From positions 898,892-962,891 of the forward strand of contig KV454014.1 of the NCBI GenBank assembly GCA_001661245.1: 64,000 nucleotides of DNA, written 5' to 3'. This DNA is from Pachysolen tannophilus NRRL Y-2460 (taxonomy: Eukaryota). The position numbers and the translations under genes were made by a program. The notes beneath the pieces were generated by a model. It did not search any database. It was not told the origin of the DNA and saw only the letters and a program-made list of their open reading frames with translations. This document shows, one piece after another, positions 1 through 64,000 of the stretch (position 1 is its first letter; each line of letters starts with the position of its first letter).

Positions 1-1277
1 TTTTTTTTTTTTTTCTTTTCAAAAAAAAATCTCAGTCATCGGGGACACATTGATTCCAATTACATTTGAAATATGTAGATCGTAAACTTTCTTTTTAGAC
101 AGATTTAATCTACACAAGTATGTATTACACTTTAAAATTACAGGTAATTTTTTTTTCTTTGATTCTTTCTTTCTTTCTTTCTATTGCTGTTGTTGCTGTT
201 GTTGTTGTTCTTCCTCTGTTTAGGTCTCAATTATAGAAGAAAAAAATTTAAGTATTGTTGTTTTCAAAAAATTATCAAAGTCTGTTCTAAATCTGAGATT
301 TCATGTAGTAACTTAGAAAAACATAACTTTAAGTATCTTTAAACTTTTTTTAAAAAATGCGAGCATAATTGAGATATAAAAAAGTTTTTTTTTTTTTTGA
401 AAAAGTGCGGTCGGTGTAAATATTAACAACTTTCTCTTAACTCTTGTGCTAAATTATTTTACGTGATGATTGTCTTAAATATCTTCCTGATTTAATTACT
501 TTTCATTTGAAGCAGTTTTTGGTTGGTTTTAAAAAACAGGTTCAAATAAATTATCACACATCTTTTTTTAATTATATATGGTAAAATTGAAATTAATATC
601 ATTCATTTATCTAGAACTCACCATACTTTAATTTTGAATGTTTAAGTCTGTTTTAGCTATTCTTTGTCGTTAGGGCAATCGCTTTTTTACTTACTAACTT
701 AACCTTAGTTAAAAATGTCGTAAAAAATATATGTATGTAAAGGATAATACTGCATGAGTTTGCATATTATGTGAATAAAATTTCATAGTATTAAAAAAAC
801 TATATAAAGGAAGTATTTTCGTGATGGAAAAATTAACATGATATAATAATATCTAACATTACTATTACGTTAAGAGTGAAAAGAGATCAGAAACAAAAAA
901 CAAAGAAACAAAATAAAAAAAAAAGGAATTGATAAATATGATTTCATTGATTTTACTGATTGATTGAATTATTTGACTGATTGATTGATTGAGAGAATGT
1001 GCGAATGAGCTATAATATGATAAATATAGATTACGCTTTATTCAAGGCTTTCGTGAGGATAGGTCTATGGAATTAACAAACGGCAATATATATTTTTATC
1101 TATGGGAAGCCAAAATTGAGTTATTATATTACGTTCTATATTTCGATAAGGGGTTTGAATTCCATTGTTTTCCAGTCATAGAGAAACCCGAAATCCGACC
1201 ATAGAAATCTGAAAATATAATTAACTCCGCACTTAAAAAGGCCATTAGCGATTGACATTGATCCAGATAATCATTTT

Positions 1278-1310
<33 letters not shown>

Positions 1311-3410
1311 GAAAAAAAAATAATTTTTAGTATACATCCATGCTGTCTCTTTTTTTTCTTTTTAATGATCTATCAAAAAAAATTTCTTTTTCCCACTACT
1401 GGAACTAGTTACAATATCAAGTAGCAGGAACGATAAATTGTTTATTTATTTAAAGTAATTTTGGGCTATGTTATGTTATGGTTTAACTGGAATAAATAAA
1501 CACTGGGCATAAAACTATAATTTTTTATTTTTTTTTTTACATGTAACAAGTCCATCTCTTTGTCCCAATAGTCCAATGTGCATACAAGAGACTAAATGAC
1601 TTGTGTCGTCAATCAATATAGATTTAAACTTAATTTTTCAATAGACAGGGTATTTACTCGAAGGTTCGGCGCGGGTTTAAGTTTATTAAAGTTTTTTTTT
1701 TTGAGTTTTTAAATTTGGTGACAAAGTCGAAATTTAACAAGAAAAAAGGATCAATGAAACGATGCCGTATTATCAATTAGAGTTCACAAGTCACGGTATT
1801 AGTTTTTAAAAATAAAAACAAAAGAGTCAACAGTATTATGTTTTTCTACTTGGTCAACTCCCTAAAAGTCATAAGCCAAACCAAGCAGCTCCAAAGGGTT
1901 CAAAATGCTTATTCTATTCTTTGTTGTGACGATGACTAACCGCACATAGGGGAAGCATATGAAGTCATAATTACATGTTAAACTTTTCAATTTGTTTATT
2001 GTGTTGATGACCGTACACACAACTAACCGTGCGCCGGGTTATGAGCGAAAAAAAAAAACAAAAAAGTAATTTCTTTTTTTGGGTTTTCTCTTTGTTTGTG
2101 TTTTCCAGATCTTCGGTTTAAGGAAGCAGCAATGCCTTATCTACCAAGTACAATAGGAATAGCCACCACCATGCAGTGGTGTATACTCACCAGGAATACG
2201 TGGCCCTCGTCAGTATTATCTTTTGAGATAACAATGTGTGAACAGAAAAAAAAAAAAAAAAGGATACCTTGGCACTACTATCTATAATCAATCAATCTCA
2301 AGGGTTTGGTTTATGTCATCCCATTCTCCTGTTCCATGCCTACCTACGCCGATGTATATGCCCGAGTTTCATCTATTATTACTCAAGCATTAAGTTCGTG
2401 TGGAGCTCTCGATATGCGGAAAAGGTGAGTTTTTTTTTATTTTTAATTTTTTTTTTCGATTTTTCATTTTTTGCCCATGTATGTTTTAGATCTAACTTTT
2501 TGTTAGAGTTTTATGCTGCAATAATCATTCTTAGAAGCTGCTTATTTCAACACTCAACTTTAAACTTTGATAGAGACTATCACGGATTTTTTACCTTTCT
2601 CTCTCATTTTCATTTTTTAGTCTCCTAAAAGAGTTTGTCCCTTACAATTTTATGATCTATCTTAAATGTTTATGAGAAAAAAAGGCAAGAATAGGCTGCT
2701 GTTAAAAGTATAGTATACTTCAGTGATGTCGTTTATTATTATTATTATAATTTTTTATTATAATTATTACATATACGTGCCATATTTGAAAAGATGGGAG
2801 AATAATAGTACTCTATACTTAAAAGGTAATAGCATTTTCAAAAATAAGAAAAGTTGGAGTCTTTTTTCTTTTTTTTTTTTTTTTTTGGAATTAATTAAGT
2901 TCATGAGCATATAAATACTGCTTTATTTCTCAGGTGATTTTTGAATATCTGTGTGTCCTGGTTTCATTTTGCCTTTTCAAATTTTAAATCACTTGTTTGA
3001 AACTACTGCTTTTTAAACTGAATTTTAGGAGGGAAAATTAATTATATTAACAAAAATTATAATAATTTTAATAATATTAAGATTATTATTTATTACCCAT
3101 AAAGATTAAGAAATAGCTAATAGCTAATAAATACCATCATACAAACAAAATTTCTCCCTTTTTTTTTCTTTCTTCAAAAATATAATTTTTTTTTTGTAAT
3201 ATTTTAGATATCGTTTAAATTTGTTTTGTTGTTGTCGTTGCTGCCACTGCCATATTACTATTATTACATTATTATATTATTATATTATTATATTATTATA
3301 TTATTCCTTTTTTGTTTTTGTTTAATAGTTTGTTTTGTCTCATTCTGTACTCCAATTGCTATAGTTAAAGTTATTTTAAATTTCCTTTTTGTTTTTCCAT
3401 CATTTAAGAA

Positions 3411-4892
3411 ATGTCATATAATAAAACGTCGGTTTTTGCTCATTTGCCCTCAGGTTCATGGAGGAAAGAATATGGGTCTGCTAACACCGCTTCTATTTTC
3501 ACGAACTCGTCTTCTGCCGCTGCCGTTGCTGCTGCTGCTGCTATTAATCATAAGGTACCAGATACAGTTAGAAAAGTTTCTATTCCAGATCTTTTGAATT
3601 ATGATTCAGATAATGGGTCGCCAGCATCAACATCGTTATCGGTTTCTTCATTTTCAATGGATTGTGAATCAGATTCTTCAATTACTAGACCTTCATCTTT
3701 TGAAACGGGTGGGTATGAGAATTATACAACAAGATCTAATTTGAAACCACTGCAACTTCATCTTAATGCTAATGATTACCACAAATTGCAACACAATCAT
3801 GATAATAATAATAGTATTAATAAACAACTTTATCTGCCAGTGCCAACTCTTCCAGTTAAAAATACTCCATTATTATTAGATAATGCAACAAATAGTTTAA
3901 AAAGAAAGAAAGATACAAAGTATTTAATAAATGCTAAAAAATCTCATAAAAAAGGGGTTAGAGAATTTTCCAAAAATATTACTTTAACACCAACATTAAT
4001 TGAGATTCCTTCTTTATCATTACCTCCTTTGAGACTCGCTAAAAGACATCATCATAAATCCTCAAATAAAGCAATCAAGATTCAAGAAAGAACAGGTGCT
4101 CAAAGACCACAAGGTAGACCATTCACAGTTAACATTAAAAGTAAATTTGTATTACATGATAATTTAATTACTTCTTTTTGTTATTTAGAAAGAAGAACAA
4201 TTTCAAAATTTTTAGAAATTGATTATAATAGTCTTGATGAAGCAGAACTTTCAAAACTTGTTGCTTCAAACGTTAATGGTAATTCATGTTCTGGTCTTAG
4301 TGCTACAAAAACTGAAAATTTTAAAGATATTCAGCTTTCTCCAACTAATCTTAGTTCACCAACATTTGAATCATCGTTCCAACCATTTTTAACAGCAGAA
4401 AATAAACTGCTGGCAAGCAGAATAATTGATAAATCTGAATATAAGATTCAACATGATGCTAAATTTATACCTGGGAAAATGAAACCATTAACCAAATCAG
4501 TTATATTTGATCCACCTGAATCGGATGTTTTAGATGAAAACGGACTGGAAAATGATGAGAATTTGAATTTTTACAATGTTTTAAAAAATTGTTTTAATAA
4601 CGAATTCTTCACTTTTATTAAAGTGATTAGGGATAATACAGGTAAAGTTGTTAAATTAGAGACTATTGAACAGCCAACTGTTAATGGCCGTATTTATTAT
4701 ACAACAGAATGGGTGAAAAAAGAGATTTGCTACCCTCGTTATAAGTCAAATATGAAAATTCACTTGACAAAGGGAAAACTTGAAAAATCAGTTATCTTGT
4801 ATAACGACCTTAGAATGTTATTATGGGATATTGATAGAAATACGAAAAGTCTAAGAGGAAAGCAATTATTTATTAAGTGTAATGATTCATAA
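3411..4892 (+). CDS. Hypothetical 493-aa fungal protein, possibly a transcriptional regulator
   Basis: Long ATG ORF with a Ser-rich/poly-Ala N-terminus, a KVSIPDLLN motif, basic patches and an ordered-looking C-terminal region. At least 3.4 kb of upstream intergenic DNA. No family recognised. Confidence 0.75.
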   Translation: MSYNKTSVFAHLPSGSWRKEYGSANTASIFTNSSSAAAVAAAAAINHKVPDTVRKVSIPDLLNYDSDNGSPASTSLSVSSFSMDCESDSSITRPSSFETGGYENYTTRSNLKPLQLHLNANDYHKLQHNHDNNNSINKQLYLPVPTLPVKNTPLLLDNATNSLKRKKDTKYLINAKKSHKKGVREFSKNITLTPTLIEIPSLSLPPLRLAKRHHHKSSNKAIKIQERTGAQRPQGRPFTVNIKSKFVLHDNLITSFCYLERRTISKFLEIDYNSLDEAELSKLVASNVNGNSCSGLSATKTENFKDIQLSPTNLSSPTFESSFQPFLTAENKLLASRIIDKSEYKIQHDAKFIPGKMKPLTKSVIFDPPESDVLDENGLENDENLNFYNVLKNCFNNEFFTFIKVIRDNTGKVVKLETIEQPTVNGRIYYTTEWVKKEICYPRYKSNMKIHLTKGKLEKSVILYNDLRMLLWDIDRNTKSLRGKQLFIKCNDS

Positions 4893-5716
4893 AAATAATA
4901 TGGCTTGTTTTTTTTTTACTTGAGGTGTTTGCATCCTATTTTGCTAGATATCAGATTGCTAGAAGTTATTATTATTATCATTATTACTATTACTATTATT
5001 ATTATTATTATTATTATTACTATTATTATTATTATTATTTTATCTGATAAAGGGGATTATATCATTCGATATCTTTCTCCATCTTTGATTTTTTACAGTT
5101 TTGTTTGTTTGTCTGTTTTGCTTTTTACTCTTTTTTTATTGTGGTTGAAAAAGAAATAGATCAGATAAATGGTTCATAATTTTCTACTTTTTTTTTTTAA
5201 AAAGAAAAAAAAAAAAAAAAAATTATCATATCACTTATTTTTAACTTTTCATATATATCATAAATGTTGTTCTATATTATTAGTCATATTTCAAGTTTTC
5301 TTCTCTTTTTTGATTTATATTTTTCGTTCTTCGTTCGTTTTTTTTTTTTTTTTTTTTTTCATTTTCATTTTCATTTTTGAAGTCTTTCGTTATTTCTTTT
5401 AGTGAGTTTCGATTCAATTCGTTTAGATATGTTTAGTAAAAATTTTTTTAGTTTTTTTTTTACTTTTCTATTCATTTTTTTCCTTCTGGTATTACAAATG
5501 GCTTTCTTTTCATTCCGAATTGTCTGTAAAACTTTTTAATACAACTATAATTCATTTATTATTCATACCAATTAATTAATCTACCTTTTCATACATAGAC
5601 ATATTTATGTATATAAAAACTTTTGATATCAAAAAATAAGATCTATAAAACATATATATTTATAAAGAAAATAAAAAAAAAATCCAAACCTATTAATAAA
5701 AAAAAGTAAAAAAAAT

Positions 5717-7063
5717 CTAACCATATATTAAATCTAAAATCCAACATAACCCTCCTCCATAAGTAATTAATTCCAATATTTTTTTCAAATAAAAAGGTTT
5801 AACTTTTTTGAAAAAATTTCCACATCCATTATTTCCTTCACTTTCAATACCATTACCCATTTTAACATAAACTCTAACATTACATCCACCCCAAAAATTC
5901 CACCATTTTGCTCTTTGACATGGAGAAACTCTATCCAAATTTTTATTCAAGGGGCCAGCAGGACCATTAATATATTTCCATCCAAAGGGAGACCATACTT
6001 GTCTCTTATCAGATCCAGGTAATTGCTTATTACCCCAATATCCTCTAAAATTTAACCAGTCACCATATTCATCCCTTTCCCTATTTGGAATTGATCCGTT
6101 AGCATATGTTACATTAATCCCTTTAATTGGATTAAATTCGGCAGTGTAAGCAAGATAATTCTTGGAAGGGTCCCATAATAAACCTCTATCTGTAAAATCG
6201 GATAATATTGAATAAGGTAAATCATGAGCATGTTGACCAACTGAAGCATAATTTGCATGAGTACCTCTTGCACTAAATAATACAGGTCTATTAATATCAG
6301 ATTCCAATTTTTCCATATGATCATAAAAATATGCATTTCCTCCACCATGAGCAGACATCCATACAATATAAGGTTTCCCATTATAAAACCTTACAAGACT
6401 ATGTTCCCAATCTCCCACATGATTACCAAATGGACCAACTCCCATTACAAAAGGACCAAGATTAAAACTATAAAAATAAAACCAAAATGCATCAACCCAT
6501 CCATTACCCTTATCTACAACAATTAATATTGCAGGGGAATGTTCAAGTTTACCATTATAAATATTAGGTTTATTTTCCACGCCTGTTATCCAATCTGGAT
6601 CATTATCAAAATCTGAATTTGAAGTTAAAAAAATTGGATTTTCAAAAATATTTGATAATTTACTTAAATCATTTATATTTAAAGTTTTACCATTTAATAA
6701 TTTCGTACCATCTTCAAACTCTGCATGAAAATTTTTAACATATTCTTTTATATCATAAGGTAAATATTTTTCTTCTGAATATAAATGTACCACAGGAGAA
6801 TAATCTATAACGTATTGAGGTATTTCGCCTGTTTTTAAAGTTTTTTGTGTATTTAAAGGATATGGAATAATCGGAGGTAACCCTTTAAAACGAACCGATG
6901 ATTTAAAAGCATTATCAACATGAACCCCTTCCGGCAATCCAAGCGATACTAGCTCAGTATAGTTATAAGCATCACCCAGCCAAAAAAAATCTATCGGAGA
7001 AGACAAAACATTTATCACCAATGAAAATACCAATATTAATAATTTTACCGAGACCTCCATCAT
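5717..7063 (-). CDS. VPS62: Vps62/Tda6-family protein
   Basis: Motifs PVVHLYSEEKYLP, WVDAFWFYFYSFNLGP, GNHVGDWEH, SAHGGG and SARGTHANY. The ATG at 7063 (MMEVSVKLLILVF) precedes a hydrophobic signal-like segment and is preferred over the ORF-track start. Confidence 0.9.
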   Translation of the reverse strand: MMEVSVKLLILVFSLVINVLSSPIDFFWLGDAYNYTELVSLGLPEGVHVDNAFKSSVRFKGLPPIIPYPLNTQKTLKTGEIPQYVIDYSPVVHLYSEEKYLPYDIKEYVKNFHAEFEDGTKLLNGKTLNINDLSKLSNIFENPIFLTSNSDFDNDPDWITGVENKPNIYNGKLEHSPAILIVVDKGNGWVDAFWFYFYSFNLGPFVMGVGPFGNHVGDWEHSLVRFYNGKPYIVWMSAHGGGNAYFYDHMEKLESDINRPVLFSARGTHANYASVGQHAHDLPYSILSDFTDRGLLWDPSKNYLAYTAEFNPIKGINVTYANGSIPNRERDEYGDWLNFRGYWGNKQLPGSDKRQVWSPFGWKYINGPAGPLNKNLDRVSPCQRAKWWNFWGGCNVRVYVKMGNGIESEGNNGCGNFFKKVKPFYLKKILELITYGGGLCWILDLIYG

Positions 7064-8057
7064 ACTAAAATATGAAAAGCAAAAGCAAAAAAAAAAAAAA
7101 AAATTACTTGCTAGGAATTTTAATTTTTTTTTTTTTTCAATATCTACCACTTTTTGTTTCTAATCAATATATAAATGAATCCAATCCAAAACTGATTATA
7201 ACAAATAAATAATAATAATAATAATAATATTAATAGATGATAATTAAACAAACATTATAGAAATTTAAATATATTATGTATGTATTAAATGTATGTAAGT
7301 AATAATAATAGTATTAAAGATGCTAAACGAGATGAGAATTAAATAAAAGATCCGCAAAAGAATTTGAATTTTTCTACACGACTTGTTTTTACTTTTGGAT
7401 CTTTAAAACAGTGTTATAAATTAAGCCGACAACCGATAACCGATTTTTATTTTATTTTCATTATTTTATTATTTTTTGATTAAAAAATTAAAATTTGACG
7501 TAAAAGTAGATAAATATAGTAGAATGAGAGTATTAAAAGATGTTTATTAATTTTTACTGTTTAAAAATTAATCAGTTGTTTTTTTTTTTTATCGATACTA
7601 CTTTGCCTATGTACTGTGAGTGTGTACAGTGGTTTTTTTTAAAAATTACAAAGCAACAACAAAAATAATAATTAGTAATTTTCTAGATGATATATAATAA
7701 TAAATGGATATTCTTCTTGCATGGACCTAATTACTGATTCAATCTTTATGATATTGTGTAATTGAAATGTATTGGCTAAAATAAAATAAAATGTCTTTTT
7801 TATCTCTCGTTCAAAGGAGCGCCACAGTTAAAATTCAATTTTTTTTTCTTTTTTTGCTCTTGAGCGGCAGCGGACAGAGTTACTATCTTGAGAGTTAAGT
7901 GGAGCATTGACTTTATGTCCAGTAATAAGTTGAAGTTGATTAGAATAAACGATAACGAATTTAACGAATTTAATCTTAGTAATTAATTATTACTAAATTT
8001 TTTATTTTTATTTTTTGGTTTTTGGTTTTTGTTTTCTATAAAAGATAATAAATAATT

Positions 8058-8096
<39 letters not shown>

Positions 8097-8536
8097 NNNN
8101 NNNNNNNNNNNNNNNNNNNNNNNNNNNNNNNNNNNNNNNNNNNNNNNNNNNNNNNNNNNNNNNNNNNNNNNNNNNNNNNNNNNNNNNNNNNNNNNNNNNN
8201 NNNNNNNNNNNNNNNNNNNNNNNNNNNNNNNNNNNNNNNNNNNNNNNNNNNNNNNNNNNNNNNNNNNNNNNNNNNNNNNNNNNNNNNNNNNNNNNNNNNN
8301 NNNNNNNNNNNNNNNNNNNNNNNNNNNNNNNNNNNNNNNNNNNNNNNNNNNNNNNNNNNNNNNNNNNNNNNNNNNNNNNNNNNNNNNNNNNNNNNNNNNN
8401 NNNNNNNNNNNNNNNNNNNNNNNNNNNNNNNNNNNNNNNNNNNNNNNNNNNNNNNNNNNNNNNNNNNNNNNNNNNNNNNNNNNNNNNNNNNNNNNNNNNN
8501 NNNNNNNNNNNNNNNNNNNNNNNNNNNNNNNNNNNN
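8097..8536. other. Assembly gap (N run) flanked by a (TA)n microsatellite
   Basis: Ns seen directly. Confidence 0.99.
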
Positions 8537-8618
8537 TATATTTATCAAGTTGATAGGTTTGTTTTGGGGGAAGGTGTTTTTTTATTTTTTTTTATATTTT
8601 TAAAAATTATTAAAAACA

Positions 8619-9743
8619 ATGGGGAACAAATCTAATAGTGTGTCTTTATCATCATTGAATGATGTTAATGAGATTGGAAGTTGTGATTTACTGTTTGATA
8701 AATCTATACTGGTTATAACATCGATATTATCTACTCAAACTCAATCAATTGCACATTTAACTTCTCAGTATAAAAATTCTAAATGGTCTCAACAACAATT
8801 AAAACAATCTTTAGATATAATGAATGAATCATTACGTAAAGGTGGTAAAATTGTTGTATCTGGTATAGGGAAATCTTATAAAATTGCTTCTAAAACAGTT
8901 GCTACAATGAATTCTTTATGTCTTCATGCTTCATTATTACATCCAGCAGAAGCATTACATGGTGATTTAGGAATGGTAAAAGAATATCAAGGAGATTGTA
9001 TGATTTTAATTTCTGCAAGTGGTAAAAGTCCTGAATTGATTCAATTATTAGCTCATGTACCACTTATGGTTCCAATAATTTTATTAACTTGTACAAAAGT
9101 TTCAATATTATCTCAACATCCTCAAGTGAAATCTTTATTATATGCAGAATTTCCTTCAAAATTTCATGAAGAAAATATATATGGATTATCAGCTCCTACT
9201 TTATCTACTACATTATGCTTATCTTTGATGGATAGTGTTTCAATTGCATTACTGGAATTACATGTTTCAGATATCAATATAAGGAAAAGACTTTTTGGAG
9301 AAAGACACCCTGGAGGTGCTATTGGTCAAGCTTATTCATTACCTTCATCATCTCTGCAAAGTTTAAAATCTTGTGCATCAATATCTGATTTAAAATCATT
9401 GGAAACAATTTCTCAAACTTCAGATGAATCTGCACAATCAAAAATAACTCCATCACTGGTAATACCTTCTGATATTGATGAATATACATTAAATTTAATA
9501 GATAATAGTCTTTCAGATTTAATTAAAAATTCAACAAATGTTAAATATTTACAAAAATTACCAAATGATGAATTGGAATTATTAAGATTAATCACTTTAT
9601 ACGATTTTTTAATTATTGATAATCAAAAAGGTATTGATTCTAAATCTATAATAGAAATTATTAGAGTAAGTCATCAACAAGGAGATCTGTGGAATGAAAC
9701 TACTTGGAAAATTCATGAAGCTACGAAAAGAATTATAGTCTAA
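8619..9743 (+). CDS. SIS-domain, KpsF/GutQ/KdsD-like sugar-phosphate isomerase homologue
   Basis: Motifs KIVVSGIGKS, LHPAEALHGDLG, ISASGKSPEL, APTLSTT and HPGGAIG. Confidence 0.85.
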   Translation: MGNKSNSVSLSSLNDVNEIGSCDLLFDKSILVITSILSTQTQSIAHLTSQYKNSKWSQQQLKQSLDIMNESLRKGGKIVVSGIGKSYKIASKTVATMNSLCLHASLLHPAEALHGDLGMVKEYQGDCMILISASGKSPELIQLLAHVPLMVPIILLTCTKVSILSQHPQVKSLLYAEFPSKFHEENIYGLSAPTLSTTLCLSLMDSVSIALLELHVSDINIRKRLFGERHPGGAIGQAYSLPSSSLQSLKSCASISDLKSLETISQTSDESAQSKITPSLVIPSDIDEYTLNLIDNSLSDLIKNSTNVKYLQKLPNDELELLRLITLYDFLIIDNQKGIDSKSIIEIIRVSHQQGDLWNETTWKIHEATKRIIV

Positions 9744-9800
9744 TAAAATTCACACATATAATATAATCAACTTGCTTAATACCTGAAAATATTGATTAAC

Positions 9801-9832
<32 letters not shown>

Positions 9833-10427
9833 TAATATTATTATTAATATACTTTATTATTACTCTTGTTAAGTAGTTACGCTTTTATTTTTATTTTTTA
9901 TTTTTTAATGTTTTACTTAATTTATCTGTGATTACTGCTCTTTCATGAAACTAAATACAGAATAATCTCTTCATGATGGTCTAAGCGAAAATCAACTACA
10001 AAACAACACACATTCCCAGTAAATTAATAATCAGTACTAATATAGCATTCTATTCATCTTTAGGGAAAGGAAATAGGTGAAGATGAAAAGAGTAGTGCAC
10101 ATGATGCAAAAACCACATTCAGTCGCTTTTTACGTGATGATGTTTTTTTTTTCAATAACAAACAGAAAAACAGAAAAACAAAAAAAAATTTATGGAAAGT
10201 AAACAAAGATACCAAATAATTAATTACAGAATTGATTTATGGGTTGCAAATAGAAGATAGATATTGGAATTTTTTTGTAATTAAACAAGCTGGTTCTTAT
10301 TTTATATTGAAGGAAGTGATTGTTTTCCAGGGCAAGAAAAAAAAAATTTAATAAAAAATAAATAAATAAATAAAAAATAAGCAAAGCAATTATTGTATAT
10401 TTCATTTTTACAATTAGCCGCGCTTAA

Positions 10428-12701
10428 ATGTCTGCTATAAAAGCAAATAAAAGATTAAATGAGCGCTTGAGTACAAGTACGCGAAAGAGTGTTTTACTTG
10501 ATAGAAATGAGTCGGATATAAGTCGAAATGATTCTTTGAGTTTGTTTGATGAGCCAATTGGTATTGATAGACAGGCAAGATTTGAAGAATGGATCAAGTT
10601 AACAACAGATAACAAAATTAATTCGACTAATAGTTGGGCTGTAGCCCTTATCGATTATTTCCATGATATGGATATTTTTAGAGAAGGTGATAATATTAAT
10701 TTTCTGAAGGCAAGTACAACTTTAGATGGTTGTGTTAAAGTCTATTCCTCGAGAGTTGAATCCGTGATAAGTGAAACGGGGAAATTATTAAATGGATTAT
10801 CAACTAAAAACCGTGATGATTCCGAAGAAGATGATGAAGATGATGACAATGAAAATATTAATGTCAATCAGGAAGGAGACGAAAACGGCGAATCCAGACG
10901 TAAAAATACACGTATTAATACAACCACTTTGAAAAAATGGAAAGAAATAAAAATGAGATCGTTGGATGAAGAATTATCTATTGATCCTTTATTTAAAAAA
11001 ACTTTGGCTGAATTTGATGAAGGAGGTGCAAAATCCTTATTATTAAATATGTTATTTGTTGATAAAGATGTGAAAATTATGTTTGATACCACATCTTCTG
11101 GTTTTGTTGAAGAAGAATTAGAATACAAATTAAATTTAAAAAATGAAGAAGGAGAAGGAGAAGTAGAAGATGGCGGTGATGATGACGTTTATAAAGATAA
11201 ACTCAAAAATGCACAAATTCCGTTTAATGATAACATAGATGTTTCGAATTTTAAATATTCTCTACTTACTGATGATTTTAAAGACCTTCATGTCTGTACT
11301 TTTACCCATGAATTATTAGCGGTGGTGAATGATATTGAAAAGGCAAAGACTGTATTAAAAGAAGTTACGCACGATAATTCATATAGCGCTTCTTTCTCGG
11401 CAGCTACCCACAATAAAGGAGATGATGGCGATGATGGTGACGGTGATGACGATGAAGGACTGGATTTTGGAGGAGGAGGAGGAGGTTTTAATGATTTTGG
11501 CGGTTCTAACGATAATATTGGTTCTTTAGATCATCAAGCTCAAGAAGTTCTCTTTAATGATGACTTTGAGGAAAGCAAACCTCACGGTGAAAATAATAGA
11601 AACGAAATGGATGCCATCTTTGATGATTCTGCCAACAGTAGCACTAATAAGGAAGATGGTTTTGAAGTTGAACAAACAGAAATGGATAGCGATATTTTAG
11701 GGTATTTTGATGAAACTTTAAAGAAAAACTGGGCAGGCCCAGAACATTGGAAAGTGAGAGCATTAAAACAAAATTCCAAGATATTGGTAAAGGAAAAAGA
11801 AAATGAGAATAAAATTGATGAAGATGGTAATAATATCAATTTCAATTTAATTGGAGGGACACAACAATTAAAACAAGACCATGAACAACATCAACATCTA
11901 CTGTCTCAAGTTACGCAAGATGCTACACGTACAAACAAAAAATCGAAAATTGATTTTAAAATTGATTTTATTCATGATATTGTAACTGATGATGAAGTCT
12001 TTAGACAATCAAAGAAGGCTACTATTGATATACCTAAGACAGCAAAAGCACCAGCTCCAGATTTGAATTTGTTACCAGATGATACTCATTTCACTTCTGC
12101 CAATTTAACGCAATTGTTCACCACGAGAAAACAGCAACTCAAGATTTTTAAAAAGAAAAAAATGAATCAGAACGATATTGAAAATGAACATGAGCCAAGA
12201 GAAATTGCAGATGAGAATTTTTGGGCAGAAAATTACAATAAAGATAACAAGATAGGAAACAACGATGAGGACAATAATAATGATAACCTGGCAAACAATG
12301 AAGGACCCGAGAATGATTTCGGTAATGGATTATTTGATGACGACGATGATGCATTTGACGATATTCCTCAGACTCAAGAATTTGGAACCCAATTGATAGC
12401 TGCAAAAAGACATAGAAGAGAAAACATTAATTATGCCAGAGTTAGTAAGAAAGTGAACATCAAATTGTTGAAGGATAATATTTGGAACACCATAAGTGAT
12501 AAACTCGAAACAACTAAATCAAATGATAAATTGGAATTTAAAGATATTGTTAGAGCAACTGTTGAGATTTACCCTCCAGAAACTAAAAAAGACCTATCAA
12601 CAAGTTTCCAGTTCATCAGTCTACTACACTTGGCAAACGAGCACGGCTTCACCATTGAAAGCAATAACGATCATTCCGATCTATACGTCAAGTTTAACTA
12701 G
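10428..12701 (+). CDS. BRN1: Condensin kleisin subunit (Brn1/Cnd2/CAP-H)
   Basis: Motifs DNKINSTNSW..LIDYF, KASTTLDGCVKVYSSRVES, DPLFKKTLAEFDEGGAKSLL, NWAGPEHWK, and C-terminal STSFQFISLLHLANEHG. Confidence 0.96.
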   Translation: MSAIKANKRLNERLSTSTRKSVLLDRNESDISRNDSLSLFDEPIGIDRQARFEEWIKLTTDNKINSTNSWAVALIDYFHDMDIFREGDNINFLKASTTLDGCVKVYSSRVESVISETGKLLNGLSTKNRDDSEEDDEDDDNENINVNQEGDENGESRRKNTRINTTTLKKWKEIKMRSLDEELSIDPLFKKTLAEFDEGGAKSLLLNMLFVDKDVKIMFDTTSSGFVEEELEYKLNLKNEEGEGEVEDGGDDDVYKDKLKNAQIPFNDNIDVSNFKYSLLTDDFKDLHVCTFTHELLAVVNDIEKAKTVLKEVTHDNSYSASFSAATHNKGDDGDDGDGDDDEGLDFGGGGGGFNDFGGSNDNIGSLDHQAQEVLFNDDFEESKPHGENNRNEMDAIFDDSANSSTNKEDGFEVEQTEMDSDILGYFDETLKKNWAGPEHWKVRALKQNSKILVKEKENENKIDEDGNNINFNLIGGTQQLKQDHEQHQHLLSQVTQDATRTNKKSKIDFKIDFIHDIVTDDEVFRQSKKATIDIPKTAKAPAPDLNLLPDDTHFTSANLTQLFTTRKQQLKIFKKKKMNQNDIENEHEPREIADENFWAENYNKDNKIGNNDEDNNNDNLANNEGPENDFGNGLFDDDDDAFDDIPQTQEFGTQLIAAKRHRRENINYARVSKKVNIKLLKDNIWNTISDKLETTKSNDKLEFKDIVRATVEIYPPETKKDLSTSFQFISLLHLANEHGFTIESNNDHSDLYVKFN

Positions 12702-13232
12702 CATTCTGTAAATAATAATAATATTAATCAATCTCATCGGAAAAACCCCTCGTAGTGTCCTGCAAAATTCAAACTCCCTCACGTGATCGTTTTTATTCTC
12801 GAACTTTTTTTTTTTTTTTTTTTTCTGTTTCGAAATAAGAAGGGCGTTGGCAACAGCAGTAGTGATCAATTTTATTTTATATACTAATAATATTAGTATA
12901 ATAGTTCAACTTTGGTTAATTTGCTATTTTTTCATATTTTTAATCATAGAAGAGTTAAATCTATCATTATATTAATCTTGGTTTAAAAGTTTTTTTCTTT
13001 TGAAGAAGGAAAAAAAAAAATAAAGATTCTTTTTATTTTTTTTTTTAAATTTTTGGTTTTGAATCATCGAAAGTTGAGTGGTGAATCTGCTGCCCTATTA
13101 TTAAAATTTTAAATAAGAGGCAATTTATCATAGAGAGAATATTTTGATTTTAAAAGATTAGAATAATTTTTTATTCTATTTTTTTTTTGTTGTTGTTGTT
13201 GTTGTTGTTGTTGAAATATTAGTTGGTGAAAA

Positions 13233-15248
13233 ATGTTGAAGTTAGCAATAAATCCAACATTTAGAAGACAGGTTTTATTTGGTTGTCCTTATAATAAAAA
13301 TTTGAGCAGAAGAATATTTATAAATGTTCGTTTTGCTTCATCTGCTCAAGTGAATTCGATGTTAGCATCTAAAGAACAGATAGCTAATCGTGACTTGGCA
13401 AATGCAAAAGTACAAGCTGAGTTTTATCAATCTTTGTTGAACTCAAACTACCCTCATATAGTTGTTTCAAGATATGAAACTCCTGGAATTGCTTCATCAC
13501 CAGAATGTACCCAATTATATATTCAAGCATTACAAAAACTTGGAAATGACTCAAAGGCTGCTTCTGTTGCAAATTCACTTGGTATGAATGGAGCTGTGAT
13601 TTCGAATTTGAACTCATCAGGTTTTGCTGGTGGTTATGGTTCGAGACAGGAACCGATCCATGTGGTTGTTACTGAAAGTGCATGGACTATGGCTTCTAAA
13701 TGGATCAAGTGGTTGATTCCATTTGGTTTGGTTACATATGGAATCATTCAAGGTTTCAACTATTTGGTTGCAAATGGTACTATATTAAAAGGATCAAGTG
13801 TTGATGACAAGTCGGTTGATGTTTCAGAATCAAACGTCAAATTTTCAGATGTTTGTGGTGTAGATGAAGCAAGAGCAGAGTTGGAAGAAATTGTTGAATT
13901 TTTAAAAGATCCTTCCAAATTCACCGGGCTAGGGGGTAAATTACCAAAAGGTGTATTGTTAACTGGTCCTCCAGGTACTGGTAAAACATTATTAGCAAGA
14001 GCAACAGCAGGTGAAGCAGGTGTACCTTTCTTTTTCATGTCAGGTTCTGAATTTGATGAATTATATGTTGGTGTTGGTGCAAAAAGAGTTAGAGAATTAT
14101 TTACTCAAGCTAGAATGAGAGCTCCAGCCATTATATTTATCGATGAATTAGATGCAGTTGGAGGTAAGCGTAATCCAAAAGATCAAGCTTATGCAAAACA
14201 AACTTTGAATCAATTATTGGTTGAATTGGATGGATTTTCTCAAACAGAAGGTATTATAGTGATTGGTGCTACAAATTTCCCAGAATCTTTGGATAAAGCT
14301 TTAACAAGACCTGGTAGATTTGATAAAGTTGTAAATGTAGATTTACCAGATGTTAGAGGTCGTATCGATATTTTAAAACATCATATGAAAAACGTTGAAT
14401 GTGCTAAAGAAGTTGATCCAACAGTCATTGCTAGAGGTACCCCTGGTTTATCAGGAGCAGAATTAATGAATTTAGTCAATCAAGCAGCTGTTTATGCTTC
14501 ACAACAAAATGCATTAGCTGTTGATATGTCACATTTTGAATGGGCTAAAGACAAAGTTTTAATGGGTGCAGCAAGGAAGACAATGGTAATGACAGAAGAA
14601 TCAAGAAGAACTACAGCATATCATGAAGCAGGTCATGCAATTATGGCAATGTTTACTAAAGGTGCTACTCCATTATATAAAGCCACAATTTTGCCAAGAG
14701 GTAGAGCTTTAGGTATAACTTTCCAATTACCGGAGATGGATAAGCATGATATTACCAAAAGTGAATGCTTTGCAAGATTAGATGTTGCCATGGGGGGTAA
14801 AGTAGCCGAAGAAATGATATATGGTCCAGATAATACTACAAGTGGATGTGCTTCTGATTTACTGAATGCTACTAGTGTTGCTAGAGCAATGGTAACTTCA
14901 TATGGTATGTCGAATAAGGTTGGTCCTATGAAATTGTCAGATGAATGGGAAACTTGGTCAACAAAATTAAGAGATTCTGCAGATCAAGAAGTTAGAGATT
15001 TCTTAATTGAATCTGAACATAGAACTAGAAGTTTATTGGATCTTAAAAAAATTGAATTAAAAAGATTAGCAGAAGGATTATTAGAATATGAAACTTTAAC
15101 TAAAGATGAGATGGAAAAAGTTGTAAAAGGTGAACCAATTAATAAAGCAAAGATAAGTTCAAATACCGTTATAAAATCCGACCCAACTAAAGAAGAACGT
15201 AAATTTCCAGATGATAAGACCCCAATACCGGTAAAGGTTGGTGCATAA
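13233..15248 (+). CDS. YME1: Mitochondrial i-AAA metalloprotease
   Basis: Walker A GPPGTGKT, Walker [19 protein letters not shown], zinc motif HEAGH, one TM segment and a presequence-like N-terminus. Confidence 0.97.
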
Positions 15249-16234
15249 TAATTTAACATTCTTTTTTTTTATTCTTTAATATTTTTTTTCTTTCTCTATC
15301 TCTCTCTCTCTCTCTTGTTCTGCGATTGAGATTTCTCATAAGTTGAACATTTTCTTTTTAAATTTTATTTTCAAGAAAGGTCTATTTGGCATTGCCTATT
15401 TTTTTTTTTTTTTTTTTTTCTATTTTTATTTCCATCGATTTAGAAATTCAGGTAAAATGGAAAGGAAGCATTCAATTAGTTTGCTATTCCTTGTTATATT
15501 TTAATATATGTATATATAATTTGAAAAACAAAAACGCTTAATATAACTAACTGATAGAGTATGAAACTTAAAATGCGATTTTTTTATCCAGTAAGAAGAA
15601 TGCGTTATAACAAACTGACTAAAGATTATTATTAAAACTGTTACCAAGAGTACTTACTAGTAACTATCAGATCATCAATTAATTCAGTCAGTTTTTACCG
15701 TTTATTGTGATGCACTACATAAGGATTTGCAGTTTGCATAACTGATAAAACATCAACGTACAGCCTATTATTAAGATTCAGCAATATTCAACCGTCTTCT
15801 ATTCAAAAAAAGGTATCTTACTTACCTTCTTTAGCTAGTTTCAATTTTGAATGAAAAGAAACATAACAGATTGACTACGTAATTTGAATTTGCAATTCAC
15901 TATTCCCTTTCACTAAATTCATTAAATTCACTATAATACAAGGGAGAGAAAAAAAACTTGACAATAATCAAGAAACTTCCTCCTGATTGATTTTCTTATG
16001 CTATGGCCTATCAGTCCTATTCTATATATATATATATATATGATCTCTGATAAGATTGATGTCTTCATTTAGTTTATTTAGTTTCTTATCTACAAGAAAT
16101 GGCGGTAGTGTAAATGCCTATAAACTAGTTGTAGAGGTATTAATTAATGTTAAGGAGTGTGAGTGAGTGAATGAGTTAATGATAAGTTGATAACTATAAC
16201 TAATCAATTGTTATTTGATGATATCTATTTGACA

Positions 16235-16942
16235 ATGTCATTTATTAGAAGAGCATTAGTTTCTGGTTCCCTTTTCAGTGTTGGTTATTTTACTTTTGCA
16301 GAAGTATGGGGTGGTGATAAGAATTCTTCATTACAAAGTACAAATCTTAATGATAAACAAAAATTAATCTTATCACAATTAAATGAAAATGAACATTTTA
16401 AATCATTACTTGCAAATGATAATTTTATTCAAAATAAGTATTCATCATTGATTCCTAAACCTCATCAAAAAAATTATGTTAGTCAAGGTTTATTGTTTGG
16501 TCCAAATCATTTAGAAATTGATCCAATATTATTTAGAGATGAAAAAAAGGGTGAATTAATTGCAATTTATCATTTTGGATCTAATTTGGTAGGAAATGAT
16601 AATACAATTCATTGTGGACTATTATCCACAATCTTAGATGAATCGTTATGCACTTGTGGATTCCCATTCTTACCAAGTAAAAGAGGTGTTACTGCTAGAT
16701 TATCAATTAAATTTAACAATGAAATTATTTTGAAAAGTGACAGCACTATTATGTTAAAGGCAAATGTTAGAGAATTTAAAGGTAGGAAAGTTATAATAGA
16801 TGGATATATTGAAACTTTAGATTTACAAAACCTGACAAACAAGAAAGGTAATACTATTATTGCAAAAGCTGAATGTATCTTGGTAGAACCTAAATGGTTC
16901 AAGTATTTTAATTGGGTACCTGTATTTGAACAGCTGAATTGA
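16235..16942 (+). CDS. Hot-dog-fold (PaaI-like) thioesterase, Fmp10-like, probably mitochondrial
   Basis: Motifs HCGLLSTILDE (HGG..LDE variant), GVTARLSIKF, GRKVIIDG and AECILVEPKWFKY. First ATG is at 16235. Confidence 0.8.
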   Translation: MSFIRRALVSGSLFSVGYFTFAEVWGGDKNSSLQSTNLNDKQKLILSQLNENEHFKSLLANDNFIQNKYSSLIPKPHQKNYVSQGLLFGPNHLEIDPILFRDEKKGELIAIYHFGSNLVGNDNTIHCGLLSTILDESLCTCGFPFLPSKRGVTARLSIKFNNEIILKSDSTIMLKANVREFKGRKVIIDGYIETLDLQNLTNKKGNTIIAKAECILVEPKWFKYFNWVPVFEQLN

Positions 16943-17663
16943 AATTTTTATGATTTAAATTATTTATTATTACTTGAGATTTACAATTAATGACATATTA
17001 TATTGAGAATATATAGCCCTAATATTCATTTAAATGAAATAAGCTTATCTAACTAATTAATTGGTTAATTACCTCATCTTGCTTTAAAATGTCTATCCTA
17101 AATTATAGTACAATATTGCAATCTTGGTTTTTTCTTTTATAAAAAAAAAAAAAAAANAAAAAAACGAACAATCTTCGGAATCTTTTTTGTTGAATTAATT
17201 TGTAAAAATCAGCAACTTTTGTAATAGTGACATGATATTTTTTAATTTTACTTTTTGAGGCGTTGACAAATGAATGATATGGTATTTAAGTTATCTATGC
17301 AAATATTGAAGGTTCTCAAAAAGTGAATCAAAAATTGAAGGAAATAGTTGAAAAAAAGAGAGCAAAAACAAAAAACCAACAAAAAAAAAAGCTGACATAA
17401 AATAGATTATTGATTTGAGTAAAATCATTAATGATTACTATTTATGCCAGAAAGAAACAAAAAAATTCCCTTTAGCAAAATGTAAGGGAAAAGAAAAGAA
17501 AAAAAGAAAAAAACAAACAAAAAAGCAAATACTCCGAGCTCTATACAATGAAAGGTTTCAAAAAGGACAGAAAAAAAAGCATAAAAACTTTGAAATAAAC
17601 TCCGATAATTTAATAATAGCTAACATTAAATGAATGGATCTAATATGGATGGTATTTCAAGAA

Positions 17664-19448
17664 TCATTGAGAATTAATTCCGTTACCGTTATCCTTTTCT
17701 CTCTTAACAGATTTTAACTTTTCTCTCTTAGAATCTTCTTTTCCTTTTAATAATATTTCATCAAAATCTTCATCAAAAACTTGCTTTAGTAAAATGTTTA
17801 GATTGGAAAAATTTTTACAATCTTTTGAATGCAATTCTAAAATTTTTTTCAAATTATTCATTTTCTTTTCCAACATATTTAAATTTTTCTTTAAAGTAAA
17901 ATTTTCCTTTAAATATAAATCAATATCACTTTGTAATTTTTCTTGTAAAACCTTTTTTCTCTGTCTACACTTTGATGCTGCTATTCTATTTCTTTCCAAT
18001 AATTTTTGTTTTTTCCATTCTGAAGTTCCAGGTATTGGACCATTATTTGGATTAAAAATTACCTCATTATTATAAATCAACTGGTGCTGCGGTACACCGT
18101 CAGAGTTTGTAGCCAAACCGCTTGCATCTTGATTGTCAATCTGGCTTTGATGGTGCAGCAGCAGTTGCAGTTGCAGCAGTTGCAGTTGTTGTTGTTGGAT
18201 CATGACTAACCTAGCGTCTTGTACTGGTTCTTGCTTTGGTTCGATTATAGGTGTTGCTATCTCCAATTCATCTAAAGGAACCAAAGACAGTGAACGTAAT
18301 ATCTGTTGTGGTTGTGGAGGTTCCTGGGGTTGTGGCAGTTGCTGAGGTTGCGGCTGAGGATGAGACTGCTGGTTCTGGTTCTGGCTCTGATGCACATGAT
18401 GCTGTTGATGATGTTGCTGCTGCTGCAGTTGTTGTTGTTGTTGCAGTTGCAGCTGACGCAGCAGCAGCTGTTGTTGTTGTTGTTGCTGAGTGAATTCAAC
18501 CAACTGACCTATTTGACCATTTGAAATAGAAATTCTTCTTTTCAAAGTAAACACCTGCTGTGGTTGTACCACCTGGGGTTGTGGTGATAACTGAGATATG
18601 AACAACTGGTTTGATAAATCATCATTTGTTGCAGTATGGCCATTACTATCCTGATCTAAAACCACTTCCAGGCTCACTTGGTTCAGGTTTTGGTTTTGGT
18701 TTTGGTTTTGGTTTTGATTATGGTTCTGGTTCTGGTTCACTACACCATTATTATTGTTACGTATGCTGTTTATGTTATTATTAATAGTTGATACTTGTGG
18801 CGGTGGTGTATAATAATTTGGTTGTTGTTGTTGTACATCAAATAATGGTGGATTTGTTATTGGGAATTGTTGGATTTGTAATTCAAACGGGAGTTGGAAA
18901 AATGAATTTAAAAAAGGATTTGATATATTAGTTGTATCCAACTGTATATTACTTGGTTTATTTGAAACATTATTATTATTATTTGTATTTGTATTATTAT
19001 TTGTATTATTGGTATTACCATTTTGTTGAACATTATCTGTATTATTATTTGTTGCAGCATTAGGTGAAGTATTCAAAGAAGAAGCGCCATTTTGATCTGA
19101 ATCACCATTAAATAAGTGACTGTATCCATGAGGACCATTAGCACTTGCACTAACACTACCATCATTTTCATTATTATTATTATTATTGTTGTTATTGTTA
19201 AGATTGCTAGTACTATTTCTATTTCTATTTCTATTATTATTATTATTATTATTATTATCTTGTTGCCGACTATTATGCGAGACAATAGACCCAGCTATAC
19301 TTTCTTGTTGTTGCAGTATATAATTATTTATTAAATTTCCAACATCACCAGTATTCCCATTATTATTATTACCATTAATATTCCCATTTATTGTACTATC
19401 ATTACTATTGCTATTTAAGGCCTGACTGAAACTGAGCTGATAGTTCAT
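17664..19448 (-). CDS. CST6: ATF/CREB-family bZIP transcription factor (Cst6/Aca1/Rca1-type)
   Basis: Motifs KRRISISNGQIGQ and PIPGTSEWKKQKLLERNRIAASKCRQRKK followed by a zipper. N/Q-rich N-terminus. First ATG is at 19448. Confidence 0.85.
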   Translation of the reverse strand: MNYQLSFSQALNSNSNDSTINGNINGNNNNGNTGDVGNLINNYILQQQESIAGSIVSHNSRQQDNNNNNNNNRNRNRNSTSNLNNNNNNNNNNENDGSVSASANGPHGYSHLFNGDSDQNGASSLNTSPNAATNNNTDNVQQNGNTNNTNNNTNTNNNNNVSNKPSNIQLDTTNISNPFLNSFFQLPFELQIQQFPITNPPLFDVQQQQPNYYTPPPQVSTINNNINSIRNNNNGVVNQNQNHNQNQNQNQNQNLNQVSLEVVLDQDSNGHTATNDDLSNQLFISQLSPQPQVVQPQQVFTLKRRISISNGQIGQLVEFTQQQQQQQLLLRQLQLQQQQQLQQQQHHQQHHVHQSQNQNQQSHPQPQPQQLPQPQEPPQPQQILRSLSLVPLDELEIATPIIEPKQEPVQDARLVMIQQQQLQLLQLQLLLHHQSQIDNQDASGLATNSDGVPQHQLIYNNEVIFNPNNGPIPGTSEWKKQKLLERNRIAASKCRQRKKVLQEKLQSDIDLYLKENFTLKKNLNMLEKKMNNLKKILELHSKDCKNFSNLNILLKQVFDEDFDEILLKGKEDSKREKLKSVKREKDNGNGINSQ

Positions 19449-20286
19449 CCTAGCTCGAAATTTTTTTTTTTTTAATCTTTCGATAATATATCTTAATATC
19501 AATATATATAAATATATAATATAATATATATATATATTTTATATATGTATGTATTTTGATATATTGATCTATCAATATAGTATATTTGTATATTTGTAAA
19601 AAAATATATATATGGACCGATACCTGATTATAGTTAATTTAGCTTTTTTTTTTGTTAAAAAAAAAAAAATAAAAAAAACTCCTTCAATAAGATATATGTC
19701 CAAGTATATATTTCAATATATATTATATACTATTTGCCATAAAATTATGTCAAATAACATATAATATATTACTCTAATTTTTTCTTAATAAAAATAAAAA
19801 AAAAAAAATTAAATATAAATATATATTCTTTTTAATCTTAATATTAATAATACAATAAATAAGTTAGGACTTTTGTAGAAAAGATGCAAAAGATTTTATT
19901 TCTTTTTTTTCCGTTGGTTTGTTGAGGTTAAAAAAAATAATAATAATAAATACAAAAGTCGTGTTGAATAGACACAAAGTAAGCGGAAACGGAACTTTGA
20001 TTTGCCGTCAACGACTTTTAAAATATTTCTCGCGCGGAAGAAAATAAATTTGTTGGTGCTTCTTACACTACTTCCCGATTGGGGAAAGAAATCAAAAATT
20101 CTAAAAGTGTGCATCGCAAGTGCGGAAAAAGGCACGGTAAATGTGCATCGCAAGATCAAAGCTATAATGCACACGTATAGCGTACAGATTATCTTTGGAT
20201 ATAAAAACATAAAACCTCTTCATTCATTAGTTTACCGCCGTTTTACTTCGGCTTCTTTTTTTTTCACTTTCAACAGCGAAAAAATG

Positions 20287-20320
<34 letters not shown>

Positions 20321-20451
20321 ACCCGAAAAGGAATATGAGCACATCTATACGCAAACAATAAAAGTATATATAATACCATTAGTGAATTAAAAAAAATGTA
20401 AAAAGAAGAGAATAATGGTAATTTTGTAATTATTATTGATGATTTCAAGAG

Positions 20452-22911
20452 ATGTTTGTAGTAGGGTCAAGATTTTCAAAGATTTTTTCAAAGAATTTTT
20501 CAATTCAAAGTAAAAGGTTTTTTAATGATATTAAATTTCCAATTAAAATTTCAAAAGAAGTACAACAAGCATTAAGTGAAAAAAAACCAATTGTTTCATT
20601 AGAAAGTACTATCATTACTCATGGGTTGCCTTATCCAAAGAACTTGTTGATGGCTCAAGATGTGGAGAAGGTTATAAGGGATAATGGATGTGTTCCAGCT
20701 ACTATTGCATTTATAGATGGTATACCATCAATTGGATTAGATAAAAATCAATTTTTAAAATTATCAAATAATGAAAATGAAATTGAAAAATTATATAAAA
20801 TTTCAAGAAGAGATATTCCTTATATAATTAGTGGAAAATTTTCAGGTGGTACAACAATTGCATCTACAATGATTTTATCAAAATTAGCTAAAATTAAAGT
20901 ATTTGCTACAGGTGGTCTTGGTGGAGTCCATAAACATGGTGAAATTACAATGGATATAAGTGCAGATTTAGAAGAATTAAGTAAAACAAGTGTTGCTGTT
21001 GTTTGTAGTGGACCAAAATCTATCTTAGATGTACCAAAGACAATTGAATATTTAGAAACTAAAGGTGTACCAGTTCTGACATATAATCCAACTTTAAAAA
21101 AAAATGATTCAGAAACATTTGTTCCAGGATTTTATTGTCAAAGTTCAGGTGTAAAATCACCTTTTGCATTTGATGATTTCTTAACTCCAGCAAAGATGAT
21201 ATTTAATGGAAGAAATTTAAATTTAGAAAATGGATATTTATTTTGTATTCCACCTCCAGAAAATTTAGCTTTAGATTCTTCTTTCATTAATAAAATTATT
21301 GATGATGCACAATTAGAAGCAGAATCTTTAAATATTCATGGTAAAGCATTGACTCCATTTTTATTAAATAAAATTAATTCTTCCACTGGAGGTGAAAGTG
21401 TTAGGTCTAATGTTGGATTCGTAATCAATAACGCAAAATGTGCTAGTGAAATTGCTAAAAATTTAAACAATTTAGAACTTGAAAAGGTTAGTAATAAAAA
21501 ATTTTTTTAAAGATTCAATTAAAAAAAGATATAAAATTATATATATATACTAACAATAATATCCATATTTTAGCATTCTTATTCAAATATTTTCCAATTT
21601 CAACCTTCAAGTAAAATTTTACAAAAAACAAATATAATCAATAAATTAGAATCAAAGAAGAATCAATTTTTTGAAAAAACAAATGCAGTTATAATAGGAT
21701 CTATAGCATTAGATTCCACTTGCATATTAAATCCAAATCATAAATTATATGATTCTAATCCTGGGAAATCAAAACAAACCGTTGGAGGTGTTGGATTTAA
21801 TGTTACATTAGCATCAAATGTTGTTTCTTTAAATAAAAAAAGTGATCCTAATTTAACCAAGCCAAGATTAATTTCTATTGTTAGTAATGATTCATCAGCT
21901 TCAAAAATTATTGAACATTTAAAGAAAAATAATATTGAATCTAATGGAATTTATATAAGTAAAGAAGAAAATTTTCCTGGATCTGCACAATATACTTCAA
22001 TTCATTCTAGTGATGGAAATTTAATTATAGCATGTGCAGACATGGATATAATTGAATGTTTACCAAGCAAACATGTCATGGCTCAATTAGAACTATTAAA
22101 ACCTAAATGGGTATTAATGGACTCAAATATTTCAATTGAGTTGATGGAACTGATTGTTATTGCTTCCATAGAACTTGATTTTCAAATCATTTATGAACCA
22201 ACTTCAATAATAAAATCTTTTAAAATTTCAAAACTGAAAAATTTAAAGATTTACCCAAATAATCAAATAAAATTAGCAACACCAACTATAAAAGAGTTAG
22301 ACACCATTTATGAAAATTTTGAAAAAATGGGGAAATTTGATGATTTAGATAATTGGTTCCCAATAATTGATTCAATTAAAACTGATGATATGAGATTTCA
22401 AGAAAACTTGAAAAAATTATCAAATAATTTCCCAATCTTAAAAGAGTATATGAAAAATGGTATATTTATAAAAAGTTTTAAACTCTTACCTTACATCAAT
22501 AATCTCATTTTAAAAGATGGAGAAAATGGTATATTACTAATTCAATTACTTAACAACGTAAATAGATTAGATTCACAAAAATTGAAACAATACAATATGG
22601 TTTTTTCAAGAGGAAAAAAATTTACTGAAAATAATATCGAAAAACAATTGGGTGTCTTGATCCAATATATGGAAATACCTAATCTTTTACAAAAAAAAGA
22701 TATCAAAAGTGTTACTGGTGCTGGTGATTCATTAGTTGGATACATACTAAGTAAATTAAACAATAACGAAGAAAACTGGTTATTCAATCTTGAAAAAGAA
22801 ATAGACATAACTACAAGACAAAAGAATTTGGTTAATTGTCAAACTTGCGCTGCTTTAAGCTTGTTAAGTAATGATTCAATTAATGTTGAAATGATAAAAG
22901 ATCTCGAGTAG
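20452..22911 (+). CDS. Bifunctional pseudouridine-5'-phosphate glycosidase (PsuG/IndA) and PfkB-type pseudouridine kinase. Exons 20452-21486 and 21574-22911, about 790 aa
   Basis: PsuG motifs VSLESTIITHGLPYP, ATGGLGGVH and DISADLEEL. Exon 2 is open in the same frame from 21574 with PfkB motifs DSNPG, VGGVGFNV and VTGAGDSLVG. The two parts are joined by an 87-nt intron. Confidence 0.9.
21487..21573 (+). other. Spliceosomal intron (87 nt, phase 0)
   Basis: GTTAGT donor, TACTAAC branch point at 21548-21554, TAG acceptor at 21571-21573. Contains an in-frame TAA at 21508. Confidence 0.9.
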
Positions 22912-23084
22912 AGTTAATTAATTAGTTAGTTAGTTAGTTATAAATACCTAAAAGATAATAAAAAAAAAATAAAAAAAAATTAAAATGAAATCCATAGAAG
23001 ATATAGTACAAACAAAAAGCATTAAAATAAAATATCAGTAATCCCAAGAGTTAGATTAGTTATAGCAATAATGAATGGTAATAT

Positions 23085-24251
23085 ATGATTTTTGAGATAA
23101 TTATGAATGATAATAACTCGATAAGTAAAAACTTGAATTCTTTACCGCCTTTGAAAAATGTCGAATCATTGCTAAATAATTTAAAACTTAATAGTACGCA
23201 TAGTGATAACTTAGATAACATAGATTACGATATTATTGCTGAGAACCAAAGAGGTTTGATAATATTAGGGATTCCTTTATTTTCCAAGTATTCCTTGGTT
23301 TCACCCTTTGATCCACCATATTATCAAAATGTTAATGGGAATTCGATCAATGATTTGAGTCTATATCCATTGCCAGATTTAAATTGGAAATGGTCTTGGG
23401 ATAGGTGGTATGTATTGATGAATGATGATGTTGATGACAAAGGGTTTGTATATTCAGCTATAAATTTTAATTCTGTAAATTGGAAGGGGAAATACAAGTT
23501 TGGTAATTCTATAAGGAGAAGAATTTGGATTAGAATGAGAGAGAAACATTTAAGATACCGTTCCGCTGTTTGTGCTAATAGTACAGATGAGAATAATGGA
23601 ATCGGTGAACTATCTTCCTACGAGTTAGCTGAAGGTAATGATGATCAAGAATCATTGCAAATGACTGCTGATTATGATGATACGATGGTATCAGGTTCTT
23701 ATTCAAAATTGCCAATGCGTAAGAGGATTACAAAAAAATTGAAAACCATTGGAAGTCGTAAAAATCATAAAAATCAAATTCAAGATGAGACTATTGGTAT
23801 TGAATTCAATAATGATAGTTCTGATTCAAGCTCTGGATTAAATTATAACAGCACTCGATCAATTGTACCTTCAAGGAATACTACAGTAGGAGGTTCTAAA
23901 AATGTTCAAACAATAGATAATGAAGTTACAACTTTACCTTATATAATTGTGGAAAGACAAGATACAAGAAATAATGATCTTTTAAAAGAATTAAGTGATT
24001 TAAAAATTGATCGAATGAAAATCAATAGAATTTTGGAATTTTTTGCTGATGATGATAATATTGGTACTGAAAATAAATATTATCTTAATTCTATCTTTAA
24101 TTCTCTAGAGTTTAATATGTCGAAAAAACTTTTATTAAAAAAATTTGAAGAATTAATAAACTCTAAGAGACAGGAAAAAGATGCCAATGAAGAAATAATT
24201 GTTGAGTTGATTGGAATTTTGGAAAATTTCAAGTCTTTTGTAATAAGTTAA
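23085..24251 (+). CDS. SPO73: Spo73-like dysferlin-domain sporulation protein with a long C-terminal extension
   Basis: Motifs ENQRGLIILGIPLFS, YPLPDLNWKWSWDRWYVLM.DDVD..GF.YS and WKGKYKFGNSIRRRIWIRMR. Confidence 0.8.
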   Translation: MIFEIIMNDNNSISKNLNSLPPLKNVESLLNNLKLNSTHSDNLDNIDYDIIAENQRGLIILGIPLFSKYSLVSPFDPPYYQNVNGNSINDLSLYPLPDLNWKWSWDRWYVLMNDDVDDKGFVYSAINFNSVNWKGKYKFGNSIRRRIWIRMREKHLRYRSAVCANSTDENNGIGELSSYELAEGNDDQESLQMTADYDDTMVSGSYSKLPMRKRITKKLKTIGSRKNHKNQIQDETIGIEFNNDSSDSSSGLNYNSTRSIVPSRNTTVGGSKNVQTIDNEVTTLPYIIVERQDTRNNDLLKELSDLKIDRMKINRILEFFADDDNIGTENKYYLNSIFNSLEFNMSKKLLLKKFEELINSKRQEKDANEEIIVELIGILENFKSFVIS

Positions 24252-24398
24252 TTTTTATAATTTACTGGCTATTTATAAATAAACATCTATTATTGAAAAC
24301 ATCACATAAAATGAAAAAAAAAAAGGAACAAGATTAATGGAGGTTAGATAATATACAATTTTTTGATTCATTATGTTCAAATCTTTAAATTTTCAGCA

Positions 24399-25883
24399 TT
24401 AGGACTCCTTATTAGCGCTGACATCTTTGGAATACTTATAAGCTTCTTCAAAGTAAAAATTTGGATGTGTAACAATTGGCATTGTCTTACCTCCACATTT
24501 AGATTCCAAGACCATTGTACATGCAATTTGGTATTTCCCCTCTCTAACAGAATCAGTAATCTGATTAATCTGCTCATCTGTCATCTGCATCATTTTCAAT
24601 TTCAGGAAGATATCATCTATAGAATTTTCTTTATAAAAGCATCCATGATATTCACTTGAATGTGGCTTTGGTTGGTTCATTATATTAGTACAATTCATAC
24701 CACGATATTTAATCCTTCCTCCAACGGCACCATAAGTATGTTTTATATTATAAGCATAATCTTTTTCAAAATTTAAACCTTTTAAAGAATTTTTCCAAAA
24801 AAGTAATGCTTCATTTAAAGGTAATCCTAATTCTTTTATGAATCTTCCTAATTGTTGTCTTCCATTATATTTTAAATGGTTATGTTTTTTTAAACCATAC
24901 ATCAAATTTTGCATACATAATGGCATGAATTCACTTACTTGGTTCAAATTAGAAGCATTCAATTCATCAGAATCTCTATTTAAAGAACCTGAACCTTTTT
25001 GAGTTAAAAATTCATCAAGTACATATCCATTTGATAAATTGTTTAAAACTGGAAGTAATCTATCATCTTCATCTAATCTTGGTATTGTTTTCATTGTTAA
25101 AATTAATTTTTCATCCAATTTTTGTGAAAATTCCGATGTAATTAAATTTAATTGTAAAAATTGTGGAACATAACAATATCCATCATTAATGAAAACAGAT
25201 CTAGAACTAACCAAATTTAATACATATTTGAAAGGAACTTTTAAAAAAATTTCATTTTCAAAAGTTTTCTTAATTATTTCTTCATTACTATTGCTTGCAC
25301 CAAGATTAAGCTTTATTAAATTATAACAACTATCATATAACTGTTTTTCAAATTTCAATTTTTCATCATTATCAATAAATTGCCATGGTAAATCAATAGA
25401 TTTTACAAAATTTTTTTGTTCTTGAATTGATAATAAATCATATCTAATTTTAAATAAAATAGTTTCTGCTTTGACAAAACGCGCTCTAAGTTCCTCAGAC
25501 CTACAAAATGCTAATCTTAATATAAAATGTGAATAATGATCTTTTTTCCGTTCACTAATCAATAATGAACTATCTTTTGAATTACTTGTTAAAGGTAATA
25601 ATTTTGCCAATATAGGTTTCAAATGCAGCGAGATTTCTTTAAAATTCCTACCACGTAACTGACATGACTCTATTTCAATCAATATCTTCAATCTATCTAT
25701 AGCCCATGTCTCAAACTCTTCTAAAGTGATTTCATTCAACGGCGGGATATCATATAAGTTTAACCTTTGAGAATAAACAGAACTCAATAGATCACCATCT
25801 TGAACATACAAGTTCTTATCCTTCAGCGAATAATTATCAAAATTCTTTCTACCAGAGGTAATCCTCTTTGACTGTCTAAACAT
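24399..25883 (-). CDS. PRI2: DNA primase large subunit
   Basis: MFRQSKR start, EITLEEFETWAIDRL, KDHYSHFILRLAFCRSEELR, and an Fe-S domain (MPLCM, HLKYNGRQQL, YHGCFY, YQIAC, HPNFYFE). Confidence 0.96.
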   Translation of the reverse strand: MFRQSKRITSGRKNFDNYSLKDKNLYVQDGDLLSSVYSQRLNLYDIPPLNEITLEEFETWAIDRLKILIEIESCQLRGRNFKEISLHLKPILAKLLPLTSNSKDSSLLISERKKDHYSHFILRLAFCRSEELRARFVKAETILFKIRYDLLSIQEQKNFVKSIDLPWQFIDNDEKLKFEKQLYDSCYNLIKLNLGASNSNEEIIKKTFENEIFLKVPFKYVLNLVSSRSVFINDGYCYVPQFLQLNLITSEFSQKLDEKLILTMKTIPRLDEDDRLLPVLNNLSNGYVLDEFLTQKGSGSLNRDSDELNASNLNQVSEFMPLCMQNLMYGLKKHNHLKYNGRQQLGRFIKELGLPLNEALLFWKNSLKGLNFEKDYAYNIKHTYGAVGGRIKYRGMNCTNIMNQPKPHSSEYHGCFYKENSIDDIFLKLKMMQMTDEQINQITDSVREGKYQIACTMVLESKCGGKTMPIVTHPNFYFEEAYKYSKDVSANKES

Positions 25884-25991
25884 CACCACTCGAGCCAAGA
25901 CAGATCTCTATGATCAATTGTTATTTATAATAAAATTTAAATAGATTTATATGTTCTATATATATATAAATATATTATACAGAATTATAAA

Positions 25992-26051
25992 ACGCGTCTC
26001 TTTTCCCTTTATTTTTGCATATTTTTTTTTTCACACTTTGTGTTTACGCGT
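25992..26051. promoter_or_regulatory. Two MCB elements (ACGCGT) upstream of PRI2
   Basis: ACGCGT at 25992-25997 and 26046-26051, about 110-170 bp upstream of a DNA replication gene. Confidence 0.75.
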
Positions 26052-26559
26052 ATCAAATATTAAATGCGCACGCACATGCGTATATTATACTTAGCGCACA
26101 TGCGTATGGCCATTTAAGTGCGCAATTGCGTGTGCGTGTGTGTATGTTTATGCGCGCATAATAATTGCAGTAAAGTGTTTTGTATTGGGGTGTAGTATGA
26201 GTATAATTCCTTATCTATATGACCTATTTGATTTGCAAATAGATTTGAGATAAAAGATAATGAATGATGAAAACAGCAAAAATTATCATTCATGTAGCAA
26301 GTTAATGAGAATCTCTTGTAAATTTTTGTTAAAGTTTACCAAGTAAACCAGAGTTTCAGAGGATGTAAGTATTAAAAAACAAAAAAAAAAAAAAAAGAAA
26401 AGGTGATAAAGGTTTACCAGATGAGCTAGTATAATTAAGTATTAATCATGAGTATGTGTAAAGCATTGATTTCACATTCATATTTATTCCTTATTCTTAG
26501 CATATATCAGCATCTTCCAAAAAAAATTAAAAAATTAAAATAAATAAAAAACGAGTCAT

Positions 26560-27242
26560 TTAGTCTTTCTTTTTATCAGAGTTTGAGTTGTTTAGTTCAT
26601 TCGATATCTTGATATAAGCTTCATTCAATCCTTTGAGTTGTTTCTTAAAAGTTTCTATATCCAAATCTTTTTTCTTTATTTCAGCTTTTATAGAAGCAAC
26701 TTTCTCAGTATCATCTACTTTTTTAGCATTTTCTAACTTTGTCTTATGTTTGATCAATTTCTTCAATATTGAAATCACTGTTGGAATAGCAATTCCAAAA
26801 TACAAGACAGCTCCTGTAAGATACATGTTTCTCTGATTATAGTTTCTGGAAGCCAATTCTGTACTTGTCAAGTAAAAACGGGAACTCGAACCACCAGTAA
26901 CTACTGGGTATTGGGACAGTTTGATTGATGACCTATTAAAAGAATCTATAAACATTATACTAATTATAACTCCAATAAAATACATCCCAATCCTAAAATT
27001 TGATATTGTAATTAACATGTGAAATACTTCAACAACTTTCTTCCTAACAACAAATGGTAAGGGAAGAACCAATATTGAGAGCATTACCATCTCAACTATT
27101 AACGCAACAAAAATCTAAAAACATGTTAATTTTCTTTTTCTTTATTTTCATTTTTTTTTTTTTTTCCAAGTAAAAAAAAAACTAAAGATCAAATATAAAC
27201 CAAATAACAATTGTTACTTACAAATAACATTTGAATACTCAT
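26560..27242 (-). CDS. BAP31/Yet-family ER membrane protein. Exons 27242-27222 and 27114-26560, 191 aa
   Basis: Spliced N-terminus MSIQMLFIFVALIVEMVMLSILVLPLP, motif YNQRNMYLTG, a coiled coil, and a C-terminal KKKD ER-retrieval signal. Confidence 0.88.
27115..27221 (-). other. Spliceosomal intron (107 nt, phase 0)
   Basis: GTAAGT donor, degenerate branch point AATTAAC close to a TAG acceptor. Splicing gives an in-frame join. Confidence 0.8.
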
Positions 27243-27619
27243 GATGGAAGGTTTAGAATTTATCAATCTCAACTATATTTAGAAACCAATTTATAGAATG
27301 TGTGTCCTTCTTATACTTGTGATATAGATATAATTGATTTACTCAAGGCGTCCTTTTAGTTACAATTTGAACGACCAGGGCAGATAAGTCCAATTAATTG
27401 AACTTCATTTCCATCTCCATCTCTATATTAATCTCAATTAACTAACTAATACTGCTTAGCAACTGATTATTAGCAAAGTTATATTCTACTCATTTGGTTT
27501 TGATCTACAAAGTGGAATTTTATAAATGTAATCTTTTGAAAACTACCAAACAACTATAAAAAAAGTATAAAAATAAATGCATAATGCAGTGTAATCACTA
27601 ATGTTAAACTAAAATTAAA

Positions 27620-30600
27620 TTATTCTTCATTTCCGGAGAAACGACTTTGATATTCAACAGCTTTAGCCTTGACATAATCACAAGCTTTCAAGTCCTTTTT
27701 GTTTTCTTCAAATTCTAACCATTTTCTAAAGAAGAATTTAGCTTGTTTCTTTGAAATTTTCTTTAAATTCAAAACTCTTTCAAACAATTCTTCAATTTTC
27801 TTTTTACCATCATTTCCATCTTCTTTATCCAATTTAATTTCCTGATCTATGTAGACATTCCAAATATCAATTCTCTTTGGGACATCTGCAATCAAACCTT
27901 CAAATAATGAGCGACCTTGTTCTGGATCACCTTTGTTAAATTCCAATTGAGCAAATTTACGAACTATTTCAATGTGATCTCTCTTTGGTAATATCTGTAA
28001 TGCACTAGATAATATTTGACGACATTCTTCCTGTTTATGTTGATCAATCAAGAATGAACCATAAGAAAACCAAACCACAGTATGTTTGTTGAATTTTTTT
28101 AACATTTTCTTGAATAACTCATCAGCTTTGTCAAATTTTTCAGATAAAATATATATTCCAGATAATTTTTGATGCATTGTTAAAGAATCCATATACTGAC
28201 ATGATCTCTTAAATAACTCTTCTAAAGTGTCTTCACTTCCAAAAGTATTTTCCAAATTTAATAAAGCAATCCAGATATTCATCTTTTCTTGCTCATCACG
28301 GTAGTTGATCGTCTTTAAAGCACGTTCACCAATCTCCCGAGCTTTATCTACTTCACTTAATTGCAATTGGAAAGACATGTAATTCATCCACAAGATTGAA
28401 GAACTAGGATTACCGAGTAATAATCTTTCAAAATCGGCAACAGATTGAGGAGCTCTTGTATTTAAGTCAACAGTTTTATCCTCAACTATAGTAGACTTAT
28501 TCTTCTTCTTTCTGTCCTTTTTAGATTTCTTATCACTTGTAAAATCTTCCTCTTCATCAGAAGACTCTTCTCCGGCAGCAACCTGGTCCAAAATAGATGC
28601 AGTCCAGTCAAAACCATTAGTTGAAAGACCAGCAGAAACTGTATTCGAAAATGATGTCTCCTCTTCTTCGTCATCAGAACCGGACTCAGATTCTGAATTA
28701 TCATTTTCAAATGCATCCTTCATAACTTGGTCGCCTTCTTCATCTTCATCATCCTTGTCATCTTCTTCGCTTGCTTCATCTTCGTCCTCTTCCTCTTCTT
28801 CCGAATTTTCGGCATCCTGTTCAAACTCTTCAGAAGAAATTTTTCCTTCTTCACCGTCTTCATCATTATCCTTTTCAGAGTCAGTGAAGTACGAGGCTTT
28901 CATACCAAGAGATAATTGCTTCTTTTCTGGATTGATTTTTAGTATTTTAACTTTAACTCTGTCACCTTCACCAAATAATGCTTGAATGTTTTCAATTTTA
29001 TTGTCAGAAATTTCAGAATGATGACATAAACCATCAACATTCGAAGTTCCATCCAATTTAACAAATACACCAAAATCAGTGGCTTTCTTGACATAACCTT
29101 CATAAATCTCTCCTACTTTCAAATCTTCAAATCTTTTCAATGGATTCAGCTCACCACTAACTTCACTGGCCTTCAAACTTAATAAGATACGACCTTCTTC
29201 TTCAGCGCTGATGATTCTACACAGAACAGCCTGATGAGGTTTGAAAAATTTGTTCCAGTCTTTGATGTATGAATCTGATAGATCACTTACTCTCACGTAT
29301 CCATAAATTTCACGGCCTAATGAAACAAATACACCTTTTGAAGTGACATTTTTAATAAAACCACGGACTATGTCTCCACTCTTCAAATCATTAATAGAAG
29401 ATATTGGTCTATCTTTGGCATCTTTTGTACGTAAGGAAACAGCTATTTTGTTGTTTTCATGATCAACTTCTAAAATCGTAGCAACACAAATGTCATTAGT
29501 TGAAAAAATAGATTCTAACTTTTCAGTGTAGTCGTTCAATGCATCAGTAACAAATGAAACAGCAGTCACATCCTTACCAAGCTCAACCAAGACATAATTA
29601 TCCTTAGTTTTCAACACTCTAGATGGGACCACTTGACCAACTTTGACATCTTTTGAAGACAAGATTGGGTTTGGTCTCGATGATAAAGTAACAGCATTAT
29701 GTTCTGTATCAACTTCTTCGACTGTAACTTCAAGAGCCGAACCTAATGGATAATTCTTATCTAAATCCTCAAAGGTAGATGCATCATCAGACAAGCTCAT
29801 TAACGAAATACGTCCTCTAATTGTTGGAGAAATATTAACCCATAAATAACTTCTAGCAAAATTATTAATAAACGCAATCCATTTGGTACCAATTTTTGTA
29901 TCAGATAAAGTTAACGGTTTATATACCTTGCTTTCAACTAAATCTGATTTTTTAGCGGATAACTCCAAAACTAAATTTTTATTGTTCCTATGAGAAATAG
30001 GTAAAAATCTGTGATTACGGGCATCGTGATACCCAATAATTTTAACATTTAAAACTTGGTCCTTTTTGAATTGTGATAACGGATGCTTCTTGTCGGTGAT
30101 TTCTGACAAATTATCAAAAATTTGAGATATATCGATACGCCCTTGTAAATTATCAGCCAATTCAACATTTAACTGGGTAGATTTGACTGATTTAATAATT
30201 GCCTTGGTGAGAACACCTGGAACAAACTCGTCAAGATTCTTAATTCTAGTGTCGACTGGATTGACAGCCATTTCCAGATTTGAATCAACTTTTAGTTCCT
30301 TCATAGACACTAAAAATCTTTTCTTGTCATTGTCCAATCTTATAATTCTAACAGAAACTGATTTGTGTATATACAAATTTTCATCTTTTTCGATATACTT
30401 GGTTAAGGCTAAACCTGTTAACCTATTTGCAAAGCCAACAAAAACTCCTGAATCTGTAATCGATCTAATATATCCAGGAAAAACAGTTTCACTAACTGAT
30501 ATTTCTTTGAAAGAAGATGGTAAAACATTTCCTGATCTGACAAAATCTACTAACGATTTCTTACCAGATAAAGTGATAACTCTAGATTTGGTATCCTTTT

Positions 30601-32908
30601 CCAAAGCCAAAACCTTTGGTAAAATTTTGCCAATTTCTAGTTTTTTTAATAAAGCTCTATTTTGTTCTATATTACCGTCTGACAAATGACCAGCAGAAAT
30701 TACACCACGCAAATTACTATCTGGCAATTCAACAATTACCGAGTTTTTTTCTTTCTCAACTATTACCACATCAACTATAGATTTTCCAGGTATTAATTCT
30801 GTTATAGCATCCTTTTGGGCCAGAGATAATGTGCTTGAAACACGGCACGATACCCTTAATTTCTTATTCTCCTTATCGACATTCAAAATTCTGACATTAA
30901 TAGTTTGTCCTAATCTTAAATGATCTTCAGGATTTTTGACAAACGTTTCACTTATTTCAGACTTTGGTAAAAAAGCTTTTACATTGCCGAAAAATGAAAC
31001 AATGCAACCATTAGGTTGAATCTTTTCAACTGTGGCAGGAGTACGTTTTCCTTCTTCGGCATCTTCCCATGAAGCGATTATATCTTCGTCATCAGCACCA
31101 ACCAATGATTTCTTGAAAGTAACCATGACATTAGTCTTTCCTGCTTTTGGATGAGTTATTTTTAAAACTCTTCCCTTTACTTTGGCACCAATTTTGAATT
31201 TTCTTTCTGGATATATTAATTTTATATCACTCATGTGCAGTTTCGGTACATAAGCATCAAATTTGTCAAAAACTCTCAAAGAAATCCCACTTTCTGGTAT
31301 AACTTTTAAAATTTCGGCTTGACATAATATACCAACAGGAATATCTTCTGATCTTAAATATGTCTGCAGAATTTGTTTTTTATCAAAAGTTAAAATATAA
31401 AAATTATCAACCAAAGAATATCCCAAGACTCTTGCTTTATGTTTTGTTCCAATTTTGTATTCAACGTCAACACTTTCCTTTTCACTGATTCTTGAAACAT
31501 GTGCTTGGCCCAAGACTGATTTATTTCCAACGTTTGCGTATATATAATTTGAATCATGACCATTTATTTCAACTTCGTCAAATACATGACCAATTGCGAA
31601 AGCTTCCAAAGGTGCAGATTCAGTTTTTGGGTCCCAAGCAGTTGGAGTCAATGCCAATATATGAGGCAAAATCGATAAAGTCAATTTTCTTTCTCCATTT
31701 TTTAACTGAGAAGATAGTACTCTCGCTTTAATGTTGGATCCTATAGCAAATTTATGTTTCAAAGCATTGAATTCAAAAGCATGAGCATGTGTAAAATTAA
31801 TGGTTGCGTCACATAAACCAAAGACTTTACAAATTAATCCATTATGTTTTACTTCTGTTATTATTGCTTCAACTAAAGGACCAGCAACAATTGAATCAAC
31901 TGAAGAAATTGTAGTTATTGTGCCTGTTTTTTTGGAAGAACCTGAAGGAATTTTACATGTGATTGTTCTAGAATTAGCGACATTTTTAGCAATTGATGTA
32001 AGTAATACTGAACCAATTTTTAAACTATCCACGTCAACACCTCCACTTATAAGTTCTTTTTTAGATATAAAACCTTTTTTATCATCCATACCAGTATTTA
32101 AAATAGCCCCATGATCTTCTATAGAAGTAATAGAAACTTGTAAAGTTGCATTTAAAACCAAATCATCAATTTCTAAAAATTTATTCACTTGTTCAGGTTC
32201 GATTGTTAATTGGATTCTTTTCTTTATAGTTTTATTAATTTTGCCGCTATTACTATTTGAATCTTCAACAACTAAAGCTCTCAACCATTGACCAATTTTA
32301 AAATAGTTTCTTAAATCTGGAAGCTCAGAAGTGGTGTTCTCCTCCTCTTCCTCCTCCTGCTGTTGATCATCATCACCATCATCGTCAAAAGCATTTTTTT
32401 CTTCTTGTTCTTGTTCTTCTTGAAATTTTTCTAATAAAGAAGTGATTTCTTCACTTATAGCAGTAATGGGGATAAACCCAGTTATATTATCAGTTAATGC
32501 CAAGCAGATTTCCATCTTATTTATCTGTGAGATTTGCCCCAATATCGTTGTTCCTGGTGTCAATGTTTTCAAATTGAAATTTTCAACTTCAATTGATTTC
32601 TTTTCTCCCAAAGTGGGAACACCACTAGTAGACAAAGATGATTTCTTCTTGGCCCTTTTAGCAACCAGCAATTTCTTCTTCTTTGCCAGAGGCGGCCCCT
32701 CTGCATCTTTTGAAACATCAGTTTTCGTCTCAAATAAAATATCTCTAGCAGCTTCATTAGCAACTTCCTTAATCTCTAATGGTGTTAATACCGATGCACC
32801 ACCTCTTGGAAATGCAATCTCACTACTACTAATAATTGATTGTGGCCGAGCACCAGCTGACACATCCCCCGAGGAATCGTCAGTTATCTTTCTCTTCTGA
32901 GGAGTCAT
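27620..32908 (-). CDS. RRP5: rRNA biogenesis protein Rrp5 (S1 repeats and HAT/TPR C-terminus)
   Basis: Motifs FPRGGASVLTPLE, multiple S1 domains, APQSVADFERLL and WMNYMSFQLQLSE. ATG at 32908. Confidence 0.97.
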   Translation of the reverse strand: MTPQKRKITDDSSGDVSAGARPQSIISSSEIAFPRGGASVLTPLEIKEVANEAARDILFETKTDVSKDAEGPPLAKKKKLLVAKRAKKKSSLSTSGVPTLGEKKSIEVENFNLKTLTPGTTILGQISQINKMEICLALTDNITGFIPITAISEEITSLLEKFQEEQEQEEKNAFDDDGDDDQQQEEEEEENTTSELPDLRNYFKIGQWLRALVVEDSNSNSGKINKTIKKRIQLTIEPEQVNKFLEIDDLVLNATLQVSITSIEDHGAILNTGMDDKKGFISKKELISGGVDVDSLKIGSVLLTSIAKNVANSRTITCKIPSGSSKKTGTITTISSVDSIVAGPLVEAIITEVKHNGLICKVFGLCDATINFTHAHAFEFNALKHKFAIGSNIKARVLSSQLKNGERKLTLSILPHILALTPTAWDPKTESAPLEAFAIGHVFDEVEINGHDSNYIYANVGNKSVLGQAHVSRISEKESVDVEYKIGTKHKARVLGYSLVDNFYILTFDKKQILQTYLRSEDIPVGILCQAEILKVIPESGISLRVFDKFDAYVPKLHMSDIKLIYPERKFKIGAKVKGRVLKITHPKAGKTNVMVTFKKSLVGADDEDIIASWEDAEEGKRTPATVEKIQPNGCIVSFFGNVKAFLPKSEISETFVKNPEDHLRLGQTINVRILNVDKENKKLRVSCRVSSTLSLAQKDAITELIPGKSIVDVVIVEKEKNSVIVELPDSNLRGVISAGHLSDGNIEQNRALLKKLEIGKILPKVLALEKDTKSRVITLSGKKSLVDFVRSGNVLPSSFKEISVSETVFPGYIRSITDSGVFVGFANRLTGLALTKYIEKDENLYIHKSVSVRIIRLDNDKKRFLVSMKELKVDSNLEMAVNPVDTRIKNLDEFVPGVLTKAIIKSVKSTQLNVELADNLQGRIDISQIFDNLSEITDKKHPLSQFKKDQVLNVKIIGYHDARNHRFLPISHRNNKNLVLELSAKKSDLVESKVYKPLTLSDTKIGTKWIAFINNFARSYLWVNISPTIRGRISLMSLSDDASTFEDLDKNYPLGSALEVTVEEVDTEHNAVTLSSRPNPILSSKDVKVGQVVPSRVLKTKDNYVLVELGKDVTAVSFVTDALNDYTEKLESIFSTNDICVATILEVDHENNKIAVSLRTKDAKDRPISSINDLKSGDIVRGFIKNVTSKGVFVSLGREIYGYVRVSDLSDSYIKDWNKFFKPHQAVLCRIISAEEEGRILLSLKASEVSGELNPLKRFEDLKVGEIYEGYVKKATDFGVFVKLDGTSNVDGLCHHSEISDNKIENIQALFGEGDRVKVKILKINPEKKQLSLGMKASYFTDSEKDNDEDGEEGKISSEEFEQDAENSEEEEEDEDEASEEDDKDDEDEEGDQVMKDAFENDNSESESGSDDEEEETSFSNTVSAGLSTNGFDWTASILDQVAAGEESSDEEEDFTSDKKSKKDRKKKNKSTIVEDKTVDLNTRAPQSVADFERLLLGNPSSSILWMNYMSFQLQLSEVDKAREIGERALKTINYRDEQEKMNIWIALLNLENTFGSEDTLEELFKRSCQYMDSLTMHQKLSGIYILSEKFDKADELFKKMLKKFNKHTVVWFSYGSFLIDQHKQEECRQILSSALQILPKRDHIEIVRKFAQLEFNKGDPEQGRSLFEGLIADVPKRIDIWNVYIDQEIKLDKEDGNDGKKKIEELFERVLNLKKISKKQAKFFFRKWLEFEENKKDLKACDYVKAKAVEYQSRFSGNEE

Positions 32909-33009
32909 GATACCACACACACAATATATATATATATATATGAAAACCAACTAACAATATAGATATATATATATACTTATATATATATATATAATTAAAT
33001 AACTTGAGT

Positions 33010-33071
33010 TGAAAAATTTTTTTTTGGCCCTTAATAAGAAAAAAAAAAAAATTTTTCAACTGAGCGATGAG
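33010..33071. promoter_or_regulatory. RRPE and PAC ribosome-biogenesis elements upstream of RRP5
   Basis: TGAAAAATTTT at 33010-33020, an inverted AAAAATTTTTCA near 33047-33058, and GCGATGAG at 33064-33071. Confidence 0.8.
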
Positions 33072-33414
33072 ATTTCCTATTTGGGAACGTTGAGCTTATG
33101 CACACGCCACTATTTTTTTCTCCCCTTTTCTCCCCTTTTTCCCCCTTTTTTAGACTTTTCTGGCCATTATTATTTATGTCCGATATTTTTGAATGTGTTT
33201 GTGTAACTAACTGTTCAAGAAATTAAGAAGATGAGAGGTTAGGTTTATGGATTATGGTGTTTTGAATTATTTTGATCTTGAAGAGTTGTGTTTTTATTTA
33301 ATTCCTTTTTTTCTTTTTTGTTTCTTGAGCTCAATTATTCTGATTTTAAATCTAACATATAATATTTAGATACACACATAAAAGTTATACCTTTTTTTTG
33401 TTTTTGTTGATAGA

Positions 33415-34872
33415 ATGCAGTTTCCAAGATTAGTTTATAATAGATTGAAAGAATCTCCTTTAAGTTTTCGTTATTGGTTAATGGTTTCTGGGGGGGTTTT
33501 TCTATGTTTGGTTTTAGTTTTGCGAGTTGTACAAATTTCTAATAAGGTTGAAGATCAAAGATATGGTATTAATTCTTTTAATCAAATATCAAATTCAATT
33601 TTTTTAAATGAATTTGGTGAATGTGCATATTCAGATATGTATAAAAGTTTTGAATGTTTACAAAAATATAAGACAAATTTAGTTAAAGAAGTTGATGGTA
33701 GTGAGATTTCAAGTTTAGGGAAATTTCAATTAAAAAATTGTATTGAATCTGTTTCTAAAAGTTCAAATGAGTTTTCATTAATTTTAAATGTTTATAATTG
33801 TTATTATCAAGCTGATATTATAGAAATATCAAATGATTTTCAAAAACAAAAACAAAAAATGGATACAAGTTTAAGAAATTTTAAGAATGAGAATGAGAAT
33901 GAGAATCAGCAGGAGAATGAGAAGGATAAATTTGGGAAATGGTTATTGGTTAAAGCAAGTTTTTTATGTTTTATTTCTCTGCAATTATGGGGGGTTTTCA
34001 TATATGGTTTTATTTTGCCATATATTATGTCAAATAATTTTAAATTATCATTTTTTAAAATTTGGGAAAACTGTATTGATGATTTTCAAAATTTAAAATT
34101 GAAATTACAATTGAAATTAAAAGAAGAAACTGAAAATGTAATTCCAGTTGAAAAAATTATTTCAACACCAATATCAACCATAAATCAAACTCAATTAAAA
34201 CCTATAATTGAGAAAAAATTTCCTAGACAAGAAGAAGAACATCCATTAAATTCTGGTTTGAAAGCCAAGATTGGAAATCGAGTTTTCAATTTAGGTGATG
34301 ATAAAGGTAGAAAAGAATGGCAAGATTATTGTAAAAATCAAATCAAATCTTCAGCTACAAAGGATAAAAAGGAAATATCATCATCAACCAATAGAGAAGT
34401 TTTCTTGAAAAGTTCTTCTTCTAATATTAGTATTGATAATTTAATTTCAAAACCAAATAAAGATTCTTTTAATAAAGAAAACTTTAATGAATCTAAAAAT
34501 GAAAAACAAATTACAAATACAACTGTTACTTTTTTACAAAAACCACCAGCTATAATTGGGTTCTCCAATCTTAATATAACAAGTTCAGATTCTATCTTTA
34601 ACAGAGAAAACGAAAATAGAACCGGAAATGGAAACAAAAATGAAACAGCAATTACCAATCTGGCTATTACCAATCTATCTAAAACGGTACCTACTTCAAC
34701 TACTACGACTACAACTACAACTACCAATGGCGATAATGGCGACAACTCCTCAAAGATAACAGTTTCAGCAAGTGCAAACATCCAGAGATTTGACAAAAAC
34801 GGCAAGGCTTACCGCAGAATATTTATCCCAGGACAAGGCTGGATTTCTGCAAAGCGACTTGAAGTTGTTTAA
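33415..34872 (+). CDS. Hypothetical membrane protein with two predicted TM segments
   Basis: 485-aa ATG ORF with hydrophobic segments near aa 20-40 and 175-205, a Cys-containing loop between them, and a low-complexity tail. Confidence 0.7.
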   Translation: MQFPRLVYNRLKESPLSFRYWLMVSGGVFLCLVLVLRVVQISNKVEDQRYGINSFNQISNSIFLNEFGECAYSDMYKSFECLQKYKTNLVKEVDGSEISSLGKFQLKNCIESVSKSSNEFSLILNVYNCYYQADIIEISNDFQKQKQKMDTSLRNFKNENENENQQENEKDKFGKWLLVKASFLCFISLQLWGVFIYGFILPYIMSNNFKLSFFKIWENCIDDFQNLKLKLQLKLKEETENVIPVEKIISTPISTINQTQLKPIIEKKFPRQEEEHPLNSGLKAKIGNRVFNLGDDKGRKEWQDYCKNQIKSSATKDKKEISSSTNREVFLKSSSSNISIDNLISKPNKDSFNKENFNESKNEKQITNTTVTFLQKPPAIIGFSNLNITSSDSIFNRENENRTGNGNKNETAITNLAITNLSKTVPTSTTTTTTTTTNGDNGDNSSKITVSASANIQRFDKNGKAYRRIFIPGQGWISAKRLEVV

Positions 34873-35161
34873 GAGCTCAAGATCTTCTTCAAGAGAGCTT
34901 TTAAAGAGAATAAGTCAAAAACGTTATCGTGTAAAATGTTCAAATTTGTCTTTTTTTGGATTTTTGGTATTTTTTTTGGTTTTTGTGTGTATAACAGACC
35001 TCAATAATAATAATAATAATAATATAACTAAAAGATATAGATAATATAATATAATATAAATTCAATGTAAAGTTAAGTATATAAGTTTAATTGTGATAAT
35101 ATATTGTATTCATTGTTTTTGCAGTTTTGAAAATTTTTAGGTTTTTAGGATTTAGGTTTCC

Positions 35162-35881
35162 ATGTATCCAGAAAACCACTATACTTTGGTGTTTGACATA
35201 TATAATCCTAAACGATTAGTTGAGGACAAAAGATATATTGATTGTTTGATTGGTAAAAAAATTGATATTTGTGAAATTGAAATTGATAATTGGGTTTCAA
35301 AAATTTTAGAAACTGGTGATATATTTACATCATATAATTTACAATCTAATAATAGTGTTAGTATAAATCAGAGTGGTATTAAAGAATTAATTGAAGTTTT
35401 TAAACAGAATTTAAAATTGGGAACTCCTTATCTTGTTAAAGGTATTGATTATAGATTTACAAAATTAGAGATTATACCAGTAGATATGGATAGTGAAAAT
35501 TTTCAATTACGAGCCAAATTTTTAGGACTTGGTGTTATTAGATTATTTAGAAATCATGAAAATGAAGAAGATTTAAGAAAAGAAAATAAAGTTGAAGGTG
35601 ATGATACTATGGTTGCTATAGTTGCAGTTCCAACATATTTTACAGCAACTGATTTATTAGGATTTTTAGGTGAAGATACAAAGAAAAATGTTTCACATTT
35701 TAGATTATTAAGATCAAATCAACCTAATAGGTTTATGGTTTTAATGAAATTTAGAAATAATGAATTTGCAAAAGATTTTAAAGAAAAATTTAATGGTAAA
35801 AGTTTTAATTCTATGGAACCAGAAACATGTCAAGTGATTTTTGTTAAAAAAATTTTATTTATTAAACAAACAAATAAAAAC

Positions 35882-35913
<32 letters not shown>

Positions 35914-37162
35914 TACTTATTCAGGTTCTATATCATCAGAAACTGAAACTGAAACTGAAATTTCTTCTTATAATAATAATAATATTCCATATTTATTAGA
36001 TGATCCATTCACTTCTCCTCCTACTTCATCTACTTCTTTAAAACCAAAACCACCACCAACTCCTACTTTAACGGAGTTACCAACTTGTCCTGTATGCTTG
36101 GAAAGAATGGATGCTAGCATTACAGGTTTATTGACAATTCCTTGTCAACATACTTTCCATTGTCAATGCTTATCCAGATGGAAAGATGATACTTGTCCAG
36201 TTTGCAGATATTCAAATAAACTTGAAAGAACACAAAATTTAATAAATAAAAAATTTCTGGAAAATTGTTCTATTTGTTCAACAACCAATAATTTATGGGC
36301 ATGTCTTATTTGTGGTAATGTCGGTTGTGGTAGATACGATTCTGGTCATGCTATACATCATTATCATGATACAGACCATTGTTTTGCCATGAATTTAGAT
36401 AGTCAAAGAGTTTGGGATTATGCAGGAGATAATTACGTTCATAGATTATTAAGAAATGAAACTGATGGTAAATTGGTTGAATTACCTGCTAGAGATGAAA
36501 AACATAAAAAAAATAATAATAATAATAGTAATAATAATAATAACGGAAGTGGAGGAACCACTCCTGGTGATGGACATGATGCAACGAGTGATGATAAAGT
36601 GGATAAAGTAGGATTTGAGTATTCTCAATTGTTAATTCAACAAGCAGAATCTCAAAGAGATTATTATGAGTCCAAGATAAATGAGTTGAGTGATAGATTA
36701 TCTAAATACCAAGAAGCACAACAAGAAGAAGAATCATTGAGAAGAAAAAAAGAAGCTGAAGAAAGAGATTTTCAATTTAATGAATTAAATTTAAAATTAG
36801 AAGCATTATCAATTGATTTGCCTGATTTAAAAAATCAATTACTGCAAGCAGAGAAAAAATTAGCAAAAGCATTAAAAGAAAATGAATCTGTAAATAGAAA
36901 TTTAAAAGAAGAGAAAACAATATCAGAATCTTTATTACAAAGAGTTGAATTTTTGGAACTGGAAATTGCAAAATTAGAAAAAGAAAAAAAAGAATTACAA
37001 GAAGCAAATCAGGATTTGATGTTTTTTTTGGAAACGTCACAAAAATGTGAAAATGATCCTGAATTAAAAAATCAGGACATAATCATTCAAAACAATCAAA
37101 ATTCTTCATCCTCATCAAATAAAGATAAAAAGGTTAGTAAAAATAAAAAGAGGTTAAGATAA
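35162..37162 (+). CDS. ETP1: BRAP2/Etp1 RING-finger and ZnF-UBP protein
   Basis: Motifs AVPTYFTATDLLGF and FNGKSFNSMEPETC, RING ELPTCPVCLERMD...CQHTFHCQCL, ZnF-UBP CLICGNVGCGRY..RVWDYAGDNYVHRL, and a coiled coil. Confidence 0.95.
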
Positions 37163-37446
37163 GGATTTAAATATATATATATATATATATTTATAATTTT
37201 AAGATTTTGGAAATTTCTTTTAGCAGTTGAGAGAATTAACAATTTGAGTATTGCTCTCATGTAGCAGAACGATAACAATGTTAATTTTTTTTTTTCTTTT
37301 GACAAAATTGAAACCGATAATCCAAATGTTCACTACACCTGTAAACTATAAAAAGTATAGTAATCAATATTCAAATGTAATAATAATAATAAAAATATAT
37401 AAGTAATATCAAATGGGCAAAAAAAAAACCAAAAAAAAAAAAAAAA

Positions 37447-37789
37447 NNNNNNNNNNNNNNNNNNNNNNNNNNNNNNNNNNNNNNNNNNNNNNNNNNNNNN
37501 NNNNNNNNNNNNNNNNNNNNNNNNNNNNNNNNNNNNNNNNNNNNNNNNNNNNNNNNNNNNNNNNNNNNNNNNNNNNNNNNNNNNNNNNNNNNNNNNNNNN
37601 NNNNNNNNNNNNNNNNNNNNNNNNNNNNNNNNNNNNNNNNNNNNNNNNNNNNNNNNNNNNNNNNNNNNNNNNNNNNNNNNNNNNNNNNNNNNNNNNNNNN
37701 NNNNNNNNNNNNNNNNNNNNNNNNNNNNNNNNNNNNNNNNNNNNNNNNNNNNNNNNNNNNNNNNNNNNNNNNNNNNNNNNNNNNNNNNN
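37447..37789. other. Assembly gap (N run) flanked by poly(A)
   Basis: Ns seen directly. Confidence 0.99.
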
Positions 37790-38000
37790 AAAAAAAAAAA
37801 AAAAAACAAATGAAGTCTAAACATGAAGAGTTTAGAAACAAGTGATAACATTGTAAAGCAAAATAACAAATAACTGGAATCAAAGCAACTAAAAAAAAAT
37901 CTTTAATGTTTATCTTTTTTATATATACGTATATATAAATGTTTTATTTTATTATGTACTTTTTTGGTTTTTTTTTTTCTTCTTTTCATCTTGTGTTAGA

Positions 38001-39122
38001 TTAAAAATTATCCCATTTTTCATCATTATCATCGTTAGATTTTTTACCACTGTTACCACCAGCTAAACCTTGTAATTTGCTCCTTTGTTGTGGTCTCGAC
38101 ATACCAAATGCAGGGGTAACTCTATCCGTATTGTTTTCTTGGCTCACTCCATCAAATAATTTGCCATACTTACTTTCACCTGATGCTCCAGCTGAAGATG
38201 GATTATCTAAATAATGATTAGTGGTTTCTTGTACTTTCAGTCCAAATTGCATCATTGCTCTTCTAGCTTCTATAGCTAAATCTTTATCACTCAAGTTTTG
38301 TAAATTTGGTCTTATTAATTGCTCATTAACTTCTTGTAAAGATTTTGAAACTGTTGAAGAAAACAATCCCCAACCTTTTGTTAATGTTCCAAAAGGATCT
38401 GTTTGAAGAGCATCAACAGTAAATCCAGATAAAGAACTACCTTGATTTTGTTGTGATCTCTGAGGAGTATTACCAAAACCTGTATATTTACCTCCTTGAG
38501 ATGGAGGTAAATCTTCTGGACGTTCATCATTTTTAGCACCCAATGAAGCAAAGAAATTTTCATTCTTCAGTTTTTGACTAGAAGGAATTTGTGAATTATT
38601 AACATTTCTTGAACTTATTGATGAATTTAATGATGCAGAACTACCATCGATACTGTTACTATTGTTATTAATAGTATTATTGTTACTTTTTAAATCAGAA
38701 TCAGTTGGTAAGGATTCATTCAGATGATCTTTTGCAATAAATTGTCTGCCTTCAACGATACAAGTTAAATATTCCTTGTAATCTTCAGCAACATAATTAG
38801 TATATTTAATTTTTGGATTTAATTTTAAATCTAACCCATGGTCAGTAAAAAAAACAGCACAATTTTCATTCCCACCTTTTTCCATACGCAGAATCTCATC
38901 ATTTTTAAATTGATCCATAGTAATTGATCTAACAAATGAAACATGTACACCTAAACTTCTATGAATACCAGCACACTCAAGACAAATAAATATACCAAAC
39001 TTAGGTGATGCCCATTGCGGATTAGGTGATCCACAATCAAAACATTTTCTGTTTGGTCCCGTCTTCTGCAACGCTAATAATTTTTTCTTTTGATTAGGAT
39101 CAACCGACCACTCTGTTGACAT
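38001..39122 (-). CDS. GCS1: ADP-ribosylation factor GTPase-activating protein
   Basis: ArfGAP zinc finger [43 protein letters not shown]-like [11 protein letters not shown], and C-terminal KWDNF. Confidence 0.96.
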
Positions 39123-39598
39123 TATATATATCCCTGCTTAATAAAATTAAAGACAAAAACAAAAACTACTCTGTACATATATATACATAAAAATTAAAAA
39201 AATATATAGATGGATAAGTATATATATAAATATATATATATATATCAAAATATATATTTATTAAGATTTAAATTTCCTTTTTTTTTTCTGGAAAAAAAAA
39301 AAAAAAACAAACTAATAAACAATTTAATATAATTATTGATAAAAAGACTTGAAATTAATTGTTACTTTATTTTTATGTTGATGGTTTATAAAAGAAAAAA
39401 AAAAGTTGAAATATTTTTGTACACGAACCGAAAACGGAATTTTGAGTTTACGAGCACTACCCCTGATAACAGCAGCAGCAGCAGCAGCAGGAATGCCTGC
39501 AATGTCTGCGCCATCTACCACCATCTACCGCTATTGATCACTATCATAATCATTATTAGCTACAGAAGTACTACATATATGTGGCTATGTAAAAATAT

Positions 39599-40495
39599 TT
39601 ATAACTTTGGGTTATTTTCCAATAGTTTTTGCTTCAATTGAACTGGGTAGACGTTTGAGTTTGTAACCTGTACATTGCTTGTCTGCCACAGTCCTCCATC
39701 GACTACAACAACAGTTCCAGTAATATAACTAGCCAGCTCACTAAATAAGAATACTGTAGCTAAAGCAACATCTTGAACTCTTCCTAGACGTTGTAATGGG
39801 ATTTTAGTGGTTAATTCCTGAGGCGAAGCTCTTGCAAGTCTTGTAAAACCTTCTGTTGCAGCTATTGTACCGGGAGCAATTGCATTAACTCTAATTCCTA
39901 AAGGGCCGAGTTCTACTGCCAATGATTTTGAAAGTGCATCAACTCCAGCTTTTGCAGCACTTACATGAATTTGGAATGGGACACCATAATAATGTAATGT
40001 TGAACTTACCATAATTATAGAACCTTTATTTTTTTTCAATTCTTGGAAACAACTCTTAACGGTATTAAAAGAACCTAATAAATCAATTGAAACTACTGAT
40101 TTAAATGCATTTGATGATAGGTGATTAAAATCAGCAATAAAATTCCCAGCAGCTCCACAAATTACAAAATCAATCTTACCCAATTCTTTAACAGTTTTAT
40201 TCACTGCTGCTTCAAGACTTTCAATATTTCTAACATCAGTGTTTGGACATGCTACAATTTTAGAATCTTTCCTAATTTTTGAAATCTCTAAAGCTGCTCG
40301 AACTGTCTTTTCTGGGTTTCTACCAACAATTGAAGCATTACAACCTAAAATTACTAAATATTCAGCTTGTTTCTTACATATAGTTCCAGATCCTCCTGTA
40401 ATAAAAACTACTTTCCCTTTAAAAATATCCTCCTTGAAAGGTATTTTATCTTTAATATTAAACATATCAAAATTCATATCTTTACAATTACTCAT
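39599..40495 (-). CDS. SPS19: Peroxisomal 2,4-dienoyl-CoA reductase (SDR)
   Basis: Motifs GKVVFITGGSGTIC, GAAGNF, HVSAAKAGVDAL and IPLQRLG. C-terminal PKL is PTS1-like. Confidence 0.92.
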   Translation of the reverse strand: MSNCKDMNFDMFNIKDKIPFKEDIFKGKVVFITGGSGTICKKQAEYLVILGCNASIVGRNPEKTVRAALEISKIRKDSKIVACPNTDVRNIESLEAAVNKTVKELGKIDFVICGAAGNFIADFNHLSSNAFKSVVSIDLLGSFNTVKSCFQELKKNKGSIIMVSSTLHYYGVPFQIHVSAAKAGVDALSKSLAVELGPLGIRVNAIAPGTIAATEGFTRLARASPQELTTKIPLQRLGRVQDVALATVFLFSELASYITGTVVVVDGGLWQTSNVQVTNSNVYPVQLKQKLLENNPKL

Positions 40496-40749
40496 TAAAT
40501 TAATATAGAACTTGTACCAAACTTTCTATTAACTTTACAAAAATGGTATTGATATACCGTCATGTTTAAATTTGCTCTAAATAATTATACCTGAAGGTGA
40601 TTATCGGAGGTGAAAAGACAATAAGGTTTCCCCGCAAAAAAAAAAAAAAAAAAATAAAAAAAAAAATATGAAAAATAAATAAATATAAAACGAACGAATG
40701 AACGACCAAATGAATGAACAAAAGTAAAGAAGAAGAAGAAGAAGATGTA

Positions 40750-43167
40750 TCAGTTTTTCTTAAATAATTTCTTCACATGTTTGACACCGACATTCCATCT
40801 TTTCTTTTTCAATCTGATTCCGTTATCTTCATCACTATCGCTTCCATAATCTTTTAAAGATATTTCTCTTTTCAAATTGTTGCTAGATGTATAATCTTTC
40901 TTTTTCGTTTCACCATCACCATCATCTTGATCTATTTGATCATCTTGATCTTGATCTTGGTCTATTTGATCTTCTTGTTCAATTTCTTCCTCTAATTTAC
41001 CTAGGTTTAGCTTGTCATTGATGTAATTCATGATTAACTTGTAGTTTCTTCTTCTATCACCATCTTCGTTAACATCGTTATAATCCAATATGTTCAATAT
41101 ACAACTTGTTGAGAGATTGTTTTTACTCAAATTGAATTCACCAAGATATTCCAAAATATCATTCAGGATTATAAACCTTGTATAAAAATCATCATCTAAT
41201 TTGATTATTAATTTTAAGCATCTAATTGCAGATAATCTCAGTTGTTTTTTGAAAAAGGGAGAAGTCAATATCTTCAATCCTTTTAATATATTATTTTCCA
41301 AGAAAAAACTTCTTGATAGAAAAATTTCATGTTTTTCTGAACAAAATGCAATCAATTCACATAAATGTTGTAATAATATGCAATCATTAATTGATTCAAT
41401 ATCAACTATTTCATTAATTTCTTTTTTTATTTGTTCAGGTGATTTCTCAATTTCAATATTCAATTTTGATAATCCTATTAATGGTGAAAATAATTTGCAA
41501 GCCAGCTTATCATAAAAAGATTTGAAATAATTACCAAAATCTAAGATTCTATTACTGGTGCTTTCACTACTATCATTAGCACCATTTTCATGTCCAAAAT
41601 TACCAAGAAGTGCCATATGCCCATCACTACTCATCACGGCATTTGACGATAACGGATCCAATAACACTTTTAATGCCTCGTAAACCTGTGTCTTCAAACC
41701 AATGTCTTTTTCTTCTATTAGTAAATTTGTTAAAATTAATATTAATGTCATATCAGTTGATAAAAGTCTATCTTCATTTTGAATTTCATTATCAACTGTA
41801 GATCCATCTTCATCAACGCGTCCTTTACTATTATTGTTCATGTTCGCTATTGCATTACTATAAACACCATTTACTAGCATTACATCGTGTTCTATAATCG
41901 ACACTATGAGTTCTGTGCCTAATACTCTAATGTTTATTAGATCATCTTTAAGAGCAAAATTAATCATTTTGAATAATCCTTTTCTAACTAATTTGATGAA
42001 AAAATCTGATCTTTGATTATTTTGTAATGTTTTAGCAATTAATGCAAATTGATGTAACATTTTAACCCCATCTCTTCTTTTTTCTAAAATATTTTCATTA
42101 TTATCATTTTTATCATCGTATAATTCAAATAATGATTCCATAAATTTATTATTTTCTTCTTGAAGATATTTTATAACTTCAACTTGATTAAAATATATTG
42201 AAGCCTGAATAAAACTAAATATTGAATCATCCAATAATTTTGCCAATACAACATCTTTTAAAAATTGTAAATTAAAACTTTGTTTTATCTTATTTATTAT
42301 ATCCTTATTATCCACTGGTAATACTTCTTTAAATTTAGATTCATCTTTTAAATACAGTCTATGATTTGATTTAAAAGTTGGAAATTCAGGATCATATTCC
42401 AATATTCCAACAACCCCCATTATATTACTATCATCCAACAATATTTCAATAATTTGAGTATTATTATACAATATTAAAATTTTAATAATTTCACATAAAT
42501 AATGTAAATTTTTCAATTTTTTAGTCTTTTCACACTTGTTAAAACATTCGATTAATTTTATAATATAATCACTTTCAATTAAAAATTGTGAAATCATATC
42601 TTTACTATAATTTGAATTAGCTGCATTATTTAATATTTCCAAGATCTCGTGTAAATTTTTCAAAGTTGGTAAAGGAGGAATATCAACAGGTCCAACTATT
42701 AATTCAGTAATATCACCACCTCCTTGACCATTTCCAGATCCTACCCCAGAGTTACCACAACCTTGAGGCTGTCCGTTTTCATCGATGGCTCCTCCATTTT
42801 GAGACGCGCCATTATTGATAACCGCAACCAACGATATATTTGGTTGATAATTTTGTTGAACTTCGATTAAGAAATCACATAGAGAAGAACACCCTTCTGG
42901 TTCTTGAAATGAAAGCGCTATATCTTTCCCCTTCGAATCTGTCCATACAATAAGCGTCTCCTGTTGTTGTTGATATTGTATCGAACCTTCTATAAACAGT
43001 TTCAATATTATATCAGATTGATCATTTTCGTTTCTAACTATGAAATATGGTAAATTTTTCTTCACATCAATCTCCCCAGTACAATACCCAGTCCCATTAT
43101 CGATCCAGTTCTCTCCATCTAATAGATACACCTTGACTCGCCTTGGCGTGATTTCTTGCAATTCCAT
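40750..43167 (-). CDS. PSY2: Protein phosphatase 4 regulatory subunit 3 (Psy2/SMEK)
   Basis: EVH1 RRVKVY...W.D.GTGYC and QQQETLIVW. SMK-1 domain VGILEYDPEFP and FLKDVVLA. ATG at 43167. Confidence 0.94.
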   Translation of the reverse strand: MELQEITPRRVKVYLLDGENWIDNGTGYCTGEIDVKKNLPYFIVRNENDQSDIILKLFIEGSIQYQQQQETLIVWTDSKGKDIALSFQEPEGCSSLCDFLIEVQQNYQPNISLVAVINNGASQNGGAIDENGQPQGCGNSGVGSGNGQGGGDITELIVGPVDIPPLPTLKNLHEILEILNNAANSNYSKDMISQFLIESDYIIKLIECFNKCEKTKKLKNLHYLCEIIKILILYNNTQIIEILLDDSNIMGVVGILEYDPEFPTFKSNHRLYLKDESKFKEVLPVDNKDIINKIKQSFNLQFLKDVVLAKLLDDSIFSFIQASIYFNQVEVIKYLQEENNKFMESLFELYDDKNDNNENILEKRRDGVKMLHQFALIAKTLQNNQRSDFFIKLVRKGLFKMINFALKDDLINIRVLGTELIVSIIEHDVMLVNGVYSNAIANMNNNSKGRVDEDGSTVDNEIQNEDRLLSTDMTLILILTNLLIEEKDIGLKTQVYEALKVLLDPLSSNAVMSSDGHMALLGNFGHENGANDSSESTSNRILDFGNYFKSFYDKLACKLFSPLIGLSKLNIEIEKSPEQIKKEINEIVDIESINDCILLQHLCELIAFCSEKHEIFLSRSFFLENNILKGLKILTSPFFKKQLRLSAIRCLKLIIKLDDDFYTRFIILNDILEYLGEFNLSKNNLSTSCILNILDYNDVNEDGDRRRNYKLIMNYINDKLNLGKLEEEIEQEDQIDQDQDQDDQIDQDDGDGETKKKDYTSSNNLKREISLKDYGSDSDEDNGIRLKKKRWNVGVKHVKKLFKKN

Positions 43168-43717
43168 CTTCGAAACCAATAAACCAAATTGAAAAATTCA
43201 ATATATATAAAATTAAAAAAAAAAATCAATAACAAAAAAAAAAATGATAACTCCACGAAATAAAATAAAATATAATAATAATACAAAGTCAACGAGAAGA
43301 ATCTTATTTGATCTAGAAATAGAAATAAACCAATTCTAATATACCTAAAACTCCATTTAAACTGATAAGATATATATAATCAAAACTTGTTTTTTTATTT
43401 ATTTAAAAACAAAAAAAAATTCTCTCTTTTCCTTTTTTTACATTTATTTTTCGCAAAGTAACTCGGAAAAATACATATAAACAAAACACCAAATTACATA
43501 GGATTGATTGATATCTTAAATTTATTAAAAGATAAAGAGTTGGGAACTTTTTTATGATGTAGAGACATAGTAATATAAAGGTCTTTAAATAAATCTTTCA
43601 GAATTTATTAGGAATTTATATATAAAAGTTACAAAATTAGATTGATTTTATATGTAATGTAATGTATGTAAATATGTTAAAAATGGGAAGAGTTGTAGAA
43701 AACTATATATGAGTTTT

Positions 43718-44452
43718 TTATATATTTAACCTGACGACTTGGTCGACACCTGGGTAGTTTGGAATATCGATATCCCATTTCTGTGCCATTTCTTTAGATA
43801 TAAACCTACCACCTAAATAATGATAATTGCCTTTAAAAAATTTAGATCCTGGTTTCGGTGCAGTTAAACTAACTAAACTTGAAGGATTTAAGATATATTT
43901 TGCATCTACCAAATCTGCAATATTTGGACCTTTGTCTACATCCCACCCAGTAGGACAATCAACACATGTGATTGGTTTTGAAGTTTCCACTTGTTTTAAA
44001 TGCTCAATGATGGTATCAAATGGGGATCTCAAAGGTGGATGGAATGAAAAACCAAAGATAGCATCAATAATCTGATCATTCTCATTAATCAAACTTTTCA
44101 ACTCAGAATTGGATAATTCATTTTGCAAAACATCTATCTTAAAAGTTTTCAATTGAGTAAGTAAATTATTAAATAATACATTACTCGATTTGTGCTTTGG
44201 ATAATACACCGTAGGAGTATAACCAAAAAGTTTCAAATGTCTACTTGCCACTAAACCATCACCACCATTATTTCCAGGACCACATATAACCAAGACCTTA
44301 TTATGTGTTGAAGGTGGATACGTCTTATAAACCAGTTGTGCTACCGATAACCCAGCAAGTTCCATCAATTGATCAATTGAAAAACCAACAGTAGACATCA
44401 ATTCTTTATCCACTGCAGCTGCTACCGTTGATGATAAAACTTTAAATGACAT
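43718..44452 (-). CDS. NNR1: NAD(P)H-hydrate epimerase (YjeF_N)
   Basis: Motifs QLMELAGLSVA, CGPGNNGGDGLVASRHL, DAIFGFSF, VDCPTGWDV, LVSLTAPK and HYLGGRF. Confidence 0.95.
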   Translation of the reverse strand: MSFKVLSSTVAAAVDKELMSTVGFSIDQLMELAGLSVAQLVYKTYPPSTHNKVLVICGPGNNGGDGLVASRHLKLFGYTPTVYYPKHKSSNVLFNNLLTQLKTFKIDVLQNELSNSELKSLINENDQIIDAIFGFSFHPPLRSPFDTIIEHLKQVETSKPITCVDCPTGWDVDKGPNIADLVDAKYILNPSSLVSLTAPKPGSKFFKGNYHYLGGRFISKEMAQKWDIDIPNYPGVDQVVRLNI

Positions 44453-44900
44453 TCTTTTTTTTTTTTGCCCACCAAATTTAACTTTCCAAAATCACTTTTC
44501 ACTTCTTTTCTACAATATAACTTATTAATACCTTAACAACTCTAGAAATATCCATTTTATATATGAACTAGATTAAAGCAATCATCTATCACACCATGGT
44601 TTTCACAACCGGGGAAAAAAAAGAAAAAAGAAAAATTATAATACTGCGTTAAGGTGCATAATATTTTACTAATTTATAAAATTATTTTGTGATTTATGAT
44701 TAAATAATCTGGGAGCCAGTTTTCCTTATATTCTATTTAACAAGAAACTTTACAAAACATATAAAGAGCAAATAAGAAAAGAGAACAGAAACGCTATCTA
44801 TTGATTGTTTCCATAAAAGAAAAGGAAAGAAAAGAAAAGAAAGAAAAAAAAAAAAAAAAAAAAAAATTAAGTGACAGAATAATACATATATTATATTCAA

Positions 44901-46538
44901 TTATCTTTTACTAACAATTGAGTGTAAATCTGTCAAAGTTTCTTCCTTTTTGATATTACTGGTACTTTCATCTCCATCTGATTTTTCTAATTTCCCAATT
45001 TCACTGCTTACTCTTAATCTCAGTTTGTATTCTCTTTCTCTTTGTTTCAACAATGCAGCTTTTTTCTCCAATTCAGCTGCTTTCTTTGCTAATTCAGCAG
45101 CAGAGTTCAGTTCAAGATTTTCCAATTTTTTCTTTCTTTCCAATATCTTGTTATGTTTTAAAGCATATGGAACTGTTTCTGAAAGTTTTCTCAATTGTTG
45201 TTGATATGAAGAATCTTGAGATGAAGGTGAAGATATAAAACTTGCACTGGAACTATTAACTCTCGGTGTGGAAGTAGCTGAAGAATGTACTGATTTTGTT
45301 ACACCTTCTTTACCATTAGAAGAAGAAGCTATAGTTTCCTTATCATTATCAGTTGTTTCATTTTCACCTTCATAATTTTTTGATTTAAAAGTTCTTGTTG
45401 TCCGAACTGTTGATGTAGATGATTTAAAAGATGAAGCATCATTAAAAGTTGAATTTGGATTAGTAACACCAGCAATTTCAGCTAAGTTAGATAAAGAAGG
45501 AGGTTCTCTAGAAGAACGATTATCACCATTAGAATTATCCAATTGAGGACTAAAACCTGTTACTAATGATAATTTCTCGGTTCTATAACTTTCATAAAGG
45601 AAATCATGGGTTAAATCTTTTAATTCTTGTAAATGAGAACCTAATATCACATTTTTCAAATAAACAAAATCACTTACTGTAGTATCATTTATATTTATCA
45701 TTCCCCATGGATATTTTCTAGCTCTTACTAATTCACCATTAATTTCATATTTTTCTTCACTTGTTATTATGGCAAAAGGTACTAATGTAGATAAAAATTT
45801 TACTTCTTCAATAGTTTCTAAATCATCTTCATCTTCATCATAACTAAATTGAAAAATTGGAATATTAAATTTATCAATATCAAACATGATATTTTTTTTA
45901 AAATTTGCCAATTCAATTGAAGTAAATGAATCTGCTCTTCCAATAACTGGTATGATATTACAATATTTAGATAATTTTTTCATAGTTAATACATCCAATT
46001 CTCTTAATCCATGACCAGTTGGTGTAATAAAATATAATAATACATGAACTCTTGTATCTTCAAACCTTGGATTTCTTCTAACTCTTGTTTCTTCAGCTAA
46101 TACACTATCATATTGTTGTTCCAAATATGACATAATCTCAGCAAAGCAAATATCATTATCTAAATTGTCACCAAATCCAGGTGTATCAATAATACTTAAT
46201 AACAATTTCGAGTCATCATCATCAATAAATTCAACTTTAGATTCTGTTATTGCAATACCTGGTTCATTATTAACCAATTGTGGTTGAAAACTTCTTTCAA
46301 AATTGGCTGCATCTGTTATATTACCATTAATATTCGTAAAAGTTAATGTTTTTGGTAAAGAAGAAAGTTGTTCATGAAAAGGCAGAAACTTATGTGGTAA
46401 TATATTTTTATCCAATAAAGAATTGACAAAAGTTGTCTTACCAGTACCAGATTCACCACATATCATTATAGTGAATTTAATTCCTCTTTTACTATCTCTT
46501 CTACGTCTTAACGTAGAAGATGAATTATAACTTGTCAT
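44901..46538 (-). CDS. SHS1: Septin Shs1/Sep7
   Basis: P-loop GESGTGKTT, DTPGFGD, EETRVRRNPRFEDTRVH, and a C-terminal coiled coil after SETVPY. ATG at 46538, with an MCB ACGCGT upstream at 46689-46694. Confidence 0.9.
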   Translation of the reverse strand: MTSYNSSSTLRRRRDSKRGIKFTIMICGESGTGKTTFVNSLLDKNILPHKFLPFHEQLSSLPKTLTFTNINGNITDAANFERSFQPQLVNNEPGIAITESKVEFIDDDDSKLLLSIIDTPGFGDNLDNDICFAEIMSYLEQQYDSVLAEETRVRRNPRFEDTRVHVLLYFITPTGHGLRELDVLTMKKLSKYCNIIPVIGRADSFTSIELANFKKNIMFDIDKFNIPIFQFSYDEDEDDLETIEEVKFLSTLVPFAIITSEEKYEINGELVRARKYPWGMININDTTVSDFVYLKNVILGSHLQELKDLTHDFLYESYRTEKLSLVTGFSPQLDNSNGDNRSSREPPSLSNLAEIAGVTNPNSTFNDASSFKSSTSTVRTTRTFKSKNYEGENETTDNDKETIASSSNGKEGVTKSVHSSATSTPRVNSSSASFISSPSSQDSSYQQQLRKLSETVPYALKHNKILERKKKLENLELNSAAELAKKAAELEKKAALLKQREREYKLRLRVSSEIGKLEKSDGDESTSNIKKEETLTDLHSIVSKR

Positions 46539-47096
46539 TTCTTCTTCTTCCTTTAATTTCAAAAATCAAAATTCAATTTCAATTCAAAATAACTCTCTCT
46601 CTCAACTTATTAAGCAGCAATTTCTTGTTAATAAAAATACTCTTTAATTTTTTAGAACAATCTGTTAAACTTTTTGATGCTCTTTTCGACGCGTATTTTT
46701 CTTTAGTTTTTTTCTTTTTTTCTTCGTTAAAATTCAGCCTGAAATTTTTCACTGAAAAAAACTGAAAAAAAAACTAAAGAAAAAAATTGAATTCTAGATT
46801 CTTTTATGAAGCAGCCACTAGAAGAGAGCAACTAACTAACTAAATAATTAACTAACTAACTAACTACTACAAAGATAGATAAGATTGGGATAAATATTTT
46901 TTTTTTTCATTAAATTAAATAATCAATCATAAATAGAATGCGAACAAAAAAAATGGAAAAATAAAAAAAAGGTAGTTGTATGCCTGGTATAGAAGTACTA
47001 ATTACTAACAAAGATCAGAATTAAAATTAAAATTGGAATTGGAATTGGAATTGGAATTTAGTTTTAATGATAAATCCAATTAGTTACCCTTTCTAG

Positions 47097-47825
47097 TCAA
47101 GTTTGATTATCAATAACATCATTTGCTTGTCTAGTGACCAATACTTTATCAGCTAAACCTAAATCAACAGCTTCTTGAGCATTTAAGAAACGATCTCTTT
47201 CTAATAATTCACTAATTTTATCTGAATTTAATCCTTCTTTCATATGTTTCATATAAATTGAACAAATTTTTTTCTTTGTATTTAAAATATGATTTGCATG
47301 AATTTCAATATCACTTGCTTGACCTTTAAATCCACCACTTGGTTGATGTATCATTATCATTGAATTTGGTAAAATCAATCTTTTCCCCCTCTTACCACTA
47401 CAAAGTAATAAAGAAGCCATTGAACATGCTTGTCCCAAACATACAGTAGAAACTGGAGATTTAATATATTGTATAGTATCATAAATTGCTAAACCTGAAG
47501 ATATCGAACCACCTGGAGAATTTATATATAAATGGATTGGTTTTGAAGAAGATTGACTTTCTAAATAAAGCAATTGTGCTGTTATTACAGTAGCTAATGC
47601 ATCTTCTATAGGTCCAGCTAAATAGATGATTCTTTCAGCTAATAATTTAGAAAAAATATCTGTAAATGATTCTGGTGATGGTGCTGAGTTTAATACCGGC
47701 ATTGCATGCAGTAAAGGGTTAAAAGTATTCAATCTTGGTGAAAATTTTAAGCTTCTAGTACTACCTAAAGCTATTGAAACTGGCTTAAATAATTTTTTTT
47801 GTCTAAAAATAGATCCTAACATCAT
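47097..47825 (-). CDS. CLPP: Mitochondrial ATP-dependent Clp protease proteolytic subunit ClpP
   Basis: Motifs DIFSKLLAERII and YINSPGGS, catalytic Ser (GQACSMASLL), His (MIHQPSGG) and Asp (ERDRF). Basic Ser-rich presequence-like N-terminus. Confidence 0.95.
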   Translation of the reverse strand: MMLGSIFRQKKLFKPVSIALGSTRSLKFSPRLNTFNPLLHAMPVLNSAPSPESFTDIFSKLLAERIIYLAGPIEDALATVITAQLLYLESQSSSKPIHLYINSPGGSISSGLAIYDTIQYIKSPVSTVCLGQACSMASLLLCSGKRGKRLILPNSMIMIHQPSGGFKGQASDIEIHANHILNTKKKICSIYMKHMKEGLNSDKISELLERDRFLNAQEAVDLGLADKVLVTRQANDVIDNQT

Positions 47826-48114
47826 CTATTAATCTCTTCAAGTATATATAAAATTATTATTATACTATATTAATATAACCGATAAGATTAGATAGAGATA
47901 ATAATAATAATAATAATTATATCAATATACATATAAATATGGTAGTGTACAAATCATTAAAAAAATATTAAAAAAAGCCCCAGTTTTATTATTTTTATTA
48001 TTATTATTCTTTTGCACTACCTTTTTTATTTGTTTTTCTTTTTTTTTTTATTTTCAAGAACATATACAATAATAAGACACGAACTTTATTTATTCATTAT
48101 TATCTTTTTATCTA

Positions 48115-48520
48115 TGGGCGGCAAATCCTTGTTTTCGCTTGAAACAACAACTTAATCTTTTCATCATCTAAACACCACGTTTCTTTTTTATTTTTTTATT
48201 TTGTTTTTTGTTTTTGAGAAACATTTCCTTTTGCCTTTCGAACAAGTAGCCGCCCAGCCTTAAAGACCTTTTTCTCTTTTCTTTATTTCTTTACTGGGAA
48301 GGCTAATCTGAAATCACACGTATATTATACATTACATGCTGGACCAACGTTTATTCCCGTTTTAGGTTAATCAGAATTCTGAAACCCAAGTACCAAATTT
48401 ACACACCCGAGGGGAAAGCGGGGACAGGAGGAGGGGAGGGGGGGGAAAGAGAAAGCGCGAGGCTCGAGCCTCGAGCCCTGGAAGGCAGCAAAGGGAGCGC
48501 CGCAGCGCCACCTAACGGGC
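48115..48520. ncRNA. Candidate structured non-coding element (GC-rich island, family unassigned)
   Basis: Several nested or adjacent inverted repeats and a G-run cluster in otherwise very AT-rich intergenic DNA. No diagnostic RNA-family motif recognised. Confidence 0.3.
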
Positions 48521-48730
48521 ATAAAAGGTAATAGCAGTAGTCAATCAATCCAATCATTTAAAAAAAAAAAAAACAATAGAAAAAGCTTATACATGAGTAA
48601 TTCTCAGCATGAACATTACAGGTCGTGTACATATTCCACATATTTAAAGAACCAGAACGCAAAAAATTTCCATGACTACGTAAAAACCAGTAAAAAAAAA
48701 TAATAAAAAAAAAAAAAAAAAAAAATAAAA

Positions 48731-48806
48731 ANNNNNNNNNNNNNNNNNNNNNNNNNNNNNNNNNNNNNNNNNNNNNNNNNNNNNNNNNNNNNNNNNNNNN
48801 NNNNNN
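48731..48806. other. Assembly gap (76 N) interrupting SEC31
   Basis: Ns seen directly. Confidence 0.99.
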
Positions 48807-49363
48807 GTAGTACCAGCAGATGCAAAAACGTGACTAACGCTATTATTCCATGAAAGACAAGTTATATCTTCCATTGGAGTCATTGCCTTCCCAGGAGCAA
48901 TTGGATGGTCTATCTTATTAGTATCCCATATGAAGATTTCACCTTTGGCACCAGCAGTGGCAAGAACATGATCTTCAGTAGGACTAAATTGAACAGCTTT
49001 TACTGGACCAGAATGATTTTTCCCAATATAAATACTAGCAGCGTCAAGCGAAGAACCATCTATTAATTTCTTGGCATCCCAGAATTGAACAATACTATTT
49101 TCTAAAGCTCCAACAAGCATACCATTGGTATGATCCGCATATTTCTTACTCCATGCTAAAGCATGAAATTTTGTATCCAAAGCAGCAGAAACTATTGGTT
49201 CCTTTGTCAATTTGGAACTCAATATATCCCAAATCTCCAATTTCGACGAAGCCGAAAAATCCAAATCAACAGCGCCTGCCGCAGAACCAGTAGCCAACAA
49301 CGGTAGCGAATCATGAGACCATACAAACGTTGCTGTACGTTCAACTTCACTAAGTTTCACCAT
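48807..49363 (-). CDS. SEC31: COPII coat protein Sec31, 5' fragment (WD40 start) running into a gap
   Basis: MVKLSEVERTATFVWSHD.LPLLATG..AGAVDLDFS followed by WD repeats. About 185 codons are visible. Confidence 0.93.
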
Positions 49364-49627
49364 TGTTATTATTATTATATATTACGGATCTCTCTTTCTC
49401 TCTCTCCTTTTGATTTCAACACTTGACACACACACAAACAAACAAAAAAAAAAAAGAGAAATACTCTTTTTCTCAACCCAATTCAATTATACCAATCACT
49501 TCAATCCAAACAGCAATTTATATTGGAAAGAAATTAATTCCGTTAAAAATCACCTAGATCTGACTGACACGTATTTCAAAAAAACAAAAAAATAGTTATT
49601 TAAATTAATTGCTTTTTTAATAGAAAT

Positions 49628-49628
<1 letters not shown>

Positions 49629-49677
<49 letters not shown>
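49629..49677 (+). repeat. Long poly(dA) tract (about 49 nt)
   Basis: Seen directly in the SEC31/WHI3 divergent intergenic region. Confidence 0.9.
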
Positions 49678-49684
<7 letters not shown>

Positions 49685-50299
49685 TTATATATTTAATTAA
49701 TTAATAACAAATACAAAAAAAAAATAAATAAATATAATATATATATATATTAAATTTAATACTGAATATATTAAATTCAAATAATATATTTAAATAATAA
49801 TCAATCATTTTTCATATTGTTGAAACCAATCGCCTTTCAATTTATTAATCGATTTAATTCAAAGGAGAGTTTTTTTTTATTTTTTTATTTTTTTTTTTTT
49901 ATTTTTTGTTTTTTTTTGTTGTAAAGACACTCCAATCAGTTAAAGATATTTTTATCAGTTTGTACACTACGCGTGGCGCTCGAGTATTAAATAACTAAAA
50001 AACGGCTTTTAACATTAATACATCAAGGGTTTTTTTTTTAAGTTTTGTACTTGAAAAAAAAAGAAAGTGAAAATTTTAATTGGAACAATTAGAAATAGTG
50101 TTTGAATTAACACTTGAAAAAGAATTGATAGCCAAACTGCAATCAAGTTTAAGTTTATTTTCAATTTCACACACAATTTCGTGTTTGATTCAAGGGAAAG
50201 GAATTATCAATAACGAAAACAAAAAAATAAAAAAAAGTAATTGTGGAAATATAAAAATCACTTTAGTCATTTAACAACAACCAACATATCAGTCTAATT

Positions 50300-50301
<2 letters not shown>

Positions 50302-50349
<48 letters not shown>
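50302..50349 (+). repeat. Long poly(dT) tract (about 48 nt)
   Basis: Seen directly upstream of WHI3. Confidence 0.9.
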
Positions 50350-50350
<1 letters not shown>

Positions 50351-50669
50351 TTTTGTTTTTTGTTTTTGTTTTGTTTTTCGTTTGGTTTTTTTTTGTTCGG
50401 TTGTTTTTGATTTAAATTCGTCATCATCATCTCCAACTAATATTGTATTTTAAGAATTCCTAGGTAAAAATTCAAAGTCATAATCGATCATAGTATTAAT
50501 TCATTTCGTGCTGCTATATCTATATTGTTTTATTATTATTATTATTATTATTATTCTTATTTTTTATTATCATCATATTCTGTCAGATAATTCAAGAGAA
50601 GATAAGAAGGTTTTCTTTTTCCAATAGCATTTAATTCATAAAAAGTTATACCTAATTTGCATAAAGAGA

Positions 50670-52868
50670 ATGTCATCACCATTGATAAATCCAAACGATA
50701 GTAGCATGTTAAGTTTGAGTAATAATTCAAATAGTTTGGATTCTCCAAACAATAGTGCAAACTTCAGAAACTTATCTTCGATAAATACAACTAATCTAAA
50801 TAACTCAATGATGAACTTGTCATTAAGCAATGGCCAACAACAACAACAACAACAACAGCAGCAGCAACCACAGCAATCACAACCACAGCAACCGCAACAA
50901 CCACAGCAGCAACAGCAGCCACAGCAGCAGATACCGCGGCCAAATGGCTACAAGATAAGAATAAGAAACATCCCAAATGATATCTCGTTAAGAGAATCTT
51001 ACCTTATATTTGCATTGAGTAATGATTTAATAAAAGTTGAAATTCAATATGAGTCTTTGAGAGCCAATAGTGTTGAAACGAATAACGAAACCAACAATAA
51101 CAAACAACAGCAACAACAACAACAACCAATAATTATAGCTTGTTTCCACTCAATTGTATCTGCTCAAACCATAGGGTCTCTTCTAGACAGTAAGCAGATA
51201 TTTGGATCCAACACAATTCCAATTAAAGTTGAACTTGAAGATAGCCATAATAATAATAATAGCAATTCGCTTGTGAATTCGCCATCATTGAATTCTTCTT
51301 TAGTTGGTGGAAACATAATGTTGCCTAGTTTAACCTCGCCACCTTCTTCGGGTGGTTTATCGACTGCAGGACCGGTACCCACAGGAATTAACAATATCAG
51401 TAATCAAAATACCAACAACAGTAATTCAGATTTTAATAATTTTAATAAGAGACCTTCTGTTGTTGCCCAAAAATCAAGATTCTTGTTTAATGATCCATTT
51501 TCACAAAACAGTCCTTCCATGAATACTTCAACTACAAATAACCTTAATGGAATATCCACTGGAACAAGCTCACCAACTGTTGCCACTTCGATAGAGAATG
51601 AACTCAATAATGTGGGTAGCAATAACAATAGTGGAAGTATCACTGCTGGAAAATCGTTATTGTTACTGGAAGCACAAAATGATGTCAGAGAATATGAGCT
51701 GTTGGTGAGATGGGGATCTCAGGCAAATACTCAAATACAGGGAGGACATCAGCAACAGCAGCAACAACAACAACTACCTTCAGGAAACTTGACCCCTGGA
51801 GGGCAGCATCAATTACCGTTACAACAACAACTGCCACTGCTGCATCATCAGCAACAACAACTGCCACTGCTGCATCATCAGCAACAACAACAACCTCAAC
51901 AACAGCAGCTACCACCCTTACATCAACAGCAAGGATTTTCAGCATCTGCTTTGCATTTAACAAATCAAGTACCTCTGCAGCTAGGTGCACCCCTGGGACA
52001 TCCACAACCTCCACCAGCAGCTATGGATTGGGATAGAAGGAGACAAAATTCATTTTATGGACTGCAACCTGGTCCACCTCTGCCTCCATCATCTGCTCCT
52101 CAGCAACAGCAGCAGCAACAACAGCAACAACAACAGCAACAGCAAACAGCACTCCATCAAAATGCCATGGGCCAGCAGCCTCAACAATTGCAACAAAATG
52201 GTATAGCACAACCTCAGCAGCAGCCTTCACACTTACAACAAAACGGTATATCCCAACCTCAGCAACAGCAGCAGCAAACTCCGCAACAACAACAACAACA
52301 ACAACAACAGCAACAACAATCTCAACAGCTGCTGCTGCTGCTGCAACAGCAGTCTTCCATTCCAGAATTATCGTTATTGGCTCGTGTTCCACCACCAGTT
52401 AATCCAGCTGATCAAAACCCACCATGTAATACACTTTATGTTGGAAATTTACCGCCGGACGCTACAGAGCTGGAATTAAGAGCTTTATTTTCACCTCAAG
52501 CTGGTTTTAGAAGACTTTCTTTCAGAACAAAGAATTCCCAAAATGGCAACCAAAATAACAGCCTTGGTGGTGGTGGCGGAAGTTCACATCATAACCATGG
52601 ACCTATGTGTTTTGTCGAATTTGAGGATGTTGCTCATGCAACCAGAGCTCTTGCAGAATTATATGGGAAGGCATTACCTAATAGAGGTTTAAATGGTGGT
52701 AAGGGAATCAGATTAAGTTTTAGCAAGAATCCCTTGGGTGTGAGGGGCCCACAAAGAGGATCTCTTCCAAATAAAGGCGGGCAGCAACCCCAACAGCAAC
52801 AACAACCACAACAACCACAACAAACTCAACAACAGCAAACTAGGTTTGGTTATAATAATGTTTACTGA
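50670..52868 (+). CDS. WHI3: Whi3/Whi4/Scw1-family Q-rich RRM RNA-binding protein
   Basis: Motifs [56 protein letters not shown] and [19 protein letters not shown] end of the RRM. Poly-Q tracts. Confidence 0.92.
51831..51890 (+). repeat. Perfect 30-bp tandem duplication within WHI3
   Basis: CTGCCACTGCTGCATCATCAGCAACAACAA occurs twice in tandem. Confidence 0.95.
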
Positions 52869-53963
52869 TCTAATGTATTTTTTTTATTTTTATTTTTATT
52901 TTTATTTTTTTCCCCTCTTGTTTATTATCTTTTACTCGTTATTATCATCATTATCATAATCATTATCATTACATCAGTGCTTTTTTTTTGATTTTATTAT
53001 TATTACTACTACTACTACTACTATTATTATTATTATTATCATTATACTATTATTACTTGTTTTTGCTTCAGTTTTTATTCGTTAAACTCTTATCATGGAT
53101 GTGGCTGTTTCTATTTTTTTATTTTTTATTTTTTTTTTCAATTATCCCTTTTTCCCTTTTTTATTTTAGTTTGACCCTAAAGTTCTTATACTTTTTTTTT
53201 GTTTTTGTTATTTTTCAGTTCTTCATATATCTTATGTTTGAATTAAATTTTTTTTTATCAGTTTATGCAATGTTATCATATTGATTGATATGAATTAGTT
53301 TTGATTTATACATTGCTTTTTTGTGTTTGCGTTTATCATATACTTAATTGAAGTTTTTATCATTTAATAAGTTTCAGTTGTCTCTTTTTTTTTATTTTAT
53401 TATTATTATTATTATTATTATTTTTATTTTTACTTTACTTTACAGCTATATTTTGTATTATTATTATTATTATTATTATTATTAGTTTATAATTATATAC
53501 TCTGTACAGATATTCTATTTATTTTTGGATTACTAAAAGATTGAAGGAGAATAATTGTAAGAATTAGCATTGCATTGCCTAAGTTCAACTCCTCAGACTT
53601 GCATCATTACTTTCAATTCCCTTGCATTAGTTTACCATAAATAGTTTATGATAAAATAAGGACTAGTTAGTCATCATCCGGACTAGAGTTTAACCGAATT
53701 CAAAATTCATATATAAATAAACTAATTCGATCTAAAAATTCTTCTTTCTCAACCGTTTTTTTAATTTCTTTATTGTAAGCAGTTAATTCTAGATCTTCTA
53801 GTGTTAAAACAAAGGGGGGAAAGAGAACAAAAAAGGATAAATTTTTACTTATTTTTATTTTTTTAATTGAATTAGTTTTAATTTTAACTTATCGAAATAA
53901 TCATTCATTCATCAATCAGCTTTTTTTTTTCGAAAAGAAAAAAAAAAAAAAAAAAAGCAAAAC

Positions 53964-54107
53964 ATGGGTTCACGTAAATCATCAAAGTCTTCGAATGCTA
54001 AGGCCTCATTATCATCTTCAGCGGTTTCAAAAAATGGTGAAGGTAATAATTCATCAAATACGAATTCATCTTCATCTTCAAAATTGAGGCGCTTATCGGT
54101 TACCCCC

Positions 54108-54155
<48 letters not shown>

Positions 54156-55172
54156 GGCGCTAATCCTTTGAGCATTGCCATTGGCTCAAACAACGTTAAC
54201 AGTGACAAGAACGGCAATAGCTCCAATAAGGCTTTTGGTAATGGTAAAAAGTATAGAAACAAGGCATCCGCCAATGGTATCACTAACGGGACAAATGGCA
54301 GTACCAATACCAATATTAGTAATGATTCTCTGCAAATTAATTGCACCCCTTCGGCATTTACCAATACTAATAATACTAACAACGATTGTAAAAACAATGG
54401 TCCATTCCCAAGGTCGAACGAACAACTGGTCCTACAATTGGTCAACGGTAACCAACAGCTGCAAGGTCAATGGAGAGGGAGCTCAAATTTTTCAAATTCT
54501 TCTTCAATTTCCAAAAGGGGTATCATCCCTTCATCCCCAAATATAAACGGTAACGGTAATGGTAATTTTGGTAACAACAATAATAATCATCATTATCAAC
54601 CAAGTTCGGGATCAATTGACTACAATAGACAAAATGGAGATATTATGTTATCGGAAAAAGGGAGTTCGTCGAGTTTATTCTCCATGCAAAGTTCTACTTC
54701 AACAACAAATACTACGTCTCCTTCAACTATGGCCAAGACCACTTATGTTAATACAGGAGTTAGCGATGGTGATAATTTCTATAATGGATCACCAACTATT
54801 AATAGAAAATTTTCTTCAGTTTCTTCTCCTCTTAGTCCTAAATCAGTTAAAGATGAATCCGTTCAAACCGAAAATTTACCAATTTTTGTCAAAGGGTTAA
54901 ATGATAAATTCATAAAAGATACTTCTAGTTTAACTACTATTTTTGATTATCAAGCTATAAAACTTAATAAAGATTTGGCAAAAACTGAGAATTCAAATTC
55001 AAGCTTGAATGAAGAAGAACGTAAATCTCAACAAAAGAAATTGTGTGAAATCCTTAAAGGTTTAAGATCTATGGTTAACATTTGTGAATCATACTCTGCA
55101 GAAACTGAAAAGGCAAGTGCTGATCACATTGAAAACGTTGATAATTTCCTTAACGAAGCTTTTGCAATTTAG
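53964..55172 (+). CDS. Hypothetical N/S-rich protein with a helical C-terminal domain
   Basis: 402-aa ATG ORF in an A-rich start context, with an (AAT)n poly-Asn tract near 54108-54153. Confidence 0.7.
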
Positions 55173-55413
55173 CTATTTTTTTTTTAATAAAAAAACAAAA
55201 AAAAGGAATGAAATTAATGAAAATGGGCTAGCTAGGTTATAATTTTTTTTTTGCGCTTATATACTATTCTCATCTTTCAGTGATATTCCATTGATTGTAA
55301 TCTATGTATTTATTTATTGATGTATATAATTATTGTTGATCATAATCTGTAATAGGTAAACTGAAAACTAATAATAATGGTAAATCTATTCATATATTAT
55401 TACAAGTAAGTAA

Positions 55414-56946
55414 TCAATAATCATCCTCATTATCCAATGGATTCCATGGCAAGCCAGGATCAGAAGTTTCAGTAGCATCTGGATCTTCTTTCCAAATTTT
55501 GATACTTTTATCAGACTCTCCAGTTATCAATCTTAAACCAGATTTATCAAACGTACTTGTAAATATTCCATTTTCACTTTCCAAGCTTCCTGGTATCTTT
55601 GTTGTTGCTAATTCTTGAAACTTGTGTCCAGTTTTCCAATCCCAAAAACACATACTTCCATTATCTGCACCACTGAACATCACTCCAGATGGATTCAATG
55701 ATAATGTATTTATAATAGCGTTATGTTTAGGTTTAAAATTTTGTAAAAAATTACAATCAGGAAATTTCCATTGCTTAATATTATCTGATGAAGCAGAAGC
55801 AAAAGTATTTTCATATTCATTTAAAACTAATCCTCTTACAGATTTCTTATGATGTGTCAATACTTGTCTTGTCTTACCAGCAACCAAATCATAAGTTCTA
55901 ACAGTGGAATCCATTGAAGAAGAAACAATTTGTGGTTCAGATGCTTGGCACTTGACGTTTGTAACTGACAAATCATGTCCTGTTAAAGTATGTATAGCTA
56001 ATTTGGTTCTTATATCCCAAACTCTAACAGTTGAATCTCTACCACCGGTGGCAATAATATCTAAACTAGGGTGAATATCTATTGTGTAAACAGATGATAA
56101 ATGTCCATGATAATCTCTTATAATTTTATTTTTTTCTAAATCCCAACATTTTACAGTTTTATCCTCAGAACAAGAAAACATATAAGGATGTCTTGGAGAA
56201 ACCACAATTCCTCTTATAGCCATTATATGACCAGTCAAAGTTAATTTCAATTTTGAAGATGCTAAATCCCATATCTTAATAGTTCTATCAGCAGAACCTG
56301 AAGCAAACCATTTGTTTTCGGGATCCATTGCTAAAGATCTAACCCATCCAGTATGACCTACCATTACTCTCATCAATCTCCATGGAGCGTGCCATTCTGG
56401 TTTGACAAAATTACTAGCCTTTTGTGTTTCTTGGAATAATAAAGATCCAGAATTTGATCTTGTGGTAGAATCATCGAATGGTAGTCCAGTATTTCCAATA
56501 CTTCTAGTATTTACAGTTGTAGCAGTATGTTCCTCCTTAGAATTAGGTACCAATACCAATTCTTTCAAGTCTTCTTCTTTATTTCCAATTTTCCTTGATA
56601 TTATATCTTGAGATTCTTCTTCTTTAATTTCTTGTATTATCTTTACCGTTAACTCATCACCATTTTCTATAATATCCTTGTCAAATTTTTTATTGGCAAC
56701 TTCAACTTCTTTATTAAACTTACTTAGTAAAGACCCTGCATACCCTTTATCCCCATTTTCCCTTTCTTGTTCTTCAATCAAATACTTGGGCAATTTCTTA
56801 TACAGTTCATCATTCTTCAATCTCGTTTTAATATAAACTTCATTACTTTCCAAATCGTCATTCTCCGAAAAAAAATCATCCCCAAACAATATTTTTCTTC
56901 TCTTGGATAAACTTTCTACTGTTTCCAGAATATTTCCACTAGACAT
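55414..56946 (-). CDS. PRP46: Pre-mRNA splicing factor Prp46/PLRG1 (WD40)
   Basis: Motifs [22 protein letters not shown] repeats, [11 protein letters not shown] and [10 protein letters not shown]. Confidence 0.97.
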
Positions 56947-57131
56947 TCTTATCCAGAAACTAATTTCAAACTAATATATCTTATCAAATATGAACAATTA
57001 TACCTTTCTTCTCTTTACTTTACCAGGTGAAAATTTTAAATTTTCCATGTTTTTTTTTTAACTATAACTATAACCAAAACAATATTCCAAGCCTAAAAGA
57101 GAAAATTTAGTTTATCTGGAAACTACTAAAA

Positions 57132-57205
57132 GGTCCCTTGGCCCAGTTGGTTAAGGCGCCGTGCTAATAACGCGGAGATCAGCAGTTCGATCCTGCTAGG
57201 GACCA
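57132..57205 (+). tRNA. tRNA-Ile (anticodon AAT), intronless
   Basis: GGTCCCT/AGGGACC acceptor stem, D-arm TGGCCCAGTTGGTTAAGGC, anticodon arm CCGTG-CTAATAA-CGCGG, T-loop GTTCGATC, and downstream T-runs. Confidence 0.97.
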
Positions 57206-57521
57206 TTTTGAAAACCATTTTTTTTTTGGAAATTTTATTTTAAGATTTGTGATAAAGTTGCACTACTACAATTATATTTCAAGTTTGTAATTATAGACAC
57301 TACTTTTGTATGGTGAATTTTTTTGAAAAAACTATTTTATAAAACTGAACACTACCATTTTATATGAAAAAAAAAATTTTTTTTTTTCATCAAAAACTGT
57401 ATGTAAAAGGAAAAGAGAAGAGATGTGCATAGTAATAAGTAGTAATAGTAATAGTAATAGTAATAATATTTATTTGGTACTAATTTTTTTTTTTTTTTTT
57501 GTTTTTGTTTAGTTAATTATA

Positions 57522-59794
57522 ATGTCATTGACGAATGATGAGGAGTCACTGAAACGTGCTCTTGCAGATGAACTGGCTGAACTGGTTGAAGGTGGTTTAG
57601 AGCTGGTGTCTAATAAAAGAATCAAGCTTGAACATGATGGAATACTGGATCAAAATTTGAAAGGTATTCAAGAAGAAGATGTTGGTATATGTCAATATAT
57701 TTCTCCTTCTATTGATGGGTTTCATGGTATTTTGAAGCAAAGATATACTGATTTTTTAGTGAATGAAATTGGAATGGATGGTAAAGTTGTTTATTTGGTA
57801 GATGAAGGTTTCCCGAATAGTAAAGATAGAAGAAAAGAAAGAAGGTTGATGGATCAAAAACAGAATAGCGATAACGTTAATAATGATAAAATAGATGAGC
57901 TTTTATTAAAAGAAGAAGAAGTTTCTAATATGAAACAACCGAAATATGAATTAAAAGCTGGGCATAGAATAGAGTTGTTGAATTTTTTCGGAGAAGAAGA
58001 TTTGAACAAGATTGAAGAATTGTTTAATACGGGCAATCATATGGAAACATCAAAATCTTTTGATGATAAAGCTACTCGTAGTAAGATTCATAAACTTTTG
58101 AGAGAAGCATTTCAAAATAAGTTGGAAAGTTTAACCACAGATTCAAATACACTTAAAGTTGCGTTACTGGTCAAGAGTAATCGTAACAATAGAAGAAGAA
58201 ATAATGATCACATTGAAAATGGTGATGGCAGCAACAACAGCAGCAGCGGCAACAGCAACAATGGCAAAAAGGATGGTGATCCAAACTATGGTCTTGGTCC
58301 TATTAAAGATCATTTAATCTTGACTATGTATAAGGAGAATAAAGAAACCATGGAAGTTGCTTCATTACTTGCCAAGTTTTTAAGAATTCCAACAAAATGG
58401 ATTAGGTATGCAGGTACTAAAGATAGAAGAGGAATAACAGTACAAAAATTATCAATTGAAAGATTGAGAGTCGATAGAGTTAATAATTTGAATAGAATCT
58501 TGAAAGGTATAAGAATTGGAAGTTTTAATTATTCTGATACTGGATTATCTTTAGGAAATTTAAAAGGTAATGAATTTGTTATTACTATAAAAGAAGTTGA
58601 ACCATATGATAAATCTAAAAATTTAGAAAAACTTGCTGAAGATTCTTTCAAGACTTTGAAAGAAATTGGATTTATTAATTATTATGGAATGCAAAGATTT
58701 GGTACTTTTTCAATTTCAACTCATCAAATTGGTGTTAAACTTTTACAAAATAAATGGAAAGAAGCTGCAGAATTATTATTATCAGATCAAGACTTGGTTG
58801 CTCCTGATTCAGTTGAGGCAAGACAAATTTGGAAAAAGACAAGAAATGCATCTTTAGCTTTGAAAAAAATGCCAAGAAGATTTAGTGCTGAATTTGCAAT
58901 TTTAAAAGTATTAGAAAAGGAAAAATTAGATGATAATGGTGATTATAATGATCATTCATATTTTCAAGGTGTAATGCAAATTCCAAGAAATTTAAGAATA
59001 ATGTATGGACATGCATATCAATCATATGTTTGGAATTGTGTTGCATCAAAGAGAATTGAATTATTTGGTTTACAAATTGTTGAAGGAGATTTGGTTATTA
59101 TTGATGAAAACATTGAGTCTATAGATCAACTCAACCAAGAAGATGCTGAAGATGAATTTGTAGAAGATATAAGGAAAAATACTTTCATCAGAGCAAGACC
59201 CGTTACTACTGAAGATATTGAATCTAAAAAATATTCCATATATGATGTAGTGTTACCTACTCCGGGATTTGATGTTTTATATCCATCAAATCCAAAATTA
59301 AAACAAGTATATATTGATATTATGTCAAAGGATAATTTAGATCCTTTCCAAATGTCAAGAAAAGTTAGAGAATTTTCATTAGCTGGATCTTATAGAAGTT
59401 TAATTGGTAAAGTTGGTGATTTATCCTATTATATTAGGCATTATTCCAATAATGATGAATCTTTAGTACTATCAGATTTAGATATATTAAGGAAAAGACA
59501 AGATTTTGAAAAAAAAAAATTGATGAATTTTTCATTGAAAATAATAAAAAAATTAAAGAAATGGAAGAAAATAAAGAAGAATTTATAACAAAAAAAATTG
59601 AAGAAATTAAGAAAGAATCAAAAGAATTAATAATTGAACGAGTAAAACCAAATGATCCAAATGGTACTAAAACAGCTATTATTTTGAAAATGCAATTAGG
59701 AGTTTCTTCATATGCAACAATGGCCCTAAGAGAATTGATTAAAAAGGAAACTTCTAGAAGATCAGACCTGTGTAATGTTAGACAAAATCCTTAA
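57522..59794 (+). CDS. PUS7: TruD-family pseudouridine synthase Pus7, with an apparent frameshift at the A11 run (59509-59519)
   Basis: Motifs KQRYTDFLVNEI, YAGTKDRRG, GFINYYGMQRFG and HAYQSYVWN. The conserved C-terminus (LKMQLGVSSYATMALREL) lies in the -1 frame and ends at 59794. Confidence 0.93.
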
Positions 59795-60136
59795 GCGAAT
59801 AAAAGTTTATATAGATAGATAAATATAAACCAGAAACTAATAACCAAATCCTATTTCCTCCACAAAAAGTTGTTAAAATCACAAACATATTTTTGTATAT
59901 TTCTGTTCTTTTTGAGCCGCATTCAAAATATGTAAGTAAAATGCACAGAAACAGGCAGATGTAAAGTTTTAACTTGATGATATAAATTCATTTAGTTTTT
60001 ACTCTTATATATATATCTTTTTTTTTTTTATTTCCCATAAATTCATTTCAGACGAGTTTAATCAACTAAATTTGTCTAATATCTTGCTATTAACGAGGAC
60101 TTAACCAAGAAGTCTTTCATTGCTCCGTGGGTAATT

Positions 60137-60191
<55 letters not shown>

Positions 60192-60620
60192 NNNNNNNNN
60201 NNNNNNNNNNNNNNNNNNNNNNNNNNNNNNNNNNNNNNNNNNNNNNNNNNNNNNNNNNNNNNNNNNNNNNNNNNNNNNNNNNNNNNNNNNNNNNNNNNNN
60301 NNNNNNNNNNNNNNNNNNNNNNNNNNNNNNNNNNNNNNNNNNNNNNNNNNNNNNNNNNNNNNNNNNNNNNNNNNNNNNNNNNNNNNNNNNNNNNNNNNNN
60401 NNNNNNNNNNNNNNNNNNNNNNNNNNNNNNNNNNNNNNNNNNNNNNNNNNNNNNNNNNNNNNNNNNNNNNNNNNNNNNNNNNNNNNNNNNNNNNNNNNNN
60501 NNNNNNNNNNNNNNNNNNNNNNNNNNNNNNNNNNNNNNNNNNNNNNNNNNNNNNNNNNNNNNNNNNNNNNNNNNNNNNNNNNNNNNNNNNNNNNNNNNNN
60601 NNNNNNNNNNNNNNNNNNNN
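60192..60620. other. Assembly gap (N run) flanked by poly(T)
   Basis: Ns seen directly. Confidence 0.99.
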
Positions 60621-60688
60621 TTTGTTTTTTTTNTTGTTGCATTATTTTCTTCTTAAGAGAATTTTATTCCTATGCTTGATATCATCAT

Positions 60689-62486
60689 ATGTTTCGTCAA
60701 CTGAACGCTTCTAGTGAACAATTTAAATCATTTTCAAATCATAATAGTAATATCAAGTATTTATCAAATTCAGTATCTTACAAAACAGCAACAACAACAA
60801 CAACTATGATTACATCGACTACTTCAAATCAAGATCCTTTATTGCAGCCGCCGCACATACCAACTACTATTAACAATACAAGCAGTAGTTTGCAGAGGCC
60901 TTCTTCAAGATCTAGAATTTCTTCAATTGGTACTTTATTAGGTGATAGAGGTACTTTAATGAATAATAACAATGGTTCATCAACTTATCTCGGTAATGAG
61001 AATGGTAAAGTTACCGCTATCAAGAAAATTGCTAAAGCATATATAGCAAAAAATTTGGCACCTTCATGGAGTGAATCTAATAATAGTGATTATGTGATGG
61101 CTAGTGTAGATAGTGGTACTAAAACTACCACTGCACCAACTTATAAAGTTGAAAGCGGTATAGATCATACACAGAAAAGAAGTCATAAGTCAAGAAAGCA
61201 TTCTTTTTCAAATACTAAAACAACTCCTAGTGTTAATAATACCAATAGTGCCACAATTGTTGGTAATTTCAATTCTGTTTTCAATGACTCTGCTTCTAAG
61301 AATTCTCATAGTAGATCTGAGAAAAATACACCATCGAATACTTTGAAACATAATAATAAAAAATATATAAATCGTGGTATTTCAAATGAACATTTGAATG
61401 ATTTAGTGGTTCCAAAGACCGATAATACTATTAATAATAATGGAAATGGAAATAATAATCCAGTAGTTAAGGAAATGTATGACATTCAAGTTGCAAATGT
61501 GAGTGATAATAAACATTCAAAGAATGAGGAAAATATGGAAGAAGCAACAAATCAACAATTGAAAGAAAGTTCTTTAAAATTAAGAAAAAACAAATCTAGA
61601 TCACAATTAAGGAAAAATGATAATGTTAGTAATATTGTTGAATTAGAAGGTAATTACTACCCACTTTTGTTACATCTACAAAAAACATACTTTTTTTATT
61701 TTTTTTAAATTATTATTATTATTCTTTATATAATTCTAACATTTTATTTCAATTTCAGCTTCGACAATACCACCTTCATTCAATAAGGAGAAAAGAATCG
61801 TTGTATTGAAAGGTTTCCCTAGTAATACTGTTATTAGTTTAACTAGTATATTGGCACAAGTTTGTGGAGGTCCTCTAGAGTGTATTAACGTTTATGGAAA
61901 TCATTCTTTGAGCAGTTATCATGACCAACATTTTAATTGGGATCAAAAACAGTTGGAATTGTCATTTTTAAGATATAGAGATGCAGAAAAGTTTATGGAG
62001 TATGCGACAACTGGAATGTTTATCGTTAATGGATATCATATTCAACCATCATGGGCAAATAGTAATGTCTTAAATATTGAAGATTCAAACTATTTTCATC
62101 AACCTGTTCCACTGTTTTTAGGAAACGAGATGGAATTAAATGGTGCCAGAAGATCTTTGATATTGAAAAAACAAATCAATGCAAGCAGATCAATTAGATC
62201 AAAGACAAGTCCAAAATATAGACATTTCCCATCTCCAAAATCTCACTTGTCAGAATTTGATTGTGAAGAAACTAGAAGAATTTTCAGTAAATATGGAGAA
62301 ATTGTTGATATTGCTCCCGTTATTTCAAGAAAATTATGCTTTTCTGTTCATTACTTTGACGTTAGAGGATCGATTTCTGCTAAAATCGATTTGGAAACAC
62401 CAGGATCTGAATTGTATAACAAGTACAGTGAATGGACTGTTTGGTATGGTAAAGATCCATGTGATAGACCATGTTTTGCCTTATGA
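60689..62486 (+). CDS. SSP2: Sporulation-specific Ssp2-like protein (RRM-like Smk1 MAPK activator). Exons 60689-61649 and 61759-62486, about 562 aa
   Basis: Exon 2 has QVCGGPLE, PVISRKLCFSVHYFD and LYNKYSEWTVWYGKDPCDRPC, resembling the Ssp2 C-terminus as recalled. The intron joins the two ORF-track ORFs in frame. Confidence 0.8.
61650..61758 (+). other. Spliceosomal intron (109 nt, phase 1) with weak signals
   Basis: GTAATT donor, TTCTAAC branch point at 61734-61740, CAG acceptor at 61756-61758. The junction codon G|CT restores the frame. Confidence 0.75.
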
Positions 62487-62679
62487 CAAGATTTGCTTTT
62501 TTTTTTTTAATTGTGTGTTTTTTTTTTAATTTGTTTTTGTTTTGTTTTGTTTTACTTTTCATTTGCTTCTGATCCGGAGATGAGCTTTTGAAGAATAGGT
62601 ATTTAAATATTATATATATGAATTTGATAAATATAGGAATACTTAGTTAGAGGAAGACAATCAATGATAATCCATGTTT

Positions 62680-63033
62680 TCAAAATGAAGAAGGTTTGAA
62701 TTGTTGGGAACTATTCCCACCATGACTAATATCGCAAAACAGCTTCAACGTCAATTCAGGTTTTTCCTTTTCACCTAACCCAATATTTTTCAAGATATTA
62801 TCATATTCCAGTTCAATATCAGCTATAATCTTATCTGTTATTTGACTAACCTGAAATTCTTTTGCATTTATCTGTAACCTATTAACGATTAAATTATGTA
62901 AATATAACCTATCACCAGCAGTTATTCTATATTCAGCATTATCCACAGTTGTCAACTTCTCTATCACTACTGGCCTCAATATATTAGATATCCTCTCTTC
63001 CAACAATTCATCGGTTTCTATTAATTCATTCAT
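62680..63033 (-). CDS. Small hypothetical protein (117 aa), divergent from RAD53
   Basis: ATG ORF MNELIETDELLEER... with protein-like composition. No family recognised, and the true start is uncertain. Confidence 0.45.
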   Translation of the reverse strand: MNELIETDELLEERISNILRPVVIEKLTTVDNAEYRITAGDRLYLHNLIVNRLQINAKEFQVSQITDKIIADIELEYDNILKNIGLGEKEKPELTLKLFCDISHGGNSSQQFKPSSF

Positions 63034-63094
63034 ATTCTTTTTTTGCAAACTCTCTTTTATATGATGATGTATTTGGTAATATTTTAGCAGCCTG

Positions 63095-63100
63095 ACGCGT
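63095..63100. promoter_or_regulatory. MCB element upstream of RAD53
   Basis: ACGCGT about 150 bp upstream of the RAD53 ATG. Confidence 0.65.
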
Positions 63101-63247
63101 TTTTATTTTCACAAAAAAATTTTAATTAAAATTGAGATCACCACCACCAAAAATACCAACTCAAGAAGTTAAGAAAAAAGCATCCGAATTCGACGGGATT
63201 CTTTGATATAGGCTGTCAGCGTGCTCTGAACAGCATCAGTATTTCAA

Positions 63248-64000
63248 ATGGAGAAGTCATCTCCTTATTGTAACAAGCAAGCTCAGCCCACGCAGCCAAC
63301 ACAACCAACACAACCGACTCAGAAATCTTGTAATGGTATAGTAATTGAGAATAATATTAATTCTTTATCGGAAAATACGATATGTCGGTTGATATGTACA
63401 ACAGAGGTGATCAAGGAGAAGTATTTAGATTTGCAACTGAAACCTCTGGGTTCTAAGCTAGAATGGGTGTTTGGTAGGAATCTGAATTATTGTGATTTTG
63501 TATTGACTAATAGATCAAATAGAATAAGTAATAAGCATTTTAAGATTTGGTATAACAATAAGAGTGGGAATGATAATTTAATGGTTCAGGACTTGTCAAC
63601 AAATGGTACTTATTTGAATAATTCTAGGTTGGTTAAAAATAATAATTATATATTAACTCAAGGAGATGAGATTTCTGTTGGTAATGGTGTACCCGAAGAT
63701 GTTATCACTTATATAGTTGTTTTCCCCAAGGCATTCGATGGTTTCCAAAAACTGGGGAATAACAATGGTAAAAGTATTGGAATTCATTTGGATTTCCATA
63801 TTAAGGACGAAGTTGTTGGATCTGGAGCGTTTGCAACGGTTAAAAAGGCAATTGAACGCAAGACGGGAGATACTTATGCAGTTAAGATAATATCCAAGAG
63901 AAAAGCAATGACTGGAGGACTTGATGGTGTTACTAGAGAATTGGATATCTTGAGAAAATTGAAACATCCAGGAATTGTTCGATTGAAAGCTTATTATGAA
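63248..64000 (+). CDS. RAD53: Checkpoint kinase Rad53, 5' part (absent from the ORF track because it runs off the window)
   Basis: Manual translation gives a TQPTQPTQPTQ SCD, ICRLICTT, an FHA domain (WVFGR, RISNKHF, DLSTNGTYLN), and the kinase start GSGAFATVKKAIERKTGDTYAVKII. Confidence 0.94.
   Translation, partial: MEKSSPYCNKQAQPTQPTQPTQPTQKSCNGIVIENNINSLSENTICRLICTTEVIKEKYLDLQLKPLGSKLEWVFGRNLNYCDFVLTNRSNRISNKHFKIWYNNKSGNDNLMVQDLSTNGTYLNNSRLVKNNNYILTQGDEISVGNGVPEDVITYIVVFPKAFDGFQKLGNNNGKSIGIHLDFHIKDEVVGSGAFATVKKAIERKTGDTYAVKIISKRKAMTGGLDGVTRELDILRKLKHPGIVRLKAYYE

Follow-up and report, generated by a model that had tools for sequence, protein, structure and literature searches.

The window analysed here, a stretch of 64,000 nt, contains 105 in-frame CTG codons across 30 ORFs, with at least one CTG in 27 of the 30. 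The DNA of the window is AT-rich; the Pachysolen genome has a GC content of around 30%. Five sequencing-run entries from two studies contain the stretch, one of them perhaps its source, and no RNA data set is listed among them. The gene identities proposed in an earlier first-pass annotation of this DNA match the Pfam domains found, i.e. YjeF_N (Nnr1), SDR (Sps19), septin, ArfGAP, Indigoidine_A (PsuG), SIS and PP4R3 (Psy2). The features that bear on the reading of CTG are as follows:

8619..9743, plus strand: SIS-domain ORF with six CTG codons, including 9252-9254 (residue 212)
20452..21510, plus strand: pseudouridine-5'-phosphate glycosidase (PsuG) ORF with CTG at 21076-21078 (residue 209)
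27620..32908, minus strand: Rrp5 ORF of 1762 aa with eight CTG codons
38001..39122, minus strand: Gcs1-like ArfGAP ORF with four CTG codons, including 38568-38570 (residue 185) and 38889-38891 (residue 78)
39599..40495, minus strand: Sps19-like peroxisomal 2,4-dienoyl-CoA reductase ORF with CTG at 39734-39736 (residue 254) and 39689-39691 (residue 269)
40750..43167, minus strand: Psy2 (PP4R3) ORF with five CTG codons, at 42997-42999, 42355-42357, 41503-41505, 41239-41241 and 41164-41166
43718..44452, minus strand: Nnr1 (NAD(P)H-hydrate epimerase, YjeF_N) ORF with CTG at 44333-44335 (residue 40)
44901..46538, minus strand: Shs1-like septin ORF with CTG at 46383-46385 (residue 52), 45108-45110 (residue 477) and 45021-45023 (residue 506)
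57132..57205, plus strand: tRNA-Ile(AAT), the lone tRNA gene of the window and not a CUG decoder

The first-pass annotation, which had read CUG as alanine, cited nine of these codons: the CTG of Nnr1, both CTGs of Sps19, residue 477 of Shs1, residue 185 of Gcs1, residue 209 of PsuG, residue 212 of the SIS protein and, as counter-examples, the Psy2 codons at 41239-41241 and 42997-42999. For all nine, the position, the frame and the peptide context are correct. With regard to codon usage, CTG accounts for 29-36% of the codons in the CTN box, compared to a G-ending share of 2-10% in the seven other four-codon boxes. CTG is used 3 to 10 times as much as the other G-ending codons and is decoupled from the remaining CTN box, which argues against an ordinary leucine codon. 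According to the figures given in PMC4937558, Pachysolen has 16,824 CTG codons in 5288 genes, with 3.2 CTG per gene and 80% of the genes affected; the corresponding values in the window are about 3.5 per ORF and 90% of the ORFs.

The CTG codons are scattered over poorly conserved columns, with a few on conserved Ala columns. Two CTGs occupy such Ala columns and are Ala-specific signals within the window. Residue 40 of Nnr1, given as Ala in the first-pass annotation, is indeed Ala in 114 of 150 representatives (Ser in 12) and in all four aligned PDB homologues. Residue 254 of Sps19, also given as Ala, is Ala in 116/119 yeast-type orthologues (Ser in 2), but the five PDB alignments give L (human DECR2), E, Y, Y and A. 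At residue 269 of the same protein, DECR2 has Ala as stated there, but among the 119 orthologues Ala is the commonest residue without reaching a majority (A 42, S 29, L 16). The same mixed picture is seen for residue 209 of PsuG, which aligns with Ala in Arabidopsis but with Ile in E. coli, and where the Pfam scores for A and L are equal and higher than that for S. For the SIS protein, three PDB alignments give S, a gap and L at residue 212, the L being that of E. coli KdsD. Residue 185 of Gcs1 sits outside the ArfGAP domain, and its residue 78 falls on a variable column in the PDB chains (K, L or R, E), on which two paralogues align inconsistently. In Shs1, the S. cerevisiae protein has Gln opposite residue 52, as it also does opposite residue 93 of Brn1, and both positions are uninformative for Ala versus Ser, while residues 477 and 506 of Shs1 fall past the end of the solved chain. 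The evidence originally offered for alanine therefore consists of genuine codons, but is weaker than was claimed, as some of the homologue residues given there are wrong and others fall outside every aligned chain or domain.

The two counter-examples named in the first-pass annotation, both in Psy2, hold up. Residue 643, in the context Q[CTG]RLSAIR, is Leu in 97/119 homologues, and for residue 57, in the context LK[CTG]F, the counts are 75 Ser, 24 Ala and 12 Leu out of 119. In the codon order listed above, the five Psy2 columns are S-majority, E/D, V-majority, L-majority and variable polar. Rrp5, which supplied both column statistics and a tree, holds a second CTG on a strongly conserved Leu column (residue 1254, Leu in 104/119 homologues), the remaining CTG columns of this protein being variable.

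A tabulation of the residues at CTG columns, as proposed in the first-pass annotation, was run on the window using 15 alignable CTG columns from four families. Leu scores 13.7 bits under the best residue, and 11.6 to 15.2 bits under it across all versions of the test. Columns with at least 50% Leu are found for only 2/15 CTG codons, compared to 196/285 of the other Leu codons (binomial P = 1.4e-5). In calibration, subsamples of 11 columns, 200 in number, gave the correct residue for any other codon at least 97.5% of the time (80% for AGT). Ala-majority columns account for 2/15 CTG codons versus 63/136 GCN codons (P = 0.008), so the CTG columns are not typical Ala columns either. Ser-majority columns are found for 1/15 CTG codons versus 86/234 true Ser codons (P = 0.01), which argues against serine. 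The tabulation thus rejects Leu but leaves Ala and Ser unseparated. With all homologues, Ser is marginally best over the 15 columns (S 0, A -0.6 bits) and, over 12 columns, is followed by T (-0.3), N (-2.2) and A (-2.8 bits). When only near relatives are used, Ala leads Ser by 5.4 bits (3 nearest), 2.0 bits (6) and 0.4 bits (12), whereas Ser leads by 0.2 bits with the 25 nearest and by 0.6 bits with all relatives; the preference for Ala among near relatives hence varies with the number of relatives retained.

Scoring against Pfam gives a similar result. Based on 12 families and about 24 CTG codons, replacing Leu by Ala gains 10.9 bits and replacing Leu by Ser gains 10.8 bits. As a control, the same replacements at CTT codons (about 34) of these 12 families shift the score in the opposite direction, by -29.7 bits for Ala and -36.9 bits for Ser. 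Ala and Ser tie, with six families preferring A, five preferring S and one being equal. Within the window, CTG is not an ordinary leucine codon, and this goes beyond chance. Ala and Ser at CTG, on the other hand, are inseparable from the window alone, and it is the external evidence that points to Ala.

Part of this external evidence comes from public protein records. For three genes (Psy2, Nnr1 and Sps19), translations were looked up in NCBI/UniRef/nr. The table-26 translations of two of them, Psy2 and Nnr1, are exact public proteins from a contig of 1,446,495 bp, whereas none of the three table-1 translations and none of the three table-12 translations is present in this collection. The third gene, Sps19, has a public protein (P0242) with a differing annotated start, beginning at the second ATG and comprising 292 aa, which matches the table-26 translation at 100% identity, with A at each of the two CTGs. 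The public protein P0001 has A at 5/5 CTG positions, and the public Rrp5 protein P0122 shows 100% identity with the table-26 translation. The protein of the closest relative, P0002, carries "L" at two columns that are Ala in 118/118 and 117/118 of the others, the window included, and besides P0002 none of 120 aligned sequences has L at a column with at least 90% Ala. Eight sequences have L at Ser-conserved columns, and these act as a positive control, representing CUG-Ser yeasts that were mistranslated. In the Rrp5 sister protein P0123, none of 8 columns with at least 90% Ala holds an L; the signature of L at invariant Ala therefore amounts to two columns in one protein.

Next to the protein records, the phylogenetic position is informative. 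A tree of Rrp5 was built by a quick search from this one gene (30 rows, 1681 columns; CUG-Ser2/Ascoideales rows left out), with group labels taken in part from papers. In this tree, the window groups with P0123 (SH-aLRT 100), and this pair is sister to eight Pichiales rows and one further row (98). The window lineage falls outside the single CUG-Ser1 group. As described in PMC5951914 and PMC11182611, a position sister to the Pichiales (the Leu2 clade) is the published place of the CUG-Ala clade. The nearest named relatives belong to the Pichiales and Serinales, not to the Ascoideales, and Psy2 of Saccharomycopsis is 39% identical to the window protein, versus 45-55% for the nearest matches.

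CUG = alanine (NCBI table 26) is the best-supported reading for this stretch as a member of a known clade, because public proteins carry Ala at CTG, the clade position matches, and both scoring schemes, which are independent and each carry a control, reject Leu. The alanine inference of the first-pass annotation thus stands, supported by public proteins, phylogeny and the rejection of Leu. The window is very probably nuclear DNA from a budding yeast belonging to the CUG-Ala clade, the order Alaninales with Pachysolen, Nakazawaea and Peterozyma, and Pachysolen tannophilus is the likeliest species. In this clade, CUG is read as alanine via a tRNA(CAG). From what has been published on this clade, the decoder would be a tRNA(CAG) derived from tRNA-Ala by a change of the anticodon. 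It would retain the alanine identity marks, i.e. G3:U70, A73 and a short variable arm, and would be charged by alanyl-tRNA synthetase because these marks are kept. As the first-pass annotation had noted, this tRNA is absent from the window, the tRNA-Ile(AAT) gene being the only tRNA gene there.

A serine reading of CUG (table 12), as in CUG-Ser1 (Serinales) or CUG-Ser2 (Ascoideales), would agree with the marginal lead of Ser when all homologues are used (0.6 bits over Ala on 15 columns, 2.8 bits on 12), with the tied Pfam sums and with the Ser majority at residue 57 of Psy2. It is nonetheless highly improbable, given that serine is rare at both conserved Ala columns (Sps19 residue 254 and Nnr1 residue 40), that Ala leads clearly with the three nearest relatives, and that the public collection contains two of the table-26 translations but none of the three genes translated with table 12. 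The Rrp5 tree, which is without CUG-Ser2 rows, also places the lineage apart from the CUG-Ser1 group, and the low identity of Saccharomycopsis Psy2, a CUG-Ser2 sequence, likewise speaks against this reading.

Equally improbable is a mixed or context-dependent decoding, mainly as Ala with a minority of Leu, comparable to the Ser/Leu decoding of Ascoidea asiatica. This would account for CTG persisting at the conserved Leu columns of Psy2 (residue 643) and Rrp5 (residue 1254), where 2/15 CTG columns have at least 80% Leu among homologues, and for the fact that no single amino acid fits the CTG columns well. However, a single mutation turns TTG or CTA into CTG, and a pure alanine code would thus also be expected to show some newly arisen CTG codons at Leu sites. 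Dual decoding is described for another yeast in PMC6041473, but the proteomics reported for Pachysolen in PMC4937558 found Ala at 97.2% of 907 fully supported CUG positions by LC-MS/MS, with 8 ambiguous and 18 non-Ala positions. The standard code, with CUG = leucine and Ala-like columns arising by chance, is the least probable of all: it has in its favour the two conserved Leu columns and the Leu of human DECR2 and E. coli KdsD at the columns of Sps19 residue 254 and SIS residue 212, against the deficit of Leu in every version of the column test and in the Pfam sums (with the CTT control shifting the opposite way by 30 bits), the scarcity of Leu-majority CTG columns, the high CTG usage and the absence of table-1 translations from the public collection.

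It is very rare for a sense codon to be reassigned in a nuclear code; budding yeasts have three such changes, CUG-to-Ala among them. Compared to the code of Pachysolen tannophilus (table 26), the window is alike in its non-Leu CTG, in the Ala of its public proteins, in its sisterhood to the Pichiales, in its CTG density and in the scatter of CTG over poorly conserved columns, and no difference was found among the features tested. The CUG-Ser1 code (table 12, Serinales; Candida, Debaryomyces) resembles the alanine code in that CUG was moved off Leu by a tRNA with a mutated anticodon, and resembles the window in having polar or small residues, not hydrophobic ones, at the CTG columns. It differs in the amino acid, in the window falling outside the Ser1 group, and in table-12 translations not corresponding to public proteins. 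The CUG-Ser2 or stochastic Ser-Leu decoding of Ascoidea and Saccharomycopsis is likewise found in AT-rich budding yeasts in which CUG has been removed from Leu. In this case, the difference is that the nearest named relatives of the window are Pichiales and Serinales, and that no sign of Ser identity was found.

CUG-to-Ala was reported in 2016 on the basis of tRNA and proteomic data (PMC4937558). It was extended to the clade level in 2018 (PMC5951914) and is now used as a character to diagnose the order Alaninales (PMC11182611). The first-pass annotation had regarded the code as new only if the organism were to lie outside the known CUG-Ala clade; the lineage lies inside it. The CUG-to-Ala code seen here is thus that of a previously described lineage, to which the 64-kb window adds nothing new.

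A single window of 64 kb suffices to reject Leu for CTG, though not to tell Ala from Ser. For practical purposes, genes from this DNA need to be translated with table 26. Standard-code predictions for related yeasts put a false Leu at CUG, as the "L" of the closest relative at invariant Ala columns illustrates.

The window is AT-rich (25-33% GC in 4-kb steps), and its 30 ORFs (ATG to stop, at least 150 aa), in which no obvious introns were seen, have a Pfam content typical of a budding yeast (Brn1, Yme1, Pri2, Rrp5, Gcs1, Sps19, Psy2, Nnr1, a septin, Pus7 and others). The only tRNA gene within it is a tRNA-Ile(AAT). Besides two single Ns, there are runs of N at 8097-8536 (440 bases), 37447-37789 (343), 48732-48806 (75) and 60192-60620 (429); because the last three fall within ORFs, those at 37333-37851, 48644-49363 and 60076-60642 are partly unreadable. 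The ORFs discussed individually are:

17664-19448, minus strand, polyQ-rich bZIP ORF with 18 CTG codons
20452-21510, plus strand, pseudouridine-5'-phosphate glycosidase (Pfam)
27620-32908, minus strand, Rrp5
39599-40495, minus strand, Sps19
40750-43167, minus strand, Psy2 (PP4R3)
43718-44452, minus strand, Nnr1
47097-47825, minus strand, ClpP-type protease (Pfam)
50670-52868, plus strand, polyQ-rich RRM ORF with 18 CTG codons

Saccharomyces cerevisiae is not known to have either a ClpP-type protease or a pseudouridine-5'-phosphate glycosidase. Sps19 and Psy2 adjoin (39599-43167), as they do under consecutive locus tags in Debaryomyces fabryi (AC631_03418/03419), Ogataea philodendri (OGAPHI_002473/002474) and Metschnikowia sp. 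JCM 33374 (g2174/g2175), which indicates that this local gene order is conserved across Pichiomycetes.

In-frame CTG occurs 105 times (3.5 per ORF), with at least one codon in 27 of the 30 ORFs (90%). According to the published account of Pachysolen, 16,824 CUG codons are spread among 5288 genes, affecting 80% of them (PMC4937558). The two polyQ-rich ORFs together hold 36 of the 105 codons, most of them inside CAG runs; at 52329-52343, for example, CAG repeats flank five consecutive CTG. The two triplets are reverse complements of each other. Translation with NCBI table 26 (CUG = Ala) turns these tracts into Q/A-rich rather than Q/L-rich low-complexity sequence. A further cluster lies N-terminal of the TruD domain of the Pus7-like ORF, with five CTG among the first 42 codons (57549-57647), a stretch that resembles an amphipathic helix if CTG is Leu and is Ala-rich and acidic if it is Ala.

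Within the window, CTG is not an ordinary leucine codon. Twelve domain-bearing ORFs were translated with tables 1, 26 and 12 (CUG as Leu, Ala and Ser) and their whole-protein Pfam bit scores compared, in effect a Codetta-type likelihood. Over about 24 CTG codons in 12 families, Ala scored 10.9 bits and Ser 10.8 bits above Leu, whereas the true Leu codon CTT (about 34 codons in the same proteins) lost 29.7 bits as Ala and 36.9 bits as Ser, both codon counts resting on approximate envelopes for the Rrp5 S1 repeats. Adding the RRM_1 family brought the sums to +12.6 for Ala and +13.1 for Ser. Next to this, 15 alignable CTG columns from alignments of Psy2, Rrp5 and Sps19 (119 homologues each) and Nnr1 (150 representatives) were scored on residue-substitution frequencies derived from the same four alignments; the mostly gapped column of Rrp5 residue 81 was excluded. 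Leu fell 13.7 bits below the best residue. As a control, with 200 subsamples of 11 columns any other codon was correctly identified at least 97.5% of the time, except AGT (80%). Leu reaches 50% in only 2 of the 15 CTG columns; for the remaining Leu codons it does so in 196 of 285 (P = 1.4e-5). Codon usage is unusual: among CTN codons CTG accounts for 35.5%, or 29.0% once the polyQ ORFs are left out, compared to 2.3-10.3% for the G-ending codon of seven other four-codon boxes. Pfam scores, column likelihood and codon usage therefore all argue against an ordinary Leu codon.

The choice between Ala and Ser is not decided by the window itself. In the Pfam sums the two are tied, six families favouring Ala, five Ser and one neither. 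Using all homologues, the 15 columns rank S (0), A (-0.6) and T (-2.7 bits), and the first 12 rank S (0), T (-0.3), N (-2.2) and A (-2.8 bits). When only the nearest relatives are kept, Ala is ahead by 5.4 bits with 3 of them, 2.0 with 6 and 0.4 with 12, and Ser by 0.2 with 25, so the lead varies with the cut-off on relatives kept. The CTG columns are in fact atypical for any residue: an Ala majority is seen in two of 15 (GCN codons: 63 of 136; P = 0.008) and a Ser majority in one of 15 (Ser codons: 86 of 234; P = 0.01). This scatter matches the published description in Pachysolen of a codon lost and then recaptured, according to which CUG positions shared with standard-code yeasts fall at poorly conserved sites and reassignment was mainly onto conserved alanine positions (PMC4937558).

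The first-pass annotation had proposed CUG = Ala and cited nine CTG codons, two of them as counter-examples; all nine lie at the coordinates and in the contexts it gave. Nnr1 residue 40 indeed sits on a conserved Ala column (114 of 150 representatives and all four PDB homologues). For Sps19 residue 254, Ala holds among yeast orthologues (116/119), but not in human DECR2, which has Leu. Sps19 residue 269 has no more than an Ala plurality, and the columns cited in the pseudouridine glycosidase (Ile or Ala) and the SIS protein (S, gap or L) are mixed. Both admitted counter-examples are real: Psy2 residue 643 lies on a Leu column (97/119) and residue 57 on a Ser-majority column (75/119), with Ala in four of the six nearest relatives. 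CTG also lies on a conserved Leu column at Rrp5 residue 1254 (104/119) and on a Val column at Psy2 residue 555 (92/119). The call itself was correct, but hand-picked motifs exaggerate how plainly the window shows Ala.

The existing annotation of this genome already used CUG = Ala. An exact-sequence look-up recovers Psy2 and Nnr1, as translated with table 26, from NCBI, UniRef and nr, on a contig of 1,446,495 bp; their table-1 and table-12 translations were not found. Public Psy2 has A at all five CTG positions. For Rrp5 and Sps19 the public entries are listed at 100% identity with the table-26 translations, Sps19 with A at both CTG positions; this Sps19 (292 aa) starts from the second in-frame ATG, which lies six codons 3' of the longest-ORF start (39599-40495, minus strand).

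The best non-self protein matches are only 55-69% identical. Taken with the public table-26 annotation and the presence of one of the genome's proteins in an older protein collection as well, this fits Pachysolen tannophilus, type of a small genus, as the probable source. In a maximum-likelihood tree of one gene, Rrp5 (30 rows, 1681 columns, LG+G4, quick search), the window pairs with a relative, P0123 (66% identity, SH-aLRT 100). This pair is sister (support 98) to eight Pichiales rows (Kuraishia, Ogataea, Brettanomyces, Pichia and Martiniozyma) plus P0125, and lies outside a single CUG-Ser1 group extending to Babjeviella. Several clade labels are presumed; that of Ogataea arabinofermentans was looked up. 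The position is exactly that of the Ala clade (Pachysolen, Nakazawaea, Peterozyma), which Krassowski et al. describe as a deep-branching sister to the Leu2 clade (PMC5951914). Groenewald et al. treat CUG-Ala as diagnostic for the order Alaninales (PMC11182611).

The nearest Psy2 relative, P0002, from an assembly of public reads, shows "L" at alignment positions 84 and 498, where the other sequences, window included, have Ala in 118/118 and 117/118. Among the 120 Psy2 sequences, no other has L at any of the three columns with 90% Ala or more. L at Ser-conserved columns occurs in eight, as expected when proteins of CUG-Ser yeasts are predicted under the standard code. P0002 probably comes from a CUG-Ala yeast with genes predicted in that way, and its two L residues suggest that the sister lineage likewise decodes CUG as Ala. 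At eight Ala-conserved columns the Rrp5 relative has no L, so the signal is limited to the two Psy2 columns. Database proteins of the P0002 kind carry false Leu residues.

As explained in the literature, a tRNA-Ala gene would have gained the anticodon CAG while retaining G3:U70, A73 and a short variable loop, and would for that reason be charged by alanyl-tRNA synthetase, giving CUG = Ala. A companion report reportedly appeared in PNAS in 2016. In the published LC-MS/MS data, 97.2% of the 907 CUG positions with full support carried Ala (PMC4937558).

Placement in the CUG-Ala clade, the point that matters for novelty, is based on the tests described here. The proposal of CUG = Ala correctly rediscovers a variant genetic code that had already been described, in a member of the clade known to use it.
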